Shown piece by piece: positions 1-64,000 of a stretch of 64,000 bases of DNA. Location of the stretch: positions 12,729 through 76,728 of the forward strand of contig CANRCR010000001.1 of assembly GCA_947629165.1 (NCBI GenBank), given 5' to 3'. The notes beneath the pieces were generated by a model, which saw only the letters and a program-made list of their open reading frames with translations, did not search any database and was not told the origin of the DNA. The position numbers were made by a program, and so were the translations under genes. Each line of letters begins with the position of its first letter. Within the stretch, counting starts at the first letter, position 1. Source of the stretch: an uncultured Bacilli bacterium. GTDB taxonomy: Bacteria > Bacillota_I > Bacilli_A > RF39 > UBA660.

Positions 1-108
1 TGTCAATGAAAACAAGGTTTCGTCTAGTCATTGTCAAAAGTGTTTAATTTGGTAAAAAACAATTTATCTTTTTTTAATTTTTTCTTATAATAAAAATAGG
101 TGAAGAAT

Positions 109-909
109 ATGCAATTGTTACTCGCATTAAATTATAAATTTATTGAAAAAGAACCCAATCAATTAATTCGTCTATTAGAACTTTACGATCCACAAAGAAA
201 AATTAAGGGATTCGAAATGATGCCGGATTATACGGATGAAAAATCAATGGCTTACTTTGATCAATTGGCAACCCTTTGTAAAGAAAAGGGTTATCATTTA
301 CAAGTACATTCCACCAAACGAAGCTATATCGAAGAACAGAAACATTTTTTAGATTTGATGGAAAAGTATGCGTTAATGCTCGGTTATACAATCAATATCG
401 TATTTCATCCAGTTAGTGATGAAAATGATACGATTGCGCTCGAAAAGACGAATGAACTTATGGGAGAACTTTTAATTTACTGTTATCAAAAAAATTATCA
501 TTTAACACTCAGTCTCGAAAACTTGGAACATCGTACGACGATCGTTCGTTTAGATAAAGATGAAATAATTCCTATTTTTTATAACAATATCGATTTAAAA
601 TACACTTATGATTTGGGACATGAATTTAAAGATTATGGTCAAATTACGGACGTGGACCATTTACTTTTAGAACGTCTTAATAACGTACATCTTTTTCGAA
701 ATGATCGAACGGTAAATCATTTGCCTTTAACCGATCATGATCCAGATAAAGAACAATGGGTAAAAGCACTTTTATATTTAAAACAGAGTGGCTATCATGG
801 ATCGGTTGTCCTCGAATATGATTTCTATCAGATGAAAGGGAATACTTTTGAAGAAAAGTTTAAAGACTATATTGAACATGCCCTTTTTGTTCAAGATTAT
901 TTAGATTAG
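109..909 (+). CDS. TIM-barrel protein, xylose-isomerase-like / AP-endonuclease-2 fold (function unknown)
   Basis: ORF 100..909. ATG at 109 lies 6 nt after AGGTGA. Strand/helix alternation and conserved H/E/D positions (VFHPV, LENLEH, VLEYD) resemble sugar-phosphate isomerase/epimerase barrels. Assignment by eye only. Confidence 0.45.
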   Translation: MQLLLALNYKFIEKEPNQLIRLLELYDPQRKIKGFEMMPDYTDEKSMAYFDQLATLCKEKGYHLQVHSTKRSYIEEQKHFLDLMEKYALMLGYTINIVFHPVSDENDTIALEKTNELMGELLIYCYQKNYHLTLSLENLEHRTTIVRLDKDEIIPIFYNNIDLKYTYDLGHEFKDYGQITDVDHLLLERLNNVHLFRNDRTVNHLPLTDHDPDKEQWVKALLYLKQSGYHGSVVLEYDFYQMKGNTFEEKFKDYIEHALFVQDYLD

Positions 910-937
910 TATTCGAAAGGTTTTTTATCGAAAAGAC

Positions 938-966
938 TTGATTTATTTCTATTTTTCGATTATATT
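938..966 (+). promoter_or_regulatory. sigma-A type promoter upstream of rpsO
   Basis: TTGATT (938-943), 17 nt spacer, TATATT (961-966); about 90 nt leader before rpsO. Confidence 0.5.
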
Positions 967-1056
967 ATACGTGTACCTGTTTTTAGTGGGAGGGATTGAT
1001 CTCTCTAAACTCTTACTCAGAAAAAGGCGAATTTCAAAAAAAAGGAGGGAATTATA

Positions 1057-1326
1057 ATGGCTTTAACAAGCGAAAAGAAACAAGAAATCGTTAAGAAATA
1101 TGCAACCAATGAAAAAGATACGGGATCTTGTGAAGTTCAAATTGCCATTCTTACAGAAGAAATTAATCAATTAACTGCCCATTTAAAGGAACATAAACAT
1201 GATTATCATTCAAATCGTGGATTACTTCGTAAGGTTGGACAACGTCGTAGCATGTTAGCATATCTTCAAAAGAAAGATATTACACGTTACCGTGAACTTA
1301 TTCAAAAATTAGGATTAAGAAAATAG
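1057..1326 (+). CDS. rpsO: 30S ribosomal protein S15
   Basis: 89 aa with the typical S15 sequence ([23 protein letters not shown]). AGGAGG lies 8 nt upstream. Conserved rpsO-pnp pairing. Confidence 0.97.
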
Positions 1327-1371
1327 GCACTTTTTTAAGTGTCTCTTTTTTTCAAAATAATGGAGGTAAAT

Positions 1372-3564
1372 ATGGCAAAAAAAGTTTTTAAAATGAATTT
1401 TAGAGGAAGACCTTTGCAGGTAGAAATTGGGGAATTAGCAAAACAGGCAACGGGAGCAGTACTTGTTCGTTATGGCGATACGGTCGTATTATCGACGGTG
1501 GTCGTTGCGAAAGAAGCGAATCTTTTATCCGATTTCTTTCCACTCATGGTACTTTATCAAGAAAAATTATATTCGGTAGGAAAAATTCCAGGTGGTTTTA
1601 TTAAACGAGAAGGAAGACCTACGGAAGCCGCTACTTTGGCAGCACGAATGATCGATCGTCCAATGCGTCCTTTATTTCCACACGATTTTAAAAACGAAGT
1701 TCAAATTGTTAATACCGTTTTATCGGTAGAACAAGATAATTCACCTGAAATGACCGCGATGTTTGGTAGTAGTTTATGTACGGCTATTAGTAAAATTCCA
1801 TTCGATGGACCGATTGCTGGTGTTAAAGTAGGTCGTGTGAAAGGAAAGTTTGTAATTAATCCAACTGTGGAAGAAATGGAACAGACGGATATCGATTTGA
1901 CGGTTGCAGGAACGTATGATGCTATTAACATGGTCGAATCGAGTGCCAAACAAGTTAGTGAAGAAGATATGTTAAAAGCTTTACTATTTGGACATGAAGC
2001 GGTTCAGGAATTAGTTGAGTTCCAAAATAAGATTGTCAAAGAAGTAGGACAAGAAAAGATGGATTACCCACGTCTTGAAATTACCGATGATTTACGAAAA
2101 GAAGTGGAAGAACTTGTTTCGAAAAAGGTAGATAAAGCGCTTCGAATTAAAGATAAGTTAAAAATGTATGAAACACTCGATCAAATTAAAGAGGCCTTAA
2201 TCGAACGGTATCATACGGAAAATCCGGAATTAAACGAAGAAGAAAAAAGGGAACTCGATACGAAGTTGGCACTTATTTACGAAGATATTCAGTACGAATT
2301 ATTCCGTTCGATTGTCGTTAAAGAACATATTCGTGCCGATGGAAGAAAGATGGATGAGATTCGTCCTTTATCGACCGATATCGATTTGTTACCAAGAACA
2401 CATGGATCGGCATTGTTTACACGTGGTCAAACACAAAGTTTGAGTATTACGACTTTAGGTGCTTTAGGGGAACATCAAATTCTAGATGGTCTCGGTATCG
2501 AAGATCAAAAACGTTTTATGTTACATTATAATTTCCCTCAATTCTCTGTTGGAGAAACGGGAAGATATGGTGCTCCTGGACGTCGTGAAATTGGACATGG
2601 TGCTTTAGGTGAAAAAGCGTTGAGTCAGGTTATTCCAAGTGAAGATGAATTCCCATACACGATTCGTGTTGTCTCTGAAATTTTGGAAAGTAACGGTAGT
2701 AGTAGCCAAGCAAGTATTTGTGCTGGTTGCATGAGTTTGATGGCCGCAGGTGTTCCTATTAAGGCACCGGTTGCAGGTATTGCCATGGGACTTATTACTT
2801 CGGGTAAAGACTATACGATTTTAACCGATATTCAAGGTATGGAAGACCATTTAGGAGATATGGACTTTAAAGTAGCAGGAACAAGAGATGGTATTTGTGC
2901 GCTTCAAATGGATATCAAAATTAAAGGTATTACTAAAAAGATTTTAAAAGAGGCACTTGCCCAAGCAAAAGAAGCACGGTTTAAAATCTTGGATGTTATT
3001 CAAAAACAAATTAAAGAACCTCGTAAAGAAGTAAGTCCTTATGCTCCTAAGACCATGATCTTTACAATTAAGCCAGAAAAGATTAAAGATGTTATCGGTA
3101 AAGGTGGCGAAATGATTACCAAGATTATTTGTGAATCAAGTCACGTTACGGACGTTAACAATATTAATGCCGTTAAGGTAGATTTAGAGGATGACGGACG
3201 TGTTATTATCTATCATACCGATCAAAAGATTATCGATGAGACGGCACGACGCATTCAAGAAGTTGTAAGAGAAGCCGAAGAAGGTAAAATTTATACGGCT
3301 AAAGTGGTGAAAGTAGAAGACTTTGGATGCTTTGTTCAACTATGGCCTGGATGTGAAGGAATGGTTCACGTATCTCAACTTGCGGAAGAACGTATCAACA
3401 AAGCAAGCGATGTCGTAAAAGTAGGCGATGAACTCATTGTTAAATGTCTTGGAGTCGATAAAAAAGGAAGATTAAATTTCTCAAGAAAAGATGCTTTTAC
3501 GGATTCGAAAAAGTCAAAAAAAGAAGAAAAGAAAGTAAAAAAAGACAAGAAGCAAAGTGATTAA
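1372..3564 (+). CDS. pnp: polyribonucleotide nucleotidyltransferase (PNPase)
   Basis: Two RNase PH-like halves, then KH and S1 regions (GKIYTAKVVKVEDFGCFVQL) and a Lys-rich tail. Start moved from GTG 1339 to ATG 1372, which lies 5 nt after GGAGG (1362-1366). Confidence 0.96.
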   Translation: MAKKVFKMNFRGRPLQVEIGELAKQATGAVLVRYGDTVVLSTVVVAKEANLLSDFFPLMVLYQEKLYSVGKIPGGFIKREGRPTEAATLAARMIDRPMRPLFPHDFKNEVQIVNTVLSVEQDNSPEMTAMFGSSLCTAISKIPFDGPIAGVKVGRVKGKFVINPTVEEMEQTDIDLTVAGTYDAINMVESSAKQVSEEDMLKALLFGHEAVQELVEFQNKIVKEVGQEKMDYPRLEITDDLRKEVEELVSKKVDKALRIKDKLKMYETLDQIKEALIERYHTENPELNEEEKRELDTKLALIYEDIQYELFRSIVVKEHIRADGRKMDEIRPLSTDIDLLPRTHGSALFTRGQTQSLSITTLGALGEHQILDGLGIEDQKRFMLHYNFPQFSVGETGRYGAPGRREIGHGALGEKALSQVIPSEDEFPYTIRVVSEILESNGSSSQASICAGCMSLMAAGVPIKAPVAGIAMGLITSGKDYTILTDIQGMEDHLGDMDFKVAGTRDGICALQMDIKIKGITKKILKEALAQAKEARFKILDVIQKQIKEPRKEVSPYAPKTMIFTIKPEKIKDVIGKGGEMITKIICESSHVTDVNNINAVKVDLEDDGRVIIYHTDQKIIDETARRIQEVVREAEEGKIYTAKVVKVEDFGCFVQLWPGCEGMVHVSQLAEERINKASDVVKVGDELIVKCLGVDKKGRLNFSRKDAFTDSKKSKKEEKKVKKDKKQSD

Positions 3565-3590
3565 TCATTTTGCTCTTTTGAATTTTTATT
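3551..3590 (+). terminator. probable intrinsic terminator after pnp
   Basis: AGCAAAGTGAT/ATCATTTTGCT hairpin (one G-U pair) spanning the pnp stop codon, followed by CTTTTGAATTTTT. Confidence 0.5.
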
Positions 3591-3630
3591 ACTTAATAAA
3601 AAATTGAAAGAATATAAAAAGGAGTCAAAT

Positions 3631-4191
3631 ATGAAAAATATTAGAAATTATTGTCCCGCTAAATATAAACAAACGGATTATCAAGAAGTAGAACCAGATA
3701 TCTATAAGACGTTGTATGAGGATAAAAGTTGTTTTGTCGGTATAACTGATCGAAAATTAATTCGAAAGTTGCGAAGAAAAAAGGATTGGGTATTTTGTGA
3801 AGATAATCATTTTTATATGACCGAATACGAAAATAAAAAATATTATCGTTCTAAACAAGATTATCTATCTAGAAATCGGAAAAATTTTTATGCTACTGCA
3901 GATCCTACTGAAGTATATGTCACTTCTTTAATGTTTGAACCAGAACCACTTTTGGGAGAAAATGAGCCCTCTGATAAAAATATTTCACAATATCCACTCG
4001 AAGATATCTTGGATAAATTTAGGTGTTTTTGTCTTGATTTTTATCCTGATGAAAATGAAAATGATTCAAACAATTCCTATCAAGAGTTTGCTAGTTCAAA
4101 TATCGAACATATTCGAAATTTGAGATCAATTATAGGGAAACATGTCTATAACAAGGAAGAAGAAGGCCGCATTAAATTAATTATCGAATAA
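3631..4191 (+). CDS. hypothetical protein (186 aa, Tyr/Lys/Glu-rich, no recognisable motif)
   Basis: ORF 3604..4191. ATG 3631 lies 7 nt after AAAGGAG. A strong terminator follows directly. Confidence 0.5.
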   Translation: MKNIRNYCPAKYKQTDYQEVEPDIYKTLYEDKSCFVGITDRKLIRKLRRKKDWVFCEDNHFYMTEYENKKYYRSKQDYLSRNRKNFYATADPTEVYVTSLMFEPEPLLGENEPSDKNISQYPLEDILDKFRCFCLDFYPDENENDSNNSYQEFASSNIEHIRNLRSIIGKHVYNKEEEGRIKLIIE

Positions 4192-4230
4192 GAAAGAGGT
4201 TGATTAAAAATCATCCTCTTTCTTTTGGTT
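4190..4230 (+). terminator. intrinsic terminator
   Basis: Perfect 10-bp stem AAGAAAGAGG (4190-4199) / CCTCTTTCTT (4215-4224), with an inner TGAT...ATCA pairing, then TTGGTT. Confidence 0.8.
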
Positions 4231-4272
4231 CTAGTTTAAGGCTATTTTCATATAGTTTATTAGGTGAGGTAG

Positions 4273-5136
4273 ATGAAGCGTTTTTTTTCTATGTTTGGTG
4301 TTCTTGTTTTAGTTTGCTTTAGTTTTTATTATACAGAACAGGCCGTTCGTTTTATTCGGGGAAGAGATCCTATTTATCAAGAGATTGTTGCTCGTAAAGA
4401 TGAGTTTTCGGTGGAAGCCGTTAATGCGACGATTATGGAAGACAATATCATTCCAGGTAATTATGGGAAAGAAGTAGATGTAGATGCTTCTTATACCAAT
4501 ATGATGCGCTTAGGACAATTTAATGAAAGTTTATTAGTCTTTGAAGAAGTGGTTCCTACCGTCAGTTCTAATAAACAATTTGATAAGTATATTATTCAAG
4601 GAAATAAAGAAAGAGATGCCGTTGGGTTCGTTTTTGTCGTACAAGACTCAACTTATGTCGAATCTGTCGCTCAAATTTTAGCGAATAAAGATGTGAGTGC
4701 TACCTTCTTTGTCGATGGTGCTTGGGTCGAAAATCACTCAGATTTAGTCGATCTTTTATCTAAAAATGGAAATGAAATTGAAAACATCGGTTATGATGGA
4801 AGTTATGTTAAAGAACGTCTTCTTTGGACCAATAATTTAATTGAATCAATTACGCGGGTCGAACCGAAATATTGTTATACCAAATATCGAAATAGTAATA
4901 CGCTCGATCTTTGCCAAAATTATCATATGTATACTGTTCGACCTACGATTTTAACAGGAAGTTATCCTTTTTCAAGTGTTAAAAAGAATTTGACCAAAGG
5001 AGCAATTATTCATTTTGATTTAACCCCATCGACTGTGAAGGAATTAAGTACTATTATCAGTTACATTCATCAAAAAGGGTATCGTATTGAAATCTTATCT
5101 AATCTTCTATCTGAAAATGAGATTGTTGAAAAATAA
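4273..5136 (+). CDS. polysaccharide deacetylase family protein (YlxY-like, sporulation-associated), N-terminal TM anchor
   Basis: N-terminal hydrophobic helix followed by a NodB-like region. Position downstream of rpsO-pnp matches B. subtilis ylxY. Confidence 0.65.
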   Translation: MKRFFSMFGVLVLVCFSFYYTEQAVRFIRGRDPIYQEIVARKDEFSVEAVNATIMEDNIIPGNYGKEVDVDASYTNMMRLGQFNESLLVFEEVVPTVSSNKQFDKYIIQGNKERDAVGFVFVVQDSTYVESVAQILANKDVSATFFVDGAWVENHSDLVDLLSKNGNEIENIGYDGSYVKERLLWTNNLIESITRVEPKYCYTKYRNSNTLDLCQNYHMYTVRPTILTGSYPFSSVKKNLTKGAIIHFDLTPSTVKELSTIISYIHQKGYRIEILSNLLSENEIVEK

Positions 5137-5159
5137 AATGGCTTCGCCATTTTTTCTTT
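5135..5159 (+). terminator. intrinsic terminator
   Basis: AAAATGGC (5135-5142) TTC GCCATTTT (5146-5153) followed by a T-run. Confidence 0.8.
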
Positions 5160-5187
5160 GCAAAAACGGTCTTTTTCGTGTTTTTTC

Positions 5188-5216
5188 TTGTTTGAAACTT
5201 AAGATTATAGTATAAT
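5188..5216 (+). promoter_or_regulatory. sigma-A type promoter of smc
   Basis: TTGTTT (5188-5193), 17 nt spacer, TATAAT (5211-5216). Confidence 0.55.
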
Positions 5217-5246
5217 TTTACTAGTGAGGATAGGAGTGTTAGACCT

Positions 5247-8195
5247 ATGTATTTAAAAGAAATCGAAGTGAGTGGATTTAAATCCTTCGCGGACAAACTA
5301 AAACTATCTTTAGATAATAGTATTACTTGTATTGTTGGACCTAACGGAAGTGGAAAAAGTAATATTGTCGATGCAGTTCGTTGGGTATTAGGAGAACAGT
5401 CTGTTAAAAGTCTCCGTGGAGAAGGAGCTATGACCGATGTTATTTTTTCAGGTAGTAAAAGTCGTAATCCTTTAAATGTGGCCAGTGTGTCTTTGATTTT
5501 TGATAATCAAGATCATTATTTAAATATTCCTTATGAAGAAGTTTCTGTCAAAAGAAGAGTTTATCGTACGGGCGAAAATGAATATTTTTTAAATGGGGAA
5601 AAGTGTCGTTTAAAAGATATAACCGATCTTTTTATCGATAGTGGTATTGGAAAAGAATCTTTTAATATTATTTCACAAGGAGAAGTACAAAAAATTTTAT
5701 CGAATTCTCCTTATGATCGAAGAGTTATATTTGAAGAAGCAGCCAGTGTTTTAAAATATAAAAAACGAAAAGAAGAAGCGATTCGAAAACTTGATCGAAC
5801 ACATCAAAATTTAGATCGTGTAGGGGATATATTAGCTGAATTAGAAGGACAGTTAGAACCTTTACGGGAACAAAGTAGTAAAGCGCGCGATTATCTCGAT
5901 AACAAAGAAAAATTAGAGAAAATCGAAGTTGCTCTTATCGTTTATGATATGGAGCGAATGAATGATATTTATCAAGGTACCAAAAAAAGAATTGATGAGT
6001 TAAATGAAAAAATAGTTGCTTTACATAACGATGTTACCGATGTACAAAGTGATCAATTAAAAACAGAATTACTTCATTTAGAAGAATCTCTTGCTAAATT
6101 GAATCAAGATTTATTAGCGATTACGCGCGAAGAAGAACGATTGAACGGAGAACGAAAATTGTTAAAAGAACGGAAAAGTTATGATGCGGGGGATGCAAAA
6201 GTTCATGAACAAGTAGCTCAACTTACGGAAACGCAATTACGTCTTTCAACTGAAATTGATCTTTTAGAACAATCTTTAAGTGATTTAAACGAAGAAATTA
6301 ATAAAAGTCGTCAAAAAGAAAACGAAGAAAATCAAACGTTAACGTCGTATTATCATAAAAAAGAGGCGACCTTTAAAGAACAAAATAATAAGGAACGGGA
6401 ACAGGTCGAATTAGAACATCGCATTACGCTTTTAGAAAATCAAATTGAAAATGGAAGTAATCTTCCATCGAGTGTTCGCTCTATTTTAAATCATCCTAGG
6501 TTAAAAGGTGTTTATCAGGTAATTGGAAACTTGTTTGAGACAGAGGAACGTTATACCAAGGCTTTAGAAGTTGCTTTGGGAGCTAGTAAAAACTTTATTG
6601 TCGTAGAAAACGAAACGGTTGCCAAAGAAGCGATTACATATTTAAAAGAAAATAAACTAGGACGCGCTACTTTTTTTCCGATTAATGTGATTAAACCAAA
6701 GGGAATTGATGCCGATACCGAAACGCTTTTAGTTATGGATGAAGCTTATTTGGGATGTGCTTCTTCTTTGATTCGGTACGATTCCAAATTCCGTGATGTT
6801 TTACTTAATCAATTAGGAAATGTTTTAGTTGTTAAAACGTTGGATGATGCCAATCGAATTAGTAAAAAGATCGATGGCCGGTATAAGATTGTTACTTTGG
6901 ATGGCGAAGTGGTTCACGTTGGAGGAAGTATTTCCGGAGGAAGTCTCGGTTATACTCGCAGTGCGATTACCGAAAAAATCGAACTTGAAAAATTAAAACG
7001 GAATTATGAGGAATTAGGAACGGTTTTAAAAGATTTGGTCCATCAGTTAGAACAACTTGATCAAGCTATCGAAACCAAAGAAAAAGAACTTTATACATTA
7101 AAGGGAAATACTTACTTATTAGAAGAACAAGCGAAGAGTAAGATGAAAGATTTAGAAACGAAAAAATATGAATTAGAAGAAGTTAAACGCGATTTAGCAA
7201 CTTATGCCCATGTTATCGATCAGTCATTATCGGTGCAAGAAGAAGAGACGATGGCGCTTTATTACGACACGGTAAAACAAAAAGAAGCAATGATTGCTAC
7301 GATTAAAAAGAAGAATAAAGAGAAAGAACAAATTCAAGCAAAGATTGAGGAACTAGAAGCAAAGAGTCGTTTGAGTAACAGTGAACTTCGTGCTTATGAA
7401 AACGAATTAAAGACCAAAGAAATCGATGTCAGTCGCATGGATGTTCAACTCGATCATTATCTTACGACTTTGAGTGAAGACTACGAACTTACTTATGAAA
7501 AGGCAAAAAACAATTACTTCCTCGAATTAGAACCGGAGGAAGCAAGGCGCCAAGTTCAACGGTACAAAAGTAATATTAAACAGATCGGTATGGTTAATTT
7601 GGATTCGATCGAAATGTACGAACGCGTAAATGAACGTTTTCAATTTTTAACGAAACAAAAAGATGATTTGTTAAATGCCAAGGCTACTTTGTTAGAGATT
7701 ATCGATGAGATGGATGGCGTGATGAAAGAAGAATTTGAAACGACGTTCGAAGCTATCAATAAAGAATTTAAAGAAGTCTTTAAACAACTCTTCCACGGTG
7801 GAACGGCTTCTTTAAAATTAACGGATCCCGATCATTTATTGGAAACGGGTGTCGAAATTATTGCGAGTCCTCCAGGTAAAAAATTAACGACCATTTCACT
7901 TCTTTCAGGAGGAGAAAAGACGTTAACGGCGATCAGTTTACTATTTGCCATCTTGAATGTTCGAAGGGTTCCATTCTGTCTTTTCGATGAGGTGGAAGCC
8001 GCCCTCGATGAAGCCAATGTCGATCATTTTGGAACTTATTTAGATCACTATAAAGATAAGACTCAATTTTTACTTATTACACATAAAAAGAAAACGATGG
8101 AGTATGCCAAAACTTTATACGGTATTACCATGCAAGAATCTGGAGTATCGAAATTAGTTAGTGTTCGTCTTGAAAATGTCAAAGAAACGGCTTAA
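5247..8195 (+). CDS. smc: chromosome segregation protein SMC (982 aa, shorter coiled coil than the Bacillus protein)
   Basis: N-terminal Walker A FKSF...GPNGSGKSN, long heptad coiled coils, hinge region, C-terminal signature LSGGEKTLTAISLLFA and Walker B CLFDEVEAALD. Confidence 0.95.
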   Translation: MYLKEIEVSGFKSFADKLKLSLDNSITCIVGPNGSGKSNIVDAVRWVLGEQSVKSLRGEGAMTDVIFSGSKSRNPLNVASVSLIFDNQDHYLNIPYEEVSVKRRVYRTGENEYFLNGEKCRLKDITDLFIDSGIGKESFNIISQGEVQKILSNSPYDRRVIFEEAASVLKYKKRKEEAIRKLDRTHQNLDRVGDILAELEGQLEPLREQSSKARDYLDNKEKLEKIEVALIVYDMERMNDIYQGTKKRIDELNEKIVALHNDVTDVQSDQLKTELLHLEESLAKLNQDLLAITREEERLNGERKLLKERKSYDAGDAKVHEQVAQLTETQLRLSTEIDLLEQSLSDLNEEINKSRQKENEENQTLTSYYHKKEATFKEQNNKEREQVELEHRITLLENQIENGSNLPSSVRSILNHPRLKGVYQVIGNLFETEERYTKALEVALGASKNFIVVENETVAKEAITYLKENKLGRATFFPINVIKPKGIDADTETLLVMDEAYLGCASSLIRYDSKFRDVLLNQLGNVLVVKTLDDANRISKKIDGRYKIVTLDGEVVHVGGSISGGSLGYTRSAITEKIELEKLKRNYEELGTVLKDLVHQLEQLDQAIETKEKELYTLKGNTYLLEEQAKSKMKDLETKKYELEEVKRDLATYAHVIDQSLSVQEEETMALYYDTVKQKEAMIATIKKKNKEKEQIQAKIEELEAKSRLSNSELRAYENELKTKEIDVSRMDVQLDHYLTTLSEDYELTYEKAKNNYFLELEPEEARRQVQRYKSNIKQIGMVNLDSIEMYERVNERFQFLTKQKDDLLNAKATLLEIIDEMDGVMKEEFETTFEAINKEFKEVFKQLFHGGTASLKLTDPDHLLETGVEIIASPPGKKLTTISLLSGGEKTLTAISLLFAILNVRRVPFCLFDEVEAALDEANVDHFGTYLDHYKDKTQFLLITHKKKTMEYAKTLYGITMQESGVSKLVSVRLENVKETA

Positions 8196-8217
8196 TGGTC
8201 GTTTCTTTCTTGTTTTG
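8181..8217 (+). terminator. intrinsic terminator overlapping the smc stop
   Basis: AAAGAAACG (8181-8189) / CGTTTCTTT (8200-8208) followed by CTTGTTTTG. Confidence 0.7.
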
Positions 8218-8251
8218 TGTTATAATGATACTAGAGAATAGAGGCTAAGTT

Positions 8252-8680
8252 ATGAAAGTAATTCTTTGTTTAGAAGAAAAGTTAGGCTATTGTTTTTTAG
8301 GAAAAAGACTCAGTCAAGATCAAAATTTAAGACAAAATCTCAAACAACTCCTTCATTCTGAAAAAGTTTATATGAATGCATACAGTTACGCACTTTATAA
8401 AGATTATTTTGCGGATGCTTTGGTCGATGAACATTTTTTAGATAAGGCAAAAGATCATTATGTCGTTATCGAAAATGTTTCTCTTTCTTCTTACCAAGAT
8501 CAAATTGATGAATATGTTATATACGAATGGAATCGGTCTTATCCTGCTACTCTTTTTTTCTCTTCTACTTGGCTTTCTTCTTTCGAGTTAGTCGAAACGA
8601 TGGAGTTTAGTGGAACTTCTCATGAAAAAATTACTCGTCGTATTTATCGAAAGGAGTCTTCGTATGAAACGGAAAGATAA
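8252..8680 (+). CDS. hypothetical cytoplasmic protein (142 aa)
   Basis: ORF with AGAGG upstream. Its 3' end overlaps the start of the downstream nuclease gene by 17 nt, which suggests translational coupling. Confidence 0.45.
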   Translation: MKVILCLEEKLGYCFLGKRLSQDQNLRQNLKQLLHSEKVYMNAYSYALYKDYFADALVDEHFLDKAKDHYVVIENVSLSSYQDQIDEYVIYEWNRSYPATLFFSSTWLSSFELVETMEFSGTSHEKITRRIYRKESSYETER

Positions 8681-9374
8681 AAAACTAATTACGTTACTTG
8701 TATCGCTATTTATTTTATTGATTGGAATTGGTTATTCTTATGCTTTTCCTAATGATGTTCCTGTAAACGAGGGGTCTTCTTTTTCACTTTCATCGATTCC
8801 TCCTTATACGGATACACCTTATGTAGTTATTAACGAAAATAAACCTTCGTTTGAAGCGAAAGATTATAAAACGACTTCTTTTGAGTCCTATAGTGAACTT
8901 GATTCGCTTGGAAGAGCTGGAGTGGCTTTTGCAAATATCGGAGTTGATTTGATGCCGACGGAAGAACGGGGAAGTATTTCGGGGGTAAAACCTTCGGGTT
9001 GGCATACAGTTCGATATGATTTTGTCGATGGAAAATACTTATACAATCGTTGTCATTTGATCGGGTATCAATTAACTGGAGAAAATGCTAATAAACAGAA
9101 TCTTATTACGGGGACTCGGTATTTAAATGTCGAAGGAATGCTTCCTTTTGAAAATATGGTACACGATTATATCGTCGAAACAAAAAATCATGTTCTCTAT
9201 CGTGCTACTCCGATATACGAAGGAGATCAATTGCTTGCCAAAGGGGTATGGCTCGAAGCCTCCTCCGTCGAAGATCAAGGCGAAGGAATTGAATTTTCCG
9301 TATTTATTTACAATGTTCAACCGGGTGTTGTTATCGATTATGCTACTGGAGAAAGCCATGCTCGTTCCAATTAA
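8664..9374 (+). CDS. secreted/membrane-anchored DNA/RNA non-specific endonuclease (NucA / DNA-entry nuclease-like)
   Basis: ATG 8664 lies 7 nt after AAGGAG. N-terminal TM/signal helix (LITLLVSLFILLIGIGYSYA). Core LDSLGRAG...GWHTVRY...YNRCHLIGYQLTGENANKQNLITGT matches the NucA/EndA family pattern. Confidence 0.8.
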   Translation: MKRKDKKLITLLVSLFILLIGIGYSYAFPNDVPVNEGSSFSLSSIPPYTDTPYVVINENKPSFEAKDYKTTSFESYSELDSLGRAGVAFANIGVDLMPTEERGSISGVKPSGWHTVRYDFVDGKYLYNRCHLIGYQLTGENANKQNLITGTRYLNVEGMLPFENMVHDYIVETKNHVLYRATPIYEGDQLLAKGVWLEASSVEDQGEGIEFSVFIYNVQPGVVIDYATGESHARSN

Positions 9375-9397
9375 AAAGACGTATCACGTCTTTTTTT
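9373..9397. terminator. bidirectional intrinsic terminator
   Basis: AAAAAGACGT ATC ACGTCTTTTT, with an A-run on one side and a T-run on the other, between convergent genes. Confidence 0.85.
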
Positions 9398-9638
9398 AGT
9401 AATAATAGGGTCCGTAAGGTGGATAGAAAAAGTTATTGTTATTATAGTAGTAAGGATAAGGATAATAATAGTTTGGATTTTGATTTGGACGTCCATTTGC
9501 AATGGCTCCACCTGCTAGTCCTCCTAATAAAAAGGGAACGACAAAACCTCCGAAGCGATTATTATTGCCGTAGTTATTAGGTCTTTTTGCATAACGCATA
9601 TTTCTATTATTATAGTACATATTATAATTAGGATACAT
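9396..9638 (-). CDS. Asn/Tyr/Pro-rich mini-protein with central glycine-zipper hydrophobic segment (80 aa)
   Basis: AAGGGAG lies 6 nt before the ATG on the minus strand, and a terminator follows. Central FGGFVVPFLLGGLAGGAIANG is flanked by N/Y/P low-complexity arms. Confidence 0.5.
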   Translation of the reverse strand: MYPNYNMYYNNRNMRYAKRPNNYGNNNRFGGFVVPFLLGGLAGGAIANGRPNQNPNYYYPYPYYYNNNNFFYPPYGPYYY

Positions 9639-9699
9639 AATAATACTCCCTTCTATCGTATTTTATGTGTTATAATTAAAATGGTGAGGAGAATAGAAT

Positions 9700-10815
9700 A
9701 TGAATGAAAAAATAAAAACATTAGCACATACGATTGTACATTATTCGATTAATGTACAACCAAATGAAAAAGTATTGATTACTTATCAAACGGAAGAACC
9801 CAAACCTTTAGTAAAGGAACTTATTCGTGAAATTACCGAAGTAGGAGGTATTCCTTTCTATACGATGGCTGATTCTGAAATCGGTAATTTGTTGACTGAA
9901 AAAACGACCAAAGAACGGATTGAAGTATTAAAGAAACAAAAAGAGTTTGAAGTTGATCTTTACGATTCTTTTATTTCTATTTGTTACCGGGTAAATGATT
10001 ACGAAGGACATTTAATCGATAAGGATATCAATCAATCGATTGGGGAAGCTTTAATGAAATCGCAAGATATTCGTATTAACGAACGGAAATGGGTGCTTCT
10101 AAATTATCCATCGGTACTCGATGCGTATAAAGCTTCTATGAAGATTGACGAATTCCGTGATTTTGCTTTTGATGTGATGACCGTGGATTACAGTAAGATG
10201 CAACAAGATATCCGTCCGTTAAAAGAATTGATGGACAAGACCGATAAGGTGCATATCGTGGCTCCCGGGACTGATCTTACTTTTTCGATTAAAGGCATGG
10301 GTAGTATCCCTTGTGTCGGAGATAAAAATATTCCGGATGGAGAACTTTATTCGGCTCCTGTTCGCGATAGTGTTAATGGGACGATTACTTACAATACACC
10401 GAGTCCTTATCAAGGTATGATTTTCCAACATGTAAAATTAACTTTTAAAGATGGTAAAATTATTGAAGCGGAAGCCGATAGTCATAACGAAGAGTTAAAT
10501 GAAATATTCAATACGGATGAAGGTGCTCGGTATGTCGGTGAGTTCTCGCTCGGTTTTAATCCGAAGATTCGTTATCCGATGGGCGATATCTTGTACGATG
10601 AAAAGATTCTAGGAAGTTTGCATTTTACTCCTGGACGTGCCTACAAGGATTGTTACAATGGCAATGATTCGGCTATTCACTGGGATATGGTGTTGATTCA
10701 ACGTAAAGATTATGGAGGCGGAGAAATCTACTTTGACGATGTTTTAATTCGTAAAGATGGTGTTTTTGTTCTTCCTGAATTAGAACCATTAAATTATGGT
10801 TATAAAAACGATTAA
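9700..10815 (+). CDS. aminopeptidase, M29 (AmpS/PepS) family
   Basis: 371 aa. The N-terminal LAHTIVHYSINVQPNEKVLI and the overall pattern are typical of thermophilic-metalloprotease (M29) aminopeptidases. GGTGAGGAG RBS; TGTGTTATAAT extended -10 at 9667-9676. Confidence 0.8.
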   Translation: MNEKIKTLAHTIVHYSINVQPNEKVLITYQTEEPKPLVKELIREITEVGGIPFYTMADSEIGNLLTEKTTKERIEVLKKQKEFEVDLYDSFISICYRVNDYEGHLIDKDINQSIGEALMKSQDIRINERKWVLLNYPSVLDAYKASMKIDEFRDFAFDVMTVDYSKMQQDIRPLKELMDKTDKVHIVAPGTDLTFSIKGMGSIPCVGDKNIPDGELYSAPVRDSVNGTITYNTPSPYQGMIFQHVKLTFKDGKIIEAEADSHNEELNEIFNTDEGARYVGEFSLGFNPKIRYPMGDILYDEKILGSLHFTPGRAYKDCYNGNDSAIHWDMVLIQRKDYGGGEIYFDDVLIRKDGVFVLPELEPLNYGYKND

Positions 10816-10832
10816 AGAAAAGAGGTATTTAA

Positions 10833-11033
10833 ATGAAAGAAGTTGTTTTAAAAGTGGACGGGATGCATTGTGCAGGATGTGAAAATCGCATTCAGAATGC
10901 AGTATCTCTAATCGATGGAGTAACGAAGGTTCAAGCCGATCATACTAATGGCGAAGTAAAAGTTACAATGGAAAAAGAAGTGCTTGACCAAGTAAAAGAG
11001 AAGATTCAAGATCTTGACTTTCAAGTAAAATAA
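10833..11033 (+). CDS. heavy-metal-associated domain protein (CopZ-like metallochaperone)
   Basis: 66 aa with a GMHCAGC (MxCxxC) metal-binding motif in a beta-alpha-beta-beta-alpha-beta sized protein. Confidence 0.85.
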   Translation: MKEVVLKVDGMHCAGCENRIQNAVSLIDGVTKVQADHTNGEVKVTMEKEVLDQVKEKIQDLDFQVK

Positions 11034-11054
11034 AAAAGCCGTAGGGCTTTTTTT
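11032..11054. terminator. bidirectional intrinsic terminator
   Basis: AAAAAAGCC GTAG GGCTTTTTTT between convergent genes. Confidence 0.8.
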
Positions 11055-11979
11055 ATTGGTTTACAACGCGGAATAAGTTAATACTCGGTCGATTAAAAAG
11101 ACGAAATTTATAGTTACTCGTTCCTAATCCACCAGAAATATAAAGATCGGTATCTTTTACACGGTAGTAGGGTTCATTGTATTTCTTGGCTCCTTTTACC
11201 GTTACAATTGGAGGTAAGAAGGGGATGCGAACTTGTCCATTATGGGAGTGTCCCGCTAGGGCTAAATCGACGTTGTATTTGGCTAGAATCGAAGTGATAT
11301 CATCCGGTTCGTGAAATAGACTAATCGTAAAAATATTCTTTTTACTATCTTCTTGTTTAAAATAAGAAAAGGCCTGATCAATATCATTTTGGTACTGTCC
11401 ACTATCACTCATACCGGTAATTAAAATTGGATCGTACCCTTGATAATAAATAAGATCATAGGTATTATCGAGATATTGGAAACCGCCTTCTTCGATGATT
11501 TGTCGAAATCCATCGTAGAGATAATCGTGATTTCCACTTACGGCATATTTTCCAATCTTGGCTTCCATTTGGGACAACGCGGTCTTTACTTCATTTGTTA
11601 CTTCTTCGGTAACATTGGTATCTTTATCGATTAAGTCTCCGGTAAAAACTAAAATATCTGGTCTTAACTCATTAATCTTTTTTACTAAGTTTTGTAAATA
11701 CGCGTTATCGATGGTCGACCCATAGTGTAAATCTGAAAATTGAACTATTTTTAATCCGTAAAAGGATGCCGGTAATTTACTGTTTTCTACTTTGTATTCT
11801 CGTACGACTAGGCCACTTGTTGCAATAAAACGACTGTAGTAGAGTAGTGCAAAAATTGCAAGAATGGCACCTACTATACCTATCATAATTTTCTTTTTTT
11901 GTTTCTTTTTCTTTTCTTTTTCTCGTACTTCTTGTTCCTCTTTTTCTTTTTGAAGAGTGCGTTCTTCTCGACTCATCAT
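11053..11979 (-). CDS. membrane-anchored metallophosphoesterase (YkuE/calcineurin-like)
   Basis: Lys/Glu-rich N-terminus plus a TM helix. Phosphoesterase motifs SDLHYG, GDLIDK, GNHDY, GHSHNGQ. Confidence 0.85.
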   Translation of the reverse strand: MMSREERTLQKEKEEQEVREKEKKKKQKKKIMIGIVGAILAIFALLYYSRFIATSGLVVREYKVENSKLPASFYGLKIVQFSDLHYGSTIDNAYLQNLVKKINELRPDILVFTGDLIDKDTNVTEEVTNEVKTALSQMEAKIGKYAVSGNHDYLYDGFRQIIEEGGFQYLDNTYDLIYYQGYDPILITGMSDSGQYQNDIDQAFSYFKQEDSKKNIFTISLFHEPDDITSILAKYNVDLALAGHSHNGQVRIPFLPPIVTVKGAKKYNEPYYRVKDTDLYISGGLGTSNYKFRLFNRPSINLFRVVNQ

Positions 11980-12914
11980 AAGAAAATCACCATACCTACA
12001 AAGATGGAAGCTGATGTTAGAATGGCGTTATGAATAAAGTGCATGATAATGGAGGTATAGACGTTATTGGTATCTTCTAACATATAAGCAAAAGAACATC
12101 CTAAGGCACTATATGGAATAATTAGGAATAGATCCCAAAAAGAAGTTAAGGTAGGAACTACATGAAGTCCTCCAAAGACGAGACCGGAAGTAAGAATAAA
12201 TAACCATTTCGTTTTAAAAACATCGCGGAAGGCTTTTCGAAAGGTTAATTCTTCGATGACCGGTGCTAGAATTGCCGCACATATAAAAGTGAGTAGTGGG
12301 GTTTGATCAATCATCGCCTGAACACTATTTTCATTGGTAGCCACTGCTTGTGGAATAAACCAATTAATAAGTAGGTTCGATACAATCATAATCATTAATC
12401 CGACGAACCAATAACGAATCGCTTTATCCATAATGGGATTAAAGTCTTTAACTAGTTTTTTAAAATCTGCTTTAAGTTCTTTCCAATATAATAGAATTAA
12501 AATAATTAAGCCACAACCATCTCCAAAAAGAGTAAGATACATGGCGTTAGTCGTACTGATATTATTTAAATCGATATGAAATAGATAAACCGGAATTAAT
12601 TGAAATAATACCGATAAAAAGAACAGTACGATTACAAAAAAACTTTTTGGGAATTTTTTAATATTTAAGGCGCCTCTTAATATAAAGTAGTTATAGATAC
12701 TTTCAATGACGATGGTAGGAACTACTACGAACCAGTTTAAATCGTATTTTAAACTATTAATTAAGATGAGCGAGAAGATAAAGGAAATAATCATCCAAAA
12801 AAAGGATAAGAGAAAAGATAACAACTGATCTTTATCGGCAATTCCTTTATATTTTAATATAAGAAAGGGTAACATTGTCATTAGAGAGGCAATGCCAAAA
12901 TTAAAAAAACTCAT
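11976..12914 (-). CDS. CPBP family intramembrane glutamic endopeptidase (CAAX protease-like)
   Basis: Multi-TM protein with EELTFRKAF, FGGLHV and HFIHN motifs. Overlaps the downstream gene by 4 nt. Confidence 0.8.
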   Translation of the reverse strand: MSFFNFGIASLMTMLPFLILKYKGIADKDQLLSFLLSFFWMIISFIFSLILINSLKYDLNWFVVVPTIVIESIYNYFILRGALNIKKFPKSFFVIVLFFLSVLFQLIPVYLFHIDLNNISTTNAMYLTLFGDGCGLIILILLYWKELKADFKKLVKDFNPIMDKAIRYWFVGLMIMIVSNLLINWFIPQAVATNENSVQAMIDQTPLLTFICAAILAPVIEELTFRKAFRDVFKTKWLFILTSGLVFGGLHVVPTLTSFWDLFLIIPYSALGCSFAYMLEDTNNVYTSIIMHFIHNAILTSASIFVGMVIFL

Positions 12915-12983
12915 TTTATCACCTTCTATAGTTTATGAATTCATTATACCATGTTATACGGGAAAAAGAATAGCGAATTTCAT

Positions 12984-13009
12984 TAAAAAAAAGAAACGTT
13001 AGTTTCTTT
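12984..13009 (-). terminator. intrinsic terminator of the PPIase gene
   Basis: On the minus strand: AAGAAAC TAAC GTTTCTT followed by TTTTTTT. Confidence 0.75.
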
Positions 13010-13629
13010 TAATCGATTACACGAATGGCGGTTATAATCGGTTGATTTTCTTTTTTTACCGTTCCATTATTGTCTTCTACTGGAGTCTCTTCGGCAATTT
13101 TATCAACGATATCCATCCCTTCGGTAACGTGACCGAAGGCAGCGTAACTACCATCGAGATAAGTACTATCTTCCTGAACAATAAAGAATTGACTCAAAGC
13201 CGAATTCATGGTGCTTTCTGTTTCGGGATTGCCACCTCTTCTGGCCATTGAAATGGTACCTCGCACATGTGATATTTTGTTTTCTACGCCATTGAGTGCA
13301 AATTCTCCTTTAATATTATTTTTACTTCCACCCGTACCATTTCCTAAAGGATCTCCTCCTTGAATCATGAAACCTTCGATGACGCGATGAAAAGTAAGTC
13401 CATCATAGAATCCACTTTTGGCGAGATCTATAAAATTGGTTACGGTAATGGGTGCCGTATCTGCATCGAGTTCCACTTTAATCGTTCCATAATCTTTTAC
13501 CTCGATTTCGACATGGTGTGTTCCATCTAAGTACGTTGGGGTATTATTTTCTTCTATCTTATTTCCACATCCTGTAAAAGAAAATAAAAGAAAGAGAAGA
13601 CAGAAACTGTAAGTAATAATTTTTTTCAT
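13009..13629 (-). CDS. peptidyl-prolyl cis-trans isomerase, cyclophilin type, lipoprotein
   Basis: Signal peptide ending FTGC (lipobox-like). Cyclophilin core FHRVIEGFMIQGGDP...GTISMAR...SQFFI. Confidence 0.9.
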   Translation of the reverse strand: MKKIITYSFCLLFLLFSFTGCGNKIEENNTPTYLDGTHHVEIEVKDYGTIKVELDADTAPITVTNFIDLAKSGFYDGLTFHRVIEGFMIQGGDPLGNGTGGSKNNIKGEFALNGVENKISHVRGTISMARRGGNPETESTMNSALSQFFIVQEDSTYLDGSYAAFGHVTEGMDIVDKIAEETPVEDNNGTVKKENQPIITAIRVID

Positions 13630-13685
13630 ATTATCCTCCTTTAATTCTTTTTCATTGTATCATAGATAGGAAAATAAAAAAAGGG

Positions 13686-13714
13686 TGGACTTTTCTTTTT
13701 ACCATTGTTATAAT
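13686..13714 (+). promoter_or_regulatory. sigma-A promoter of the rimP-nusA-infB operon
   Basis: TGGACT (13686-13691), 17 nt spacer, TATAAT (13709-13714) preceded by TGT (extended -10). Confidence 0.6.
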
Positions 13715-13725
13715 ATAGGTGCAAC

Positions 13726-13755
13726 GGAGTGGAAAAACCACTCCTATCGTTTTGT
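13726..13755 (+). promoter_or_regulatory. leader hairpin / candidate transcription attenuator upstream of rimP-nusA
   Basis: GGAGTGG (13726-13732) AAAAA CCACTCC (13738-13744) followed by the interrupted U-tract TATCGTTTTGT. Lies between the promoter and the rimP RBS. Confidence 0.5.
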
Positions 13756-13770
13756 ATGGAGGTGTCGAAA

Positions 13771-14022
13771 GTGAAAGAGAAAATCATTTCCCTTGTCGGA
13801 GATAAACTCGATTCATTAGGAGTTACTATCGATGACGCTTATGTGGAGAAAGAAGGAAGCGAAACTTTTTTACGTATCGTTTTGGATCGCGAAGAAGTGA
13901 TTCCTTTAAACACCGTAGTTATGGCTACTCGGATTCTTAATCCAATTATCGATAAGGTACCGGATTTAGTCGAAGGAACTTACATCTTAGACGTCTATGC
14001 AAAAGAAAAAGGAGATAAGTAA
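13771..14022 (+). CDS. rimP: ribosome maturation factor RimP, N-terminal domain only (83 aa)
   Basis: GTG 13771 lies 8 nt after GGAGG (13758-13762). VEKEGSETFLRIVLD...YILDV aligns by eye to the RimP N-domain. The ORF stops 1 nt before the nusA ATG, so the C-terminal domain is absent. Confidence 0.65.
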   Translation: MKEKIISLVGDKLDSLGVTIDDAYVEKEGSETFLRIVLDREEVIPLNTVVMATRILNPIIDKVPDLVEGTYILDVYAKEKGDK

Positions 14023-14023
14023 A

Positions 14024-15166
14024 ATGAATGGGAAAGAATTTTTAGAAGCTGTTAAAACAGTTGAAAAAGAAAAAGGCATTCCACAAGAAGATATTTTTGA
14101 ATATATGGAACAAGCCTTGACCGCTGCTTATAAGAAAGAGTATGGCGTACCGAATGGAAAAGTTGTTATTAATAAGGAAACTGGCGATATCAAAGTTTAT
14201 TCTTATTTGACAATTGTTCCAGATGAAAAGAAAGATATGGATTACGATACGTTAAATGAAAATCCAGAATACGATGAAAATGGGGAACCAATCGAAGTAT
14301 TGGAATTTGATCCAGAACTTGAAATTACGTTAAGTGATGCTTTAAAGATTGATCGTTTTGCCGAAGTAGGTGGAACCATCGATACCGAAGTAACTCCAAA
14401 AGATTTTGGAAGAGTAGCTACTTCGACAGCAAAACAAGTTTTAATTCAAAAGATTCGCGAACGGGAAAGAAGTGCTATTGCCGAAGATTTTGCCGATAAG
14501 AAAGATGAATTGTTAGTCGGTACCGTCGAATTAGAAGATACGGATAATTACTTTATTAATTTAGGTAGAAGTAATGGAATTCTTCCAAAGAAAGATTGTA
14601 TTCCTGGAGAGAAAATTGAAATGGGAAAACAAATTAAAGTTTACGTTAGTAAAGTAGATACCCAAGGAAAAGGCGTACTCATTTTATTATCTCGTACACA
14701 TTATGGATTTGTAAAACGTTTATTTGAACATGAAATACCGGAATTAGCCGATGGAACGGTTCTTCTTTACAGTGTTGCAAGAGAAGCCGGTGTAAGAAGT
14801 AAAGTAGCGGTTTATTCAGAAAATCCAAATGTCGATCCAATCGGTGCATGCATTGGTGAAAAGGGTAGTCGCGTAGCACGTATTATCAGTGAACTTAACG
14901 GAGAAAAACTCGATATCGTTCGTTACGATAAAGATCCTGCCGTATTTATTGCCAATGCTTTAAGTCCCGCTAAAAACTTAAGTGTTTTAATTACGGATCC
15001 AAAGAAAGAAGAAGCAATTGTCGTAGCAGATGATGATAATTTTTCTCTTGCCATTGGTCGAAAAGGATACAATGCGCGTCTTGCTTCTCGGCTTACACAT
15101 TATAAAATTGATATTAAAAATTATCAACAAGCAAAAGAATGTGGCATCAATTTAAGAAGTGAGTAG
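14024..15166 (+). CDS. nusA: transcription termination/antitermination factor NusA
   Basis: ATG 14024 follows a GGAG RBS. N-terminal domain, S1 and two KH regions (GACIGEKGSRVARI, AIGRKGYNARLASRL). Confidence 0.95.
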   Translation: MNGKEFLEAVKTVEKEKGIPQEDIFEYMEQALTAAYKKEYGVPNGKVVINKETGDIKVYSYLTIVPDEKKDMDYDTLNENPEYDENGEPIEVLEFDPELEITLSDALKIDRFAEVGGTIDTEVTPKDFGRVATSTAKQVLIQKIRERERSAIAEDFADKKDELLVGTVELEDTDNYFINLGRSNGILPKKDCIPGEKIEMGKQIKVYVSKVDTQGKGVLILLSRTHYGFVKRLFEHEIPELADGTVLLYSVAREAGVRSKVAVYSENPNVDPIGACIGEKGSRVARIISELNGEKLDIVRYDKDPAVFIANALSPAKNLSVLITDPKKEEAIVVADDDNFSLAIGRKGYNARLASRLTHYKIDIKNYQQAKECGINLRSE

Positions 15167-15175
15167 GAGGTGTCT

Positions 15176-15442
15176 ATGAAACCCAAAAAGGTACCTTTAA
15201 GAACTTGTTCGGTAACCCGAGAAAAGTTGCCTAAACAAGAATTATTACGAATTGTGCGGATACCGGAGGGGACGGTGGAAATCGATTTAGTTGGTAAGAA
15301 AAATGGACGAGGTGCATATATTAAAAAAGACCTTTCTGTTTTGGCAAAGGCTAAGAAAAGTAAAATTTTGGAGAAAAATTTAGAAGTTTCCATTGATGAT
15401 ACGGTGTACGAAGAAATTGAAAAAATAATCAAGGGAGAATAG
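15176..15442 (+). CDS. ylxR: YlxR/RnpM family RNA-binding protein (DUF448)
   Basis: PLRTCSVTREKLPKQELLRIV...GRGAYI signature. GGAGGTG RBS. Conserved position after nusA. Confidence 0.9.
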   Translation: MKPKKVPLRTCSVTREKLPKQELLRIVRIPEGTVEIDLVGKKNGRGAYIKKDLSVLAKAKKSKILEKNLEVSIDDTVYEEIEKIIKGE

Positions 15443-15444
15443 TT

Positions 15445-15957
15445 ATGGTTGAAAATATAAAAGAAATGGATCAAGCTTTTGGTTCACGTCCCACTTGGGA
15501 TGAATACTTTATGGCAATGGCAGAACTTGCTAGTACGCGTAGTACTTGCCGGAGACAGGTAGGAGCGGTTATTACTAAAAATAATGAAATTGTTTCGATC
15601 GGTTATAACGGAGCACCGAAAGGACTTGCTCATTGTAGTCAATTAGGTGGATGCCTACGGATGAAAAATAATATTCCTTCCGGAACGAGACAAGAATTTT
15701 GTAGAGCAGTTCATGCGGAACAAAATGCTATTGTTCAAGCTGCCAAACAGGGAGTATCGATTCTAGGAGGTACGCTTTACGTGACCACTTATCCTTGTTC
15801 CATTTGTGCTCGTATGATTATTAACAGTGAATTAAAACGCATTGTTTATGCGGGCGATTACATGGATGATAATTCGAAAGCAATGCTTAATGAAAGTGGT
15901 ATTGCTATTGAACAATTCCGTCCTGAAAAACGATTAATTATGATTATGAAAAATTAA
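15445..15957 (+). CDS. comEB: dCMP deaminase (ComEB-type cytidine/deoxycytidylate deaminase)
   Basis: Zinc motifs HAEQNAI and PCSICARMI; 170 aa. Confidence 0.88.
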   Translation: MVENIKEMDQAFGSRPTWDEYFMAMAELASTRSTCRRQVGAVITKNNEIVSIGYNGAPKGLAHCSQLGGCLRMKNNIPSGTRQEFCRAVHAEQNAIVQAAKQGVSILGGTLYVTTYPCSICARMIINSELKRIVYAGDYMDDNSKAMLNESGIAIEQFRPEKRLIMIMKN

Positions 15958-15975
15958 AAAGGTAGGTGATTTAAT

Positions 15976-18105
15976 ATGATGAATGTTTTAGAATACGCAG
16001 AAGATGTAGCGAAGAGCGTCGATGAAATTTTAGAACTTTGTCAAAAGTTATCCATTTCCGTGGAAGATGAAAATACCGTGTTGAGCGACGATGATATCAC
16101 GTTACTCGATAATGAAATTCAAAATAATAGCAGTGAAGATACGGATACTGAACTAGATTTAGAACGTCTCGAAGAAGAGGAACTTGAAGATAAAGCAGAG
16201 AGTATTGCTGCTTCGATGATGGACATGGAAGAAACGGTAACTAAAAATGTTAAAATTAAAAAACAACCCGTTAAAAACGATAACAAAACCGAATTTTTAA
16301 AAGATAAGAAAAAGATGTACAAACATCGTGAAAAATTAAAAACAAACGAAAATGAAGTAAATGAAGATTACGTCGTTTATAAAGAAGGAATGACGGTTTC
16401 TGATCTTGCTAATGAACTAAAGGTACCCGCTGCCGAATTAATTAAAAAATTATTTAGTTTAGGAGTTATGACTACCTTAAATAATTCGGTTGCCTATGAT
16501 GTTGCTGAACTTTTAGTAGTCGATTACGATAAAACTTTAAAACGCGAAGAAGCGGTCGATATTACGAATTTTGAACAGTACGAAATTATCGATCGAAGTG
16601 ATGATTTGAAAGATCGTCCACCGGTAGTAACGATTATGGGACATGTCGATCATGGAAAGACGTCGTTACTCGATTATATTCGTAAAACGGATGTCGTAGG
16701 GGGCGAAGCAGGAGGTATTACGCAAGCTATCGGTGCTTATCAGATTTCTTACAACGATAAAAAGATAACCTTTATTGATACGCCAGGACATGAAGCTTTT
16801 ACGGAAATGCGTGCTCGTGGAGCTAGTGTTACCGATATCGTAATTATTATCGTTGCCGCGGATGATGGTATCATGCCACAAACAGTCGAAGCGATCGATC
16901 ATGCGAAAGCAGCGAATGTTCCTATTATTGTAGCTATTAATAAAATGGATGTACCGAATGCTAATCCCGATCGTGTTTTAACCGAATTAGTAGAACACGG
17001 ATTAACTCCAGAAGAGTGGGGTGGCGATACACTCGTAAATCGTATTTCTGCTAAAACAGGAGAAGGCGTTAATGACTTACTCGATACGATTTTGTTAGTT
17101 GCCGAAATGAAAGAGTTAAAAGCAAATCCATCGCGGTATGCTACCGGAACGGTACTCGAAGCTCGACTCGATAAACAAGTTGGTTCGATTGTTTCTCTTC
17201 TCATTCAAAATGGAACTCTTCGTCTTGGAGACCCAGTCGTTATCGGAACAACGTATGGTAAGATTCGTTCTTTAAAAAATGATAAAGGACAAAATATTGT
17301 CGAAGCTCTTCCATCGACTCCCGTAGAGGTAACGGGACTTAACCACGTACCTTCGGCAGGAGATAAGTTTATGGCATTTGAAACGGAGAAACAGGCTCGT
17401 AGCGTAGCGGATGAAAGAGCACTAAGAGCAAAAGAAAAAGATACGAATAAATCGGGAATGAGTCTCGAAGAATTATTTGGTGCGATTCAAGAAGGAACCA
17501 AAGAAATTAATGTCATCTTAAAAGCGGATGTCAATGGTAGTCAAGAAGCCGTTAAGAATTCACTTCAAAAAATTAAAGTGGAAGATATTAAAGTAAATGT
17601 GATTCGTAGTGGTGTCGGAACGATTACCGAGAGTGATATCGTTCTTGCTAAAGCAAGTAATGCCATCGTTATCGGATTTAATGTACGTCCTAGTAGCAAG
17701 ACGATGGAAATGGCGAAAGAAAATAATATCGAGATTCGTCTTTACAATATTATTTATAAAGTAGTCGAGGATATGGAACTTGCGATGAAAGGAATGCTCG
17801 AACCACTTTACGAAGAAAAAATGAATGGTATGGCCGAAATTCGTCAAATCTTTAAATTCTCAAAAGTGGGTAATATTGCTGGAAGTCACGTTACGGATGG
17901 CGTTGTTAAAAATGGTAGCGACTGCCGAATTGTTCGTGATGGCGTGGTTATCTATACTGGAAAAATTAAATCGGTTCAACACGAGAAAGATCAAGTTAAA
18001 GAAATTTCGAAAGGAATGGACTGTGGTATTACTTTTGAAAATTATCAAGATATCAAAGAGGGAGACATTATTGAATCCTTCGAAATGGTCGAAATTAAAA
18101 GATAA
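15976..18105 (+). CDS. infB: translation initiation factor IF-2
   Basis: Acidic/Lys-rich N-terminus. G domain [25 protein letters not shown]-terminal domains. Confidence 0.97.
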
Positions 18106-18127
18106 GAGGATTTCCTCTTTTTCTTTT
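18104..18127 (+). terminator. intrinsic terminator after infB
   Basis: AAGAGGA..TCCTCTT hairpin followed by TTTCTTTT. Confidence 0.6.
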
Positions 18128-18154
18128 GAAAGAAATGTAAATTTGTGAAAACCC

Positions 18155-18183
18155 AAGGAAAACAGTAGCGTTCCTTTTTTTCT
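18155..18183 (+). terminator. second hairpin/terminator in the infB-rbfA spacer
   Basis: AAGGAA (18155-18160), 10-nt loop, TTCCTT (18171-18176), then TTTTTT. Confidence 0.5.
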
Positions 18184-18215
18184 TTTGGTACAATTATAGA
18201 AGAGGAGGGATTCTT

Positions 18216-18569
18216 ATGAATCCAATTAAAATTGAACGATTAAATAGTACTTTTGTTAAAGAAATAAGTTCTATTTTACAGACCGAAGTTAAAGATGAAG
18301 AAATTCGTTTTGTAACGGTGACCGATTGTGAAATTACTTCCGATTTAAGTTTTGCGAAAGTATATGTTACTGTTTTTGATGAAGCGAAAAAGGATAGTAC
18401 GTTACAAGCTTTACAAAAAGCGGCTCCTTTTATTCGCAGTGTTTTAAGTCAAAGAATTGAAATCCGTCATACACCGGAATTACGTTTTTTATACGATTCA
18501 TCGATTGCTTATGGAAATCGAATCGAAAATAAAATTAAAGAGTTAAAAGAACAAGAACAAAATAAATAG
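18216..18569 (+). CDS. rbfA: ribosome-binding factor A
   Basis: 117 aa with RbfA pattern (RVNSxxxKEIS-like N-terminus, VTVTDCEITSDLSFAKVYV, PELRFLYD). GAGGAGGG RBS. Confidence 0.92.
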   Translation: MNPIKIERLNSTFVKEISSILQTEVKDEEIRFVTVTDCEITSDLSFAKVYVTVFDEAKKDSTLQALQKAAPFIRSVLSQRIEIRHTPELRFLYDSSIAYGNRIENKIKELKEQEQNK

Positions 18570-18584
18570 GCCGGAAGTGATACG

Positions 18585-19445
18585 ATGAATGGTTTTTTAT
18601 ACATCGATAAACCGAGTGGATTAACGAGTCGCGATGTTGTCAATCAACTTTGTAAAATATATGGAGTTCGTAAGGTGGGACATACGGGAACACTCGATCC
18701 GCTTGCAACAGGTGTTTTAGTTGTCGCTTTTGGAAGAGGAACGAAGTTAATCGAAGAAGTAACGGCTACTCAGAAAGTGTATCAAGCTACGGTTCAATTA
18801 GGAAAAATGACCGACACACTAGATTGTACGGGAAATGTGATTCAAGAAAGTTCTTTTGTCACTCCTAGTAGAAGTGAATTAGAAAAGGTTCTTGCTTCTT
18901 TTCAAGGACCTTCTTTTCAAGAAGTACCACTTTATTCGGCAGTTCGAGTCGAGGGAAGAAGACTGTATGATTATGCTCGAAAGAAGGATTCGGTTACCCT
19001 TCCGAAAAGGGCTATTCATATCTATGAAATCCATTTGTTAGAAGTAACAAAGGATACTTTTTCTTTTCAAGTTCGTGTCAGTAAAGGAACTTATATTCGA
19101 AGTCTCATCCGCGATATAGGAACTATGTTAGGTATTCCTTGTACGATGTCGTCACTCGTTCGAATGAAACAAGGAAACATTGCACTTTCCGATTGTGTTT
19201 CGCTTTCCGATGTTACGAAAGCAACACCTCTTCATTCCTTTGATGAAGTACTTGCTATGTATCCTTCGTATACGGTTTCTAAAGCAGATGAAAAAAGAGT
19301 AATTAATGGGGCAAAAATTACGAATCCATCATATACTGATAAAGTAAGAATCTATAATATGGATCATCAGTTATTGGCCCTTTATCAAGTCGATGAACAT
19401 AATACGGCTTATCTAAAAGTAGCCGTTCTATTGAAGGTGGATTAA
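18585..19445 (+). CDS. truB: tRNA pseudouridine(55) synthase TruB
   Basis: NGFLYIDKPSGLTS...KVGHTGTLDPLATGVL catalytic-Asp motif. Confidence 0.93.
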   Translation: MNGFLYIDKPSGLTSRDVVNQLCKIYGVRKVGHTGTLDPLATGVLVVAFGRGTKLIEEVTATQKVYQATVQLGKMTDTLDCTGNVIQESSFVTPSRSELEKVLASFQGPSFQEVPLYSAVRVEGRRLYDYARKKDSVTLPKRAIHIYEIHLLEVTKDTFSFQVRVSKGTYIRSLIRDIGTMLGIPCTMSSLVRMKQGNIALSDCVSLSDVTKATPLHSFDEVLAMYPSYTVSKADEKRVINGAKITNPSYTDKVRIYNMDHQLLALYQVDEHNTAYLKVAVLLKVD

Positions 19446-20873
19446 ATGAAAAAATTAAACGAATTATTTGAAGGTGCTGCTCCCGTTGAAATTTCTGGAA
19501 TTAAGATCAATTCCAAAGAAGTAGTACCGGGAGATCTTTTTGTTTGTACGATGGGAGTAAATTGTGATCGTCATGACTTTGTAGATGATGCTATTAAGCG
19601 GGGAGCCGTTGCGATTGTAGCTAGTAAGCCACTTCAAGTAACCGTTCCCGTTATCTACGTTGAAGATACGAACCGTGAACTTGCTTCTTTAATGGCTCGT
19701 TTTACAGATTATCCAGATAAAAAATTATCTCTTATCGGCGTTACAGGAACCAATGGTAAAACGACGGTTGCAGAGTTAGTTCAGGATTTGATGGGAGAAG
19801 AATGTGCATATATTGGAACCAATGGAATCGATTGCTCTCAGTTTCATGAAGCCATTCGTAATACGACACCCGACGTTGACCGGATGTATCTTTATTTAAA
19901 ACGGTTTTATGATGCCGGTTGTCGTTATGTTAGTATGGAAACTTCTTCGGAGGCCTTTTATCGCCATCGTTTGGACGATTTTCATTTTGATGTTACGGTA
20001 CTTACGAATATTACGGAGGATCATTTAAACGTACATAAAACCATCGAAAATTATGTCGAATGTAAATGTCAATTGTTTGCCCAAACGGCACCCGGGGGAA
20101 CTTCTATTTTAAATTATGATGACCCTCATTATGAAAAGGTGCGTTCTTATTGTAAAGAAAAAGTACTTACTTACGGTTATTTAGAAGAGGCCGATCTTTG
20201 GATTCAACAAGTTCAATTGGCAGTCGATCATACTACGATTATGTTCCGTTTTCTCGATAAAAGTTATACGATTACTTCTCCTTTGATCGGTTCTTTTAAC
20301 GTAGTTAATTTAGCTGCTAGTTTATTAGTTCTAGTTGCCTATGGTTACTCGATGGAAGAAGCGATTACGCGAATTCCTCAAATTCAACCGGTTTTAGGAA
20401 GAATGGAATTACTATCGTTTGGGCAACCTTATCAGATTGTGCTCGATTATGCCCATACGCCTGATGCGCTCGATCAAATTCTCACTTTTTTAAATCAGAT
20501 TAAAAAAGGACGTATTATTACTCTTACTGGTTCTGCTGGAGGAAGAGAGACTGAGAAGCGGAGTGGTATGGGAAAAGTCGTACTGGAGAAAAGTGATCAC
20601 GTTATTTTTACGATGGATGATCCTCGTAATGAAGATGTCAACACGATTATTGATCAGTTAATTGGCGATAGTTCGAATACCAATTATGAACGTATTTGCG
20701 ACCGAACCGAAGCCATTCATAAGGCCCTTTCCATGGCTCAAGCTAATGATATCGTTTTAATTGCTGGAAAGGGAAGAGATAACTACATGGCGGTAGGGAA
20801 CGAATATTTACCTTACTGTGATTATGACGAAGTTGAAAAATATTTTAAAGACAAAGAATCAAGCATAACTTGA
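19446..20873 (+). CDS. murE: UDP-N-acetylmuramoyl-L-alanyl-D-glutamate--2,6-diaminopimelate (or L-lysine) ligase MurE
   Basis: Mur ligase P-loop GVTGTNGKTT and a C-terminal domain. The residue-selectivity motif reads DDPR (canonical meso-DAP enzymes have DNPR), so the added amino acid is uncertain. The gene lies outside the dcw cluster. Confidence 0.9.
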   Translation: MKKLNELFEGAAPVEISGIKINSKEVVPGDLFVCTMGVNCDRHDFVDDAIKRGAVAIVASKPLQVTVPVIYVEDTNRELASLMARFTDYPDKKLSLIGVTGTNGKTTVAELVQDLMGEECAYIGTNGIDCSQFHEAIRNTTPDVDRMYLYLKRFYDAGCRYVSMETSSEAFYRHRLDDFHFDVTVLTNITEDHLNVHKTIENYVECKCQLFAQTAPGGTSILNYDDPHYEKVRSYCKEKVLTYGYLEEADLWIQQVQLAVDHTTIMFRFLDKSYTITSPLIGSFNVVNLAASLLVLVAYGYSMEEAITRIPQIQPVLGRMELLSFGQPYQIVLDYAHTPDALDQILTFLNQIKKGRIITLTGSAGGRETEKRSGMGKVVLEKSDHVIFTMDDPRNEDVNTIIDQLIGDSSNTNYERICDRTEAIHKALSMAQANDIVLIAGKGRDNYMAVGNEYLPYCDYDEVEKYFKDKESSIT

Positions 20874-20890
20874 TTCTTTGTCTTTTTTTG
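20847..20890 (+). terminator. strong intrinsic terminator after murE
   Basis: Perfect 17-bp stem AAAGACAAAGAATCAAG (20847-20863) / CTTGATTCTTTGTCTTT (20869-20885) followed by TTTT. Overlaps the murE stop. Confidence 0.9.
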
Positions 20891-20912
20891 TCGAATGATT
20901 TATCTTTTTTTA

Positions 20913-20921
20913 CATAGGATA
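20913..20921 (+). promoter_or_regulatory. possible mother-cell (sigma-E/sigma-K type) -10 element upstream of sigK
   Basis: CATAGGATA fits the CATA-NNN-TA sigma-K type -10, located 18 nt upstream of the ATG. No confident -35 element. Confidence 0.3.
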
Positions 20922-20938
20922 AATTAGGAAGTGAAAAT

Positions 20939-21640
20939 ATGTTTTTAACTTTGATTCAACTATTGAAAAGTCTTTTTTTCTTTACGGCTTCTTATTCCAA
21001 TAATGTTTTTCCGGATCCTTTAACTAAAGAAGAAGAGGATTACTATATTGAACAGGCACGTATGGGAAATAAAGAGGCACGGAATCAGTTGATTGAACAC
21101 AATTTACGATTGGTTGCGCACATCGTTAAAAAATTTGAACATACGGCGAATGATCAAGACGATTTAATTAGTATCGGTACGATTGGCTTAATTAAAGGAG
21201 TCGATTCTTTTTCGAAAAGTCATGGGACTCGTATTACTACTTATTGTGCTCGGTGTATTGAGAACGAGATTTTAATGTATTTTCGAAGTAATAATAAAAA
21301 TTTAAAAAATATTTCTATTAATGAATCGGTAGGGTTTGATAAAGATGGAAATGAAATAACCATTCAAGATGTATTAAAAACACCTAGTCCCGACTTTGTC
21401 GAAGAGATTCAAAAAAAAGATAATATCGATCGTTTAAAAAGTTATCTTTCGGTTTTAAGTAGTCGTGAGATGGAGATATTAGCACGCCGTTACGGACTCG
21501 ATGGAAAGAAAGAACAAACACAAAAAGTGATTGCCAAAGAATTAAATATTTCGCGCAGTTATGTCTCACGTATCGAGAAGCGAGCACTTACAAAAATTTT
21601 ACGAGAATTTATAAAAAATGGTACGATTCCTTTAAAATAA
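20939..21640 (+). CDS. sigK: sporulation sigma factor SigK (pro-sigma-K), uninterrupted
   Basis: Pro-sequence plus ASYSNNVFPDPL...LIEHNLRLVAHIVKKFEHT...DLISIGTIGLIKGV...ARCIENEILMY closely parallels B. subtilis pro-sigma-K. Regions 2-4 are present in one ORF. Confidence 0.88.
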   Translation: MFLTLIQLLKSLFFFTASYSNNVFPDPLTKEEEDYYIEQARMGNKEARNQLIEHNLRLVAHIVKKFEHTANDQDDLISIGTIGLIKGVDSFSKSHGTRITTYCARCIENEILMYFRSNNKNLKNISINESVGFDKDGNEITIQDVLKTPSPDFVEEIQKKDNIDRLKSYLSVLSSREMEILARRYGLDGKKEQTQKVIAKELNISRSYVSRIEKRALTKILREFIKNGTIPLK

Positions 21641-21659
21641 AAATACTAAAAATTCGGTC

Positions 21660-21689
21660 AAAGAAAGGATTGTTTTTTCTTTCTTTTTT
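21660..21689 (+). terminator. intrinsic terminator after sigK
   Basis: AAAGAAAG / CTTTCTTT stem followed by TTT. Confidence 0.6.
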
Positions 21690-21727
21690 GTGTTAGAATA
21701 GAATTTATAAATTTTGTTATAGAGGGT

Positions 21728-22633
21728 GTGATTTTCTTGGCTAATGACATTCGATTTGGAGTTTATGGATATCCTAAAAACTTTTTAGAAAGCACCGCGG
21801 GGAAAAAGCGAGAAAATATTTTTGAATGGTTAAACGAACTCCATTTACAGGCCTTTTTACTCGATTGGACGTATGGTACTTCTATGACAGATCAAAGAGC
21901 AGAACGATATGTCTCTCTGGCTCATCAATACGATGTTAAAATTTATTTAAAAGCACCCAAAGATATCGATTTTATTTCTTCGAAAGAAGAAGATCAAAAG
22001 AAGAGTTTATTACAATTAAAAAGAGCGATTGATCTTGCCCAAAAGTTAGCGTGTCACGATCTCATTTTTAGTTTGGGAAATACGCGCGTTACAACGGACC
22101 GAAGCGAACTTACGACACGTTTAGTTGAACAACTAAAACCCGTTATCGAAAACTATCCCGATCTTCGTTTTCATATCGAACCCTCGATGCGTTCTTCCAT
22201 GTATGGAAACTTGGACGAATTGCTTCAGTTAAGTAAAAAAATAAAAGGAGTATTTCCTTCTTTTAATCTCGTTCATCTCCATGCCCTTTACGATTGTACT
22301 CTTATTTATCCCGAACGAATTGTGGCTTTGTTTCAAAAAGTGAGTACGGTCTTAGGAAAAGCATCCTTAAATAAATTAGTTGTTCAAATATCGCCTCTTT
22401 CTTACGAGCATGGACGATTTATCCCTAAAACTTTTGGAGAAATAAAATTAGGTCAATTATCTTTTTTTGATTCTAATTTTGAATATTTTCCTAAAGCGAG
22501 TGACTACATTCAAGCGATTCGCTCTTTAAATATTACTCCTACTACTTTTAGTAATACATTTGAAACAGAAGATATTGGGGCGCTTCGTTTACGTGACAGT
22601 TATTTTTATCAAAAATTAAAAGAAGAATCTTAA
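21728..22633 (+). CDS. hypothetical TIM-barrel-like protein (AP endonuclease 2 / sugar-phosphate isomerase-like)
   Basis: ORF from GTG 21728 (alternative TTG 21737) after AGAGGGTG. IRFGVYGYP...N-terminus and barrel-like periodicity. Weak call by eye. Confidence 0.4.
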   Translation: MIFLANDIRFGVYGYPKNFLESTAGKKRENIFEWLNELHLQAFLLDWTYGTSMTDQRAERYVSLAHQYDVKIYLKAPKDIDFISSKEEDQKKSLLQLKRAIDLAQKLACHDLIFSLGNTRVTTDRSELTTRLVEQLKPVIENYPDLRFHIEPSMRSSMYGNLDELLQLSKKIKGVFPSFNLVHLHALYDCTLIYPERIVALFQKVSTVLGKASLNKLVVQISPLSYEHGRFIPKTFGEIKLGQLSFFDSNFEYFPKASDYIQAIRSLNITPTTFSNTFETEDIGALRLRDSYFYQKLKEES

Positions 22634-22707
22634 TTCTTTTTTTGTGGACTCTTTTCTTTTTTTCCTTTTTTTTATATAATATAAGAGGAAGTATAAGGTG
22701 AAGAAAG

Positions 22708-24240
22708 ATGGAAATAGAAAAGAAAAAACAAAATCTTTCAAAACGTAAAAAAAACACCAAACGCGATAAGAAATCCGTTTTTAAAATTAAAAAACAAAGT
22801 CCTTACGAAACCATTGAAGATTTTCCGGGATTCGTTAAAAAGAAATTTCCATGGAAAAAGTTTTTACTTATTTCAGGTGCTGTTTTAGGAACCCTTGTAC
22901 TTGGCGTTTTACTTTATTATTTTTGCTTTTTCCCGACACTTTCACTCAATGGATCTGAAAACATTGAAGTAGTTTATCCTCAATTATACGAAGAACCCGG
23001 AGTAACACTTACTCGTTTTGGAAAGGAAGTACATTATCCCATCCAAACAAAAGGTGAAGTAAACAATCAAAAGTTAGGTAATTACAAAATAACGTATTCT
23101 TATTCGGAATGGTTTTTATCAAAAAAAGTAACACGTAATGTTTCAATTGTAGATAAAGAGCCTCCATTATTAACTTTAGAGGGCAGTACGGATTTAAAAC
23201 TTTGTCCTAATAAAAGTTACGAAGAGGAAGGATACAGTGCCACCGATAATTATGATGGCGATCTTACAGATCAAGTTACCGTGGAAGAAAAAGATGGAGC
23301 ATTTGTTTATACGGTAAAAGATTCGAGTGGGAATGAAGCTACTTCTTCTCGAAGTGTACAATATGTCGATGATGAGGCTCCTAAGATTACTTTAAAAGGA
23401 AATCAAACAATTTATCAAACGGTCGGAACTACTTACAAAGAACCGGGCTATACTGTAAGCGATAATTGTGATGGCGATTTGGCAACGCAAGTCAAAGTAA
23501 CCGGTTCGGTCGATGGTAAAACCGTAGGAACTTATACACTTACTTATACTATAAGTGATACCATCGGTAATAAAAGTGAAGTAACAAGAAAAGTAGTTGT
23601 CTATAAACCGGAACCAAATACCGGGGTAATTTATCTTACTTTTGATGATGGCCCTCATGCAACAAATACCGCCAAGATATTAGATACATTAAAGAAATAT
23701 AATGTGAAAGCTACTTTCTTTGTTACGATGTCTGGACCCGATTCGATGATTTTGAGAGAATATCAAGAGGGGCACACGGTTGCACTTCATACGGCTTCGC
23801 ACGATTATGCTAAAGTTTATAAATCGGTCGATGCTTATTTTAGCGATTTGACAAAAGTTCAAAATCGTGTAAAAAACATTACTGGACAAACTTCTTATAT
23901 TATTCGTTTTCCAGGGGGAAGTAGTAATACGGTCAGTCGTCATTACAGTATTGGCATCATGTCTACTTTGACACAAGAAGTTCAAAAACGAGGTTATCGT
24001 TATTACGATTGGAACGTATCGAGTGGAGATGCTGGCGAAACGACATCGAGTCAGGGAGTTTATAATTATGTGGTCGGAGGACTTAAGCGGAATCGAGCAA
24101 ATATCGTTTTGATGCACGATATTAAAAGTTATACCGCCGCGGCACTCGAATCCATTATCCAGTATGGACTTAATAATGGTTACACTTTTGCAGCGATTAC
24201 TATGAATACGCCGGAAGTTCATCAAAAAGTAAATAATTAA
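22708..24240 (+). CDS. membrane-anchored polysaccharide (peptidoglycan GlcNAc) deacetylase with two Ig-like repeats
   Basis: Lys-rich cytoplasmic tail and one TM helix. Two repeats of the pattern E(E/P)GY(S/T)xxDNxDGDL(T/A)xQV. C-terminal NodB domain (IYLTFDDGPH, HTASH, RFPGGS, LMHD). Confidence 0.8.
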   Translation: MEIEKKKQNLSKRKKNTKRDKKSVFKIKKQSPYETIEDFPGFVKKKFPWKKFLLISGAVLGTLVLGVLLYYFCFFPTLSLNGSENIEVVYPQLYEEPGVTLTRFGKEVHYPIQTKGEVNNQKLGNYKITYSYSEWFLSKKVTRNVSIVDKEPPLLTLEGSTDLKLCPNKSYEEEGYSATDNYDGDLTDQVTVEEKDGAFVYTVKDSSGNEATSSRSVQYVDDEAPKITLKGNQTIYQTVGTTYKEPGYTVSDNCDGDLATQVKVTGSVDGKTVGTYTLTYTISDTIGNKSEVTRKVVVYKPEPNTGVIYLTFDDGPHATNTAKILDTLKKYNVKATFFVTMSGPDSMILREYQEGHTVALHTASHDYAKVYKSVDAYFSDLTKVQNRVKNITGQTSYIIRFPGGSSNTVSRHYSIGIMSTLTQEVQKRGYRYYDWNVSSGDAGETTSSQGVYNYVVGGLKRNRANIVLMHDIKSYTAAALESIIQYGLNNGYTFAAITMNTPEVHQKVNN

Positions 24241-24276
24241 GAGAAGGGAATTTGCTTGTTTCCTTCTCTTTTTTTC
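24241..24276 (+). terminator. intrinsic terminator
   Basis: GAGAAGG (24241-24247) ... CCTTCTC (24262-24268) followed by TTTTTTT. TATAAT of the next gene at 24279-24284. Confidence 0.75.
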
Positions 24277-24302
24277 GTTATAATAACGTTAGGTGATGAT
24301 AT

Positions 24303-24839
24303 ATGAGTTACCGATTTTTACCTCGATGGTACTATCCAGATATTTTTTCGATTCCTTATGCAAAATTAAAAAAGCAAAAGATTCGTTATCTTATTTTTGA
24401 TCTCGATAATACGGTTGGAACCATCGATGAAGTGGTACCGAATCCGAAAGTTCAAAAGTTGTTTCAAAAACTTAAAAAAGATTTTACGATTGTTATCGTC
24501 TCTAATAATTTTAAAAAAAGAGTCGCTACCTTTTCGAAAGAACTTGATTTGGCTTATGTCGCTTTAGCTATGAAACCATCACTTAAAGGATTACAAAAAA
24601 TAAAACGACAATTTGCTTGTCAAAAAGAAGAGATGGTTTTAATAGGAGATCAATTGGTAACAGATATTTCCGCAGGTAATCGCTTTTCTATTGCTACTAT
24701 CTTAGTTGATCCCATTATCGACAAAGAGATGAAAATTACGAGTGTCAATCGTCGACTCGAAAAAAATATATTAAAAAAATACCAAAAGTTAGGTATTTTA
24801 GAAAGGGGAAAATACGATGACCCGCAAAAAGATATGTAA
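24303..24839 (+). CDS. yqeG: YqeG family HAD-IIIA phosphatase
   Basis: HAD motif I LIFDLDNT and IGDQLVTDI. Conserved yqeG-yqeH pairing. Confidence 0.85.
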   Translation: MSYRFLPRWYYPDIFSIPYAKLKKQKIRYLIFDLDNTVGTIDEVVPNPKVQKLFQKLKKDFTIVIVSNNFKKRVATFSKELDLAYVALAMKPSLKGLQKIKRQFACQKEEMVLIGDQLVTDISAGNRFSIATILVDPIIDKEMKITSVNRRLEKNILKKYQKLGILERGKYDDPQKDM

Positions 24840-25824
24840 AGGTTGTGGCGTTCGCCTACAAGATCAAAATATTTTACAAGAAGGGTATACCACCGATATA
24901 AAAAATGATCTTTGTCAACGTTGCTTTCGCATGAAAAATTATGGAGAATACCAAGTCGTTACCAAGTCTAACGAGGAATACGAAGCAATTTTAAAAAGTA
25001 TTGGAAGAACCAAAGACCTCGTATTATTTATGGTCGATGTAACTAATCTTGATCAAGATATTACTTATATTAGAAAATATATTTCTAATCCTATGTTATT
25101 AATTTTAAACAAGTGGGATATTTTACCGCGAAGTGTTAAAGAAGAAAAAATAATTTCTTATATTACGGCGTGTGGGGGAGATTTTTTAGAAATTATTCCA
25201 ATCAGTTGTAAAAATAATTATCAAATTGATTTACTTTATAACAAAATAAAAAAGTATAAAAAGAGTAATCGTGTTTATGTCGTTGGTCATACCAATGTAG
25301 GGAAAAGCAGTTTAATCAATCAGATGATTCATTCTTACTCGACGAGTGATCAAGAACTTACAATCTCTCCTTTGCCTTCGACTACATTAAATAAATTAGA
25401 AATTGTCTTAAACGATGAACTTACCTTAATCGATACTCCTGGGTTAGTCGATCGAGGAAGTTTTAGCAATTATATTACGGCTTCGGATTTGAAACAAATT
25501 CAATCGAAGAAGGAAATGCGTCCACGAACTTTTCAAATGAAACCAGGCCAAGGAATTCTTATTGGGAATTTAGTACGGATGGATTATATCGAAGGAGAAA
25601 AAAACAGTTTCACGGTCTATGTTTCAAACAATTTAAAGGTCAAACGAATAAATGCTTATCGACAAGAGGCTTTAAAAGATCTTTTTGAAAAGTCCTACGA
25701 TTTAAAGTTCTATGAGGATATTGTTATCGATGGACTCGGTTGGATAAAAGTAGTAGGTCGAGGAAAAGTAGCGCTCTATTTACCCAAAGAAGTTTCATCT
25801 TATACAAGGAAGAATCTCATCTAG
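24817..25824 (+). CDS. yqeH: ribosome biogenesis GTPase YqeH
   Basis: N-terminal zinc-finger CKGCG...CQRCF and circularly permuted GTPase motifs (NKWD, GHTNVGKSS, DTPG). Overlaps yqeG by 23 nt. Confidence 0.88.
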   Translation: MTRKKICKGCGVRLQDQNILQEGYTTDIKNDLCQRCFRMKNYGEYQVVTKSNEEYEAILKSIGRTKDLVLFMVDVTNLDQDITYIRKYISNPMLLILNKWDILPRSVKEEKIISYITACGGDFLEIIPISCKNNYQIDLLYNKIKKYKKSNRVYVVGHTNVGKSSLINQMIHSYSTSDQELTISPLPSTTLNKLEIVLNDELTLIDTPGLVDRGSFSNYITASDLKQIQSKKEMRPRTFQMKPGQGILIGNLVRMDYIEGEKNSFTVYVSNNLKVKRINAYRQEALKDLFEKSYDLKFYEDIVIDGLGWIKVVGRGKVALYLPKEVSSYTRKNLI

Positions 25825-25884
25825 ATTTTTTCTTTTTTTTTAGAACTAATCGTGCTATACTTTAAATGAAAGGTAGGTCTAATT

Positions 25885-26586
25885 ATGATAAGATATTTTG
25901 AACCATTGCAAGCAACGCTCTTTTTTTTAATTCCGTTTACTATTGGTTTACTACTCGGTTTTCGAGATAATCGGTTAAAAAATAAGGGAGATAAAGAAAA
26001 ATTTTTAGGAGATCTAGCGCTTAAAGTAGTTTGTGGTTTTTATGCCTTCTGTTTCGATCTTTGGTTTTTTGCAGAAATGAAGGGAACTATTTTGGATATT
26101 CACTATGAAACGCTTGTGATTGCACTTGCTCTAGCAATTGCTTTTGATGTCGGCGCTTATTTATTTTTAAAAAAGTACAAAGATCGTTTTTCTCAATTGA
26201 TTTTTGTAGGAGCATATGTTGGTCTCAGTCTCGTACCTGTAATTTGTTCAATATTAATTTATAGCCAAAATAATTATTTTAGTGATAGCATGTATCAATT
26301 TGATGAGGATGCTTATTATGAACATATGTATATCGCAACAAATATGTTTGGACAATGCACTTTTAGTTATTCTATGGTAGAAAAAGAAAATCCAAATGAA
26401 GTCTATAAAAATGATTCGGATTATTGTTATTATAGCGTTGTGGGTAATAAGTATTTATTCAATTTTGAAGGCAATAAAGAAGAAAAACCAATTGAATGTA
26501 CACTCGATGGAGATTATCTTACATGTCAAATAAATAAGCCAGTATCATCAAGTATTTCTTTAGAAAGATCGAAACCTAGTTTCTAA
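25885..26586 (+). CDS. hypothetical membrane protein (about 4 TM helices plus a Cys/Tyr-containing C-terminal domain)
   Basis: ORF with AAAGGTAGG RBS. Hydrophobic N-terminal half. No recognisable family. Confidence 0.5.
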   Translation: MIRYFEPLQATLFFLIPFTIGLLLGFRDNRLKNKGDKEKFLGDLALKVVCGFYAFCFDLWFFAEMKGTILDIHYETLVIALALAIAFDVGAYLFLKKYKDRFSQLIFVGAYVGLSLVPVICSILIYSQNNYFSDSMYQFDEDAYYEHMYIATNMFGQCTFSYSMVEKENPNEVYKNDSDYCYYSVVGNKYLFNFEGNKEEKPIECTLDGDYLTCQINKPVSSSISLERSKPSF

Positions 26587-26616
26587 AAAGAGAGTTTTAC
26601 AAAACTCTTTTTTTTA
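26585..26616. terminator. bidirectional intrinsic terminator
   Basis: AAAAAGAGAGTTTT AC AAAACTCTTTTTTTT between convergent genes. Confidence 0.8.
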
Positions 26617-27504
26617 ACCATTAATGATAACTCCACCATTCGGGTGAAGAACTTGCCCAGTCATATAACTAGCATCGTTGGTTGCTAGAAAAAGATAACA
26701 AGGAGCAATTTCGTTCGGTTCTCCAGCTCGTTCCATCGGTACTTTTGGTGTGTATGAACCGAATGTTTCCACTTGATCACTTGGGAAGGTTGCAGGGGTT
26801 AGGGGAGTCCAAATAGGACCGGGTGCAACGGCATTCACTCTTATTTTTTTGGAAACTAAATTTTGGGATAGACTTCTCGTAAAAGAAACGATGGCTCCTT
26901 TGGTGGCACTGTAATCAATTAAATCTTCTTTGCCTTGATAAGCGGTAATCGATGTGGTATTGATAATGGAACTTCCTTCTTTTAGATAGGGAAGAACCGC
27001 TTTCGTCATAAAGAAATAACCGTAGATATTGGTTTCAAAAGTAATTCGAAGTTGGTCTTCTGAAATATTTAAAAAATCTTCTTGTTGATACTGAACGGCT
27101 TGGTTATTGACTAGAATATCGATATGACCGAATACTTCGATGGCTTTCTTAACGGCTTCTTTACAAATTTTTTCGGTCCTGAAATCTCCTTGGCATAAAA
27201 GACATTTGCCTCCTAAATCTTTAATTCTTTCGGCTGTTTCTTGGGCATCTTTTTCTTCGTAGAGATAAGTTATGACGATATCGGCTCCTTCGCTCGCATA
27301 AAGGTAGGCAATACTTCGTCCAATTCCAGAATCGCCACCTGTGATTAGCGCTACTTTTCCTTTGAGACGGTTCCTTCCTTTTTCCCTTGGTTCACTTTTT
27401 GGACGAGGATTCATCAAATATTCAAATCCAGGCATTCGGTCTTGATGTTGGGGTGGAAATGTCTTTTCGACGAGTTCACATTTTTTAATTTTTTGCTCGT
27501 TCAT
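26614..27504 (-). CDS. SDR family oxidoreductase (YdaD/YhdF general-stress type)
   Basis: TGGDSGIGR cofactor motif, NNQA, catalytic YxxxK (YSATKGA), PGPIWTP. Confidence 0.9.
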   Translation of the reverse strand: MNEQKIKKCELVEKTFPPQHQDRMPGFEYLMNPRPKSEPREKGRNRLKGKVALITGGDSGIGRSIAYLYASEGADIVITYLYEEKDAQETAERIKDLGGKCLLCQGDFRTEKICKEAVKKAIEVFGHIDILVNNQAVQYQQEDFLNISEDQLRITFETNIYGYFFMTKAVLPYLKEGSSIINTTSITAYQGKEDLIDYSATKGAIVSFTRSLSQNLVSKKIRVNAVAPGPIWTPLTPATFPSDQVETFGSYTPKVPMERAGEPNEIAPCYLFLATNDASYMTGQVLHPNGGVIING

Positions 27505-27602
27505 TTTTACTCCTCCTCACTTTTTATTGTATGCTTCTATCTTTCATTTTTTCTTTTCTTATAAAAGAATTTATTTTATCCATACTACTACTGGTGATAT
27601 TT

Positions 27603-28559
27603 GTGAAAGCAAGACTCGGTTATGTTTCCCTTCCCAAAACTTTATCGATTACTTCTTCTAAAACGATAACATATACTCATTATCAAGCGATGGATTCAAA
27701 ACTTCAAAAAGCGCATCTTACTTCTTTAGTGGAACAAAATTTGGAAGCCCTTTTTGAAATATTAAAATACAATGTTAAAAATCAAATCCATTTTTATCGC
27801 CTTACTTCTAATTTGATACCACTTGCTACTTTAGAAACCGTTCCTTTCGATTACATCACGCCCTTTCGAAAACAATATCAAGCGATTGGGAACTATATTT
27901 TAGAAAACCATTTACGGGTGGACATGCATCCGGATCAGTACTGTGTTTTGAATAGTAGCCAACCGAAGGTGGTAAAAGGAGCTTTTACCATTTTAGATTA
28001 TCATGCTAGGATACTAGATGCTATGAATCTTCCCGATGCAAAGTTAATTCTTCATGTTGGGAGTAGTCAAGGTGGGAAGAAAAGAAGCATTTCACGGTTT
28101 ATTCATAATTTTCAAAAATTACCTAGTTCCATACAAAAACGTATTATTTTAGAAAATGATGATAAGGTCTATACGGTTACGGATGTTCTTGCCTTATGCA
28201 AAGCGTTAAATGTACCGATGGTACTTGATTATCACCATTTTTTGTGCCATAATAATAAAGAATTAATAAGTGATTTCTATCCTGCCATCTTTGCTACTTG
28301 GGAAAAAGAAAAACTTCCTCCGAAAGTTCATTTTTCTTCTCCAAAAAATCGTACGAAAAAGGACTTTCGAAGTCATCATGACTATATTCAAGTCGATGAT
28401 TTTATTTGTTTTTTAGAAGAAGTGAAATCTTATACTTCTACGCTTGACGTTATGATTGAAGCAAAGCAAAAGGATGTGGCACTTTTTCAATTGATTCGAG
28501 AACTAAAATATAAAACGGATTATCGTTTTATCGATGAAACGACCTTTATTGTTCCTTAG
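27603..28559 (+). CDS. uvsE: UV DNA damage endonuclease (UvsE/UvdE)
   Basis: From GTG 27603: KARLGYVS...FYRLTSNLIPLAT...DMHPDQYCVLNS...LILHVGS parallels B. subtilis UvsE from residue 1. The track ORF begins at ATG 27531, but that adds a hydrophobic extension absent from UvsE. Confidence 0.8.
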   Translation: MKARLGYVSLPKTLSITSSKTITYTHYQAMDSKLQKAHLTSLVEQNLEALFEILKYNVKNQIHFYRLTSNLIPLATLETVPFDYITPFRKQYQAIGNYILENHLRVDMHPDQYCVLNSSQPKVVKGAFTILDYHARILDAMNLPDAKLILHVGSSQGGKKRSISRFIHNFQKLPSSIQKRIILENDDKVYTVTDVLALCKALNVPMVLDYHHFLCHNNKELISDFYPAIFATWEKEKLPPKVHFSSPKNRTKKDFRSHHDYIQVDDFICFLEEVKSYTSTLDVMIEAKQKDVALFQLIRELKYKTDYRFIDETTFIVP

Positions 28560-28570
28560 GAGGTGATACG

Positions 28571-30307
28571 ATGAATGAACACGATTTAATTAGTGAAGTA
28601 CGAAGTAAAGTGGATATCGTGGACGTCATCGGAAGTTACTTACCGCTCACCCAAAAAGGAAAAAATTATTTTGGTGTTTGTCCTTTTCACGATGATACGA
28701 ATCCGTCGATGAGCGTTTCCCGCGATCTACAGATTTATCGGTGTTTTTCTTGTGGTGCTTCTGGAAACGTTTTTAATTTTGTTATGAATTATGAACATAT
28801 TCCTTTTCGAGAAGCACTATCACTTTTAGCAAAACGTGCCGGGGTCGAAATCACAGGAATTCACCTTCAAGAAAAAGTTAATAAAAATGCTCCTTTTTAT
28901 ACCATTTATGAATTAGCTCATAAATTTTATCAGAACAATTTAAGTTCCGTACAAGGAAAAGAAGCCCGTGCTTATTTAAAAAATCGTTCGATTGATGATT
29001 CGGTTATCAAAGAGTTTGGGATTGGACTTGCTTTACCAGAACGTAGTCGATTAGTCGATTTGTTAAAGGCGAAAGGTTACGATTTAAAAACGTTAAATCA
29101 AATTGGTTTAGCCAGTGAAGATCACGATACTTACATTCATCGCATCATGTTTCCTTTACATGATTTGGAAGGAAAAGTAATCGGTTTTTCGGGACGTATT
29201 TACGATGACTCGAAAGTTAATAAATATTTAAATACGAAAGAGACTCCTATTTTTAAAAAGGGACAACTGATTTATCATTATGCCATTGCCCGTGAAGAAG
29301 TACGTATTAAAAAACAAGTCATTGTTATGGAAGGATTTATGGATGTCATTCGTGCAAGTACGATCGGTGTTAAAAATACGGTCGCTTTGATGGGGACCGC
29401 GATGACGGAAGAACAAGCCAAACTTATTGCCCGTCTATCGCACGATATTGTTCTTTGTTTTGATGGTGATGATGCGGGGCGTCATGCGACGATGGTCAAT
29501 GGCGAGCATTTTGTTCAAATGGGAATTGTTCCTAAAGTAATTTCTTTAACAGATGACGATGATCCGGACACTTTTATTCTCGAAAAAGGAAAAGAACGTT
29601 TTTTAGGACTATTCGAAAATGCTATTTCTTTTAATGATTATAAACTTAAAGTTTTAAAAGAAGGTGTCAACTTAAATAGCGAAGAAGAAGTTGCACAGTA
29701 TATTAATCAAGTAATTTTGGAAGCGAGTCAATGGGAGGATGAAATTCGTCAAGAAATCGTCCTAAAAAAACTTGCAAAAGAATTTGATATGGAGTATAAT
29801 ACCCTCGAAAAAAGATTCGTTCAGTTAAAAGAAGAACAGACACAAAAGAAGGAATCTTTGAAAACAACCAAGGTAATTCAACCACCGAAAAAAAGAAAAG
29901 ATAAGTACGAATTAGCTGTTTTATCGATTTTATATTATATGTTATTATCGGACAAGGTCGTTCGAAAGTGTGAAAGGGAAGGGTTATTCTTTCCAAAAGA
30001 AGAAGAACGAATTCTTGCTTCTGAAATATCGTATTATTATAAAAAATATGGTATAATGAATATTGCGGATTTTTATACTTATCTCGGTGATAAAGAAAAT
30101 CTAACACAATTATTAACTGAAGTAATAGGACAAGATTTAGGAGATACGGTCGATGAAAAAGAAGTAGATCTTCTATTTAAAGTGGTCAAGGAATATAATG
30201 TAAACCAGGAAGTGGTCCGGTTACAAAAAAAGATTAAAGAAGAGATTGATCCACTCGAAAAAGCGAAGATTGCCGAACGTATCAGAGGACTAAGAATGGG
30301 GAGTTGA
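28571..30307 (+). CDS. dnaG: DNA primase
   Basis: Zinc finger [13 protein letters not shown]...[11 protein letters not shown] and TOPRIM ([15 protein letters not shown]). Confidence 0.95.
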
Positions 30308-30312
30308 AAACG

Positions 30313-31407
30313 ATGCCAAGCGAAATTAAAACCATGGAAGAAAGAAAAGCAAAATTAGTTCAAATAGGAAAAGAAAAAGGGAAAATAACCTATGAACAAT
30401 TAGCTGAAGAATTAAAAGGACTCGAAGTTGATAGCGATAGTCTCGATGATTTATATAACACCTTTGTCGAAAATGGAATTGAAATCGTTTCCGAAGAAGG
30501 GGACGAGGATGGGGAAGATATCGATGGCGGTGCCATGCTCGATGATATCGAAGATCTAACCTTATCTAAAGATATTAAAATTAACGATCCGGTACGGATG
30601 TATTTAAAGGAAATTGGACGCATTAATTTGCTTACTTCGGATGAAGAATTCGAGTACGCGAAACGCGCCGAACAAGGAGACGAATATGCGAAACGGATGC
30701 TTGCTGAGTCGAATCTTCGTCTCGTTGTATCCATTGCTAAACGTTATGTTGGAAGAGGAATGTTATTTCTTGATTTGATTCAAGAAGGAAATATCGGTCT
30801 TATGAAAGCGGTCGATAAGTTTGATCCTACGAAAGGATATAAATTCTCAACTTATGCAACGTGGTGGATTCGTCAAGCGATAACACGTGCCATTGCCGAT
30901 CAAGCAAGAACGATTCGTGTACCTGTACACATGGTAGAAACAATCAATAAATTAGCGCGTGTTCAACGTCAGTTGACCCAAGAATTAAATCGGGAACCGA
31001 CCGATGAAGAGATTGCTAAAAAGTTAGGTATCAGTGTCGATAAAGTTCGAGAAGTTTATAAAATCAGTCAAGATCCGGTATCCCTTGAAACACCAATCGG
31101 AGAAGAAGACGATTCTCATTTAGGTGATTTTGTTCCTGATGAACGGACGATGTCTCCCGAAGAATATGCAACTGTCGAACTATTAAAAGAAGAGTTAAGT
31201 GGTGTTCTTCTCACTTTAACCGATCGGGAAGAGAAAGTTTTACGACTTCGTTTCGGTTTGGACGATGGTCAATGTCGGACCCTCGAAGAAGTAGGGCAAA
31301 TCTTTGGCGTTACGCGTGAACGTATTCGTCAGATTGAAGCCAAGGCTCTTCGTAAATTAAGACATCCTTCTCGTTCTCGTAAACTAAAGGATTTCTTAAC
31401 CGATTAA
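30313..31407 (+). CDS. sigA: RNA polymerase primary sigma factor (SigA/RpoD)
   Basis: Region 2 [30 protein letters not shown] and region 4 [33 protein letters not shown] 30313 follows GGGGAG. Confidence 0.97.
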
Positions 31408-32069
31408 TGAAATTAAATCAACGACTTTCTGCGGTCGCATCTCTCGTCGAAGAAAATCAAAGTATCATCGATGTGGGATGTGACCATGCTTTTTTAGCCA
31501 TCGATTTGGTGACGAAGAAAAAAGTAAAAAAAATGGTAGCTAGTGATAATAAAGAAGGACCACTTGCCCATGCGAAAGAAAATATAAAAAAGGCACATCT
31601 TACCAATCAGATCGAGGTTCAATTAGCCAATGGAATTGAACAATTAGATTCTTCGATTGATACGATTATTATTTCTGGTATGGGAGGAAGAAATATGATC
31701 GGTATCTGTAAGTACGAGCCTCGGAAGATGCGCCAAATTAAAACGATTATTTTATCTCCCAACAACGATTGTGAAGTTGTCCGACGCGAATTTGTTAAAA
31801 TGGGTTATTATATTGACCGTGAATTATTAGTTCAAGAAAATAAAATTATTTATCCTGTTTTACGTTTTAAAAAAGGACGAAAACACTATTCGACTAAAGA
31901 TTATCTTTTAGGACCTTGTTTACGGCAAGAAAAAAGTTCTTTATTTCTTTCGTGGAACGAACGCGAATTAAAACAAAAAGAACTTTTGCTTAAAATGTTA
32001 CCTAAAAAATATTGGACTCGGAAATGGTCTTTAAAAAGAGAAATAAAAATAAGAAAAGAAATAGTTTAA
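31407..32069 (+). CDS. trmK: tRNA (adenine22-N1)-methyltransferase TrmK
   Basis: LNQRLSAVASLV...IIDVGCDHAFLAIDLV N-terminus typical of TrmK/YqfN. Conserved position after sigA. Confidence 0.85.
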   Translation: MKLNQRLSAVASLVEENQSIIDVGCDHAFLAIDLVTKKKVKKMVASDNKEGPLAHAKENIKKAHLTNQIEVQLANGIEQLDSSIDTIIISGMGGRNMIGICKYEPRKMRQIKTIILSPNNDCEVVRREFVKMGYYIDRELLVQENKIIYPVLRFKKGRKHYSTKDYLLGPCLRQEKSSLFLSWNERELKQKELLLKMLPKKYWTRKWSLKREIKIRKEIV

Positions 32070-32744
32070 CTATTTCTTTTTTTGATATACCACTGGTTTT
32101 GGTTTTTTTATTTGGTCCCATTTTTCATGAGCTTGTTGATATGCTTCAATCGAAGTAGCGTCTTCGACATCATTCCAACATTCGATTAGTTCTTTTAATG
32201 TCTCATGGAAAGTATTTGATTTTTCAATAATATAAGGAAGGGCATCTTCTAATTTGGGATTATCTAGTCGCGTTGGGGTTAAAAAGGCATAACTTTTTAA
32301 ATAATCAAATAATCCTTGCATAATATTATCCTCTTGAACGAGCCGTTTTAATTCCGGTAGATTAATTTCTAACATCGGATTCATATATTGAATTATTTGT
32401 AATACAAATTTGTCGTGATTCTTGTTTTCTTTATCGGCTTCGATAATACGGAGTACGCCATCACTAAAATTGGAAGTTAAAAGAAAGGCAATGGCATGTG
32501 GAATCTCTTCGTAAGAGAGGGTATTTATTGTATGTCGAAAGAGGGGATTTGCTTCGTCGTCTTCGGTTACTCCATTCCAAAAGGTCCGATCAAAAACGTC
32601 GATGGAAGTCATTACTTCTAAGTTTCCTTGTTTATCTTCTTGATAATGGAAAACGATATTAGCTTCGGGTCTTTCTGGATTGGGAATATATAAATGTACG
32701 TTTCCATGGGTTTGAAATGCGGGTAAAAGTTGTTCTAAAAACAT
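32070..32744 (-). CDS. hypothetical cytoplasmic protein (about 224 aa)
   Basis: Track ORF 32070..32807. ATG at 32744 (alternative 32750) follows GAAGGAAG and lies downstream of a consensus promoter, whereas ATG 32807 lies inside the -35 box. Confidence 0.5.
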   Translation of the reverse strand: MFLEQLLPAFQTHGNVHLYIPNPERPEANIVFHYQEDKQGNLEVMTSIDVFDRTFWNGVTEDDEANPLFRHTINTLSYEEIPHAIAFLLTSNFSDGVLRIIEADKENKNHDKFVLQIIQYMNPMLEINLPELKRLVQEDNIMQGLFDYLKSYAFLTPTRLDNPKLEDALPYIIEKSNTFHETLKELIECWNDVEDATSIEAYQQAHEKWDQIKKPKPVVYQKKK

Positions 32745-32778
32745 ATCCATTCTTCCTTCTTTTTTTTTACTAAATTTT

Positions 32779-32807
32779 ATTATAACAAGGTTTTTTTTAA
32801 TTTCCAA
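32779..32807 (-). promoter_or_regulatory. sigma-A promoter (minus strand)
   Basis: Minus strand reads TTGGAA, 17 nt spacer, TATAAT. Confidence 0.6.
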
Positions 32808-32834
32808 TAAAAAAGTTCTATGAAAGAACTTTTA
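32808..32834 (-). terminator. intrinsic terminator (minus strand)
   Basis: Minus strand AAAAGTTCT TTCAT AGAACTTTT followed by TTATT. Overlaps the stop of the upstream gene. Confidence 0.65.
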
Positions 32835-33218
32835 TAGGAAGAATTGAGGCTGATCGATTGTCTGAAGGGGTGTGATTGGTGTCGTGGAAGGCGCTTGTTC
32901 TTGAAATTGATTTGTCCTTGTTTCTGTCGGAGTAGGGGAATCATCCTCTCGTAATGCTCCCATCACGCGAAACATGGTTTTAGCATTATTCCAAATCGGT
33001 TTAATTTGATAAAAAACGGGAATTGCTTGATTAATGACGCCTAAAGTTCGTTGGGTCGTTCCTAATATATTTGAAAAATTAAGCCTCGATATTCCTCCAA
33101 ATAGACGTGAAAATAAACTTCCTCGACCGACTGTACTTCCAAAGGCACTTGCTCCATAAGGGGCAGCATAACTTATATTAGCAAAGTTTGGGAAGCCATA
33201 AAAACCGCTTTGATACAT
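32832..33218 (-). CDS. small Gly/Ser/Phe- and Pro/Thr/Gln-rich protein, possibly YqfQ/VrrA-like
   Basis: ATG 33218 lies 7 nt after GAGGTG. The longer track ORF (to 33341) has no RBS and would overlap the divergent pilC start. The family call is a weak recollection of a YqfQ-like pattern (TLGVINQAIPVFYQIKPIWNN). Confidence 0.4.
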   Translation of the reverse strand: MYQSGFYGFPNFANISYAAPYGASAFGSTVGRGSLFSRLFGGISRLNFSNILGTTQRTLGVINQAIPVFYQIKPIWNNAKTMFRVMGALREDDSPTPTETRTNQFQEQAPSTTPITPLQTIDQPQFFL

Positions 33219-33265
33219 AAATAGACACCTCTTTACTAACATTATATGAAACAACAAAAAAAATT

Positions 33266-33295
33266 GTTTCCAAAAATGGTGGTTTATGTTATACT
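33266..33295 (+). promoter_or_regulatory. possible extended -10 promoter for pilC-pilD
   Basis: TGTTATACT (TG-n-TATACT, -10 at 33290-33295) with a weak -35 TTTCCA 17 nt upstream. Confidence 0.4.
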
Positions 33296-33333
33296 GATTT
33301 ATAGTAGAAGGAATAGAAAGAGGAGGCAACCCA

Positions 33334-34749
33334 ATGAACATTTTTATTCGAACTTATCATATGGTAAGAAGTATTATTATGCTTCCAAAAAAGTTACTCA
33401 AAGAAGCTAAAGAACCGAAAGATGAAACTAAGGTTGACGCGACTGATGAGTTAATGAGAGATACTGCTCGTAATGTTGCTACCAATAATCCAAATGATGT
33501 TTTTTCACAAGTAGCAAATCGTAATCACCAGGCGGAAGGAATGAAGCGAATCACTTGGAATTATGTAGTTAAGAATGATTATGGGCAAACCATTCGAAGT
33601 GTATTTGATGCATATTCAAAATCTGAAGTAGAAGCTTTCTTAGTAAACGAAGGATATACGATTGTTAGTATCGAACCTAGAAAAGCCTATGAAATGGAAC
33701 TTTTCCCTGCTAAATTAAGTATGAGTGAACTTATTTTTATGCTTACTCAATTATCTACTTATATTCGAGCAGGTATTCCATTAATTGATTCGATGCGTAT
33801 TTTAGCAAAGCAAACCGTTAATCCGAATAAACGTAAAATTTATGAACACGTCGTATATGATTTAACCACTGGTGAAAGTTTTAGTGGTGCTTTGACCAAT
33901 CAAGAAAACATTTTCCCTCGGTTACTTATCAATATGATTCGTACTGCAGAAATGACTGGAGATTTACCTGGAACCTTGGATGATATGGCTGATTATTATA
34001 CTTCTATTGAAGATTCTCGTAAGCAAATGATTTCCGCACTTACTTATCCAGTTATCATTTTAATTGTTGCTATTGCGGTTGTTGTATTTATCTTAGTAGC
34101 TGTTGTTCCATCGTTTGTAACGATGTATTCTAGTAACTCGGCAACTCTTCCAGGAATTACTTTATTTACGATTGCAGCGTCTTCTTTCTTGGAAAAGAAC
34201 TATGTAATTATCCTCTTTGTTTTAGCACTCGCTATTGCTATTTATATTTACATGTATCGTAACATTAAGAGCTTCCGAAAAGCGATGCAAACATTCTTTA
34301 TGAAGTTACCGGTTTTTGGAAATATCATTATTTATAACGAGGTTACTACTTTTACTAAAACCTTTGCATCTTTATTAAATCATAGTGTTCGTATTACAGA
34401 TAGTATGGATATCTTATCCCGTATTACAAGCAATGAAGTATACAAAGAAATTATTGCTAATACATTAAATGTTCTTTCGAAAGGTGGAAAAATTTCTGAG
34501 GCTTTCCGAGGACATTGGGCTTTCCCAGTAGTTGCTTACGAAATGTTAGTTACTGGTGAAAGTACCGGTCAATTGGGAGTTATGATGGAAAAAGTTTCAC
34601 AACACTTTCAGGGATTGCATCGTAATATTGTAACTTCTCTTAAGAGTTTAATCGAACCGATTACAATTTGTCTTCTTGCAGTTGTCGTTGGTTTCATTCT
34701 ACTATCGATCGTCATACCGATGTTTGATATGTTCAGTATTATATCATAA
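33334..34749 (+). CDS. type IV pilus / type II secretion platform protein (GspF/PilC/ComGB family)
   Basis: AGGAGG RBS. N-terminal cytoplasmic domain, two GspF-like repeats (LSTYIRAGIPLIDSM..., LLNHSVRITDSM...) and three TM helices. Confidence 0.85.
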   Translation: MNIFIRTYHMVRSIIMLPKKLLKEAKEPKDETKVDATDELMRDTARNVATNNPNDVFSQVANRNHQAEGMKRITWNYVVKNDYGQTIRSVFDAYSKSEVEAFLVNEGYTIVSIEPRKAYEMELFPAKLSMSELIFMLTQLSTYIRAGIPLIDSMRILAKQTVNPNKRKIYEHVVYDLTTGESFSGALTNQENIFPRLLINMIRTAEMTGDLPGTLDDMADYYTSIEDSRKQMISALTYPVIILIVAIAVVVFILVAVVPSFVTMYSSNSATLPGITLFTIAASSFLEKNYVIILFVLALAIAIYIYMYRNIKSFRKAMQTFFMKLPVFGNIIIYNEVTTFTKTFASLLNHSVRITDSMDILSRITSNEVYKEIIANTLNVLSKGGKISEAFRGHWAFPVVAYEMLVTGESTGQLGVMMEKVSQHFQGLHRNIVTSLKSLIEPITICLLAVVVGFILLSIVIPMFDMFSIIS

Positions 34750-34788
34750 GAGGATTTATTCCTCTTTTCTTATTTTGTGGGGTGAATT

Positions 34789-35565
34789 ATGGAGATTTTT
34801 TATTGTATTTGCTTCTTTATATTTGGAACGATAATGGGCTCCTTTTACCATGTCGTAGGTTCTCGTCTTTCGAGTGGGGGAAGTATCTCAAAGCCAAAAC
34901 GGAGCTACTGTCCTAATTGTGGTCATGTTCTTTCCTGGTATGAACTTATTCCCCTCGTTTCGTATCTTATTCAATTAGGTAAGTGTCGACATTGTAAAAA
35001 ACGGATTTCCTTTTTATATTTCTTTATCGAATTTGCTTCCGGTTTACTATTTATGCTTAGTTATTATTCCTTTGGATTTTCACTCGATTTATTATTTGCA
35101 TTAGTGCTCGTTTCTCTTTTCTTAATTGTCGTAGTAAGTGATCTTAATTATTTGATGATTCCCGATGAAGTTACGGTTACTTGTGCGTTTCTTCTTATCA
35201 TACTAAGCTTTTTTAAATCGGGTTTCGCTAGCACGGTATGGTCCATCGGTTCAGGAACTTTACTTTTTCTTTTAATGTATCTCTTAATGAAATTAGGTAA
35301 CTTTCTTTTTAAAACGGAAAGTCTCGGTGGTGGAGATATTAAATTAATGTTTATCGTCGGTTTGGTACTTCCACCGATTTTAGGAATTATTGTAATTTTT
35401 CTAGCTAGTTTTATTGCTTTACCAGTTTCTCTTATTTTGTATTTTTATAATCGTGAAAAAGTGATTCCATTTGGACCCTTTATTTTGGTTTCTCTTTTGT
35501 TTTTATACTTTATGAAAATCGATTTAACTTCTATTTTAGATTTTATTAAAATGCTTTCTTTTTAG
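34789..35565 (+). CDS. prepilin peptidase (A24 family, PilD/ComC)
   Basis: CPNCGHVLSWYELIPLVSYL...CRHCKKRIS zinc-ribbon region and multi-TM aspartyl peptidase with GGGDIKL. Confidence 0.88.
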   Translation: MEIFYCICFFIFGTIMGSFYHVVGSRLSSGGSISKPKRSYCPNCGHVLSWYELIPLVSYLIQLGKCRHCKKRISFLYFFIEFASGLLFMLSYYSFGFSLDLLFALVLVSLFLIVVVSDLNYLMIPDEVTVTCAFLLIILSFFKSGFASTVWSIGSGTLLFLLMYLLMKLGNFLFKTESLGGGDIKLMFIVGLVLPPILGIIVIFLASFIALPVSLILYFYNREKVIPFGPFILVSLLFLYFMKIDLTSILDFIKMLSF

Positions 35566-35580
35566 GAGCATTTTTTCTTT
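35548..35580 (+). terminator. intrinsic terminator after pilD
   Basis: AAAATGCT (35548-35555) / AGCATTTT (35567-35574) followed by TT. Confidence 0.65.
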
Positions 35581-35626
35581 TCTTATCTTGGGAAATCTTT
35601 TATAATAGGTAATAGAGGTGATTTGT

Positions 35627-36937
35627 ATGAGTCTTACTATATTACCGGCGGATAGTTATGTTGTCATCAACAAAACAGTTTTACGTGAAGAAGATCGTAA
35701 AATTGTCACCATGCTTTATCAACCTATTATCGGTTACAGTGCTGTAAGCCTTTATTTTACGTTAATCGATGATTTGGATAAACGGGAATTGATGAGCGAA
35801 GACTTTACCCATCATCATTTGATGAATGTGATGCAATTACCTTTGAATGAAATTGTTATTAATCGTAAAAAATTAGAAGCGGTAGGACTTCTAAAAACGT
35901 ACGTTAAAAAAGATCATATCAATAACTATGTCTATTTAATTTATTCTCCTTTACCAGCGGCTACCTTTTTAAATCATCCTATTTTAAATGTCGTTCTTTA
36001 TCAAAATCTCGGTAAAAAAGAGTATGAGCGCATGGTTGATTATTTTAAAATACCGAAAGTGAATTTAAAAGATTATGAGGATGTGACCGCACCTTTCCAT
36101 GAAGTATTTCATGCTGTCTCGGGGAATGATTTTATAGCGAATGAAGATTTAGTAGAACACGCGACTTCTCCGATTCTTTTGCAAAGTAAAATTGATTTTG
36201 ATTTATTAGTTTCGAGTATTCCGAAAAGTATGGTTTCGGATCGTTGTTTTAGTGAAGATGTAAAGGAGTTAATTACCAATCTTTCTTTTGTATACCATAT
36301 CGATGATTTACATATGCAGGGATTAGTACGCGACAATCTTAACGAAAAAGGACTCATCGATAAAATGGCTCTAAGAAAAGCTTGTCGTAATTTTTATCAA
36401 TTTGAAGAGGGAGGAAAACTTCCGACACTTGTTTATACGATGCAACCGAACTATTTAAAGAGTCCTAAAGGCGATCAATCCTCATGGGCTAAAATGGTTT
36501 ACCAGTTCGAATCGGAGACACCTTATGATTTTTTAGCAAGTAAATATAAAAATGGAACACCATCGCCTCGCGATTTACGCATTGTCGAAAGTCTTCTTGT
36601 CGATACTGGACTTCGTCCTGGGGTCGTCAATGCACTTTTAGATTACGTTTTAAAAGTAAACGATCAAAAATTAAGTCGATCTTATATCGATACTTTAGCG
36701 GGACAACTTGCACGTCTTCATATCGAAACGGTCGAGGACGCTATGCGGACCATTGAAAAAGAACACAAAAAATTAAAACGTCAATTTGCTAAAAAGCAAA
36801 CCGATAAAAATGAGACAAAAACACCAATTAAAAAGAAAGAGGAACAACTTCCGGAATGGTTCGATAAAGATTTAAATATTACGAGTGATATTGAAAGTCA
36901 AAAAGAAATGGAAGCGATGCTCGAACCATTCTCTTAA
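35627..36937 (+). CDS. dnaB: replication initiation and membrane attachment protein (DnaB/DnaD-domain helicase-loader cofactor)
   Basis: ATG 35627 lies 7 nt after GAGGTG. N-terminal YVVINKTVLREEDRKIVTMLYQPIIG and a DnaD-like C-terminal region. Sits in the dnaB-dnaI context as in Bacillus. Confidence 0.75.
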   Translation: MSLTILPADSYVVINKTVLREEDRKIVTMLYQPIIGYSAVSLYFTLIDDLDKRELMSEDFTHHHLMNVMQLPLNEIVINRKKLEAVGLLKTYVKKDHINNYVYLIYSPLPAATFLNHPILNVVLYQNLGKKEYERMVDYFKIPKVNLKDYEDVTAPFHEVFHAVSGNDFIANEDLVEHATSPILLQSKIDFDLLVSSIPKSMVSDRCFSEDVKELITNLSFVYHIDDLHMQGLVRDNLNEKGLIDKMALRKACRNFYQFEEGGKLPTLVYTMQPNYLKSPKGDQSSWAKMVYQFESETPYDFLASKYKNGTPSPRDLRIVESLLVDTGLRPGVVNALLDYVLKVNDQKLSRSYIDTLAGQLARLHIETVEDAMRTIEKEHKKLKRQFAKKQTDKNETKTPIKKKEEQLPEWFDKDLNITSDIESQKEMEAMLEPFS

Positions 36938-36949
36938 GAGGAGGACTTT

Positions 36950-38023
36950 ATGTGGAATATTAAATTAATGGAACAACATCAAAAAGCGTTATTGGATCGA
37001 TTTTCAAAAACGACGGATCCCGTCGAAAAACAAAAAATTGTTTTTTCTTTGTATGATCTTTTTAATGCTTTAAATAATAGTGGAACGATTCGTTATACGG
37101 GTTTTTATAATTTACTCGATTATTTAAAAGTTCCTATCGTATTGAGTCGTGATATTCGTTATGGAGAACTTTCTAAATCTTATTATGAATCGTATCAAGC
37201 TTTAAATGATGATGGTTACGTTTCTTTTCTAAAAGCATTAGCCGAAAACTTAACGGGAATCGAGATGGAAAATGAGGAAACACTTGCTGCTATGCCCATG
37301 AATGATACTTATCTTATCGATGGTGCCAAAGCTTTTTACGAGACGATTGAAGATGAAGAAATACGTTCTCATGCATTATCTATTTTGAACGATCCGAAAC
37401 ATTTAAATTTTGTTCGTCTCATTCGAAAGGGTAGTCAGGCGTATGGAGGACTTACTTTCCATGACTTTATTCATCACAATGTTTACTGTTCGGTTCAACG
37501 GGACGATACTTTATTTGATTTTGTGACGCTTACGCATGAAGTGATGCATGGCGTTGATTTTTTAATGAACTCGAGTGTCGTTCATTCGTATGCGAATGGG
37601 TTTGAAGAGTTACCAACGTATGTGGTGGATTATTTGACTTGTGACTTTTTAGAAGAACAAGGTTTTCCTTTGGAAGAAATCGAAAAACTTCGTCATAACG
37701 AATTTTCTTTTGTACGCGATTTGGCTTTTCTAACACTCGATGGATTAAGTAAAGAACGTTCTACATCCTCTCAAAATCGGTTTCCACTTTCGGTAGAGCG
37801 ACAAGCTTTGGAACTAGAAACGTGTGTTTTGGCGTATGGTCTTTATCAACAGATTAAAGAAAATCCAAAAGAAGGATACGATCACTTGAAACAGTGGATT
37901 CGTTCTAATACTTCTCGTCTTGTTCGTCCGGATTTTTCTTCGCTTGGATTAAGTGACGAAAAATTATTAACTTTAAGTACTCAAATGGGAAGAGATAATG
38001 AAAAAACAAATTCTATGAAATAG
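36950..38023 (+). CDS. HExxH zinc-metallopeptidase-like protein (family unassigned)
   Basis: 357 aa with strong AGAGGAGG RBS. HEVMH at nt 37535-37549 with a downstream acidic residue (FEELP). Otherwise unrecognised. Confidence 0.5.
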   Translation: MWNIKLMEQHQKALLDRFSKTTDPVEKQKIVFSLYDLFNALNNSGTIRYTGFYNLLDYLKVPIVLSRDIRYGELSKSYYESYQALNDDGYVSFLKALAENLTGIEMENEETLAAMPMNDTYLIDGAKAFYETIEDEEIRSHALSILNDPKHLNFVRLIRKGSQAYGGLTFHDFIHHNVYCSVQRDDTLFDFVTLTHEVMHGVDFLMNSSVVHSYANGFEELPTYVVDYLTCDFLEEQGFPLEEIEKLRHNEFSFVRDLAFLTLDGLSKERSTSSQNRFPLSVERQALELETCVLAYGLYQQIKENPKEGYDHLKQWIRSNTSRLVRPDFSSLGLSDEKLLTLSTQMGRDNEKTNSMK

Positions 38024-38095
38024 TACGAAATTTTGCTTTGATTATCTTGTTATTTTTTCTTGTTTCTTCTAAAATAAAGGTATAGGTGAGTGTGT

Positions 38096-39010
38096 ATGAA
38101 AAAAGTAACTGATGTTATTTCGATGACTTCGTCGAAACAAATCGATTTAAAACAATCTTATGTTACGGCTTTAAAAGATCCTAACTTTCGTTCTTATGTC
38201 GAACATCTTCCGATTGAAGAGGATCTTTTAATGAAGTATACTTCTCGATTAGAGGAGGCGAGTCAAGAATTTCAAAATTGTCTACATTGTCCGGGTTTAG
38301 AAAATTGTAAGAACCATGAAAAAGGTTTTTTACTAACACCGGAAAAACAATTAAAATCAATCGTTTTTTCATATAACGCTTGTGCTTATTTAAAAAAACA
38401 GTTAAAACAGGATGCTTACCAAGAAAATGTTTATCTTTTTGAAATTCCTAAACAAATCAAAAATGCCCGTATGAAAGATATTTATAAAGATGATCGCGGT
38501 CGTAAAGAAATTATTAAATATTTGATTGATTTTTTACAACAGTATCCCACGACTAAAAAACAAAAGGGACTTTATCTAAATGGCAGTTTCGGTAGTGGGA
38601 AAACTTATCTTGTGGCGGCTTTATTTAACGAATTAGCCAAACAAAAAGTAAGAAGTGCGCTCATTTATTATCCCGAATTCTTACGTTCTTTAAAAGAATC
38701 GTTTGGTAATGAAGAATATCGAGAAAAATTTGACCGCGTTAAAAAAGCACCTTTGTTACTACTCGATGATATTGGGGCAGAGAATATGACTCCCTGGTCG
38801 CGTGATGAAGTGTTAGGACCGCTTTTACAATATCGTATGAATGAAGAATTACCTACTTTTTTTACTTCGAATTTAACGATGGAAGAATTAGAAAGTCATT
38901 TAGCAAATAGCAATAATGCGGTCGAAAAAGTAAAAGCCCGTCGTATTATCGAACGGATTAAGGAACTTTCTCTTGATATGAAACTAATTAGTAAAAATAG
39001 AAGAAGTTAG
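38096..39010 (+). CDS. dnaI: primosomal helicase loader DnaI
   Basis: N-terminal Cys-rich zinc module (CLHCPGLENC...C), AAA+ Walker A GSFGSGKTYL and Walker B LLLLDDIG. Confidence 0.88.
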   Translation: MKKVTDVISMTSSKQIDLKQSYVTALKDPNFRSYVEHLPIEEDLLMKYTSRLEEASQEFQNCLHCPGLENCKNHEKGFLLTPEKQLKSIVFSYNACAYLKKQLKQDAYQENVYLFEIPKQIKNARMKDIYKDDRGRKEIIKYLIDFLQQYPTTKKQKGLYLNGSFGSGKTYLVAALFNELAKQKVRSALIYYPEFLRSLKESFGNEEYREKFDRVKKAPLLLLDDIGAENMTPWSRDEVLGPLLQYRMNEELPTFFTSNLTMEELESHLANSNNAVEKVKARRIIERIKELSLDMKLISKNRRS

Positions 39011-39024
39011 AAGGTGATTAAAGT

Positions 39025-40998
39025 ATGGATCCAGTAATATTTTCTTTAGATGATCCTCTCTACTTTGCTTTAAAAAACCTTTTTGAAAATAAGACGTTTC
39101 CTTTAACTACTAAAGAAAGAGCAAATATGTATTTAGAACTTGCTAAAATATTAAATACGATGGATATCGAAACGATGATATTAGCTTCGCTTTCTTTTTT
39201 AGAGAAAACGTGTCTTTATTATGATTATGAAAAAGATTATTTCTACTGGGATTCTTTTTTTCCTTTTTTATCTTTTTTATTTACGAAATATAAAAATAAA
39301 AACGATGCTGTTTTAGAACAACTTTTAAAAACAGAAAATGTGTTTGTTCAAGCGCTTCGACAAAAACCGGGTAAATATAAGAAAAGTCATCCGAATTATC
39401 GTCAATTAAAAGATGCCTTACGCCAATTAAATTCTTGTGAGCTTTTCTATTTGGAAGCCGATAAAGAAGTACAGGCGATGAATCAAGAACGAATTGCTTC
39501 TTATCTTCTTTTCCGAAAAAAGAATTTATCTTATATAAAATTAGTTTTAAAACGAATTCCTTTTCTTCCTTTGATCGAAGATCAAAAAGGGAAGTCTTTG
39601 TTTGAACAGACAATGGATCGTTACTTTGACGCTTTAAAGTCGTGGACTGTTCGACGAACGATGTGTGAATGGGAACAAGTTGTTTATTACGAAAATTTAC
39701 TTTCTTTACTCTTGTTTCACAGTGACTTAAAGCAAGTTAAATATCGTTCTAAAAAGGGAATTCAATTACAAAGATTAAAAACTTTTTTATTACATTATGA
39801 ACGACAAAAGATTTCTCCTTTGATTCAAGATGCCGTTGTTGCTTCCGTTTCTCGTGTCTTTGAGCAATTGACTTCACCTAAAGAAATTAAACTTTCTACC
39901 GATGAACTTTATATAAAATATCAAATTTCAGATCGTTTTTCTCCTACTATTTTGAAAGAAGTACGTAAAATGGATCGCCCTTTGGACGAAGATTCGGCAC
40001 TTTCTTCCGAATTAATTCTTACGATCGATGGCGTGGGTGCGCACGAAATTGACGATGGAATTTCTTGTCAACGACTTACGAATGGGAATTACTTTTTAGG
40101 AATTCATATTGCGGATCCTTTAAGTGTCATCCCGATGTTTAGTCCCATTATTCAAGAAGCTTCAAATCGCGGGACTTCAATTTATTACGATGATCAAGTA
40201 ATTCCTATGTTACCGAGTGATTTATCTTGTCATCGGCTTTCTTTAGAGAGTAATCATATGCGTTATGCACGTAGTTTTTATTTTCAAATTAAGCCGGATG
40301 GAACGGTTGAAAAAGATTCTTTTTATACGACTCATCAAGTGATTCAAGTCTATGATAATTTAACTTATAACGAAGCCAATCTGATTTTGAAAACGGGTCA
40401 TAGTGCCGATTCTAAAATATTAGAATCATTAACTTTAATGCAAGAAGTGGCGTCTAAAATTAAAGGTACGATGCCTTATTCAACCTTAGATTATTATACT
40501 ATAGATAGTCTTCTTCCATCTGAATTCGAAACGGGAACTTCCTCTCAAAAAATGGTTGAGATTATGATGCTTTTCTTAAATCATCAGGTTGCTTCCTATT
40601 ATCATCAATCTGGATATCCTTTTTTATACCGTAATCATTTAGCTTTCGATACAGATATCGAAAAATTAGAACGATTTAAAGACACGGTAAAGGGAGGTCA
40701 ATGGAAGAAAAGTATCGATTTGATGACACATTCGATGGAAAGGGCTTTCTATAGTACCGAAAATTTAGGACATAGTGCTTTAGGATACGATGCTTATACG
40801 CACGTCTCAAGTCCACTTCGAAGATATGCTGATCTATTAGTCGGGTACAGTATCGATGTATTATCAGAGAAGAATACGGATGATCAACAGATTTATGCTC
40901 TTGAAAAAGTTTTAAAGAAACAGAGTCGAAGACTGAATAGTCGCGTTCGACTTGCCAATGAATTTAGTACTTTAATCGATCATGAAAAGACCTCATAA
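39025..40998 (+). CDS. RNB-domain 3'-5' exoribonuclease (RNase II/R family), atypical architecture
   Basis: RNB motifs TIDGVGAHEIDDGISC and HSALGYDAYTHVSSPLRRYADLLV in the C-terminal half. About 330 aa of unrecognised N-terminus. No S1 domain after the RNB domain. Confidence 0.78.
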   Translation: MDPVIFSLDDPLYFALKNLFENKTFPLTTKERANMYLELAKILNTMDIETMILASLSFLEKTCLYYDYEKDYFYWDSFFPFLSFLFTKYKNKNDAVLEQLLKTENVFVQALRQKPGKYKKSHPNYRQLKDALRQLNSCELFYLEADKEVQAMNQERIASYLLFRKKNLSYIKLVLKRIPFLPLIEDQKGKSLFEQTMDRYFDALKSWTVRRTMCEWEQVVYYENLLSLLLFHSDLKQVKYRSKKGIQLQRLKTFLLHYERQKISPLIQDAVVASVSRVFEQLTSPKEIKLSTDELYIKYQISDRFSPTILKEVRKMDRPLDEDSALSSELILTIDGVGAHEIDDGISCQRLTNGNYFLGIHIADPLSVIPMFSPIIQEASNRGTSIYYDDQVIPMLPSDLSCHRLSLESNHMRYARSFYFQIKPDGTVEKDSFYTTHQVIQVYDNLTYNEANLILKTGHSADSKILESLTLMQEVASKIKGTMPYSTLDYYTIDSLLPSEFETGTSSQKMVEIMMLFLNHQVASYYHQSGYPFLYRNHLAFDTDIEKLERFKDTVKGGQWKKSIDLMTHSMERAFYSTENLGHSALGYDAYTHVSSPLRRYADLLVGYSIDVLSEKNTDDQQIYALEKVLKKQSRRLNSRVRLANEFSTLIDHEKTS

Positions 40999-41010
40999 AG
41001 GTCTTTTTTC
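40986..41010 (+). terminator. intrinsic terminator
   Basis: AAGACC (40987-40992), loop containing the stop codon, GGTCTT (41000-41005), then TTTT. Confidence 0.7.
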
Positions 41011-41039
41011 TTGACACTATTTTTGGCAATCTTTATAAT
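41011..41039 (+). promoter_or_regulatory. consensus sigma-A promoter
   Basis: TTGACA (41011-41016), 17 nt spacer, TATAAT (41034-41039). Confidence 0.75.
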
Positions 41040-41118
41040 AAAAAGTTAGTTTTACTAATTGTTTGTCCAAGGATGAGAACTTTATTTTACGTCTCTTTAC
41101 TCGGAAAGAGGGTGAATT

Positions 41119-41778
41119 ATGACCATGTTATCTGATTTTTTAGAAAATACGCGACTCGTTTCAGAATTTCCCGAAGATACTTTTCTTTTTTTGGAAGAAG
41201 TATTACAAAATTATTTACTTTTAGCAAAAAATAATATGGGATTTATTCACAAAGGAGAAATGTCTTCTTGTGTTTTTGAATCTTTAGATCAGCGCGATTA
41301 TTTTGATATTGCTTTATTTTATGTTTTCTGTAAATATGATCAAGCACATCAAAAAATATGGGGTGACTTTGCGTCTATTTCATCTCAGATTCCAAACGAT
41401 TTTTCTACTTTCTTTCTTCCACATATTCATGCGGGGACCACTTGGAAAGAACGGTTAACTTTTCCGGTCAAGGATGAACGTGAGGCTCCATCTTTCTATC
41501 AAAAATTAGAACGTGATTACTTTCCTAAAATAATTCAAAAATATCCTTTTTCTTTACGGACACCTTATGCTTTTATGTACGAGTTATATCAAAAGAAAAG
41601 TCCTATTTTAGAACACTTATTTTCTTACTATAATTTGTTATCTTACGGACAACCTATCAAAAACCATTTTTCTTATTCTTTACTCGAAAATTATTTAAAA
41701 GAAAATAGTAATCATCGTCTTTTAAATACGAATTCTCTTTTACAACAAGTAATTTATCAAAAGAAAAAGAAAAATTAA
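41119..41778 (+). CDS. hypothetical protein (219 aa)
   Basis: ORF after AGAGGGTGA RBS. No recognisable motif. 43-52 nt upstream of the AAA+ gene in the same orientation. Confidence 0.45.
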   Translation: MTMLSDFLENTRLVSEFPEDTFLFLEEVLQNYLLLAKNNMGFIHKGEMSSCVFESLDQRDYFDIALFYVFCKYDQAHQKIWGDFASISSQIPNDFSTFFLPHIHAGTTWKERLTFPVKDEREAPSFYQKLERDYFPKIIQKYPFSLRTPYAFMYELYQKKSPILEHLFSYYNLLSYGQPIKNHFSYSLLENYLKENSNHRLLNTNSLLQQVIYQKKKKN

Positions 41779-41830
41779 TATTACTCCATTTAAAAAAATG
41801 ATAGAATAATATTAAAGAGATGTGATTAAA

Positions 41831-44347
41831 ATGCTAAAAAAAGAACAACTAACCATTTTAGATATCGATCAAATTAAAAATTTGAATGTTTTAAAAAATA
41901 ATTTATCTTATACTTTAACTGATTTTGCTTTACTTACGGGAGCCGCCGTTTCGTCTCGATCTTCTCAGGGATATTGTTGGACTAAAAATCATTCTTTGGG
42001 AACGGGACGTGTGATGGTTATTTCTTCGAGTGGTCAAATCTCTTCTAAAGATGCTTTTTCGAGACATGGCGTTATTCGTCCGATTATTTTACCGGGGGAA
42101 ATTACACAAACTATTTTAGCCAACGAAGAAGAAAAAGATGGCATTATTTCCTTTGGCTATTATCCACAAGATGTGGTAAGTAGTTCCTTTGCCGAAAAGT
42201 TAGAAAAACTTTTTGTAAGTAATCAACTAAAATCGACGAATCATTTTTATACGATTGATGCACGTCCTTTTGATGATGAAGAATCCTCTTTTGTTCCTTG
42301 TCGTTTGATGGAATATGAATATCAAGGAAGAAAATTTATACGTGTGAAATCTAATTATGCTTCGAATAATGTTACTTTGTCGGATCAGCAGAAACATAAA
42401 AATCATTTTTTCGAATGGGTTGAGGTAAGTCCCGTCACTTGGATTGTCGATCACGAAAGTGGAGCCCTTATTGCTGAAAAAGGATTGCTTTCAGGAATTT
42501 CTTTTCATTCTGAAAAAGATTATCAAGGGGACTTTTCTAATACCAATTTACAGTCTTTTTTCGATCAATTCTTATTTGATAATTTATTTGAAAAAACACC
42601 TTATGAAAAAGAAGAAACAATCAAAGAATATGTTCCTTTACAAAAACCATCTATTGAAGATTTTTCGAGTTATCAAAAATTTCGCCAAACGAGTTCCAAA
42701 GAATTGAAAAATGTTTTAAATAGTGTAATCAATATCTATTATTTATTAGAACCACTTTCTATGTATTCCTCTACTAAATCGGATGGTACTCCTATATTGT
42801 GGAATGATGCTATGAAGATTTCGTTCAGTTTTCTTTATGTTGGATTACAAAAGGATCCGGATTTAAAAGATCTCTTTGAACAATATCAAATTCATTTAAA
42901 AGATTTGTTTATTCCCGTTCATTGTGATAATAAGTTGTTGTTACAAGGTTCGAAAGATCCGATTACGCCGGATTTACGAAAGGATATCTACGATCGGGCT
43001 TTTAAACCTTATCTTATGAATTTTCAAAAGGCGTTATTATCTATTTACAATCAGTATACAGATGTTCCTTATTGTTTGATTACCCCGATATTACTTTGTT
43101 ATTCTTTTTCTCATCTTTCTATGAAACCATTGTTTCGTGATTTATTGATAGCTAAAGGAATAATGAAAGAAAATGATAAATTAGAGGAGGTTGCCTTCTT
43201 TAAAGATATGCGTAACCGCGTTGTAAGTGAAGAAATATCTTCGATTATTCAAGGTATTATTCCTTCGAATATAGAAACAATTACTACTATTCCACCTAAA
43301 CGTCCAGCTGTTACTACGGAATCTTCCTCTTCGACGAATCCTCGTCGTCCTACTTTGAAACATCGCGGGAACGATATATTTTTGAAATACGGACATTTTT
43401 TAGGAGATAAAGAATATCTTACGAATCCTGCCGTCGGGCGAGAAAATGAATTACAAAGTCTCATGCTTGGACTTTTAACCCAAGAAAAATCCGTCGCATT
43501 GGTGGGACCTCCAGGCGTTGGAAAGACGGCACTTGTCGAAGGTCTTGCTTATTTAATTACTCGGGGAGAAGTTCCGAAGGCACTTCGTGATTATGATATT
43601 TTAAAAGTAAATACTTCTAGTTTAATTAGTGGAACTATTTATCGTGGTCAGTTTGAAGAAAGAGTAGAGAAGTTATTACATGAAATTGAACGAGATCATC
43701 ATGTTATTCTTTTTATTGATGAGTTACATACGGTTATTGGCTCTGGAAAAGGGGAACAATCTTCCTTAGATTTTGCTAATTTATTAAAACCATATCTCGA
43801 TCGGGGACAAGTAAAGATTATTGGTGCTACTACTTTGGATGAATATGAACGTTATATTGAACAAGATACGGCGTTGAAAAGAAGATTCAAAAAAGTAAAA
43901 GTGAAAGAACCGACGGATGAAGTTATGCTTCAGATTTTGGATAGTAGTCTCGAACGATTAAGTAAGAAAACAAAAATAGAGGTTGCTTTTAACGAAGAAG
44001 AAAAAGATTTATTGTTTACGACTTTGTTACGGGTTACAGAAAAGGCACGTAGAGTTTATGATGATCCTTTGTATAATCCGGATTTAGCTTTGTCGATTGT
44101 CGATACCGCTTTTGCGTATGCTACTTTAAAAAATGCTTCTCAAGTCGAGATGGAACATTTTGCGGAAGCGATTCGTTTAGAAGAGCGAATTTATGAAAGT
44201 ACGCGTAAGGGACTTGCGCAATTTTTGATTGATCAGTATACGGAATTAAAAGGATCTTGTGAAATGGAGAATATTCCTTCTACCGAAGAAAAACCGAAAT
44301 GTAAAGTTATTTCTTTTGCATTCTTATTTCCTAAGAAGCCTGAATAA
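41831..44347 (+). CDS. AAA+ ATPase with a single ClpA/ClpB-type NBD1 and a large unknown N-terminal region
   Basis: C-terminal third: GRENELQSLMLGLL...LVGPPGVGKTALVEGLA (Walker A, nt 43505-43528)...YRGQFEERVEKLL...ILFIDELHTVIGSG...IIGATTLDEYERYIEQDTALKRRF, close by eye to Clp/Hsp100 NBD1. There is no second NBD. The N-terminal ~520 aa are unassigned. Confidence 0.75.
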   Translation: MLKKEQLTILDIDQIKNLNVLKNNLSYTLTDFALLTGAAVSSRSSQGYCWTKNHSLGTGRVMVISSSGQISSKDAFSRHGVIRPIILPGEITQTILANEEEKDGIISFGYYPQDVVSSSFAEKLEKLFVSNQLKSTNHFYTIDARPFDDEESSFVPCRLMEYEYQGRKFIRVKSNYASNNVTLSDQQKHKNHFFEWVEVSPVTWIVDHESGALIAEKGLLSGISFHSEKDYQGDFSNTNLQSFFDQFLFDNLFEKTPYEKEETIKEYVPLQKPSIEDFSSYQKFRQTSSKELKNVLNSVINIYYLLEPLSMYSSTKSDGTPILWNDAMKISFSFLYVGLQKDPDLKDLFEQYQIHLKDLFIPVHCDNKLLLQGSKDPITPDLRKDIYDRAFKPYLMNFQKALLSIYNQYTDVPYCLITPILLCYSFSHLSMKPLFRDLLIAKGIMKENDKLEEVAFFKDMRNRVVSEEISSIIQGIIPSNIETITTIPPKRPAVTTESSSSTNPRRPTLKHRGNDIFLKYGHFLGDKEYLTNPAVGRENELQSLMLGLLTQEKSVALVGPPGVGKTALVEGLAYLITRGEVPKALRDYDILKVNTSSLISGTIYRGQFEERVEKLLHEIERDHHVILFIDELHTVIGSGKGEQSSLDFANLLKPYLDRGQVKIIGATTLDEYERYIEQDTALKRRFKKVKVKEPTDEVMLQILDSSLERLSKKTKIEVAFNEEEKDLLFTTLLRVTEKARRVYDDPLYNPDLALSIVDTAFAYATLKNASQVEMEHFAEAIRLEERIYESTRKGLAQFLIDQYTELKGSCEMENIPSTEEKPKCKVISFAFLFPKKPE

Positions 44348-44351
44348 ATGC

Positions 44352-44380
44352 TTGACAAATCAACAAGAAATGCGTATATT
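44352..44380 (+). promoter_or_regulatory. sigma-A promoter of the thrS leader
   Basis: TTGACA (44352-44357), 17 nt spacer, TATATT (44375-44380). Confidence 0.75.
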
Positions 44381-44399
44381 TTAGTTATAAAAACGTTAT

Positions 44400-44604
44400 G
44401 AAAAGAAACACGATGAATCAAGCGTGTGATTAGAAGAGAGTTCATGGTTGGTGTAAATGAATAATCCCCTTGATTCGTTACTATTCTTTCAGTTGGACTC
44501 GAAAGATGTTCCCGGGTAGATTCCGTTAAAGATTAAATTAAGTGAAACAGAGGATGGTACCGTGTTATTGCACTCCTATTACAATAGTAGTAGGAGTTTT
44601 TTTA
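44400..44604 (+). promoter_or_regulatory. T-box riboswitch leader, threonine (ACU) specifier
   Basis: Stem I base GAATCAAG (44414-44421) / CTTGATTC (44470-44477). AGAGAG-type internal motif. Specifier ACT plus A at 44480-44483. T-box core GGATGGTACCGTG (44552-44564). Terminator ACTCCTA (44572-44578) / TAGGAGT (44591-44597) followed by T7. thrS lies downstream. Confidence 0.85.
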
Positions 44605-44846
44605 TGGGGAATATTATTAATTTATTAAATCTCTATTTAGCGAAGTCTACCGATGAAATTTTGACTTTACTCGATTACGATCGGCATTTTAATGTCTTGG
44701 ATGAAACATGGGGAAATGCTTTGATGGAAGAGGTTTATAACCGAACCATTCCGAAACTAACGGTGAAAGATGGAACCGGTGATTATACTCCTATAGAGGA
44801 ACTCCCAAAGATTAAAATTAAAACGAATAGAGGAAGGAAGAGTTAA
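44604..44846 (+). CDS. hypothetical 80 aa protein co-transcribed with thrS
   Basis: ATG 44604 lies 7 nt after the GGAG that forms the 3' arm of the T-box terminator. Its stop TAA lies 1 nt before the thrS ATG. No similarity by eye to the ThrRS TGS domain. Confidence 0.45.
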   Translation: MGNIINLLNLYLAKSTDEILTLLDYDRHFNVLDETWGNALMEEVYNRTIPKLTVKDGTGDYTPIEELPKIKIKTNRGRKS

Positions 44847-44847
44847 T

Positions 44848-46602
44848 ATGATCAATATTAAAGAAGATGAAAAGTTAAGTGTTTTAAATCACAGTTGTGC
44901 CCATTTGTTAGCGCAAGCAGTTAAACACCTATATCCCGTAGCTAAATTTTGGGTTGGACCTGTCATCGAAGAAGGATTCTACTATGATATCGATTTAGGC
45001 GATACGGTTATCAAAGAAGAAGATTTAGAAAAAATCGAAAAGGAAATGAAAAAGATTTCGAAAGATGGAAAACGAATCGTTCGCGAAGAATTGACGAAAG
45101 AACAAGCGCTCGAGATGTTCCATGATGATCCTTACAAGTTAGATTTAATTCGTCGTATGGACGAAAACGAAGTCACTATTTCTGCTTATCGTCAAGGTGA
45201 TTTTGTGGATTTATGTCGTGGACCGCATGTTGAAACTGTTAAAGAAATCAAATACTTTAAACTTCTCAAAGTAAGTGGCGCTTACTGGAAAGGGGACGCT
45301 AACAACAAGATGTTACAACGTATCTATGGCATTTGCTTTGAAAATGAAGAAGATTTAAATAATCATTTGAAGGCTTTAGAAGAAGCGAAGGAACGCGACC
45401 ACCGAAAATTAGGAAAAGACCTAGAACTATTTATGTCTGACGATTTAGTTGGAAGAGGACTTCCGATGTTTTTACCAAATGGTTATATCGTTTGGCAAGA
45501 ACTTGAAAATTATATTAAAGAAAAAGAACGTAAATTAGGTTATTTACATGTGATGACTCCTTGTGTTGGTAATGTCGAACTCTATAAAAAATCAGGACAC
45601 TGGGATCATTATAAAGAAAATATGTTCCCAGCAATGGAAGTGGATGGAGAAAGTTTTGTTCTTCGACCAATGAACTGCCCACATCACATGATGATTTATG
45701 CAAGTAAACTTCATTCTTATAAAGATTTACCTATTCGTATTGGAGAAATCGCTCATGACTTCCGTTATGAAGCGAGTGGTGCTGTGAAAGGTATTGAACG
45801 GGGAAGACATTTCTGTCAAAATGACGCCCATCTATTTGTTACCAAAGAGCAGATTAAATCGGAATTTAAAAATGTTGTTGACTTGATTTTCGATGTTTAT
45901 AAAGATTTCAATATTACAAATTATCGTTGTGTTTTATCTTTACGCGATCCTTTAGATAAAGAAAAGTATCATCCGGATGACGAAATGTGGAATCAAGCTG
46001 AAAATGAATTACGTCAAGTTTTAAATGAACTAGGTATCGAATATACGGAAGAGATTGGGGAAGCTGCTTTCTATGGACCAAAATTAGATGTTAATGTACG
46101 ACCAGCCGTAGGTAATGAATATACTTTATCTACTTGTCAACTAGATTTCTGCTTACCGATGAAGTTTGATTTAAAATATATCGATAAAAATGGTGAAAAA
46201 CAAACACCGGTTGTTTTACATCGGGCTATTCTAGGTTCACTCGACCGCTTTATGGCATACATTTTAGAGGAGACGAAAGGGGCTCTTCCTGCTTGGTTAA
46301 GTCCTGTTCAAGTAAGTGTATTACCGGTTAGTCCAGAACATCAAGGGGACTATGCAAAAGTAATATCCGATTTCTTAGATGAAGAAGGAATTCGCGTTAA
46401 ATTAGATGATCGTAGTGAAAAATTAGGTTATCGTCTTAGAGAAGCTCAAACTTCGAAAATTCCGTTCATGCTCATTTTAGGTGATAAAGAAAAAGAAAAT
46501 AACACGATTAGTTATCGTCGTTACGGAAAAGAAGAAACTACTACGGTTTCAAAAGAAGAATTCTTAACCCTTTTAAAAGATGAAATAAAAAATAAAAAAT
46601 AA
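44848..46602 (+). CDS. thrS: threonine--tRNA ligase lacking the N-terminal TGS domain (584 aa)
   Basis: Begins at the editing/second-additional domain (HSCAHLLAQAVKHLYP...GPVIEEGFYYD). Class II core (FVLRPMNCPHH, FRYEASGA, RGRHFCQNDAH) and anticodon-binding domain. Confidence 0.95.
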   Translation: MINIKEDEKLSVLNHSCAHLLAQAVKHLYPVAKFWVGPVIEEGFYYDIDLGDTVIKEEDLEKIEKEMKKISKDGKRIVREELTKEQALEMFHDDPYKLDLIRRMDENEVTISAYRQGDFVDLCRGPHVETVKEIKYFKLLKVSGAYWKGDANNKMLQRIYGICFENEEDLNNHLKALEEAKERDHRKLGKDLELFMSDDLVGRGLPMFLPNGYIVWQELENYIKEKERKLGYLHVMTPCVGNVELYKKSGHWDHYKENMFPAMEVDGESFVLRPMNCPHHMMIYASKLHSYKDLPIRIGEIAHDFRYEASGAVKGIERGRHFCQNDAHLFVTKEQIKSEFKNVVDLIFDVYKDFNITNYRCVLSLRDPLDKEKYHPDDEMWNQAENELRQVLNELGIEYTEEIGEAAFYGPKLDVNVRPAVGNEYTLSTCQLDFCLPMKFDLKYIDKNGEKQTPVVLHRAILGSLDRFMAYILEETKGALPAWLSPVQVSVLPVSPEHQGDYAKVISDFLDEEGIRVKLDDRSEKLGYRLREAQTSKIPFMLILGDKEKENNTISYRRYGKEETTTVSKEEFLTLLKDEIKNKK

Positions 46603-46610
46603 TTATTGTT

Positions 46611-46640
46611 AAAGGTACTTCTTGCTAGGGAAGTACCTTT
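46611..46640 (+). terminator. hairpin/terminator after thrS
   Basis: Perfect 11-bp stem AAAGGTACTTC (46611-46621) / GAAGTACCTTT (46630-46640). The trailing U-tract is short. Confidence 0.55.
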
Positions 46641-46677
46641 ATGTTATAGTAAATGTTGCTTTAAGGGGGATTTACCT

Positions 46678-47916
46678 ATGAATCGAACATGGAAATTAAA
46701 ACTTTGTGCTTTTAGTTTGGCGGGAGTTGCTTTTCTTACGGGATGCAACAAAAAGATGGACTGTGATTTAGAAGGTGCCCATATGCATCTTTATGTTTCA
46801 GAACAGGGATTTGAGCGTTATTTAACTTCGGAATATGAACATGAAAGTGATTTTACTTGGACTTCTGAGACGACCGATAAAACGGCATTACTAGCAGCTA
46901 TGGAAAAAGAAGGACTTCTCTCTATCGAAGATAATCAAAAGATACTTCAAACCATTGTGGAAAGTAATCAACCTCATTTAGAGTATCAATATGCTTATAC
47001 CGAGGATATTTCTGAACCACCTCAAAATTATCATGCTTTTTATGATCCTTATTATGGCGCTTATTTCTTATATTATAGTGGATTATATAACAACGGTTTC
47101 TATTATGATGACAGTTATTATTATTATGACGACGATTATACTTATTATGAAAGTGATAATGGCTACAGTTATGATGATGATGGCTTTTATTATTATGATG
47201 ATTCGGAAGATAATCAAATTAATTATTGGTCTAGTTTCGATGATTCTTCTGCTACGGATGATTGGGTAAGTGATGATGATATTTGGGAAAGTGATCAATC
47301 GTATTATGAAGAGTATTGGGAAACTGACGATTATGACTATGATTATGATTTTGATTATGATTATGGCTATGACTATGATTATGACTATGATTACGACTAT
47401 GATTATGATTATGATTACGATTATGACTATGACTATAGCTATGATTACGACTACGATTATGATTGGATTCAAATAAATCCAAGTTATCAAACAGCAAATC
47501 ATTTTAAATCTCGTCCTCGTACGCGAACAAAGGAAGCACAATTTGTCGATTATGTTCCTGATCCTTCGACGGATTTATATACGGTTGCTAAAGAATATCA
47601 TCCGAACGGAAGAGATTTCTTCTATACCGGAAGTGTTCGTGAAGTAGATTATACCTATACAGTATATGGCTTACAAGAAAATGAAGATGGTACTTATACC
47701 TTAATTTCTAAAGAAGGAGTTCAAGACTTATTCCAAGAACAAAAGACGTATCCTTATTTTAAATTAAATGATTTCATTACCACTCATTATGGCGATGCCT
47801 ATTACCAAGTGGATGGTACACTTGTTGTTACTCCACCAAGTATGGAACTTCCAGAAGATGCGGTTACTAGCGATGGCAAAGTATATCAGTACGGTGGCGT
47901 TGGAAGGAGCAAATAA
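46678..47916 (+). CDS. lipoprotein with extreme Asp/Tyr-rich low-complexity core
   Basis: ATG 46678 lies 7 nt after AAGGGGGA. Signal peptide with lipobox LTGC. Central ~140 aa are dominated by D and Y, including 46 codons of almost pure (D-Y)n. The flanking domains have ordinary composition. Confidence 0.7.
   Translation: MNRTWKLKLCAFSLAGVAFLTGCNKKMDCDLEGAHMHLYVSEQGFERYLTSEYEHESDFTWTSETTDKTALLAAMEKEGLLSIEDNQKILQTIVESNQPHLEYQYAYTEDISEPPQNYHAFYDPYYGAYFLYYSGLYNNGFYYDDSYYYYDDDYTYYESDNGYSYDDDGFYYYDDSEDNQINYWSSFDDSSATDDWVSDDDIWESDQSYYEEYWETDDYDYDYDFDYDYGYDYDYDYDYDYDYDYDYDYDYDYSYDYDYDYDWIQINPSYQTANHFKSRPRTRTKEAQFVDYVPDPSTDLYTVAKEYHPNGRDFFYTGSVREVDYTYTVYGLQENEDGTYTLISKEGVQDLFQEQKTYPYFKLNDFITTHYGDAYYQVDGTLVVTPPSMELPEDAVTSDGKVYQYGGVGRSK
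47326..47463 (+). repeat. (GAY-TAY)n hexanucleotide coding repeat, 46 codons
   Basis: gac gat tat gac tat gat tat gat ttt ... gac tac gat tat gat. Wobble positions vary (GAT/GAC, TAT/TAC) and there are four interruptions (F, G, S, extra D). Confidence 0.95.
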
Positions 47917-47926
47917 AAGAATAAAA

Positions 47927-47964
47927 AAGTAGACATTTCTTTACATAAGCGATGTCTTTTTTTT
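47927..47964 (+). terminator. probable intrinsic terminator
   Basis: AGACAT (47931-47936) / ATGTCT (47952-47957) with A/T extension, followed by TTTTTTT. Confidence 0.55.
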
Positions 47965-48013
47965 GTTTGGGTATTTACTTTACGGGGGACTTTAGTGTAT
48001 TATTAAGGTAAGT

Positions 48014-48040
48014 AGTGGTGACAAGTGGTGAAAAGTGGGG
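48014..48040 (+). promoter_or_regulatory. MraZ operator: three direct repeats at 10-bp spacing
   Basis: AGTGGTG (48014-48020) ACA AGTGGTG (48024-48030) AAA AGTGGGG (48034-48040), immediately upstream of the mraZ RBS/ATG. Confidence 0.7.
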
Positions 48041-48047
48041 GATTTTT

Positions 48048-48485
48048 ATGTTAATGGGAGAGTTTCATCATACCATCGATGAAAAAAATCGTTTGATTGT
48101 TCCTTCTAAATTCCGCGAAGAATTAGGAAACAGTTTTGTAATTACCCGTGGACTTGAAGGATGCTTATTTGCATATCCTCTTGTCGAATGGAACAATATT
48201 GTTACGAAATTAAAATCTTTACCATTTACCAAAAAAGATGCTAGAAGTTTTTCTAGGTTTTTCTTGTCTGGTGCTACGATAGCTGAATTTGACAAACAGG
48301 GTAGAATCAACATAGCCTCTCCATTAGTTCATTACGCCGATTTGAAAAAAAATTGCGTGATCGTCGGCGTAAATGAACGATTAGAAATTTGGTCAGAAGA
48401 AAGATGGAACCAATTTATGCAGGATAATGAAGAAGATTTATCTGAAATTGCAGAACATCTTTTCGACATCGATTTCAACTTTTAG
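48048..48485 (+). CDS. mraZ: transcriptional regulator MraZ
   Basis: MLMGEFHHTIDEKNRLIVPSKFREEL plus a second DxxxR-type SpoVT/AbrB repeat (FDKQGRINI). Confidence 0.93.
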   Translation: MLMGEFHHTIDEKNRLIVPSKFREELGNSFVITRGLEGCLFAYPLVEWNNIVTKLKSLPFTKKDARSFSRFFLSGATIAEFDKQGRINIASPLVHYADLKKNCVIVGVNERLEIWSEERWNQFMQDNEEDLSEIAEHLFDIDFNF

Positions 48486-48493
48486 GTGTTATT

Positions 48494-49423
48494 ATGGAAA
48501 AACATATTAGTGTTTTATTAGATGAGTCTATTCAGTCGTTAAATTTAGAAGATGAAAGCATCATCGTAGATTGCACTCTTGGTTATGGTGGTCATTCTAG
48601 TGAAATCTTAAAAAGAATAAAAAGGGGTTCTTTATTCGCCTTTGACCAAGACCAAGAGGCAATCGATTATGCAACGGAACGTTTAAGTGCCATTGGTACT
48701 AATTTTACCGTTATTAAGAGCAATTTTAAAAATTTAAAAAAGGAACTTGAACAACGTGGAATAACGGAAGTCGATGGTATTTTATTTGATTTAGGTGTTT
48801 CGAGTCCTCAATTGGACGAGGGAAGACGCGGTTTTAGTTATCATCAGGATGCACCTCTCGATATGCGGATGGATCAAAGTGTTCCTTTTTCGGCAGTCGA
48901 TGTAGTAAATTCTTATTCTGAAGCAGACTTAACCCGTATTTTTTATCAATATGGGGAAGAAAAGTATGCCCCTAGCATTGCTCGGAATATTGTTAAAAAA
49001 AGAAGTGAAAAACCGATTGAAATGACTTTTGAATTAGCGGATATTATTCGTTCTTCTGTCCCTGAAAAAGTACGAAAAAAAGGACATCCTGCACGAAAGG
49101 TTTTTCAAGCAATTCGAATTGAAGTAAATCAAGAACTTCCTATTTTGGAAAGCAGTTTGAAAGATGCGTTATCACTTCTTAAAGTAGGTGGAAGGTTAGC
49201 GGTTATTACTTTTCATTCGTTAGAAGATCGTATCGTTAAAAATTGTTTTAAAGAAGTTTGTAGTGTCGATCCAAAAGTAAAAGGTTTGCCTTCGATTCCA
49301 GATATGTATTTACCGAACTATCAATTGGTTTATCGAAAAGCGATTGAACCGAGCGAAGAAGAATTGGAGCGAAATAATCGAGCACGTTCTGCAAAGTTAC
49401 GTGTCGTTGAAAGAATAAAATAA
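48494..49423 (+). CDS. rsmH: 16S rRNA (cytosine1402-N4)-methyltransferase RsmH
   Basis: HISVLLDES...VDCTLGYGGHS...GILFDLGVSSPQLD...ITFHSLEDRIVK. Confidence 0.95.
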   Translation: MEKHISVLLDESIQSLNLEDESIIVDCTLGYGGHSSEILKRIKRGSLFAFDQDQEAIDYATERLSAIGTNFTVIKSNFKNLKKELEQRGITEVDGILFDLGVSSPQLDEGRRGFSYHQDAPLDMRMDQSVPFSAVDVVNSYSEADLTRIFYQYGEEKYAPSIARNIVKKRSEKPIEMTFELADIIRSSVPEKVRKKGHPARKVFQAIRIEVNQELPILESSLKDALSLLKVGGRLAVITFHSLEDRIVKNCFKEVCSVDPKVKGLPSIPDMYLPNYQLVYRKAIEPSEEELERNNRARSAKLRVVERIK

Positions 49424-49437
49424 AGGGAGATGAAAAA

Positions 49438-49728
49438 ATGCGTAAAGTAAAAAAACGTCTTAAGATGAGCAAATTTGAAAAATTGCTTTATATTTTTACT
49501 ATTTTACTTGTCGTATTATCTCCGGTTGCCATTGTGTTTACTAAGGCAACCTTATCTGAAATAAATTTTGAGGTTGAAAAAACTAAAAAAGAAATTGCTT
49601 CTCAAACAAAGAAAAATGAGAGCTTAAGTATGACAATCAATGAACTTGCATCGCTTGATAAAATTCAGGCAATTGCTCAAGAGCAAGGTCTTACTTATAA
49701 TAATGATAATATTAAGTCCATTGATTAA
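49438..49728 (+). CDS. ftsL: cell division protein FtsL
   Basis: 96 aa, one TM helix followed by a coiled coil. Conserved position after rsmH. GGGAG RBS. Confidence 0.75.
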   Translation: MRKVKKRLKMSKFEKLLYIFTILLVVLSPVAIVFTKATLSEINFEVEKTKKEIASQTKKNESLSMTINELASLDKIQAIAQEQGLTYNNDNIKSID

Positions 49729-49743
49729 TATGGACTTTTTTTA
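49714..49743 (+). terminator. intrinsic terminator inside the dcw cluster (after ftsL)
   Basis: AAGTCCAT (49714-49721) / ATGGACTT (49730-49737) followed by TTTTTT. Overlaps the ftsL stop. Confidence 0.7.
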
Positions 49744-49750
49744 TAGTCGT

Positions 49751-49779
49751 TTGCACGGAAAAATATCTTGTGGTACAAT
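49751..49779 (+). promoter_or_regulatory. sigma-A promoter for pbpB
   Basis: TTGCAC (49751-49756), 17 nt spacer ending in TG-n, TACAAT (49774-49779). Confidence 0.6.
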
Positions 49780-49805
49780 AAGTTAAGAAGATAGAGGTGA
49801 GTCTT

Positions 49806-52022
49806 TTGGCAAGAAAAAAAACAAAGTCAAAGAAAAAACTTCATAATCAAGTTGGATTTGGTAATAGTATTTTAATTGTTGCCTTTTTTTGCTTTGTTAT
49901 TATTGCCCTTCGTGGTGGACAGTTGGCTCTTTCGGAAGAAATTGATGGTATCAATTTAAAAGAATTTGCATCTTATCGGACCACGGCAACCGATATCATT
50001 CCTGCAAAAAGGGGAACTATCTACGATATCAATGGAAATATTCTTGCTCAAAACGTGTATTCTTATACTTTAATAGCTTATCTTGATGCTTCTAGAACAA
50101 CAGATGCGAATAAACCAAAACATGTCGTAGATGTCGAAATGACAGCCGAACAATTAGCTCCTATTTTAGGTATGGAAAAAGAGCGAATTATAGAAATTAT
50201 TCAAAATGCCCAAGCGAAGAATGCTTATCAAACCGAATTTGGTTCGAAAGGACGCGGACTTACTGAACTTGTAAAATCTCAAATTCAAGCACTTCAATTA
50301 CCTGGAATCGATTTTATTGAAACACAAAAAAGATATTATCCGAATGGTAATTTTTTATCTTATACGATTGGTTATGCTAAAAATAATAGCGATGGAACGA
50401 TTGTCGGGGAAATGGGACTTGAATCTTATTATAATGAAACTTTATCCGGTGTACCTGGATCGATTACTTATCAGAAAGATTTAAAAGGATATCAAATTGC
50501 TAATACCCCTGAAATTCGACATGAGGCGATTGCGGGTAAAGATATTTATTTAACAATCGATGATAACATTCAATTTTTTATTGAACAGGCGATAAAAAAC
50601 AGTGCTAGTAAATATACTTTTGAGCGAATTAATATTATTGTTGCCGAAGCATCGACCGGACGTATATTAGGAATGTCTACGTATCCTTCTTTTGATCCAA
50701 ATGTTCGCGATATTAGTGTTTGGGAAGATCCGCTTATTTCGACGGCTATTGAGCCTGGGTCAACGATGAAAATTTATTCGTATATGGCAGCAATGGAATC
50801 AGGAAATTACAACGGACAAGAAACTTTTAAATCCGGTGTTTATGTAACGAAAGATGGAACTGAAATTGGTGACCATGATCGAAGAGGTTGGGGTTATATT
50901 ACTTTTGATCGAGGATTCGCTTTATCGAGTAACGTCGGTGCTTTGACTTTAGTAGAACGTTATATGAGTGGGGATACTTTACGAGATTATTATTTACGTT
51001 TAGGATTTGGAGGACCTACGGGAATCGAATTACCAAACGAGTCCAATGGAAAAATTGCTTTCCGTTACGAAACAGAAATATTTAATGCGGCTTTTGGACA
51101 AGGTGTTATGACTACTCCGATTCAAAATGTTAAAGCTTTGACTTCCTTATCGAATGATGGGGTACTTTTACAACCTTATTTAGTAGATCGCATTGTCGAT
51201 CCCGTATCGGGCGATGTTATCTATGAAGGTAAAACAAAGGAATTAGGTAGAGTAGCTAGTGAAGAGACTGTTACGAAAATGATTTCTTTAATGCACGATG
51301 TCGTGACGGATGGAACCGGAACACCTTATTATATGGAAGGCTACGATATCGCGGCTAAAACAGGAACTGCTCAAATTTCCGACGGAAATGGATATTTAAC
51401 GGGAGAAAGCGATGTTATTCGTGGCTTTGCTGGACTTTATCCAGGAAATGATCCGGAGTATATTATTTATGCAACGGTAACCAAACCTAGTCCTAATGAT
51501 ACAAAACCTTTATCCGACGCTATCAAAGAAATTATTAAAAATATCGCAAAATATAAAAATATGGAAACTGTTTCTTCTCCTAAAGAAGAAATCGTTTCAC
51601 TTACACTCGATAGTTATTACAGTAGGAACATAACTAAAGTTGTCGATGAATTTAATACGCTAGGAATTCCAACCGTCGTAATTGGCGATGGCGATACGAT
51701 TATTAATCAATATCCAAAACAGGGAACGGTGATTAATTCAAAAGAAAAAGTTTATTTTGTTACGAATGGAAAAAATATCACTTTACCTGACTTAACGGGA
51801 TGGAGTCATAAGGAAGTATCTACTTTCTTCGAACTGATTGGATACCCTTATACGGTAAAAGGAACTGGATACGTTACTTCACAAAGTGTTAAAAAGGGCA
51901 CTAAACTCGATTCCGATACTACCGTGGCACTCGAATTACAGCCTAAATTTGATACATCGACCGAAAAAGAGAAGGATGATTCGAATGCTGATTCATCGGA
52001 TAAGAAAACGAAAGAGGAATGA
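49806..52022 (+). CDS. pbpB: penicillin-binding protein 2B (class B PBP, FtsI-type) with two PASTA domains
   Basis: TTG 49806 follows GAGGTGA (the track ORF starts at GTG 49797, inside the RBS). TM anchor, dimerisation domain, transpeptidase motifs STMK, SSN, KTGT, and two C-terminal PASTA repeats. Confidence 0.9.
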   Translation: MARKKTKSKKKLHNQVGFGNSILIVAFFCFVIIALRGGQLALSEEIDGINLKEFASYRTTATDIIPAKRGTIYDINGNILAQNVYSYTLIAYLDASRTTDANKPKHVVDVEMTAEQLAPILGMEKERIIEIIQNAQAKNAYQTEFGSKGRGLTELVKSQIQALQLPGIDFIETQKRYYPNGNFLSYTIGYAKNNSDGTIVGEMGLESYYNETLSGVPGSITYQKDLKGYQIANTPEIRHEAIAGKDIYLTIDDNIQFFIEQAIKNSASKYTFERINIIVAEASTGRILGMSTYPSFDPNVRDISVWEDPLISTAIEPGSTMKIYSYMAAMESGNYNGQETFKSGVYVTKDGTEIGDHDRRGWGYITFDRGFALSSNVGALTLVERYMSGDTLRDYYLRLGFGGPTGIELPNESNGKIAFRYETEIFNAAFGQGVMTTPIQNVKALTSLSNDGVLLQPYLVDRIVDPVSGDVIYEGKTKELGRVASEETVTKMISLMHDVVTDGTGTPYYMEGYDIAAKTGTAQISDGNGYLTGESDVIRGFAGLYPGNDPEYIIYATVTKPSPNDTKPLSDAIKEIIKNIAKYKNMETVSSPKEEIVSLTLDSYYSRNITKVVDEFNTLGIPTVVIGDGDTIINQYPKQGTVINSKEKVYFVTNGKNITLPDLTGWSHKEVSTFFELIGYPYTVKGTGYVTSQSVKKGTKLDSDTTVALELQPKFDTSTEKEKDDSNADSSDKKTKEE

Positions 52023-52038
52023 TTTCCTCTTTTTTTTC
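52011..52038 (+). terminator. intrinsic terminator after pbpB
   Basis: AAAGAGGAA (52011-52019), 4-nt loop containing the stop, TTCCTCTTT (52024-52032), then TTTTT. Confidence 0.8.
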
Positions 52039-52061
52039 ATAGGTTATTTTGAGGTGACTTC

Positions 52062-53966
52062 ATGTTTTTTAAAAAAATAGATGCTCGTATCAAAGTACTT
52101 TTTTTAATCTTAATTTTATTATTTATTTTTATAATTGCGCGTGTTTTTTATGTACAAGTTATCGACTATGATAAATTATCGGATTTAGCGGATGATCTAT
52201 GGAGTCGTAATTTGCCTATCGAAGCAAATCGTGGATTGATCTTAGATCGTAATGGGGTAGTGCTAGCAGATAATTTAACCACTACCTCATTGGTTCTCAT
52301 TCCTAGTCAAATTGATGATAAGGAAAAGACAATTCAATTACTTGCTCCCATTCTTCAAGTAAGTGAAGAAGAAATGGCCTCTCATGTCAATAAAGTAACT
52401 TCTATCGAACGTGTTCATCCGGAAGGAAGAAGACTTTCCTACGAGGTTGCCGATCAGATAGCTTCTTTAAAGTTACCGGGAGTTTATCTAGTAAAAGAAG
52501 CAAAACGTTATTATCCCTACGGTGATTTATTATCCCATGTTTTAGGATATGTCGGTATCGATAATCAAGGATTATCGGGATTGGAATTACAGTATGATTC
52601 GTATCTAACTGGGGAACAAGGTGCTATTAAATATTTTTCGGATGCGAAAGGAAACAAATTAAATTTATCGGAAGTATATGTCGAACCTCAAGATGGTATG
52701 AATATTCAGTTGACAATCGATTACAAGATTCAAATGTCACTCGAACGGGAAATGGACAATGTCGTATCTATGTTTCATCCGGATATGGCATTAGCTATTG
52801 CCATCGATCCTAATAATGGTGAAATATTAGGAATGAGTTCGCGTCCTAACTTTGATCCAAATCAGTATCAAAATTATTCGATGGAAACACTTTCTCGAAA
52901 TCTTCCCATTTGGGCATCTTACGAACCTGGAAGTACCTTTAAAATTATGACTTTTGCTTCTGCCCTCGAAGAAAATTTAATTGATATGGAAAAAGATCAT
53001 TTTTATGATTCAGGTGGTGTCACGATTGGAGGAAGTAGAATCGGTTGTTGGAAAGCAGGAGGACATGGGGATCAGACTTTTTTACAGGTGTTAGAAAATT
53101 CTTGTAATCCGGGTTTTGTTAAATTAGGTCAAATGTTAGGTAAAGAACGATTATTTTCTTATCTTGAAAAATTTGGATTCGGTTCGAAAACAGGAATTGA
53201 TTTAAATGGGGAAGGGGAAGGAATTATTTTTCCACTCGATAAAGTAGGCGAATTGGAACTAGTAACAACGGCCTTTGGGCAAGGGGTAAGTGTCACTCCT
53301 ATTCAACAAGTAGCAGCCGTTTCTTCTGTCGTTAATGGGGGAAACCTCTATCAACCGTACATTGTTAAAAATATTTTGGAACCTGAAACGAATAGTATTA
53401 TCGAAACATTTGATAAAAAGTTAATTCGAACGACGATCCGTCCCGAAACTTCTTTGAAGATGCGCTATGCCCTTGAAAGTGTTGTTGCTCGTGGGGGAGG
53501 AAGATATGCCTATATCGATGGTTACCGCATTGGAGGAAAAACGGGAACAGCTCAAAAAGTTGAAAATGGACGTTACTTAGTAAATAATTATATTATGTCA
53601 TTTATGGCGGTAGTTCCAAGTAATGATCCTCAGGCAATTTTATATGTGGCTATTGATAATCCTAAAAATACAGCGATGTTATCGAGTTATACAACAGCAC
53701 CGGTTGCGCGAAGAATTTTATTAGATATTATCGATGCACTCGGTATAGAAAAACAAGAAGGGCAAATCGAAAAAGTTTATCAATGGGACGATGCCGTTTA
53801 TACCGAAGTTCCTAACGTTATTGGAATGAGCGTTAAAGAAGCGACCAAAGCACTCAATGAATTTAAAGTAGAATACACTGGTGAAGGCACGAAAGTAATT
53901 GAACAAAGTCCAGTAGCGGGAAGCCGTATTGCGAAAGATAGTACGGTTCGTCTACTGCTCGAATGA
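52062..53966 (+). CDS. spoVD: stage V sporulation protein D-type class B PBP (one PASTA domain)
   Basis: TM anchor, motifs STFK, SCN, KTGT, and a single PASTA domain at the C-terminus. Position after pbpB matches B. subtilis. Confidence 0.82.
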   Translation: MFFKKIDARIKVLFLILILLFIFIIARVFYVQVIDYDKLSDLADDLWSRNLPIEANRGLILDRNGVVLADNLTTTSLVLIPSQIDDKEKTIQLLAPILQVSEEEMASHVNKVTSIERVHPEGRRLSYEVADQIASLKLPGVYLVKEAKRYYPYGDLLSHVLGYVGIDNQGLSGLELQYDSYLTGEQGAIKYFSDAKGNKLNLSEVYVEPQDGMNIQLTIDYKIQMSLEREMDNVVSMFHPDMALAIAIDPNNGEILGMSSRPNFDPNQYQNYSMETLSRNLPIWASYEPGSTFKIMTFASALEENLIDMEKDHFYDSGGVTIGGSRIGCWKAGGHGDQTFLQVLENSCNPGFVKLGQMLGKERLFSYLEKFGFGSKTGIDLNGEGEGIIFPLDKVGELELVTTAFGQGVSVTPIQQVAAVSSVVNGGNLYQPYIVKNILEPETNSIIETFDKKLIRTTIRPETSLKMRYALESVVARGGGRYAYIDGYRIGGKTGTAQKVENGRYLVNNYIMSFMAVVPSNDPQAILYVAIDNPKNTAMLSSYTTAPVARRILLDIIDALGIEKQEGQIEKVYQWDDAVYTEVPNVIGMSVKEATKALNEFKVEYTGEGTKVIEQSPVAGSRIAKDSTVRLLLE

Positions 53967-54068
53967 ACGATTTTTTTCTACTGTAAAATAATGTACAACT
54001 TTAGGAAATGTATCCTAAACACTTTGTTTTTGTAGTATAATTTGTTAAAGAAACGGGAGTTGAAAATA

Positions 54069-55058
54069 ATGCAATCAATGCTTACTTTAAATAAAGTTAT
54101 TGCCGTTGTCATGATCGGATTTTTGTCGTCCGTTGTTTTTGGACTTATTCTAATTCCAATTTTAAAAAGAATGCATATTGGTCAACGTATCAGTGCTTAT
54201 GTTGGAGAAAATCATCGTAAAAAAGAGGGTACTCCAACCATGGGTGGACTTATTTTTATTGTACCTACGGTTATTACAACACTTATATTGATTGCTCTTG
54301 GGTACCTGACATTAACGGATGATTTAGGACTGGTATTAATTGTTTTTGTCGGTTATGCTGTACTTGGTTTTTTGGATGACTATCTATCTATTAAGCGAAA
54401 AGAAAATGATGGTTTAACCGCTCCTCAAAAGTTTTTTGGGCAATTGGTGATGGCTTTAATTGTCTTTTACCTTTACATGAAAGGTGGAAATAGTACTGCT
54501 TTTGTCGTCAGTACACTTGGAATCAATATCGAAATGGGTTGGTTCTACGGGGTATTTATTCTTTTCTTGTTAATTGGTAGTAGTAATGCCGTGAATTTAA
54601 CCGATGGATTAGATGGACTTGCCGGTGGTTTATCCGCGATTGCTTTTATTGCCTTCAGTTTGATTTCCATGATGGTTGGATTTACGGATCTCGGTTTATT
54701 TACTTTCTTATTAGTTGGTAGTTTACTTGGATTTTTAGTTTATAATACACATCCTGCCAAAGTCTTTATGGGCGATACTGGTTCTCTTAGTTTAGGAGCC
54801 GTTATGGCGGTAATTGCAATTTTAGTTCACCGGGAACTTACGCTTTTAGTAGTTGCCTTTGTATTTGTTATTGAAACGTTAAGTGTTATCTTACAAGTAT
54901 TTTGGCTCGTTGTTTTCCATAAAAAGTTATTTTTGATGACGCCGTTACATCATCATTTTGAAAAATTAGGATGGGAAGAAAACGATATTGTTAAACTCTT
55001 TTGGGTCGTTGGTTTAATTCTTGCTATGAGTGGTATTTACTTTGGTATTTGGATGTAA
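54069..55058 (+). CDS. mraY: phospho-N-acetylmuramoyl-pentapeptide transferase
   Basis: ATG 54069 follows GGGAG. KEGTPTMGG, NAVNLTDGLDGLA, MGDTGSL, HHHFE motifs. Confidence 0.95.
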   Translation: MQSMLTLNKVIAVVMIGFLSSVVFGLILIPILKRMHIGQRISAYVGENHRKKEGTPTMGGLIFIVPTVITTLILIALGYLTLTDDLGLVLIVFVGYAVLGFLDDYLSIKRKENDGLTAPQKFFGQLVMALIVFYLYMKGGNSTAFVVSTLGINIEMGWFYGVFILFLLIGSSNAVNLTDGLDGLAGGLSAIAFIAFSLISMMVGFTDLGLFTFLLVGSLLGFLVYNTHPAKVFMGDTGSLSLGAVMAVIAILVHRELTLLVVAFVFVIETLSVILQVFWLVVFHKKLFLMTPLHHHFEKLGWEENDIVKLFWVVGLILAMSGIYFGIWM

Positions 55059-55070
55059 GAAAGGATAATT

Positions 55071-56159
55071 ATGAAAAGAAAAAAATGGGATAAGGTTCTT
55101 TTTATCGCCGTTTTGTTCTTAGTATTATTTGGACTTGTAATGATTTATTCCGCTTCTAGTATTTGGGCGGAATATAAATTTGGCGATCCCTTTCGATACG
55201 TCAAAAGTCAATCATTATTTATTGCAATCGGAATCCTATTAATGTATACAGTAGCAAAAATAGATTACACATGGTATTACAAAAAGACAAACCTTATATT
55301 AAGTGTTTGTCTTTTATTATTAGTTTTGGTTTTAATTCCTGGTATTGGAAGTGTTCGAAATGGAAGCCGTAGTTGGTTTGGAATTGGCTCTTTTGGAATA
55401 CAACCTTCCGAATTTGTAAAACTTGCCTTAATTATTTTTACAGCAAAATATTTATCGAAAAGTAATAAATTTGTAAGAGATTGGAAACGAGGAGTAATTC
55501 CGATTTTAGTTATTTTGTTTGTGATTTTTGGATTAATTATGTTACAACCGGATTTTGGTACAGGAATGATTATCGTCGTCAGTATTATTGCAATGCTTTT
55601 TATTGCTGGTGTAGATATGCGTTTTTTCTTAGGCTTAGGAGCGTTGGGCGTAGTAGGAATTGTCGCCTTAATTTTAGTTGCGCCTTATCGAATGGACCGT
55701 ATCACTTCCTTTATAAATCCCTGGAGTGATCCTTTAGGTACTGGATTTCAAATTATTCAAAGTTTATATGCGATTGGTCCAGGTGGATTACTTGGGATGG
55801 GATTTATGAATTCAAGACAGAAACATTTTTATTTACCTGAACCTCAAACCGATTTTATTTTTTCTATTATTTCTGAAGAGTTTGGCGTATTAGGTGTTAT
55901 ACTCGTAAGTGCTCTTTTTTTAATCATATTATGGCGAGGAATTCGAATAGCACTTAATACCAAGGATTCATTTGCAAAATATTTAGCTTTTGGAATGATT
56001 TTTCAAATTATTATTCAATCGATTATGAATTTGATGGTAGTTGTTGGTCTTATTCCCGTTACTGGTGTAACGCTTCCTTTTCTCAGTTATGGAGGAAGTA
56101 GTTTATTGGTAAGTATGGTAAGTATTGGGATTATTTTAAATATTTCAAAAAATAATTAA
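55071..56159 (+). CDS. SEDS family peptidoglycan glycosyltransferase (FtsW/SpoVE)
   Basis: 10-TM protein with SRSWFGIGSFGIQPSEF, QPDFGT, TDFIFSIISEEFG, LPFLSYGGSS. Confidence 0.9.
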   Translation: MKRKKWDKVLFIAVLFLVLFGLVMIYSASSIWAEYKFGDPFRYVKSQSLFIAIGILLMYTVAKIDYTWYYKKTNLILSVCLLLLVLVLIPGIGSVRNGSRSWFGIGSFGIQPSEFVKLALIIFTAKYLSKSNKFVRDWKRGVIPILVILFVIFGLIMLQPDFGTGMIIVVSIIAMLFIAGVDMRFFLGLGALGVVGIVALILVAPYRMDRITSFINPWSDPLGTGFQIIQSLYAIGPGGLLGMGFMNSRQKHFYLPEPQTDFIFSIISEEFGVLGVILVSALFLIILWRGIRIALNTKDSFAKYLAFGMIFQIIIQSIMNLMVVVGLIPVTGVTLPFLSYGGSSLLVSMVSIGIILNISKNN

Positions 56160-56165
56160 ATAGCA

Positions 56166-56194
56166 TTGACACAAGAACATATGTTTGATATATT
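56166..56194 (+). promoter_or_regulatory. sigma-A promoter of ORF6N paralog A
   Basis: TTGACA (56166-56171), 17 nt spacer, TATATT (56189-56194). Confidence 0.7.
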
Positions 56195-56584
56195 TTGATT
56201 GTAATCACAGTAGGGGGATTTTAGGATGAACAATATTATATTAAACGAAGAATTAAAAATTGAAAATATGATTTATGAAGTAAGAGGAAAGCAAGTTATG
56301 TTAGACTCTGATTTGGCAAAATTGTATGGAGTAGAAACAAAAAGAATCAATGAGGCAGTTAGAAGAAATTTTGAAAAATTTCCAGAGAGATTTTGTTTTA
56401 AATTAAGTAAAAATGAGTATCTTAATCTTCTAAGGTCGCAAAATGCGACCTTAGAACTAAAACGTGGTCAATATTCAAAGTACTTACCTCGTGTATTTAC
56501 CGAACAAGGAGTGGCAATGCTTGCAACAATTTTAAAATCAGATGTTGCAACGCAAGTTAGTATTGCCATAATGGATGCTTTTGT
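56193..56584 (+). repeat. copy A of a mosaic tandem duplication (partner 57271..57668)
   Basis: Block 1: 56193-56361 vs 57271-57439, 169 bp with 4 mismatches (hand count). It covers the 5' UTR, RBS and first 45 codons. Block 2: 56481-56584 vs 57565-57668, 104 bp with 3 mismatches. The segment between the blocks and everything downstream is strongly diverged. Confidence 0.9.
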
Positions 56585-57113
56585 AACGATGCGAAAATAT
56601 ATTTCTAATGAATTGATTCCGCAAAAATATATTAACAATTTAGTGATAAAACATGATAATGAGATTAAATTGTTACAAGAATCTTTTGCTAAATTTGAAG
56701 AAAAGAAAAAAGATAATGAAATTTATTTTAATGGACAAATCTATGATGCTTATTCAAAAATCATGGCTATTTTAAAAGAAGCACACGACAACATAATTAT
56801 TATTGATAACTATGCAGATAAAGTTGTTTTAGATATGATTAGGAATCTAAAAATTGATGTCACTATAATATGTAAAAGTAATGGCTTATTAAAAGGAATA
56901 GATATAAATAAATATCAACAACAATATAATAATCTAAAAGTGATTTATAGTAATAATTTTCATGATCGGTATATTATATTAGATCAAAATATAATTTATC
57001 ATTGTGGGGCTTCTCTTAACTATGCAGGTAGTAAAACTTTTTCAATTAACAAATTAGAAGATAAATTTGTAAAAGATAGTTTAATGAAATATGTACTTGC
57101 AATTATAGAATAA
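56226..57113 (+). CDS. ORF6N (KilA-N-like) DNA-binding domain protein with C-terminal degenerate PLD/HKD-like domain, paralog A
   Basis: N-terminus IYEVRGKQVMLDSDLAKLYGVETKRINEAV...FPERF...LRSQ...YLPRVFTEQGVAMLATILKSD.A.QVSIAIMDAF is the ORF6N pattern. C-terminus IIIIDNYAD...FHDRYIILDQNIIYHCGASLN (nt 56961-57020). GGGGGA RBS. Confidence 0.72.
   Translation: MNNIILNEELKIENMIYEVRGKQVMLDSDLAKLYGVETKRINEAVRRNFEKFPERFCFKLSKNEYLNLLRSQNATLELKRGQYSKYLPRVFTEQGVAMLATILKSDVATQVSIAIMDAFVTMRKYISNELIPQKYINNLVIKHDNEIKLLQESFAKFEEKKKDNEIYFNGQIYDAYSKIMAILKEAHDNIIIIDNYADKVVLDMIRNLKIDVTIICKSNGLLKGIDINKYQQQYNNLKVIYSNNFHDRYIILDQNIIYHCGASLNYAGSKTFSINKLEDKFVKDSLMKYVLAIIE
56428..56456 (+). repeat. perfect intragenic inverted repeat (13-bp arms, 3-nt loop) in paralog A
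   Basis: TTCTAAGGTCGCA AAA TGCGACCTTAGAA, encoding LRSQNATLE. Confidence 0.95.
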
Positions 57114-57270
57114 TAGTCAGTTACTTTGTAAATGTAATCAATTAAAAACTAGTTACTTTTCAAGACTTGGAAAGTATTCCTTTTTTAGTTATGGTGAAAG
57201 TAGTTCGCTGGCCTTTTGAATATTAAAAAAATCAAATCGAAACAGAGGTAAGCATTTTATGTTAAATACG

Positions 57271-57668
57271 TTTTGATTGTAATCACAGTAGGGGGATTTT
57301 AGGATGAACAATATTATATTAAACGAAGAATTAAAAATTGAAAATATGATTTACGAAGTAAGAGGAAAGCAAGTAATGCTAGACTCTGATTTGGCAAAAT
57401 TGTATGGAGTAGAAACTAAAAGAATCAATGAGGCAGTTAAAAACAATCCAGATAAATTTCCTGAAAGATTCTCTTGGTTTTTAAATGACGATGAATGGAA
57501 TTTTTTAAGGTCGAAATTTTCGACCTTAAAAACTCATGAATTTGGAAGAGGAACGCACAGAAAATACTTACCTCGTGTATTTACCGAACAAGGAGTAGCC
57601 ATGCTTGCAACAATTTTAAAATCAGATGTTGCAACGCAAGTTAGTATTGCTATAATGGATGCTTTTGT
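57271..57668 (+). repeat. copy B of the mosaic tandem duplication (partner 56193..56584)
   Basis: See copy A. The offset is 1078 nt for block 1 and 1084 nt for block 2. Confidence 0.9.
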
Positions 57669-58185
57669 TCATATGCGTCATTATATTTTAGAAAATAAAG
57701 ATATTTATCAATCTTTAAATAATATAAATAACAAATTGATCGAGCATGATGAAAAAATTAATTATATATTTTCTATTTTTGATAAAAAAGAAAAAATATT
57801 TTTACCTGGAGAAAGTTATGATGCCTATTCTGAAATTATAGATATCTTAAATACAGCTAAAAAAGAAATAATTATAATCGATAGTTATGCTGATAAAACG
57901 ATGTTAGATTTTATTCGAAATATTAATTCTAAAATTATTCTTATAACGAGTGATAAGGCAAAACTAGGTTCCTTCGAATTGGAAAAATTTAATAGACAGT
58001 ATAATAAATTAAAAGTTATAAAGAACAATACTTTTCATGATCGTTATTTTATAATCGATAGAAATATTTTTTTTCATATCGGGACTTCTTTAAATTATAT
58101 TGGAGCAAAGGTTTTTAGTATCAACCGATTAGAAGATGATTTTATTAAGAAAATTTTATTAGATTATATACTTGAAATAATTTAA
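57304..58185 (+). CDS. ORF6N (KilA-N-like) DNA-binding domain protein with C-terminal degenerate PLD/HKD-like domain, paralog B
   Basis: Same architecture as paralog A. C-terminus IIIIDSYAD...FHDRYFIIDRNIFFHIGTSLN (nt 58036-58095). The C-terminal halves are only about 40 percent identical by eye. Confidence 0.72.
   Translation: MNNIILNEELKIENMIYEVRGKQVMLDSDLAKLYGVETKRINEAVKNNPDKFPERFSWFLNDDEWNFLRSKFSTLKTHEFGRGTHRKYLPRVFTEQGVAMLATILKSDVATQVSIAIMDAFVHMRHYILENKDIYQSLNNINNKLIEHDEKINYIFSIFDKKEKIFLPGESYDAYSEIIDILNTAKKEIIIIDSYADKTMLDFIRNINSKIILITSDKAKLGSFELEKFNRQYNKLKVIKNNTFHDRYFIIDRNIFFHIGTSLNYIGAKVFSINRLEDDFIKKILLDYILEII
57502..57532 (+). repeat. perfect 31-nt intragenic palindrome (15-bp arms) in paralog B
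   Basis: TTTTTAAGGTCGAAA T TTTCGACCTTAAAAA, encoding FLRSKFSTLKT. Same relative position as the palindrome in paralog A. Confidence 0.95.
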
Positions 58186-58202
58186 TTGTTTTAGATTGTC
58201 TT

Positions 58203-58227
58203 TATTGAATTGTTTCAATATTTTTTA
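58203..58227 (+). terminator. intrinsic terminator (first of two) after paralog B
   Basis: TATTGAA (58203-58209) TTGT TTCAATA (58214-58220) followed by TTTTTT. Confidence 0.6.
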
Positions 58228-58235
58228 TTCCTTAT

Positions 58236-58262
58236 AAAGGGTGCAAAAATGTGCCTTTTTTG
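58236..58262 (+). terminator. intrinsic terminator (second of two)
   Basis: AAAGGGTGCA AAAA TGTGCCTTT (two G-U pairs) followed by TTTTT. Confidence 0.55.
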
Positions 58263-58271
58263 GTGTTTTCA

Positions 58272-58300
58272 TTGACGAATGATACTTTTGACATTATAAT
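58272..58300 (+). promoter_or_regulatory. near-consensus sigma-A promoter of the vWA-AAA+-ankyrin operon
   Basis: TTGACG (58272-58277), 17 nt spacer, TATAAT (58295-58300). Confidence 0.75.
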
Positions 58301-58325
58301 ATATCCCTACTAGGGAGGAATGTGT

Positions 58326-60785
58326 ATGCGGTTTTGGCATTTTGTAAAAAATCAATTTAGCAATGCAAAAAACGAAAGTAATTCCTCTTCTATAGAAAAG
58401 AAAGAAGATTTAAGTAAGTCCGAATTCGATACTAAAGAACCAATACAAAAAAAAGAAATACCTAATGAACAATTAGCCGAATCGACTCCATTACCCAACC
58501 AAGCAAATCAAGAAAATGGAAGCGATACAAAAAATCAAGATGAAACTCAAAACCAAAGTGAGCAACAAAGTACAGAAACTTCACAAGAAAAAGATAGTCA
58601 ACAAGGTCAAAATAGCCAACAAGGGGCAAGTGGCCAGGAACCCACTAAAGAACAAGCACAAAAAGATTCACAAAATCAAAGTGAACAACAAGAATCAACC
58701 AGTGAACGGAAACAAGACGGTCAGCAAGATCAATCCGGACAATCGAAAGCAACTAGAAATCAGGAACAAACGGAAACACAAAGTCATGAAAATCAAACAA
58801 GTTCAACTGAAGAGCAAGGACAAACTGATTCCCAAAGTTCAAGTGAACAAGAACAAAGTACTCAATCTAATTCTTTGGAGGATTATATAGAAATTAGAAT
58901 TCTAAGAGATGAAATTCCCCAACCACCTCAACCAAATGAACAAAATCAAGATAATTCAAATCAGAATTCTGATTTAAATAGTCCTTCACCATCTTCTTCA
59001 TTTCCATCATTACCTCAAATGGGTCATCAAGTAATTGAAATTGACTTACGTAGTAATCCAAATCAACTTCCTGAACATAGTGAAGATTTATCCCAATCAA
59101 CTGAATCCCAAGAATCATCTAGTCAACAAGAACAAGATGAACAACAAAGTCAGGATGATCAACAGGAACAAAGTAGTCAACCAGGTCAAAGTGGACAGCA
59201 GGAACAAAGTGGTCAACAAGATCATGTAGGACAACAGGAACAAGGTGGGCAACAAGGACAAAGCGGTCAATCAGGTCAAAGCGAACAGCAAGACCAAAGT
59301 AGTCAACAAGATCAAGTAGGACAACAGGAACAAGGTGGGCAACTAGGTCAAAGTGGACAGCAAGGACAAAGTAGTCAATCAGGTCAGGCTGGACAACAGG
59401 GACAAAGTAGTCAATCAGGTCAGGTTGGACAACAGGGACAAAGTGGGCAACCAGGTCAAATTGGACAACAAGGACAAAGCAGTCAATCGGGTCAAATTGG
59501 ACAGCAAAGTCAAAGTAGTCAACCAGGCCAAGATGGACCATCAGGACAAAGTGATCAACAAAGTCAAGGTAATCAAAGTTCTTCTGTGAAATCTAGTGGT
59601 CAAAGTGGACAAGATTCACAAATAGAGACTTCTTCTCAAGGAACATCCAGTAATCCAAATGAAACTCAGAATACTTCTATAGAGGGAGAATCTTCTTCTG
59701 AAATAGAAACCAGTGATTCAAATACTTTGGATAGTCAACAATCTTCTGAAGCAACGGGAGAACGTACTCGTAATTCTACCCAACAAGGAGAAGGAATGTC
59801 ATCCTCTAAGAAAACTATCGAAAAAAAATCCCAACCTAAAATACGAGATCATCTCAAGGGAGAACCAACACCATTAGATCTTTTAAAAGAGCAAATTGAA
59901 AAGCCACAACGCTCGGAAGCAACAAATCAATTTTTAGGGCAACTAGAACAATTACCATCTTTTAAAGAAAGAAGTCATGGAGGAAGTTATTCCATCGATA
60001 CGGAAAGTGATAGTGAAGTTCCAGAAAGTGTTGTTCGAACATTGATATCTAAATTTTTAAATCAACGCTTTTGTAAAAGAGTTAGCGATTTAAATATACG
60101 TAGTAACGCTTTAGAAAAAGCCGATGGATTTTATAAATGGGATATTAAAAAAATTGTTCGTCATTTGGAAACGGCTCAATTGACAAAAGTCATTAATGAT
60201 AAATATGGCTATCAATATGCGCAAGGAAAATATGAATCAGTTCCATTATCTTTCTACTTTGATTTATCGGGAAGTATGAGTAGTTATACCAATATGTTAG
60301 CCGTTATGGCAATCGAACTATTAAAGAAGGATGTCAAGGTTTTAGTTGGATTTAATCAAACCGTTCATGTTCAAATTGAACAAATACCAAAACAGTTATC
60401 GGTTTCTGAACTAGCTGATTTTTTAACTGCAGCGGGATCTTATTATTCCGATGAAGAAAGGTATCAACAAAAGTCAAAGGGACAAATCAAGTATCGTGTA
60501 GTAGATGAAGATTTAGATACTTATTTGATTGATAAGAAAGCAGAAAAATGTGTTGTTTTTGCCGATTGTGATCCACTATATTCGGTGGTACGTCTATCCC
60601 AAAAGGCACAAGTTTATTGGTTTAACTTTGAATCTAATTTTAGTCGATCGGATTTGTCGGATTATAAAGGATTTGTTTATGAAGTACATTGTATGAAAGA
60701 TATTCAAAAAGGACTTATTAAAGTAAATGAAAATCGTTTTGAGGCATTGACTTATATCGATAATCCAAAAGTATTAAGGAGGTAA
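58326..60785 (+). CDS. von Willebrand factor A (vWA) domain protein with ~560 aa Gln/Ser/Gly/Glu-rich disordered N-terminal region
   Basis: ATG 58326 lies 7 nt after GGGAGG (the track start 58320 overlaps the RBS). No signal peptide or TM helix. The C-terminal ~230 aa have a hydrophobic strand followed by the MIDAS motif VPLSFYFDLSGSMSS (DxSxS at nt 60261-60275). Confidence 0.75.
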   Translation: MRFWHFVKNQFSNAKNESNSSSIEKKEDLSKSEFDTKEPIQKKEIPNEQLAESTPLPNQANQENGSDTKNQDETQNQSEQQSTETSQEKDSQQGQNSQQGASGQEPTKEQAQKDSQNQSEQQESTSERKQDGQQDQSGQSKATRNQEQTETQSHENQTSSTEEQGQTDSQSSSEQEQSTQSNSLEDYIEIRILRDEIPQPPQPNEQNQDNSNQNSDLNSPSPSSSFPSLPQMGHQVIEIDLRSNPNQLPEHSEDLSQSTESQESSSQQEQDEQQSQDDQQEQSSQPGQSGQQEQSGQQDHVGQQEQGGQQGQSGQSGQSEQQDQSSQQDQVGQQEQGGQLGQSGQQGQSSQSGQAGQQGQSSQSGQVGQQGQSGQPGQIGQQGQSSQSGQIGQQSQSSQPGQDGPSGQSDQQSQGNQSSSVKSSGQSGQDSQIETSSQGTSSNPNETQNTSIEGESSSEIETSDSNTLDSQQSSEATGERTRNSTQQGEGMSSSKKTIEKKSQPKIRDHLKGEPTPLDLLKEQIEKPQRSEATNQFLGQLEQLPSFKERSHGGSYSIDTESDSEVPESVVRTLISKFLNQRFCKRVSDLNIRSNALEKADGFYKWDIKKIVRHLETAQLTKVINDKYGYQYAQGKYESVPLSFYFDLSGSMSSYTNMLAVMAIELLKKDVKVLVGFNQTVHVQIEQIPKQLSVSELADFLTAAGSYYSDEERYQQKSKGQIKYRVVDEDLDTYLIDKKAEKCVVFADCDPLYSVVRLSQKAQVYWFNFESNFSRSDLSDYKGFVYEVHCMKDIQKGLIKVNENRFEALTYIDNPKVLRR
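59214..59343 (+). repeat. 40-nt direct repeat at 90-bp spacing within the Q-rich coding region
   Basis: 59214-59253 and 59304-59343 (caacaagatca[t/a]gtaggacaacaggaacaaggtgggcaac) differ at 1 position. Confidence 0.9.
59364..59543 (+). repeat. five tandem 36-bp (12-codon) coding repeats, unit GQSSQSGQ(A/V/I)GQQ
   Basis: Units start at 59364, 59400, 59436, 59472 and 59508. They are in frame with the CDS. The first two differ at one base and later units are progressively degenerate. Confidence 0.9.
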
Positions 60786-60791
60786 CAAAAT

Positions 60792-62582
60792 ATGAAATTA
60801 ATAACAATCGAAGAATTAAAGAAAGAAATTGAGGCAACGGGATATTATCCAACGGAGGAGTTACTATATGACACATTCAATGCGCTTTCAATTTTTCAAC
60901 AAGATCAAATTAATCCCGGACAAGATGTGTTTGCGCTTTGTTTAGAGGGACCTCCTGGAGCTGGTAAAACGGCTTTTGCAAAAATGTATCGTAATATAGT
61001 AAGTCAACAATTTTTTGATCCTGTCGAATTAGTTGAATACCAATGCGATCCGGCAACTTCGGAAGAAAAATTAAAAGAAGATATTCGTATTGTGGCGGTT
61101 GTTACACGCGATGGAAAAGAAGTTATTATTCCGGGTATTTTGGTAAAAACGGTCCAAATGTTAAATGAAGGAAAAAGGGTAATTCTTTTTATTGATGAAT
61201 ATGATAAAGCAAGAGAAGAGACTGATTCTTTCTTCTTACAGTTCTTACAAGATGGAAAATTAAATGCGGTTCAGTCGGGAGATATGGAGATTAAACCGGA
61301 ATATAAAAATAATTTGCAAGTTATCTTTTGTAAAAATGATGCCCGCGAAGAATTATCTGGACCACTTACAAGACGTCTTCGTATTTTAAGACTCGATTAT
61401 ATGGAACCTAGTTTATTTTATACCGTTGCTAAACGTGTTTTAATAGACGATGCAAAAGAAAAAGTGGAAGAGTCTTTACTTAACTTAGTAACTTTGATGT
61501 ATCAAAATGCCTATGAACAAAAAGATGTATATAATCGGTTACCTGCTTGTTCTGAAATGCTTATTGCGATTGAAGACGCTAACCGTTTAATGACGCTTGC
61601 AAATGCACCTAAATACATACTTTATCGAACCATTGTTAAGAATATGTTTAAAAATAAAGACGATTTAGTTACTTTCGAATCAAATTTATCAAAATCAAGA
61701 AATAAAGATAAGAAATTAGCCGAGTTAATTAAAGAAATGCAACAAGGGGAAGAATCACTACCTCTAGCAGAACAAAAGAAAGAGTTAAATTCTTTAATGG
61801 CACAAACTGTTTTTGAAGGAGAAGCTAGCAAATTTGCTGAAAAGATTAAAGAAGTTGAGGAACTTATATCAAAGTATGAAAAAGAATTTGAGGCTATGCG
61901 GGTTCGTTATCAAAATCAACAAGAACAAGAAATTGCACGAATTCGTTTAGAAAGCGGACAATTAATAGCCAATGGATTACGTCCTAAAACGATTGGTAAT
62001 TTTGAAGATGAATCTTCTCAAGTAAAACGTGGAAAGAATATTTTCGATATTTCCGAAGGAGAGGATTGGGTCGATGTAGCAACGATGGTAATACCAAATT
62101 TATCACATACTTTGTTGATTGAAAAATTAATTGAATTTGGAACTGATTTGGTTATTTACGAAAATGGTGTTTTACTTCAAGATACGGATAATCATAAGAT
62201 GATTGTTTTCAAAGAATTGGATGAAAATAATCAACCACGTTATCGAATGATGGCAAATCATGCCGTAATTCCATCTACTTATTTAGCGGATGTTTACGCT
62301 TTTGTCGATTTCTCAAAGCAAGTTCTTAGTAGTCAAACGACTTCTCCTGGTATTCGCCAAGATCCGTATTATGAGATAAATGCTTTGGTATACAACGATG
62401 TACCATTAACTTACGATACCGTCGATGATCATGTATATCATGTTGAAATTCGTGATCGTGTTCAAAATGTTGATTCTTTAGGAACACTTGCCAGTCAAAT
62501 GACTTGTGAAAATTTAGCTTCGGTTCAAGCAGCGCACGATAAGTTAATGAACGAACCAAAGAAGGTGTATGTTCATGCTTAG
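60792..62582 (+). CDS. AAA+ ATPase (MoxR / AAA_5-like) with extended coiled-coil and unknown C-terminal domain
   Basis: Walker A LEGPPGAGKTAFAK (nt 60948-60971) and Walker B RVILFIDEYDKA. Conserved Arg-rich LTRRLRIL. About 300 further aa, including a Glu/Lys-rich helical stretch. Starts 7 nt after the vWA stop with an AGGAGG RBS. Confidence 0.8.
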   Translation: MKLITIEELKKEIEATGYYPTEELLYDTFNALSIFQQDQINPGQDVFALCLEGPPGAGKTAFAKMYRNIVSQQFFDPVELVEYQCDPATSEEKLKEDIRIVAVVTRDGKEVIIPGILVKTVQMLNEGKRVILFIDEYDKAREETDSFFLQFLQDGKLNAVQSGDMEIKPEYKNNLQVIFCKNDAREELSGPLTRRLRILRLDYMEPSLFYTVAKRVLIDDAKEKVEESLLNLVTLMYQNAYEQKDVYNRLPACSEMLIAIEDANRLMTLANAPKYILYRTIVKNMFKNKDDLVTFESNLSKSRNKDKKLAELIKEMQQGEESLPLAEQKKELNSLMAQTVFEGEASKFAEKIKEVEELISKYEKEFEAMRVRYQNQQEQEIARIRLESGQLIANGLRPKTIGNFEDESSQVKRGKNIFDISEGEDWVDVATMVIPNLSHTLLIEKLIEFGTDLVIYENGVLLQDTDNHKMIVFKELDENNQPRYRMMANHAVIPSTYLADVYAFVDFSKQVLSSQTTSPGIRQDPYYEINALVYNDVPLTYDTVDDHVYHVEIRDRVQNVDSLGTLASQMTCENLASVQAAHDKLMNEPKKVYVHA

Positions 62583-63288
62583 TATCGATTTAAGTGAAAT
62601 AGAACAACAAAAAGAAAGTGTTTTAGCAAGTTTTGAATTAAATCAGGCTTCTTGTAAACAGTTCCAAGATCAAATTGCTTCGGTTTCAGAACTTGAAAAA
62701 GAACAATTAGGGGAACAACTTTACGATTTATTATCGAAACGAACTTTTGATGATACGGATGGTGCCGATCAAGTAAGAGATTTGATTTTAGCAGGGGCAG
62801 ATATATCTTATTTGCCTGAGCAAGGAGATTTTCCTTTGTATATTTGTGCTCGTAACAATTATTTTAAATCTTTTTGCTATCTATTAAGAGCAGGGGCTCC
62901 GCTTGACCAAGTGAATGCTATGGGATCGAGTCCTATTATGATTAGTGCCATCAAAGGGAACCAAGATATTTTAGTATTTTTATTACTTTTAGGAGCTAAT
63001 GTCAATCTTCGTGATGAATATGGTAATAATGCTATCATGTATGCTCGTAAGTATAACCGAAAAGAATGTTTTGAGTTATTATTACTTCATGGGGCTTATA
63101 TCAATAATCGTAATTTTGAAGGAAAAACAATATTTGATATTGAGACAGGAAAAAGTGCATTTCCACTTCCGATTGACATTCCTCCCGAATTTATAAAACC
63201 AGAAGAACGAGTAACTTACGGCGATCTAAAAAAGTTAGTTTATAATGCGCACGACGAGGTGGCTCGTGTAAAGGGTAGGCTTTCATAA
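62575..63288 (+). CDS. ankyrin-repeat protein
   Basis: ATG 62575 lies 7 nt after GAAGGTG and overlaps the AAA+ stop (ATGCTTAG); alternative ATG at 62569. Three to four ANK-like repeats (e.g. GSSPIMISAIKGNQDILVFLLLLGANVNLRD, GNNAIMYARKYNRKECFELLLLHGAYINNRN). Confidence 0.8.
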   Translation: MLSIDLSEIEQQKESVLASFELNQASCKQFQDQIASVSELEKEQLGEQLYDLLSKRTFDDTDGADQVRDLILAGADISYLPEQGDFPLYICARNNYFKSFCYLLRAGAPLDQVNAMGSSPIMISAIKGNQDILVFLLLLGANVNLRDEYGNNAIMYARKYNRKECFELLLLHGAYINNRNFEGKTIFDIETGKSAFPLPIDIPPEFIKPEERVTYGDLKKLVYNAHDEVARVKGRLS

Positions 63289-63316
63289 AATAAAGAGGAC
63301 TTATCCTTTTTATTTT
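63289..63316 (+). terminator. intrinsic terminator after the ankyrin gene
   Basis: AAAGAGGA (63292-63299) CTTA TCCTTTTT (63304-63311), with one G-U pair, followed by ATTTT. Confidence 0.6.
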
Positions 63317-63342
63317 GGTATAATAAAAGAAGGTGATGAGGG

Positions 63343-64000
63343 ATGAAACAACTTTTAATTATCGGTGGGGGTGCTTCTGGGTTAACCTGTGCGATTGTGG
63401 CTCGAAGAAGAGGTTATCAAGTAACTGTAGTTGAAAAGAATGATCGCTTTGCTAAAAAAATATTAATGACTGGAGCGGGAAGATGTAATTATTGGAATCA
63501 AGAAATGACTTTAACTCATTTTCATTCTTCTGAACGTGATTATTTATCCTCTTTTTTAAGCGAAGAAGATTACTCGAAAGTACTTCCTTTTTTAGATTCT
63601 ATTGGTATTGTTCCTAAAATAAAAGAAGGTTACTATTATCCTTCGACCTATCAAGCTTCTACGGTACGAGAGGCACTTATTTACGAGGCCACTCAATTAG
63701 GAGTTGAACTTGTTTCTTCGTTTGAAGTTACTAAAATCGAAAAAAAGAATCATCGGTTTTATGTCTTTCATAACGATTGTGTACTTGAAAGTGATTGGGT
63801 TGTTTTAGCGAGTGGATCGAATAGCGGACTTAAAGATAAAAATAATCTACTTTTATCGGTTGCAAGCGTTTTTGGACATACCGTTATTCCACTTTTACCT
63901 AGTTTGGTTCCTTTAAAAGGAAAAGGAAATTTCTTTGCACGTTGGGATGGGGTTCGAGCTCCCGTTACGGTATCTTATCAGGTAGATCATCAAATCATGC
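63343..64000 (+). CDS. HI0933/YhiN (BaiN-like) family FAD-dependent oxidoreductase, 3'-truncated by the window end
   Basis: Absent from the ORF track because it has no stop in the window. Own translation: MKQLLIIGGGASGLTCAIVA...KKILMTGAGRCNYWN, the dinucleotide-binding and GxGRCN signatures of this family. AAGGTGATGAGGG RBS and TGGTATAAT extended -10 at 63316-63324. Confidence 0.8.
   Translation, partial: MKQLLIIGGGASGLTCAIVARRRGYQVTVVEKNDRFAKKILMTGAGRCNYWNQEMTLTHFHSSERDYLSSFLSEEDYSKVLPFLDSIGIVPKIKEGYYYPSTYQASTVREALIYEATQLGVELVSSFEVTKIEKKNHRFYVFHNDCVLESDWVVLASGSNSGLKDKNNLLLSVASVFGHTVIPLLPSLVPLKGKGNFFARWDGVRAPVTVSYQVDHQIM

Follow-up and report, generated by a model that had tools for sequence, protein, structure and literature searches.

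The window, a stretch of 64,000 nt from an uncultured Bacilli bacterium (GCA_947629165.1 CANRCR010000001.1:12729-76728), carries on its + strand three translationally coupled genes, delimited by an ORF scan (Table 1), that encode a protein with a vWA-like C-terminal domain (gene 1), an AAA+ ATPase (gene 2) and an ankyrin-repeat protein (gene 3). As a first-pass annotation of the same DNA had described, they form a discrete, tightly packed operon behind a near-consensus sigma-70-type promoter and bounded by terminator-like hairpins. Both upstream hairpins of that description and the downstream one were recovered, the first of them being weak, and the second closes the transcription unit of the upstream ORF6N gene. 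Promoter matches of at least 11/12 show no overall enrichment across the window (5, against 3.4 ± 1.6 in shuffles), and the four on the + strand all fall in intergenic regions, each just before a gene. Gene 1 is preceded by the SD sequence AGGGAGGA at 58309-58316, and its start at ATG 58326 is preferred over 58320 because of the SD spacing and because homologues begin with the same M-R/K-F-W. The SD of gene 2 (AAGGAGG) lies within the 3' end of gene 1, and its ATG follows the gene 1 stop by 6 nt. The ATG of gene 3 overlaps the TAG of gene 2 by 8 nt (ATGCTTAG), an overlap already noticed in the first pass, and is preferred over 62569 on account of SD spacing. No TM helix or signal peptide was found in the three proteins (maximum 19-residue Kyte-Doolittle score of at most 1.7), again as first described, which argues for a cytoplasmic location.

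Table 1. Features of the operon and its borders (positions counted from the first letter of the window)
Feature	Position	Strand	Evidence or remark
Weak AT-only hairpin, then T-run	58203..58220	+	-4.6 kcal/mol, z = -1.8; downstream of second ORF6N gene
Terminator-like hairpin and T-run	58236..58269 (hairpin 58236-58259)	+	10-bp stem; -9.3 to -10.6 kcal/mol
Sigma-70-type promoter TTGACG-17-TATAAT	58272..58300	+	11/12 match; intergenic, ~20 nt upstream of gene 1 SD
Gene 1, 819 aa: N-terminal motif, acidic disordered linker, C-terminal vWA-like domain	58326..60785	+	ORF; family architecture; ATPase gene always adjacent
Extreme N-terminal motif MRFWHFVKNQ (family consensus M-[RK]-F-W-x-[FY]-[IV]-K)	58326..58355	+	Common to homologues, many Bacilli loci
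Low-complexity acidic linker, gene 1	58416..59960	+	Q 25%, S 18%, E 10%, G 9%; pI 4.2; 9% hydrophobic
Imperfect tandem DNA repeats, periods 18/36/72/108 nt, coding G-Q-x triplets in linker	59124..59567	+	TRF
Pre-vWA segment, strongly conserved (LISKFLNQRF...DLN.R...W...H...DKYGY)	60021..60236	+	Invariant columns; pLDDT <55
vWA/MIDAS-like alpha/beta domain, gene 1	60237..60755	+	AF2 pLDDT 82-93; fold matches; weak VWA_CoxE matches
D-L-S-G-S (DxSxS) MIDAS-type motif, end of strand 1	60261..60275	+	D, S, S invariant in 36 sequences
D-C-D after strand 4 (family consensus D-F-D), second metal-site Asp position	60564..60572	+	Both Asp invariant, 35-sequence alignment including remote relatives
Gene 2, 596-aa AAA+ ATPase (AAA_5 type), unique C-terminal half	60792..62582	+	PF07728; dynein AAA modules top Foldseek
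Walker A GPPGAGKT	60948..60971	+	Invariant G53-K59
Putative insert splitting helix 2 of AAA+ core, ~residues 87-113	61050..61130	+	H91-96 and H115-125 separated by low-confidence segment
Walker B ILFIDEYD (family signature DEYDKAREETD)	61179..61202	+	Invariant D135, E136
Sensor-1 Asn (CKND) to Arg pair (LTRRL)	61335..61376	+	N182, R194, R195 invariant
Long single helix or coiled-coil, residues 345-387 of gene 2	61824..61952	+	AF2 secondary structure
C-terminal alpha/beta domain of gene 2	62049..62561	+	pLDDT 80-93
Gene 3, ankyrin-repeat partner, 237 aa from ATG 62575 (239 aa from ATG 62569)	62575..63288	+	Ank_2 E = 7.1e-23
Family-specific N-terminal module, ~75 aa (...SxKxFQxxIxxVSxxExxxLGxxL...)	62575..62808	+	Module HMM
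Three to four ankyrin repeats	62836..63141	+	Pfam Ank_2/Ank/Ank_4/Ank_5
Terminator-like hairpin, A-run and T-run on flanks, operon end	63286..63317	+	-12.4 kcal/mol, z = -3.9

The product of gene 2 scores 47.1 bits (E = 3.2e-12) with the Pfam family AAA_5 (PF07728), whose cut-off is 22, and the match spans positions 2-138 of the 139 in the profile; its homologues likewise exceed the AAA_5 gathering threshold, and one from the Clostridial branch also lies above that of Mg_chelatase. The Walker A and Walker B motifs picked out in the first pass, together with the sensor-1 Asn and the Arg pair, are invariant as counted over 32 sequences and are also kept, in a RavA-like layout, in the Clostridial and the remote L132 branches, so that the enzyme, judged by its motifs, is catalytically intact. 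In the model, helix 2 of the core is broken by ~20 residues of pLDDT <50 that align with the helix-2 region of RavA, the hairpin itself having no confident model. The top Foldseek matches are dynein AAA modules, RavA, CbbQ and NorQ being absent from the top 50, no match to AAA_3 (PF07726) was found in Pfam, and hhalign against RavA gives a probability of 26%. Sequence and predicted structure thus support the assignment of gene 2 to the AAA_5-type AAA+ ATPases of the MoxR-dynein-chelatase clade, with a putative helix-2 insert, in keeping with the AAA_5-like protein first proposed. [quoted passage not shown] 2020). The remaining ~400 aa form a unique C-terminal half, made of a helical region, the long helix and an alpha/beta domain; this last domain has no Pfam or PDB sequence match, belongs to no recognisable family, and is absent or replaced in Clostridial homologues.

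The ankyrin repeats announced for gene 3 are confirmed by Pfam, which besides Ank_2 recognises Ank in three stretches (E = 3.1e-17). An HMM of the N-terminal module recovers every operon-linked ankyrin gene, as well as internal duplicates in longer paralogues, and at some loci (L024, L029, L003) the third position has expanded into arrays of paralogous repeat proteins.

Gene 1 combines a short conserved peptide at its extreme N-terminus, of which Clostridial homologues carry a related form (KFW/VFY...LEK), with a linker whose length varies from ~100 to 520 aa between homologues. This linker had been called a prion-like tail, which overstates the case for a strongly acidic, Q/S/E/G-rich disordered segment. 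A collagen-like (Scl) nature was considered and rejected, since Collagen, at 23.9 bits, stays below its cut-off of 27.2 and SclB, at 47 bits, below 325: the triplets are G-Q-x, with S, E or D often replacing G, and these matches are compositional. The strongly conserved segment that follows is a candidate docking segment for the ATPase.

No VWA match was obtained for gene 1 with Pfam (VWA, VWA_2, VWA_3, VWA_CoxE) or NCBIfam, and three PDB profile searches were all negative; significance was reached by no sequence profile, so that of the families first suggested for the operon AAA_5 and Ank were found, whereas VWA and AAA_3 were not. VWA_CoxE appears below threshold in 2 of 36 family members (E ~0.1) and in 3 of 29 remote relatives (best E = 8.7e-4), and is the sole recurrent Pfam family among them. 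The AF2 model shows a b1-a1-b2/b3 topology with an antiparallel hairpin, the strand order of the six-stranded Rossmannoid vWA fold, and its best Foldseek matches are vWA domains in both the PDB (probability 0.97) and BFVD (0.82-0.90), including NorD from the NorQD complex, with marginal scores (E ~2e-3, TM 0.31 by query and 0.42-0.46 by target). The presumed metal-site positions D126 (FYFD-x-S-x-S) and D227/D229 (F-x-D-x-D) are invariant in the family, as is the FDLSGSMS stretch seen in the first pass; once remote relatives are added, DxSxS is nearly invariant and the strand-4 Asp pair is the sole invariant position. A conserved Asp ending core strands 1 and 4 defines vWA domains (PMC7159879), and both are found here; no conserved MIDAS Thr occurs between helices 2 and 4 in the family alignment. 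Given the invariant DxSGS, the strand-4 Asp, the best fold matches and the recurrent weak VWA_CoxE matches, the C-terminal domain of gene 1 probably belongs to the vWA/MIDAS type, as a very divergent member with a putative metal site. The vWA domain proposed in the first-pass annotation is therefore weakly supported, through fold and metal-site residues rather than through any significant profile.

An unrelated Rossmann-like fold with a DxSxS-like loop, in which case the analogy with MoxR-vWA pairs would fail, seems rather improbable. It would accord with the failed profile tests, the Foldseek E-value, an rmsd of 8-10 Å, and the presence of other Rossmannoid folds (dehydrogenases, PFK, epimerases) in the same list. 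Against it, vWA proteins head the named matches of both libraries and have the highest probabilities there, an antiparallel b2/b3 hairpin and Asp residues ending strands 1 and 4 are characteristic of vWA domains, VWA is the only Pfam family to recur, and obligate pairing with a helix-2-insert AAA+ protein is a typical vWA context.

The vWA-like gene and the ATPase gene are adjacent in 44/44 loci holding both (a 45th, ended by its contig, carries a gene of the gene 1 C-domain family alone and is not counted), and in Bacilli loci their junction is a 4-14 nt overlap or a gap of a few nt; translational coupling of the two is usual. If the gene 1 C-domain is indeed a vWA domain, the ATPase thus shows the genomic pairing with a vWA cofactor that is typical of the broad MoxR clade. 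The pair also has a rearranged form: in a distant branch the order is reversed, and a remote relative of the gene 1 C-domain lies directly 3' of a gene 2 homologue (E = 3e-28 at 27% identity). An ankyrin gene with the specific N-terminal module follows the pair in ~30 Bacilli loci, in a branch where it is inherited together with them, so that the triad does recur as a conserved neighbourhood. The Clostridial branch and a few Bacilli loci lack the ankyrin gene or have another in its place, which makes it non-obligatory for the core. As a unit, the triad is conserved only in uncultured gut Bacillota.

Among known systems, the MoxR-class AAA+/vWA pairs (RavA-ViaA, CbbQ-CbbO, NorQ-NorD, CoxD-CoxE) likewise consist of adjacent genes for an AAA_5-type ATPase and a vWA/MIDAS-type protein, are also cytoplasmic, and provide both the weak sequence link of gene 1 (CoxE-type VWA) and one of its structural matches (NorD). 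Unlike them, the operon puts the vWA-like gene first, and the protein encoded there has a domain too divergent for profiles, a conserved N-terminal peptide and an acidic linker of 100-520 disordered residues; its ATPase bears the unique 400-aa extension, and it has a dedicated ankyrin subunit and no nearby client enzyme gene. Midasin (Rea1) and ChlD join, in one polypeptide, an AAA_5/chelatase-type ATPase to a MIDAS domain after a long acidic low-complexity linker. The resemblance, an acidic linker before the MIDAS, is an architectural one; the best structural matches of gene 2 are dynein-family AAA modules, and one homologue exceeds the Mg_chelatase threshold. The operon splits the ATPase from the linker and MIDAS over two genes, and no ChlH/CobN-like or ribosome-assembly partner is found at the operon. 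The Bacteroides aerotolerance (Bat) operons (MoxR, DUF58, vWA proteins BatA/B and TPR proteins) also combine a MoxR-clade ATPase with vWA and solenoid-repeat proteins. Bat vWA proteins are membrane-anchored and Pfam-recognisable and the repeats are TPR, whereas the operon has ANK repeats and no DUF58 component.

The vWA-MoxR ternary conflict systems (VMAP, iSTAND, iSTAND2, TERNS3; Kaur et al. 2020/2021) share the three-component plan of a MoxR-clade ATPase, a vWA protein and a third protein that could, here as there, recognise through repeats. In those systems the third component lies 5' and the MoxR-vWA pair 3', and effector domains are C-terminal to the vWA via a vWA-L linker (PMC8195603). 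The operon differs in gene order, architecture and taxa (small-genome gut Bacillota), and no VMAP/iSTAND/TERNS3 module, EAD or Death-like adaptor or effector was found in the three proteins with Pfam, NCBIfam or PADLOC. The evidence supports the view that the operon matches no described system, and the candidate undescribed system of the first-pass annotation holds in this respect.

The reading that we favour, and to which we give somewhat better than an even chance, is that the operon encodes a MoxR-vWA-type module which remodels proteins in the cytoplasm at the expense of ATP and has a third subunit of its own. Gene 2 would assemble as a hexameric ring on which the C-terminal region of gene 1 would dock, probably via the pre-vWA segment; the MIDAS-like site would clamp an acidic or extended target peptide, the ankyrin protein would serve as specificity adaptor presenting the target, or be the client itself, and ATP hydrolysis would pull on or remodel the bound protein. 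The acidic disordered linker would serve as a flexible tether; the M-R-F-W-x-F-x-K peptide that caps it may have a second binding site, for example in the pore of the ring or in the groove of the ankyrin protein. If this reading is true, the operon represents a MoxR-vWA remodelling module in three-component form.

The first-pass annotation had leaned towards defence, and an NTPase-dependent conflict (anti-phage/anti-invader) system akin to the ternary systems is an alternative that we consider unlikely. The ankyrin protein, or LRR neighbours, would sense an invader molecule, the AAA+/vWA couple would set the threshold, and an unrecognised effector would be released; MoxR-vWA sensor pathways have been predicted and partly tested by experiment (PMC7159879; bioRxiv 10.64898/2026.09.08.750141). 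A patchy and narrow distribution (138 clusters among 1.84 billion representatives, 40 loci among 185,579 species genomes), a location downstream of ftsW seen only in the window's narrow clade, the paralogue arrays at the third position, a RelB gene at L005 and, in the window, a pair of PDC-S05 candidate defence genes immediately 5' of the operon would all suit such a role, as would the fact that gene 3 evolves fastest in the triad (36-40% identity where dcw genes show 85-90%). However, the downstream flavoprotein is also just 48-58% identical, so the divergence of the triad is not exceptional, and the ankyrin binding positions show no excess variability (p = 0.11). The supposed accessory island does not extend beyond the window's lineage, to which the ORF6N/PDC-S05 neighbours are limited, the 106 flanking genes at ~33 loci being mostly housekeeping; the cassette is syntenic among related species, and relatives are absent from phage collections and represented on plasmids by distant AAA-domain matches only. 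No effector domain (nuclease, protease, TIR, pore or other) is recognisable in the triad with Pfam, NCBIfam or PADLOC, and in PADLOC-DB 2.0 the three proteins give no significant full-length match to the models of one system: gene 1 has no matches, gene 2 partial P-loop matches only (PDC-M37B, E = 2e-6 over 80 residues) and gene 3 ankyrin-repeat matches only. With no effector, no PADLOC match, housekeeping flanks and an ankyrin surface that is not diversified, the defence inference is unsupported, and the case for a defence system is weak.

Alternatively, the pair could be an ordinary MoxR-vWA maturation chaperone (as NorQD, CbbQO, CoxDE or RavA-ViaA) for one lineage-restricted client encoded elsewhere, with the ankyrin protein as accessory adaptor, a possibility that we rate as distinctly doubtful. 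The MoxR-dynein-chelatase clade of the ATPase and its CoxE-like partner would fit, as would vertical inheritance at a fixed site beside housekeeping neighbours in related species, and an ankyrin surface that, as expected for a conserved partner, is not hypervariable. On the other hand, no conserved enzyme gene lies beside the pair in any branch, no known client enzyme occurs among the flanking genes examined, and the family is extremely rare and restricted; to our knowledge, the long disordered tail, the C-terminal half of gene 2 and the paralogue arrays have no counterpart in characterised chaperone pairs.

Very improbable is a handling of 'eukaryote-like' repeat proteins that serve in host or protist interaction, in which the pair would assemble, unfold or deliver ankyrin and LRR_5 proteins for export or a large cytoplasmic assembly: the loci do come from gut MAGs only (rabbit, goat, buffalo rumen, chicken, mouse, human), a solenoid-repeat protein or paralogue array is always third, and in the larger Bacilli clade the operon adjoins one or two divergent LRR_5 proteins of 1000-1300 aa, but neither these giants nor the operon's proteins have a signal peptide, no secretion-system genes were seen among the flanking genes, and the LRR linkage is missing in the window's clade and could be mere synteny of close relatives.

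The operon at 58203-63316 is best classed within a recognisable group, that of modules built from a MoxR-clade AAA+ ATPase and a vWA co-factor, and what is new here is the third subunit and the accessory regions added to such a module. Few AAA+ machines are as widespread as MoxR-vWA pairs or as poorly understood, and to our knowledge only a handful of them have known clients. No module resembling the combination of MoxR, vWA and ankyrin proteins was found in the literature, and there is no curated family for gene 1 (vWA-like protein), for the C-terminal half of gene 2 (AAA+ ATPase) or for the N-terminal module of gene 3 (ankyrin protein).

The three ORFs run in one common direction, and scans for ORFs, promoters and folds confirmed what the first-pass annotation had described from the sequence, including the promoter, the hairpins, and the lack of transmembrane helices and signal peptides. 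For gene 1, the ATG at 58326 is preferred over that at 58320 because it lies 9 nt past the GGAGG core of a Shine-Dalgarno sequence, and because the resulting N-terminus (MRFWHFVK) agrees with the starts of the homologues. Promoter matches at 11/12 positions or better are not enriched across the window (5 vs 3.4 +/- 1.6 in shuffles); on the + strand, all 4 are intergenic and directly 5' of genes. The other three (41011, 44352, 56166) each precede an ORF in this way, which suggests that canonical sigma-70-type promoters are in use by the organism. No candidate hydrophobic segment for a transmembrane helix or signal peptide occurs in any of the three proteins, all of which are predicted to be cytoplasmic. 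Past the operon (63300-63345), the downstream hairpin is directly followed by TTTTGGTATAAT (an extended -10-like element), a Shine-Dalgarno sequence and the ATG of a flavoprotein gene at 63343.

Features of the operon and of the two genes preceding it (window coordinates)
Feature	Position	Strand	Remarks
ORF6N gene, copy a	56226-57113		ORF6N domain + C-terminal PLD-like region
ORF6N gene, copy b	57304-58185		tandem paralogue of copy a, same domains
Weak AT-only hairpin	58203-58220		upstream of operon
Terminator-like hairpin with T-run	58236-58269		upstream of operon; better than the AT-only one
Promoter TTGACG-17-TATAAT	58272-58300	+	11/12 positions match
Gene 1 (vWA-like)	58326-60785	+	819 aa
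Gene 2 (AAA+ ATPase)	60792-62582	+	596 aa; Shine-Dalgarno AAGGAGG inside final gene 1 codons
Gene 3 (ankyrin)	62575-63288	+	likeliest start ATG 62575; 8-nt overlap with gene 2 stop (ATGCTTAG)
Terminator-like hairpin	63286-63317		downstream of operon; fold -12.4 kcal/mol, z = -3.9

Protein searches returned ~300 relatives of gene 2 and 134 of the conserved C-terminal region of gene 1 (g1C), nearly all of them unnamed metagenomic proteins, and a profile HMM of g1C recovered only 138 clusters among 1.84 billion representative proteins. A scan of 185,579 species (one genome each) gave 40 loci, all 40 in MAGs of uncultured gut Bacilli, 'Tenericutes', Erysipelotrichaceae, Mollicutes or Clostridia from rabbit, goat, buffalo rumen, chicken, mouse and human hosts. 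The vWA-like gene stands immediately 5' of the ATPase gene in 44 of the 44 loci holding both, and a 45th, ended by a contig edge, holds the vWA-like gene only. In Bacilli the two genes share a few nt or have a gap of that size between them. Across the loci their pairing is obligate, and they are usually translationally coupled. An ankyrin gene comes directly 3' of the pair in ~30 Bacilli loci, so that the triad, put forward at first from this window, is kept as a neighbourhood elsewhere.

The position after the ATPase gene varies between loci. Two to five tandem ankyrin paralogues (250-520 aa) occupy it in some genomes (L024 5859-11875, L029 3894-6986, L023 2665-4218), some of them 500-aa proteins carrying the N-terminal module of gene 3 twice or internally. 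At L003/L004 (9809-17353), eight paralogous genes unrelated to the ankyrin gene take its place; their products (258-439 aa) all begin MKRI[ED]IP and have no Pfam match beyond a faint LRR_EndoS. At L035, a 301-aa LRR_5-type gene lies ~200 nt 3' of the ATPase gene, in the usual ankyrin position. In the Clostridial loci (L036-L045, MAGs), a ~115-aa gene (cluster c5) separates the vWA-like gene from the ATPase gene, the ATPase is longer (693-835 aa) and differs in its C-terminal half, and the ankyrin gene is missing; clusters c11 and c18 are small neighbours conserved at these loci. In a remote branch (L132), a g1C relative (E = 2.7e-15) is found directly 3' of a 510-aa AAA_5 ATPase that is homologous to gene 2 (27% identical, E = 3e-28), and the gene order is therefore reversed. 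This linkage and these variants indicate that the ATPase/vWA-like pair is an old, co-inherited core, and that the ankyrin protein, a dedicated subunit of the Bacilli branch, is a clade-specific third component. The remote pair (L132 4468-7494) lies just 3' of the S13-S11-S4-RpoA-L17 ribosomal operon, flanked by 161-, 165- and 458-aa genes.

The product of gene 2 matches Pfam AAA_5 over the whole profile (E = 3.2e-12, 47 bits for a cut-off of 22), with generic AAA models scoring lower, and one of the longer Clostridial homologues scores above the Mg_chelatase threshold as well. In an alignment of 32 family members, Walker A (GPPGAGK), the Walker B residues D135 and E136 (within the family signature DEYDKAREETD), the sensor-1 Asn (CKND), the Arg pair R194-R195 and the lid Arg R249 are invariant, and these residues are kept in the Clostridial and remote branches. 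The conserved motifs predict an intact AAA+ ATPase, and it fits the helix-2-insert clade. In its AlphaFold model (mean pLDDT 70), two helices at the N-terminus precede the AAA+ core, which is followed by a helical lid region, a long helix (345-387) and a C-terminal alpha/beta domain (residues 420-590, pLDDT 80-93) for which Pfam and PDB gave no sequence match. Helix 2 of the core is broken by an insert of ~20 residues modelled at low confidence, such an insert being the defining mark of the MoxR clade (Kaur et al.), and the span bounded by the two Walker motifs can be aligned motif by motif with E. coli RavA. Of the initial 'MoxR/AAA_5-like' label, the AAA_5 assignment and a place in the broad MoxR clade stand, but identity with MoxR proper or RavA-type proteins is unsupported: there is no AAA_3 match (Pfam), hhalign gave RavA a probability of only 26%, and RavA, CbbQ and NorQ are absent from the best 50 Foldseek matches. 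In that search, dynein motor AAA modules come out best among PDB structures (E = 1e-5), ahead of Lon, ClpA, ORC, RFC and McrB; COR regions of LRRK2/Roco proteins were also matched, by a part of gene 2 that could not be localised. A McrB/type IV restriction reading was rejected, as McrB ranks only 47-48 (Foldseek probability ~0.65) and there is no McrC-like partner.

The gene 1 family consists of an extreme N-terminal motif (M-[RK]-F-W-x-[FY]-[IV]-K, kept across diverse Bacilli loci and related to a motif of the Clostridial homologues), a low-complexity linker that is polar and strongly acidic (~100 to 520 aa among homologues), and g1C, of ~255 aa. In the window, the linker spans residues 31-545 (Q 25%, S 18%, E 10%, G 9%; pI 4.2), and imperfect tandem repeats (periods 18/36/72/108 nt) make up part of its coding sequence. 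Several 50-140 aa ORFs that overlap these repeats on both strands (58462-59589; among them 59119-59541, - strand, and 58516-58890, + strand) are by-products of low complexity and not genes. A collagen/Scl adhesin was also considered and rejected, since the Collagen/SclB scores are below cut-off and compositional, the triplets are interrupted, and signal peptide and LPXTG motif are lacking.

Within g1C, the first ~70 residues (the pre-vWA segment) are highly conserved and modelled at low confidence, and the last ~170 form an alpha/beta domain (AlphaFold pLDDT 82-93) with the order b1, a1, b2/b3 hairpin, helices, b4, a, b5, a, b6, a. Strand 1 ends with an invariant DxSGS motif. Once remote relatives are added, the sole invariant feature is a D-x-D that follows strand 4. 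Asp residues at these two positions define the vWA metal site (PMC7159879), and were accordingly counted for the vWA reading. In Foldseek searches, the best PDB matches are vWA domains (bacterial 4fx5 with probability 0.97, VWF A1/A2, TFIIH p44, and NorD of the NorQD complex) and an independent viral library gave as its best matches three VWFA-named proteins (probabilities reaching 0.90), with E values of only ~2e-3 and TM-scores of 0.46 at most. The only recurring Pfam family is VWA_CoxE, always below threshold (2/36 family members and 3/29 remote relatives; best E = 8.7e-4); CoxE is the vWA partner of the MoxR-class CoxD. VWA models of Pfam and NCBIfam do not match gene 1, none of the 36 family members reaches a Pfam threshold for vWA, and phmmer and three profile searches of growing breadth against PDB sequences were negative, as was hhalign against E. 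coli ViaA. The description of gene 1 as vWA-like with a MIDAS motif is supported by its invariant residues and, at marginal scores, by the best-matching folds, but by none of the sequence-profile tests. Taken together, g1C is probably a highly divergent domain of vWA/MIDAS type, and is not demonstrable as a member of any curated VWA family; topology and metal-site residues make gene 1 a vWA-like partner.

Gene 3 encodes an ankyrin protein with three to four repeats, as proposed (Ank_2, E = 7e-23), and is more than a generic one. The first ~75 residues are a module particular to the family (consensus LE..K..L..Y.LD..SI.EF..KI..VS.EE...LG.EL). An HMM built from it recovers every operon-linked ankyrin gene in Bacilli loci and the internal duplicates of the longer paralogues; a profile search with this module found two short fragments only and was uninformative. 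Among 22 complete triads, mean pairwise identity falls from 68% (g1C) to 58% (gene 2) and 45% (gene 3), whose variability peaks in the C-terminal tail. A diversifying ankyrin surface is unsupported, with no significant excess at canonical target-binding repeat positions (1.44 vs 1.20 bits, one-sided p = 0.11).

How could these components act together? By analogy with RavA-ViaA, CbbQO, NorQD, CoxDE, midasin and ChlD, we lean towards a picture in which gene 2 would form a ring, gene 1 would dock on it, probably by the pre-vWA segment, and the MIDAS-like site would hold an acidic or extended peptide of the target. The ankyrin protein might supply specificity or itself be the client, ATP hydrolysis would drive remodelling of the bound protein, and the acidic linker, together with the conserved peptide at its end, could act as a tether. 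An acidic region also precedes the MIDAS domain in midasin and ChlD, to which the linker is likened. The family adds to MoxR-vWA modules a compact, clearly bounded three-component version in which an ankyrin protein is a dedicated subunit, the 'acidic linker plus MIDAS' arrangement is split and recalls these two proteins, and the ATPase bears a new C-terminal domain. Its occurrence is limited to uncultured gut Bacillota, a group with a little-explored biology. Being small and tightly organised as an operon, it lends itself to reconstitution, which could reveal how a vWA co-factor and a repeat adaptor link substrate selection to an AAA+ ring.

In the window, PBP, MraY and FtsW genes are followed by two tandem ORF6N genes, the operon and an HI0933-like flavoprotein gene, an arrangement shared with the nearest relatives (L005, L007, L008), which indicates vertical inheritance of the cassette in this lineage. 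Identity to these relatives is 85-90% for the dcw genes (PBP, MraY, FtsW), 71-79% for g1C, 63-69% for gene 2, 48-58% for the flavoprotein and 36-40% for gene 3. An 'unusually fast evolution' of the triad was toned down given the values for the flavoprotein, and only gene 3 stands out as fast-evolving. Each ORF6N gene has a promoter-like site (56166) or a terminator-like hairpin to itself. Both genes match PDC-S05, a single-gene candidate in PADLOC (E = 1e-92); copy a is 86% and copy b 57% identical to the single-copy orthologue of the relatives, and the duplication therefore looks specific to the window's genome. The triad occurs at the FtsW site in 0 of the more distant metagenome FtsW relatives (57-73% identical) with at least 3 kb of downstream sequence. 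No clean empty site was found among metagenome FtsW relatives, the distant ones without the triad within 10 kb being also without downstream synteny, so that restriction to a narrow clade is shown rather than recent insertion.

A larger Bacilli clade carries the operon at another site, with a conserved ~260-aa gene (cluster c4) directly 5' of the vWA-like gene (L001 5346-6134; also L010, L011, L015, L017, L022, L025, L048 and L049). The c4 protein is an internal tandem duplication of a ~125-aa unit, has a sub-threshold Tox-REase-9 (E = 1.2e-3) as its sole match, and may be a fourth component. Giant LRR_5 proteins (1000-1300 aa, lacking a signal peptide, and in the same cluster as the L035 protein), one or two per locus, are encoded upstream of c4 and divergently from the operon at ~11 Bacilli loci (L001 1179-5284 on the - strand, L048 1-6293, L049 1-5153 and several others). 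Both c4 and LRR_5 genes are absent from the window.

The first-pass annotation had raised a possible defence role, citing an accessory island with ORF6N/PLD-like neighbours. This context is true of the window's lineage only: among 106 flanking genes pooled from ~33 loci, Pfam assignments are mostly housekeeping, PADLOC matches are scattered and PDC-S05 is confined to that lineage, and a defence island as a general feature was rejected. The three proteins match no PADLOC system and contain no recognisable effector domain; gene order, third component, effector placement and taxa all differ from those of the vWA-MoxR ternary conflict systems (PMC8195603, PMC7159879). IMG/VR and GenBank phages hold no relatives and plasmids only distant AAA-domain matches, on which grounds a mobile-element origin was also discarded. 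A conflict or sensing role is thus possible and not favoured, and we consider it unlikely. Rather improbable, too, is an NTPase-gated sensor/immune module of small-genome gut Bacillota, in which the operon ankyrin proteins (some in arrays) and the neighbouring giant cytoplasmic LRR_5 proteins would recognise a foreign or host molecule, and the ATPase, via MIDAS clamp and acidic tether, would turn recognition into a response, the effector possibly being the c4 protein or the adjacent ORF6N-PLD-like genes. If true, it would extend NTPase-gated systems to small-genome gut symbionts; present evidence is not in its favour. Much the same low probability is given to a dedicated maturation chaperone, and a role in handling eukaryote-like repeat proteins appears more doubtful still.

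Distant AAA_5 ATPases, ~30-35% identical to gene 2 over the core, were also seen on plasmids (L046 5938-8077, Clostridium argentinense pRSJ17_1; L047 4992-7438, Thermovibrio). Each is followed by an overlapping hypothetical gene without Pfam match, with integrase genes adjoining, and they may represent further AAA/co-factor pairs on mobile elements.

Follow-up and report, generated by a model that had tools for sequence, protein, structure and literature searches.

A 64,000-nucleotide stretch of DNA from an uncultured Bacilli bacterium (the window) encodes an 819-aa protein that appears to be built in three parts: an N-terminal helix (M-R-F-W-x-F-V-K), a hypervariable linker of ~530 aa, and a ~280-aa vWA-like domain with a DxSGS motif. 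With modest confidence, we propose that the linker is a flexible acidic tether within a tip/linker/vWA-like co-factor of the AAA_5 ATPase encoded directly downstream, and that its repeat array is lineage-specific and not a prion module. The initial annotation had taken the linker for a prion-like domain, fused to a vWA domain and controlled by an AAA+ remodeler, that might form an aggregation switch, condensate, or scaffold.

The whole gene occupies positions 58326..60785 on the + strand. The full open reading frame (ORF; 58320..60785, + strand, 821 aa) begins six nucleotides earlier, at an alternative ATG at 58320. We regard the ATG at 58326 (819 aa) as the likely start because GGGAGG lies 7 nt 5′ of it (58313-58318), because family members open with M-[RK]-F-W, which matches this position, and because an independent gene call also uses it. 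A predicted sigma-70-like promoter for a three-gene unit (TTGACG, 17 nt, TATAAT; 11/12 matches) lies at 58272..58300 (+), with a terminator-like hairpin upstream of it (58236-58259).

The conserved N-terminal tip, MRFWHFVKNQFSNAK (58326..58370, +), was delimited by family alignment and AlphaFold and is predicted to be helical at residues 2-15 (pLDDT about 74). M1 and W4 are invariant across 49 aligned family members, giving the signature M-x-Φ-W. A test of the tip for amphipathicity gave a moderate value (muH 0.52, z about 1 versus shuffles). At the other end, the conserved C-terminal core (residues 541-819; 59946..60782, +) includes an alpha/beta vWA-like part at residues 640-800, modeled with pLDDT 82-91. 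A MIDAS-like DLSGS motif (D646, S648, and S650; 60261..60275, +) lies where the first core strand (641-646) ends, and a second acidic motif (D747 and D749; nt 60564-60572) follows strand 741-746. These residues are invariant in 49 sequences and have the arrangement expected of a MIDAS site, with DxSxS after the first β strand and a downstream Asp after the fourth; the MIDAS Thr could not be placed.

Foldseek searches with two independent models returned vWA folds among the top matches (E 1e-3 to 3e-2, TM 0.2-0.44): TFIIH p34/p44, CMG2, VWF A1, Ro60/Rsr, 4fx5, and NorD, with NorD of the NorQD complex at rank 13. In sequence searches, the core matched no entry in Pfam, NCBIfam, PADLOC, or PHROGs and no PDB sequence (phmmer or family profile), and the only profile matches of the protein were low-complexity or collagen-like ones, to the linker. 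No vWA sequence profile matched the window protein, 25 homologs, the family profile, or remote members, and none of the remote members recovered from 1.84 billion proteins carried a vWA Pfam domain that could bridge the family to annotated vWA proteins. Because of the marginal fold matches and the invariant DxSGS motif, we call the core vWA-like, a model-based assignment of marginal significance. The vWA label of the initial annotation is corrected accordingly.

An exhaustive profile search identified 129 representatives of the family among the 1.84 billion proteins, with the core always C-terminal. The family is small, was found only in uncultured gut Bacilli, and is unannotated because the core has no Pfam model. 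Its members share one plan: the tip is invariant, the linker hypervariable, and the C-terminal core rich in invariant residues. The linker could not be aligned even between syntenic orthologs. Its length across the family is 70-819 aa, its Gln content is 2-32%, and it is nearly always net acidic. In 78 full-length members it spans 70-526 aa (median NCPR -0.20, median FCR 0.38), and in representatives at 50% identity it spans 104-819 aa and is net negative in 35/37; the family medians of NCPR are -0.17 to -0.20.

The repeats had led to a prediction of length polymorphism between strains. The family does show such polymorphism: linkers measure 154 to 238 aa across 25 protein clusters whose cores are 98.9-100% identical. 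Within the window's species, the comparison covered contig L010 alone, the one other sequence of that species recovered, which had no change in linker length. A genome scan yielded two orthologs alone (ATPase identities 63 and 69%), and a metagenome scan for the window's species gave no match above 73% identity. These comparisons show that the linker lengthens and shortens through in-frame repeat slippage or duplication, and that nothing is maintained beyond its being hydrophilic, net negative in charge, and unstructured.

Directly downstream lies the gene for a 596-aa AAA+ ATPase (60792..62582, +), which matches Pfam AAA_5 (PF07728; E 3.2e-12, 47 bits versus a cutoff of 22). It has intact Walker A (GPPGAGKT, residues 53-60) and Walker B (FIDEYD, residues 133-138) motifs; GPPGAGKT is invariant in the family except for Ala57 and Thr60, and D135-E136 is invariant. 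Beyond the AAA module is an undescribed C-terminal region of ~400 aa. Since the ATPase family profile retrieved only weak P-loop matches from the PDB (MgsA, Lon, and ClpB), the ATPase could not be assigned to a subfamily. The third gene (62569..63288, +) encodes a 239-aa ankyrin-repeat protein and shares its first 14 nt with the end of the ATPase gene. In agreement with the proposed link to an AAA+ protein, the AAA_5 ATPase gene adjoins the vWA-like gene downstream in every locus examined. An Ank or LRR_5 protein accompanies the pair in most of these loci; the third gene encodes Ank in the window and most loci, LRR_5 in L020, and LRR_5-Ank fusions in L021.

From these features and from the proposals made for Rea1/midasin and ChlD, we infer that the linker would serve as a flexible tether or spacer that gives the MIDAS domain reach, with the N-terminal helix held elsewhere, on the ATPase, the core, or the membrane. 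The MIDAS domain should capture a carboxylate-bearing ligand, and the acidic chain, too, could occupy the MIDAS site of the same protein in competition with ligands. The ankyrin protein, or the LRR_5 protein in some relatives, would be the third partner.

An unlikely alternative is that the locus is an NTP-dependent conflict (anti-phage) system in which the fast-evolving acidic chain acts as a bait, decoy, or nucleic-acid mimic and the Ank and LRR_5 proteins are sensors. Two PDC-S05 defence-candidate genes lie directly upstream, Ank, signal-less LRR_5, and the LRR_5-Ank fusions, which make up the third components, are repeat proteins of a kind typical for sensors, one family member carries a SLOG/LOG domain fused to the core, and recombinases or DUF87 are found near some loci. 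The strain-level diversification of the linker would also fit, and MoxR-vWA ternary conflict systems are already a theme (PMC7159879). However, the vWA-like protein had no PADLOC match and those of the ATPase were weak and partial, no effector domain was recognized, the third component falls outside the four described classes, and the locus is syntenic across related species, amid housekeeping genes. Moreover, no relatives were found in IMG/VR contigs, GenBank phage records, or PLSDB plasmids, a result that also makes a phage or plasmid origin unlikely.

The remaining alternatives concern the linker itself (residues 13-540; 58362..59945, +), which was delimited by composition, charge-hydropathy, AlphaFold, and ortholog alignment. 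Residues 31-560 (821-aa numbering) consist of 24.0% Q, 18.7% S, 10.2% E, and 9.4% G, followed by D (5.3%), T (5.3%), N (4.9%), and P (4.7%), while the window's other long ORFs have 3.5% Q, 6.4% S, and 5.6% G; this bias is far beyond chance. Over the whole linker, 22% of residues are charged (FCR 0.22), and their charges sum to -52 (NCPR -0.10). Disorder was judged by AlphaFold pLDDT and charge-hydropathy analysis. In a full-length AlphaFold model in which the tip helix and core are confident, the linker is left without secondary structure at pLDDT <50; segments below this value account for nearly all of residues 19-529, and none of these residues has secondary structure. The Q/S/G/E-rich stretch described on the N-terminal side of the vWA-like protein is real, as a ~530-residue linker that is long, low in complexity, and predicted to be disordered.

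Part of the linker is an in-frame tandem array (59088-59627, +) with a base period of 18 nt and higher-order periods of 36, 72, 90, and 108 nt. Tandem Repeats Finder (TRF) reported a 36-bp period at 59246-59567 (8.9 copies, 75% matches) and a 90-bp period at 59160-59372 (2.4 copies, 83% matches). The five in-frame 36-bp units noted previously at 59364..59543 are present and form the end of this longer array; four encode GQS(S/G)Q(S/P)GQ(A/V/I)GQQ, and the fifth, SQSSQPGQDGPS, is degenerate. Also present is the 40-nt repeat at 59214/59304, whose copies are identical at 39/40 positions, and the longest exact repeat is 28 nt. Residues 284-415 (nt 59175-59570) are a series of [G/S/E/D]-Q-x triplets with an FCR of 0.07 and 42% Q+N, flanked by strongly acidic sequence. 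As the array is absent from orthologs, we interpret it as a lineage-specific expansion within the putative tether.

Two hydrophobic islands, which had been viewed as paired short linear motifs, interrupt the linker. Both exist: island 1, DYIEIRILRDEIPQPP, is lineage-specific (residues 186-201 of the 819-aa protein; 58881..58928, +), and island 2, HQVIEIDLRSNPNQLP (residues 234-249 of the 819-aa protein; 59025..59072, +), is partly retained as DLQSLPKQITEHS in ortholog L002. The pairing did not hold up. In register, the islands share 4/14 residues and 21/42 nt, and the pair is absent from the other aligned family members, save for the partial island 2 in that one ortholog. Given the low identity and their absence from the family, we rejected both a recent duplication and a conserved motif pair.

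The reading closest to the initial annotation is a prion-like or condensate switch, in which the Q/N-rich segment self-associates, the AAA+ ATPase drives assembly or disassembly, and the vWA domain is a valency or adaptor module. A census criterion for a Q/N-rich prion-like domain is at least 30 Q/N per 80 residues. Residues 242-433 pass this census, with a maximum of 37; the low charge and high Q+N content of the triplet array also favor a switch, 21/79 family members pass, and the AAA+ partner is always there. However, the syntenic orthologs L001 and L002 reach maxima of only 26 and 19, and the Q/N richness of the segment is not retained in orthologs. Every 80-residue window that passes contains at least 13 charged residues, the array is flanked by strongly acidic sequence, and high charge, with the median FCR and NCPR given above, makes the family linkers polyanions or polyampholytes. 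A PAPA-like score with provisional weights peaked at 0.044 (residues 344-384), below the 0.05 cutoff, lay between -0.1 and -0.4 elsewhere, and exceeded 0.05 in no family linker. AAA_5-type ATPases are not known to be disaggregases.

The segment resembles a prion-like domain by the census, but not by its PAPA-like score, its acidity, or its orthologs, and we found no sign of an aggregation switch. The comparative data are better explained by a variable acidic tether, and the Q/G/S array is probably not a conserved functional prion module. We consider a switch improbable, a shade more so than a conflict system. Whichever reading holds, composition alone is not sufficient ground for the label "prion-like." Should this minority reading prove true, the locus would represent a regulated bacterial condensate or prion-like system.

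A combined model is doubtful and slightly less probable again. Here the locus would be a split bacterial "mini-midasin," an AAA_5 ring acting on a tethered MIDAS domain, with ATPase-controlled self-association through the array. The hypervariable acidic chain of 70-819 aa would tie the MIDAS domain to the invariant Trp-containing anchor helix, and self-association might yield, for instance, a condensate or scaffold located at the membrane or division site, or it might take place during a conflict response with Ank/LRR_5 sensors. Among the linkers of the 78 full-length members, that of the window stands first in length and Gly content and last in charge density. It is an outlier of the family, which counts against the tether reading, and its low-charge Q/G/S array could therefore have gained a property of its own.

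It is very unlikely that the array forms a collagen-like triple helix or a polyproline-II bundle that acts as a rigid spacer. The three-residue periodicity is strict, with Q at position 2 in 42/44 triplets and G at position 1 in 28/44, and there were sub-threshold matches to Pfam Collagen (23.9 bits versus a cutoff of 27.2), to SclB (47 bits versus a 325-bit cutoff), and to collagen-like phage tail fibre PHROGs. A collagen-like triple helix of the Scl/Bcl type would call for unbroken Gly-X-Y over tens of triplets and a profile match above cutoff. In the array, by contrast, 16/44 triplets lack Gly and the longest unbroken G-x-y run is 7 triplets. Pro is almost absent, no trimerization domain was identified, the AlphaFold model has no structure there, and orthologs lack the array. 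We rejected this reading because the Gly register is interrupted. The near-perfect Q periodicity may be a mere legacy of repeat ancestry.

Finally, there is next to no chance that the ORF is an artefact, either a mis-assembled repeat or a low-complexity noncoding stretch open by accident: repeats are difficult to assemble and contig L010 has only 2.6x coverage, but this independently assembled contig, 99.84% identical to the window across 5,496 bp, encodes the identical 819-aa protein in the same 2,460-bp gene, with all 9 differing positions outside the gene and no indel; moreover, the frame is open over 1.6 kb and links the conserved tip with the conserved core, an arrangement shared by dozens of full-length family members, and every repeat period is a multiple of 3. 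We therefore conclude that the ORF is authentic.

Bacterial disordered regions of 500-800 residues are rare, and the architecture described here is tractable: an invariant tip, a free-running acidic linker, and a MIDAS domain, served by an AAA+ ATPase of their own and partnered by a repeat protein, with natural linker length variants among strains. Among known systems, bacterial prion-forming domains, such as that of Clostridium botulinum Rho, share with the window protein a Q/N-rich low-complexity segment that passes a census-type criterion. They differ in that the segment here lies within a strongly acidic chain, its Q/N richness is not conserved, and its PAPA-like score is sub-threshold. 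The C-terminal linker of FtsZ, in which length and sequence vary and disorder matters more than sequence, ends in a short conserved peptide that binds partners. The resemblance to our variable disordered linker is one of analogy only, since FtsZ is unrelated and has the opposite polarity, the conserved peptide being N-terminal in our family.

In gene organization, the locus resembles RavA-ViaA, CbbQ-CbbO, NorQ-NorD, and the MoxR-vWA ternary systems, which pair an operonic AAA_5-type ATPase with a vWA protein whose MIDAS domain is C-terminal. Flexible charged linkers have been described in MoxR-vWA systems (PMC7159879). A third component is present, as in the ternary conflict systems, but those belong to the VMAP, iSTAND, FtsH, and beta-propeller classes (Kaur et al., 2020; PMC7159879), whereas ours is Ank or LRR_5. 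In addition, the core of our family matches no vWA profile, its N-terminal part is disordered rather than folded, and all members found come from uncultured gut Bacilli. The disordered part is that of the whole protein, ahead of the core.

The linker itself has its closest parallels in ChlD/BchD (Mg-chelatase subunit D) and Rea1/midasin. ChlD is ordered AAA+, acidic linker, integrin-I/vWA domain (PMC6604950), and a tether role has been proposed for the acidic linker that precedes its integrin-I domain. Much as in our family, with its vWA-like domain and MIDAS-like motif, a C-terminal integrin-I/vWA domain with a MIDAS site lies behind an acidic linker; in ChlD/BchD this linker contains proline, the MIDAS site is functional, and the protein works with an AAA+ motor (PMC6604950). 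In ChlD, a short linker is joined to an AAA+-like N-domain, whereas our proteins have an N-terminal helix of ~15 residues, linkers of 70-819 aa, and no tetrapyrrole context.

In Rea1, the tail runs from a linker through a flexible D/E-rich region to the MIDAS domain (PMC6286127), and the D/E-rich region has been proposed to act as a tether. The window protein likewise has a long, flexible, acidic, structurally unresolved segment directly N-terminal to its MIDAS/vWA-like domain; in Rea1 the MIDAS domain works with a dynein-related (Pfam AAA_5-type) AAA+ ring, of which the AAA_5 ATPase would be the counterpart here. The differences are that the tail here forms a polypeptide of its own (819 aa), which starts with a conserved N-terminal helix and is not fused to a six-AAA ring, that the ATPase has one AAA module encoded by its own gene rather than six fused modules, and that the linker in the window's lineage is Q/S/G-rich and hypervariable in length. 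The setting is bacterial, with no ribosome-assembly context, and no sequence homology to Rea1/midasin was detected. If the tether reading is correct, the family would provide a simple bacterial model for acidic linkers of the midasin or ChlD type.

The gene under study is a single long ORF (58320–60785, + strand). The ATG at 58326 is most likely its functional start, giving a protein of 819 amino acids, since GGGAGG at 58313–58318 lies 7 nt 5′ of this codon, homologs begin with M-[RK]-F-W, and an independent gene call also chose this start (819 aa). A promoter-like site (TTGACG, 17 nt, TATAAT; 58272–58300), preceded by a terminator-like hairpin (58236–58259), lies 5′ of the gene. Following it with near-zero spacing are genes for a 596-aa AAA+ ATPase (60792–62582, +; Pfam AAA_5, E 3.2e-12) and a 239-aa ankyrin-repeat (Ank) protein (62569–63288, +), whose start overlaps the ATPase stop. 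Together, the three genes appear to form a single transcription unit.

Searching with the C-terminal 320 residues, we retrieved 168 proteins (best identity about 63%); their names were uninformative, and no Pfam domain was present in any of them. When 1.84 billion representatives were searched exhaustively with a profile, only 129 matched, proteins of up to 1,114 aa in which the core is always C-terminal. Viral contigs, phage genomes and plasmids gave no relatives. This small family lacks annotation, and uncultured gut Bacilli were the only organisms in which we found it. Its full-length members consist of an N-terminal tip, a low-complexity linker and a core. The tip reads M-[RK]-[FIV]-W-[KR]-[FY]-[IV]-K; across 49 sequences neither M1 nor W4 varies. 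The core, of about 280 aa, contains the invariant motifs PLSFYFDxSGSM and EKxVxFxDxD. In one remote member of 752 aa (P0315), an N-terminal SLOG/LOG domain ("Lysine_decarbox", E 2e-27) replaces the tip and linker and is fused to the family core, hinting at a possible role in nucleotide-related signalling.

The linkers are hypervariable. Those of 78 full-length members span 70–526 aa (median 211), with a median NCPR of −0.20, a median FCR of 0.38, and 2–32% Q, 2–28% N and 5–27% S; those of 37 representatives at 50% identity span 104–819 aa, and 35 are net negative. When the window protein was compared with two syntenic orthologs, L001 and L002, from rabbit-gut "uncultured Bacilli" MAGs (gene order ftsW, ORF6N, vWA-like gene, AAA, Ank, flavoprotein), most core positions were invariant and the linker was unalignable. 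Within one species-level group of 25 protein clusters, 284-aa cores are 98.9–100% identical and linkers measure between 154 and 238 aa, the differences arising where a repeat unit has been added or lost. The initial annotation had predicted length polymorphism between strains, which therefore holds for the family, although in the window's own lineage, for which there is a single further strain, linker length is unchanged.

That annotation also named the C-terminal region a vWA domain under the control of an AAA+ remodeller. None of the sequence methods assigns vWA to the core. With two independent structure models, Foldseek returned vWA folds as top matches (TFIIH p34/p44, CMG2, VWF A1, Ro60/Rsr, the bacterial vWA 4fx5 and NorD of the NorQD complex), at E values of only 1e-3 to 3e-2. 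Invariant D646-x-S648-x-S650 directly follows the first core strand, and invariant D747/D749 directly follows strand 741–746; in vWA domains, these are the positions of the MIDAS (metal-site) residues. The core is probably vWA-like with a MIDAS-type site. The ATPase partner stands: the vWA-like gene is paired with an AAA_5 gene in every locus examined. The ATPase family, of about 300 clusters, is strikingly constant in length (585–613 aa), and hardly any position of its Walker A and Walker B motifs varies; sequence comparison with solved AAA+ proteins gave no clear affiliation. Elsewhere in the window, an 841-aa ORF (41822–44347, +) has a C-terminal AAA module (Pfam AAA, E 3.5e-15), weak nSTAND-like matches (nSTAND1, E 7.7e-6) and an uncharacterised N-terminal 530 aa.

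The third gene encodes Ank in most loci. In L020, a locus of another genome, a 301-aa LRR_5 protein (4409–5314; E 1.6e-121) takes its place, and in L021, Ank is followed by two LRR_5-Ank fusions (8913–11386). Large BspA-type LRR_5 proteins are encoded divergently upstream in five loci (L003 243–7066, L007 4292–7357, L008 1502–7866, L009 608–7444 and L022 681–4340), with no obvious signal peptide in three N-termini inspected from L003 and L022. The neighbours, replacement and fusions suggest that the vWA-like/AAA_5 system may be functionally linked to cytoplasmic LRR/Ank repeat proteins. In L003 (7197–7985), L009 (7571–7987) and L022 (4487–4915), a small conserved gene (138–262 aa) directly precedes the vWA-like gene; it had no Pfam match in the two copies scanned (L003 and L022), and the window has no counterpart. 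In the pairs that are most distant, L004 and L006, the third gene is missing and W4 is still conserved, which argues that the partner of the tip is not Ank.

Upstream of the operon are ORFs that, naming them by eye, we take to be cell-wall/division genes: two PBP-like, one MraY-like (54042–55058) and one FtsW-like (55071–56159). The pairs in L004 (8001–12344) and L006 (6783–11211), with about 44% identity and no Ank, directly adjoin an FtsW/RodA-family gene and have a MraY-like gene nearby, and the window operon likewise lies 3′ of mraY-ftsW. A SepF gene lies near the vWA-like/AAA_5 pair in L020 (7220–7602). Such proximity could reflect conserved synteny or a division link. In the window, the cell-wall/division ORFs are followed by two tandem paralogous ORF6N-domain genes (56226–57113, +, 295 aa; 57304–58185, +, 293 aa), which match the PADLOC phage-defence candidate PDC-S05 from end to end (E about 1e-92). 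At the DNA level, the two N-terminal segments of ~410 nt are about 85% identical; L001 and L002 have one ORF6N gene each in the region listed. We consider it unlikely that the operon is a conflict-system module, as the PDC-S05 neighbours, repeat-protein partners, SLOG-fused relative and strain-level diversification might indicate, given the housekeeping synteny, the missing PADLOC matches and effector, and a third component outside all four described MoxR-vWA ternary classes.

The window linker is the longest, least charged (FCR 0.22) and most Gly-rich of the 78. Residues 31–560 (821-aa numbering) contain 24.0% Q, 18.7% S, 10.2% E, 9.4% G, 5.3% D, 5.3% T, 4.9% N and 4.7% P, compared with 3.5% Q, 6.4% S and 5.6% G in the window's other long ORFs. 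Five in-frame 36-bp units at 59364–59543 (four good copies and a degenerate fifth) belong to a bigger array with a base period of 18 nt (59088–59627), for which TRF reports periods of 36 bp (59246–59567; 8.9 copies, 75% matches) and 90 bp (59160–59372; 2.4 copies, 83%). A 40-nt repeat at 59214/59304 is 39/40 identical, and the longest exact repeat is 28 nt. As protein, residues 284–415 form a [G/S/E/D]-Q-x triplet array, with Q at position 2 in 42/44 and G at position 1 in 28/44. The composition bias, 36-bp units and 40-nt repeat of the initial annotation, and its sequence observation as a whole, are confirmed. Short ORFs of 64–140 aa in other frames (+, 58516–58890, 59035–59229 and 59353–59589) and on the opposite strand (−, 58894–59118 and 59119–59541) encode K/N/V- or V/D/F/L-rich low-complexity peptides and look like by-products of periodic DNA rather than genes.

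The predicted disorder also holds. By charge-hydropathy analysis, residues 13–540 (net charge −52, mean hydropathy 0.30) lie well inside the disordered range. In a full-length AlphaFold model based on an alignment of 49 sequences, residues 19–529 lie almost entirely in segments with pLDDT below 50, without any secondary structure, between an N-terminal helix (residues 2–15, pLDDT about 74) and a confident α/β core (residues 640–800, pLDDT 82–91). Apart from LDLL at residue 517, the only hydrophobic clusters are island 1 (58881–58928, +; residues 186–201) and island 2 (59025–59072, +; residues 234–249, both in 819-aa numbering), for which the model predicts no fold. Their hydrophobic/charged alternation (ΦIEI pattern; YIEIRIL, VIEIDL), 48 residues apart, resembles that of amphipathic β-strands. 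Both exist, but as the paired motifs originally proposed they fare less well: in register they have 4/14 residues and 21/42 nt in common, and in comparison with L001 and L002, island 1 is found in the window only and island 2 is partly retained in L002. These islands are lineage-specific.

A prion or condensate switch, the regulated aggregation first envisaged for this region, is distinctly unlikely. By the Q/N census (at least 30 Q/N per 80 residues), residues 242–433 pass, with a maximum of 37, as do 21/79 family members, but the two closest orthologs fail (26 and 19), and every passing window has at least 13 charged residues. A PAPA-like score, a provisional substitute for PAPA itself, peaks at 0.044 in the array, just under 0.05, is −0.1 to −0.4 outside it, and exceeds 0.05 in no family linker. 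The aggregation interpretation is only partly supported. Selection in the family preserves a hydrophilic, acidic, disordered chain and not its Q/N content; the low-charge Q/G/S array represents a local expansion in this lineage only, and no result favours a prion or condensate role for it.

A collagen-like rod is very improbable and is rejected on the interrupted Gly register; matches of the linker to Collagen, SclB and tail fibres, all sub-threshold, result from the triplets. An assembly artefact is scarcely credible, since the independently assembled contig L010 is 99.84% identical to the window over 5.5 kb, its nine substitutions, with no indel, all fall outside the vWA-like gene, the encoded 819-aa protein is identical, and relatives have the same tip-linker-core architecture.

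The architecture, conservation pattern, disorder and gene linkage describe an AAA_5/vWA-type system whose vWA subunit has a hypervariable acidic disordered linker, of which the window's is an extreme, Q/G/S-enriched case, and an invariant N-terminal Trp motif. On the most likely reading, the N-terminal helix would anchor the protein on the ATPase, the core or the membrane, the last being just one option because the amphipathicity of the tip is only moderate (muH 0.52, net charge +2). The acidic linker would tether the MIDAS domain flexibly to this helix, the MIDAS domain would capture a ligand, the adjoining ATPase would act on this ligand, or on the complex, to remodel it, and the role of Ank or LRR_5 may be that of adaptor, substrate or sensor. 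We infer the tether from matching architectures in Rea1/midasin and ChlD. In the Rea1/midasin tail, a linker is followed by a flexible, unresolved D/E-rich region and then the MIDAS domain (PMC6286127); in ChlD, an AAA+ domain and then an acidic-rich linker precede an integrin-I/vWA domain whose MIDAS site is functional (PMC6604950). All three proteins have an acidic disordered segment directly before the MIDAS domain, and the likeness to Rea1/midasin and ChlD extends to a MIDAS domain that works with a dynein-related-type AAA+ motor.
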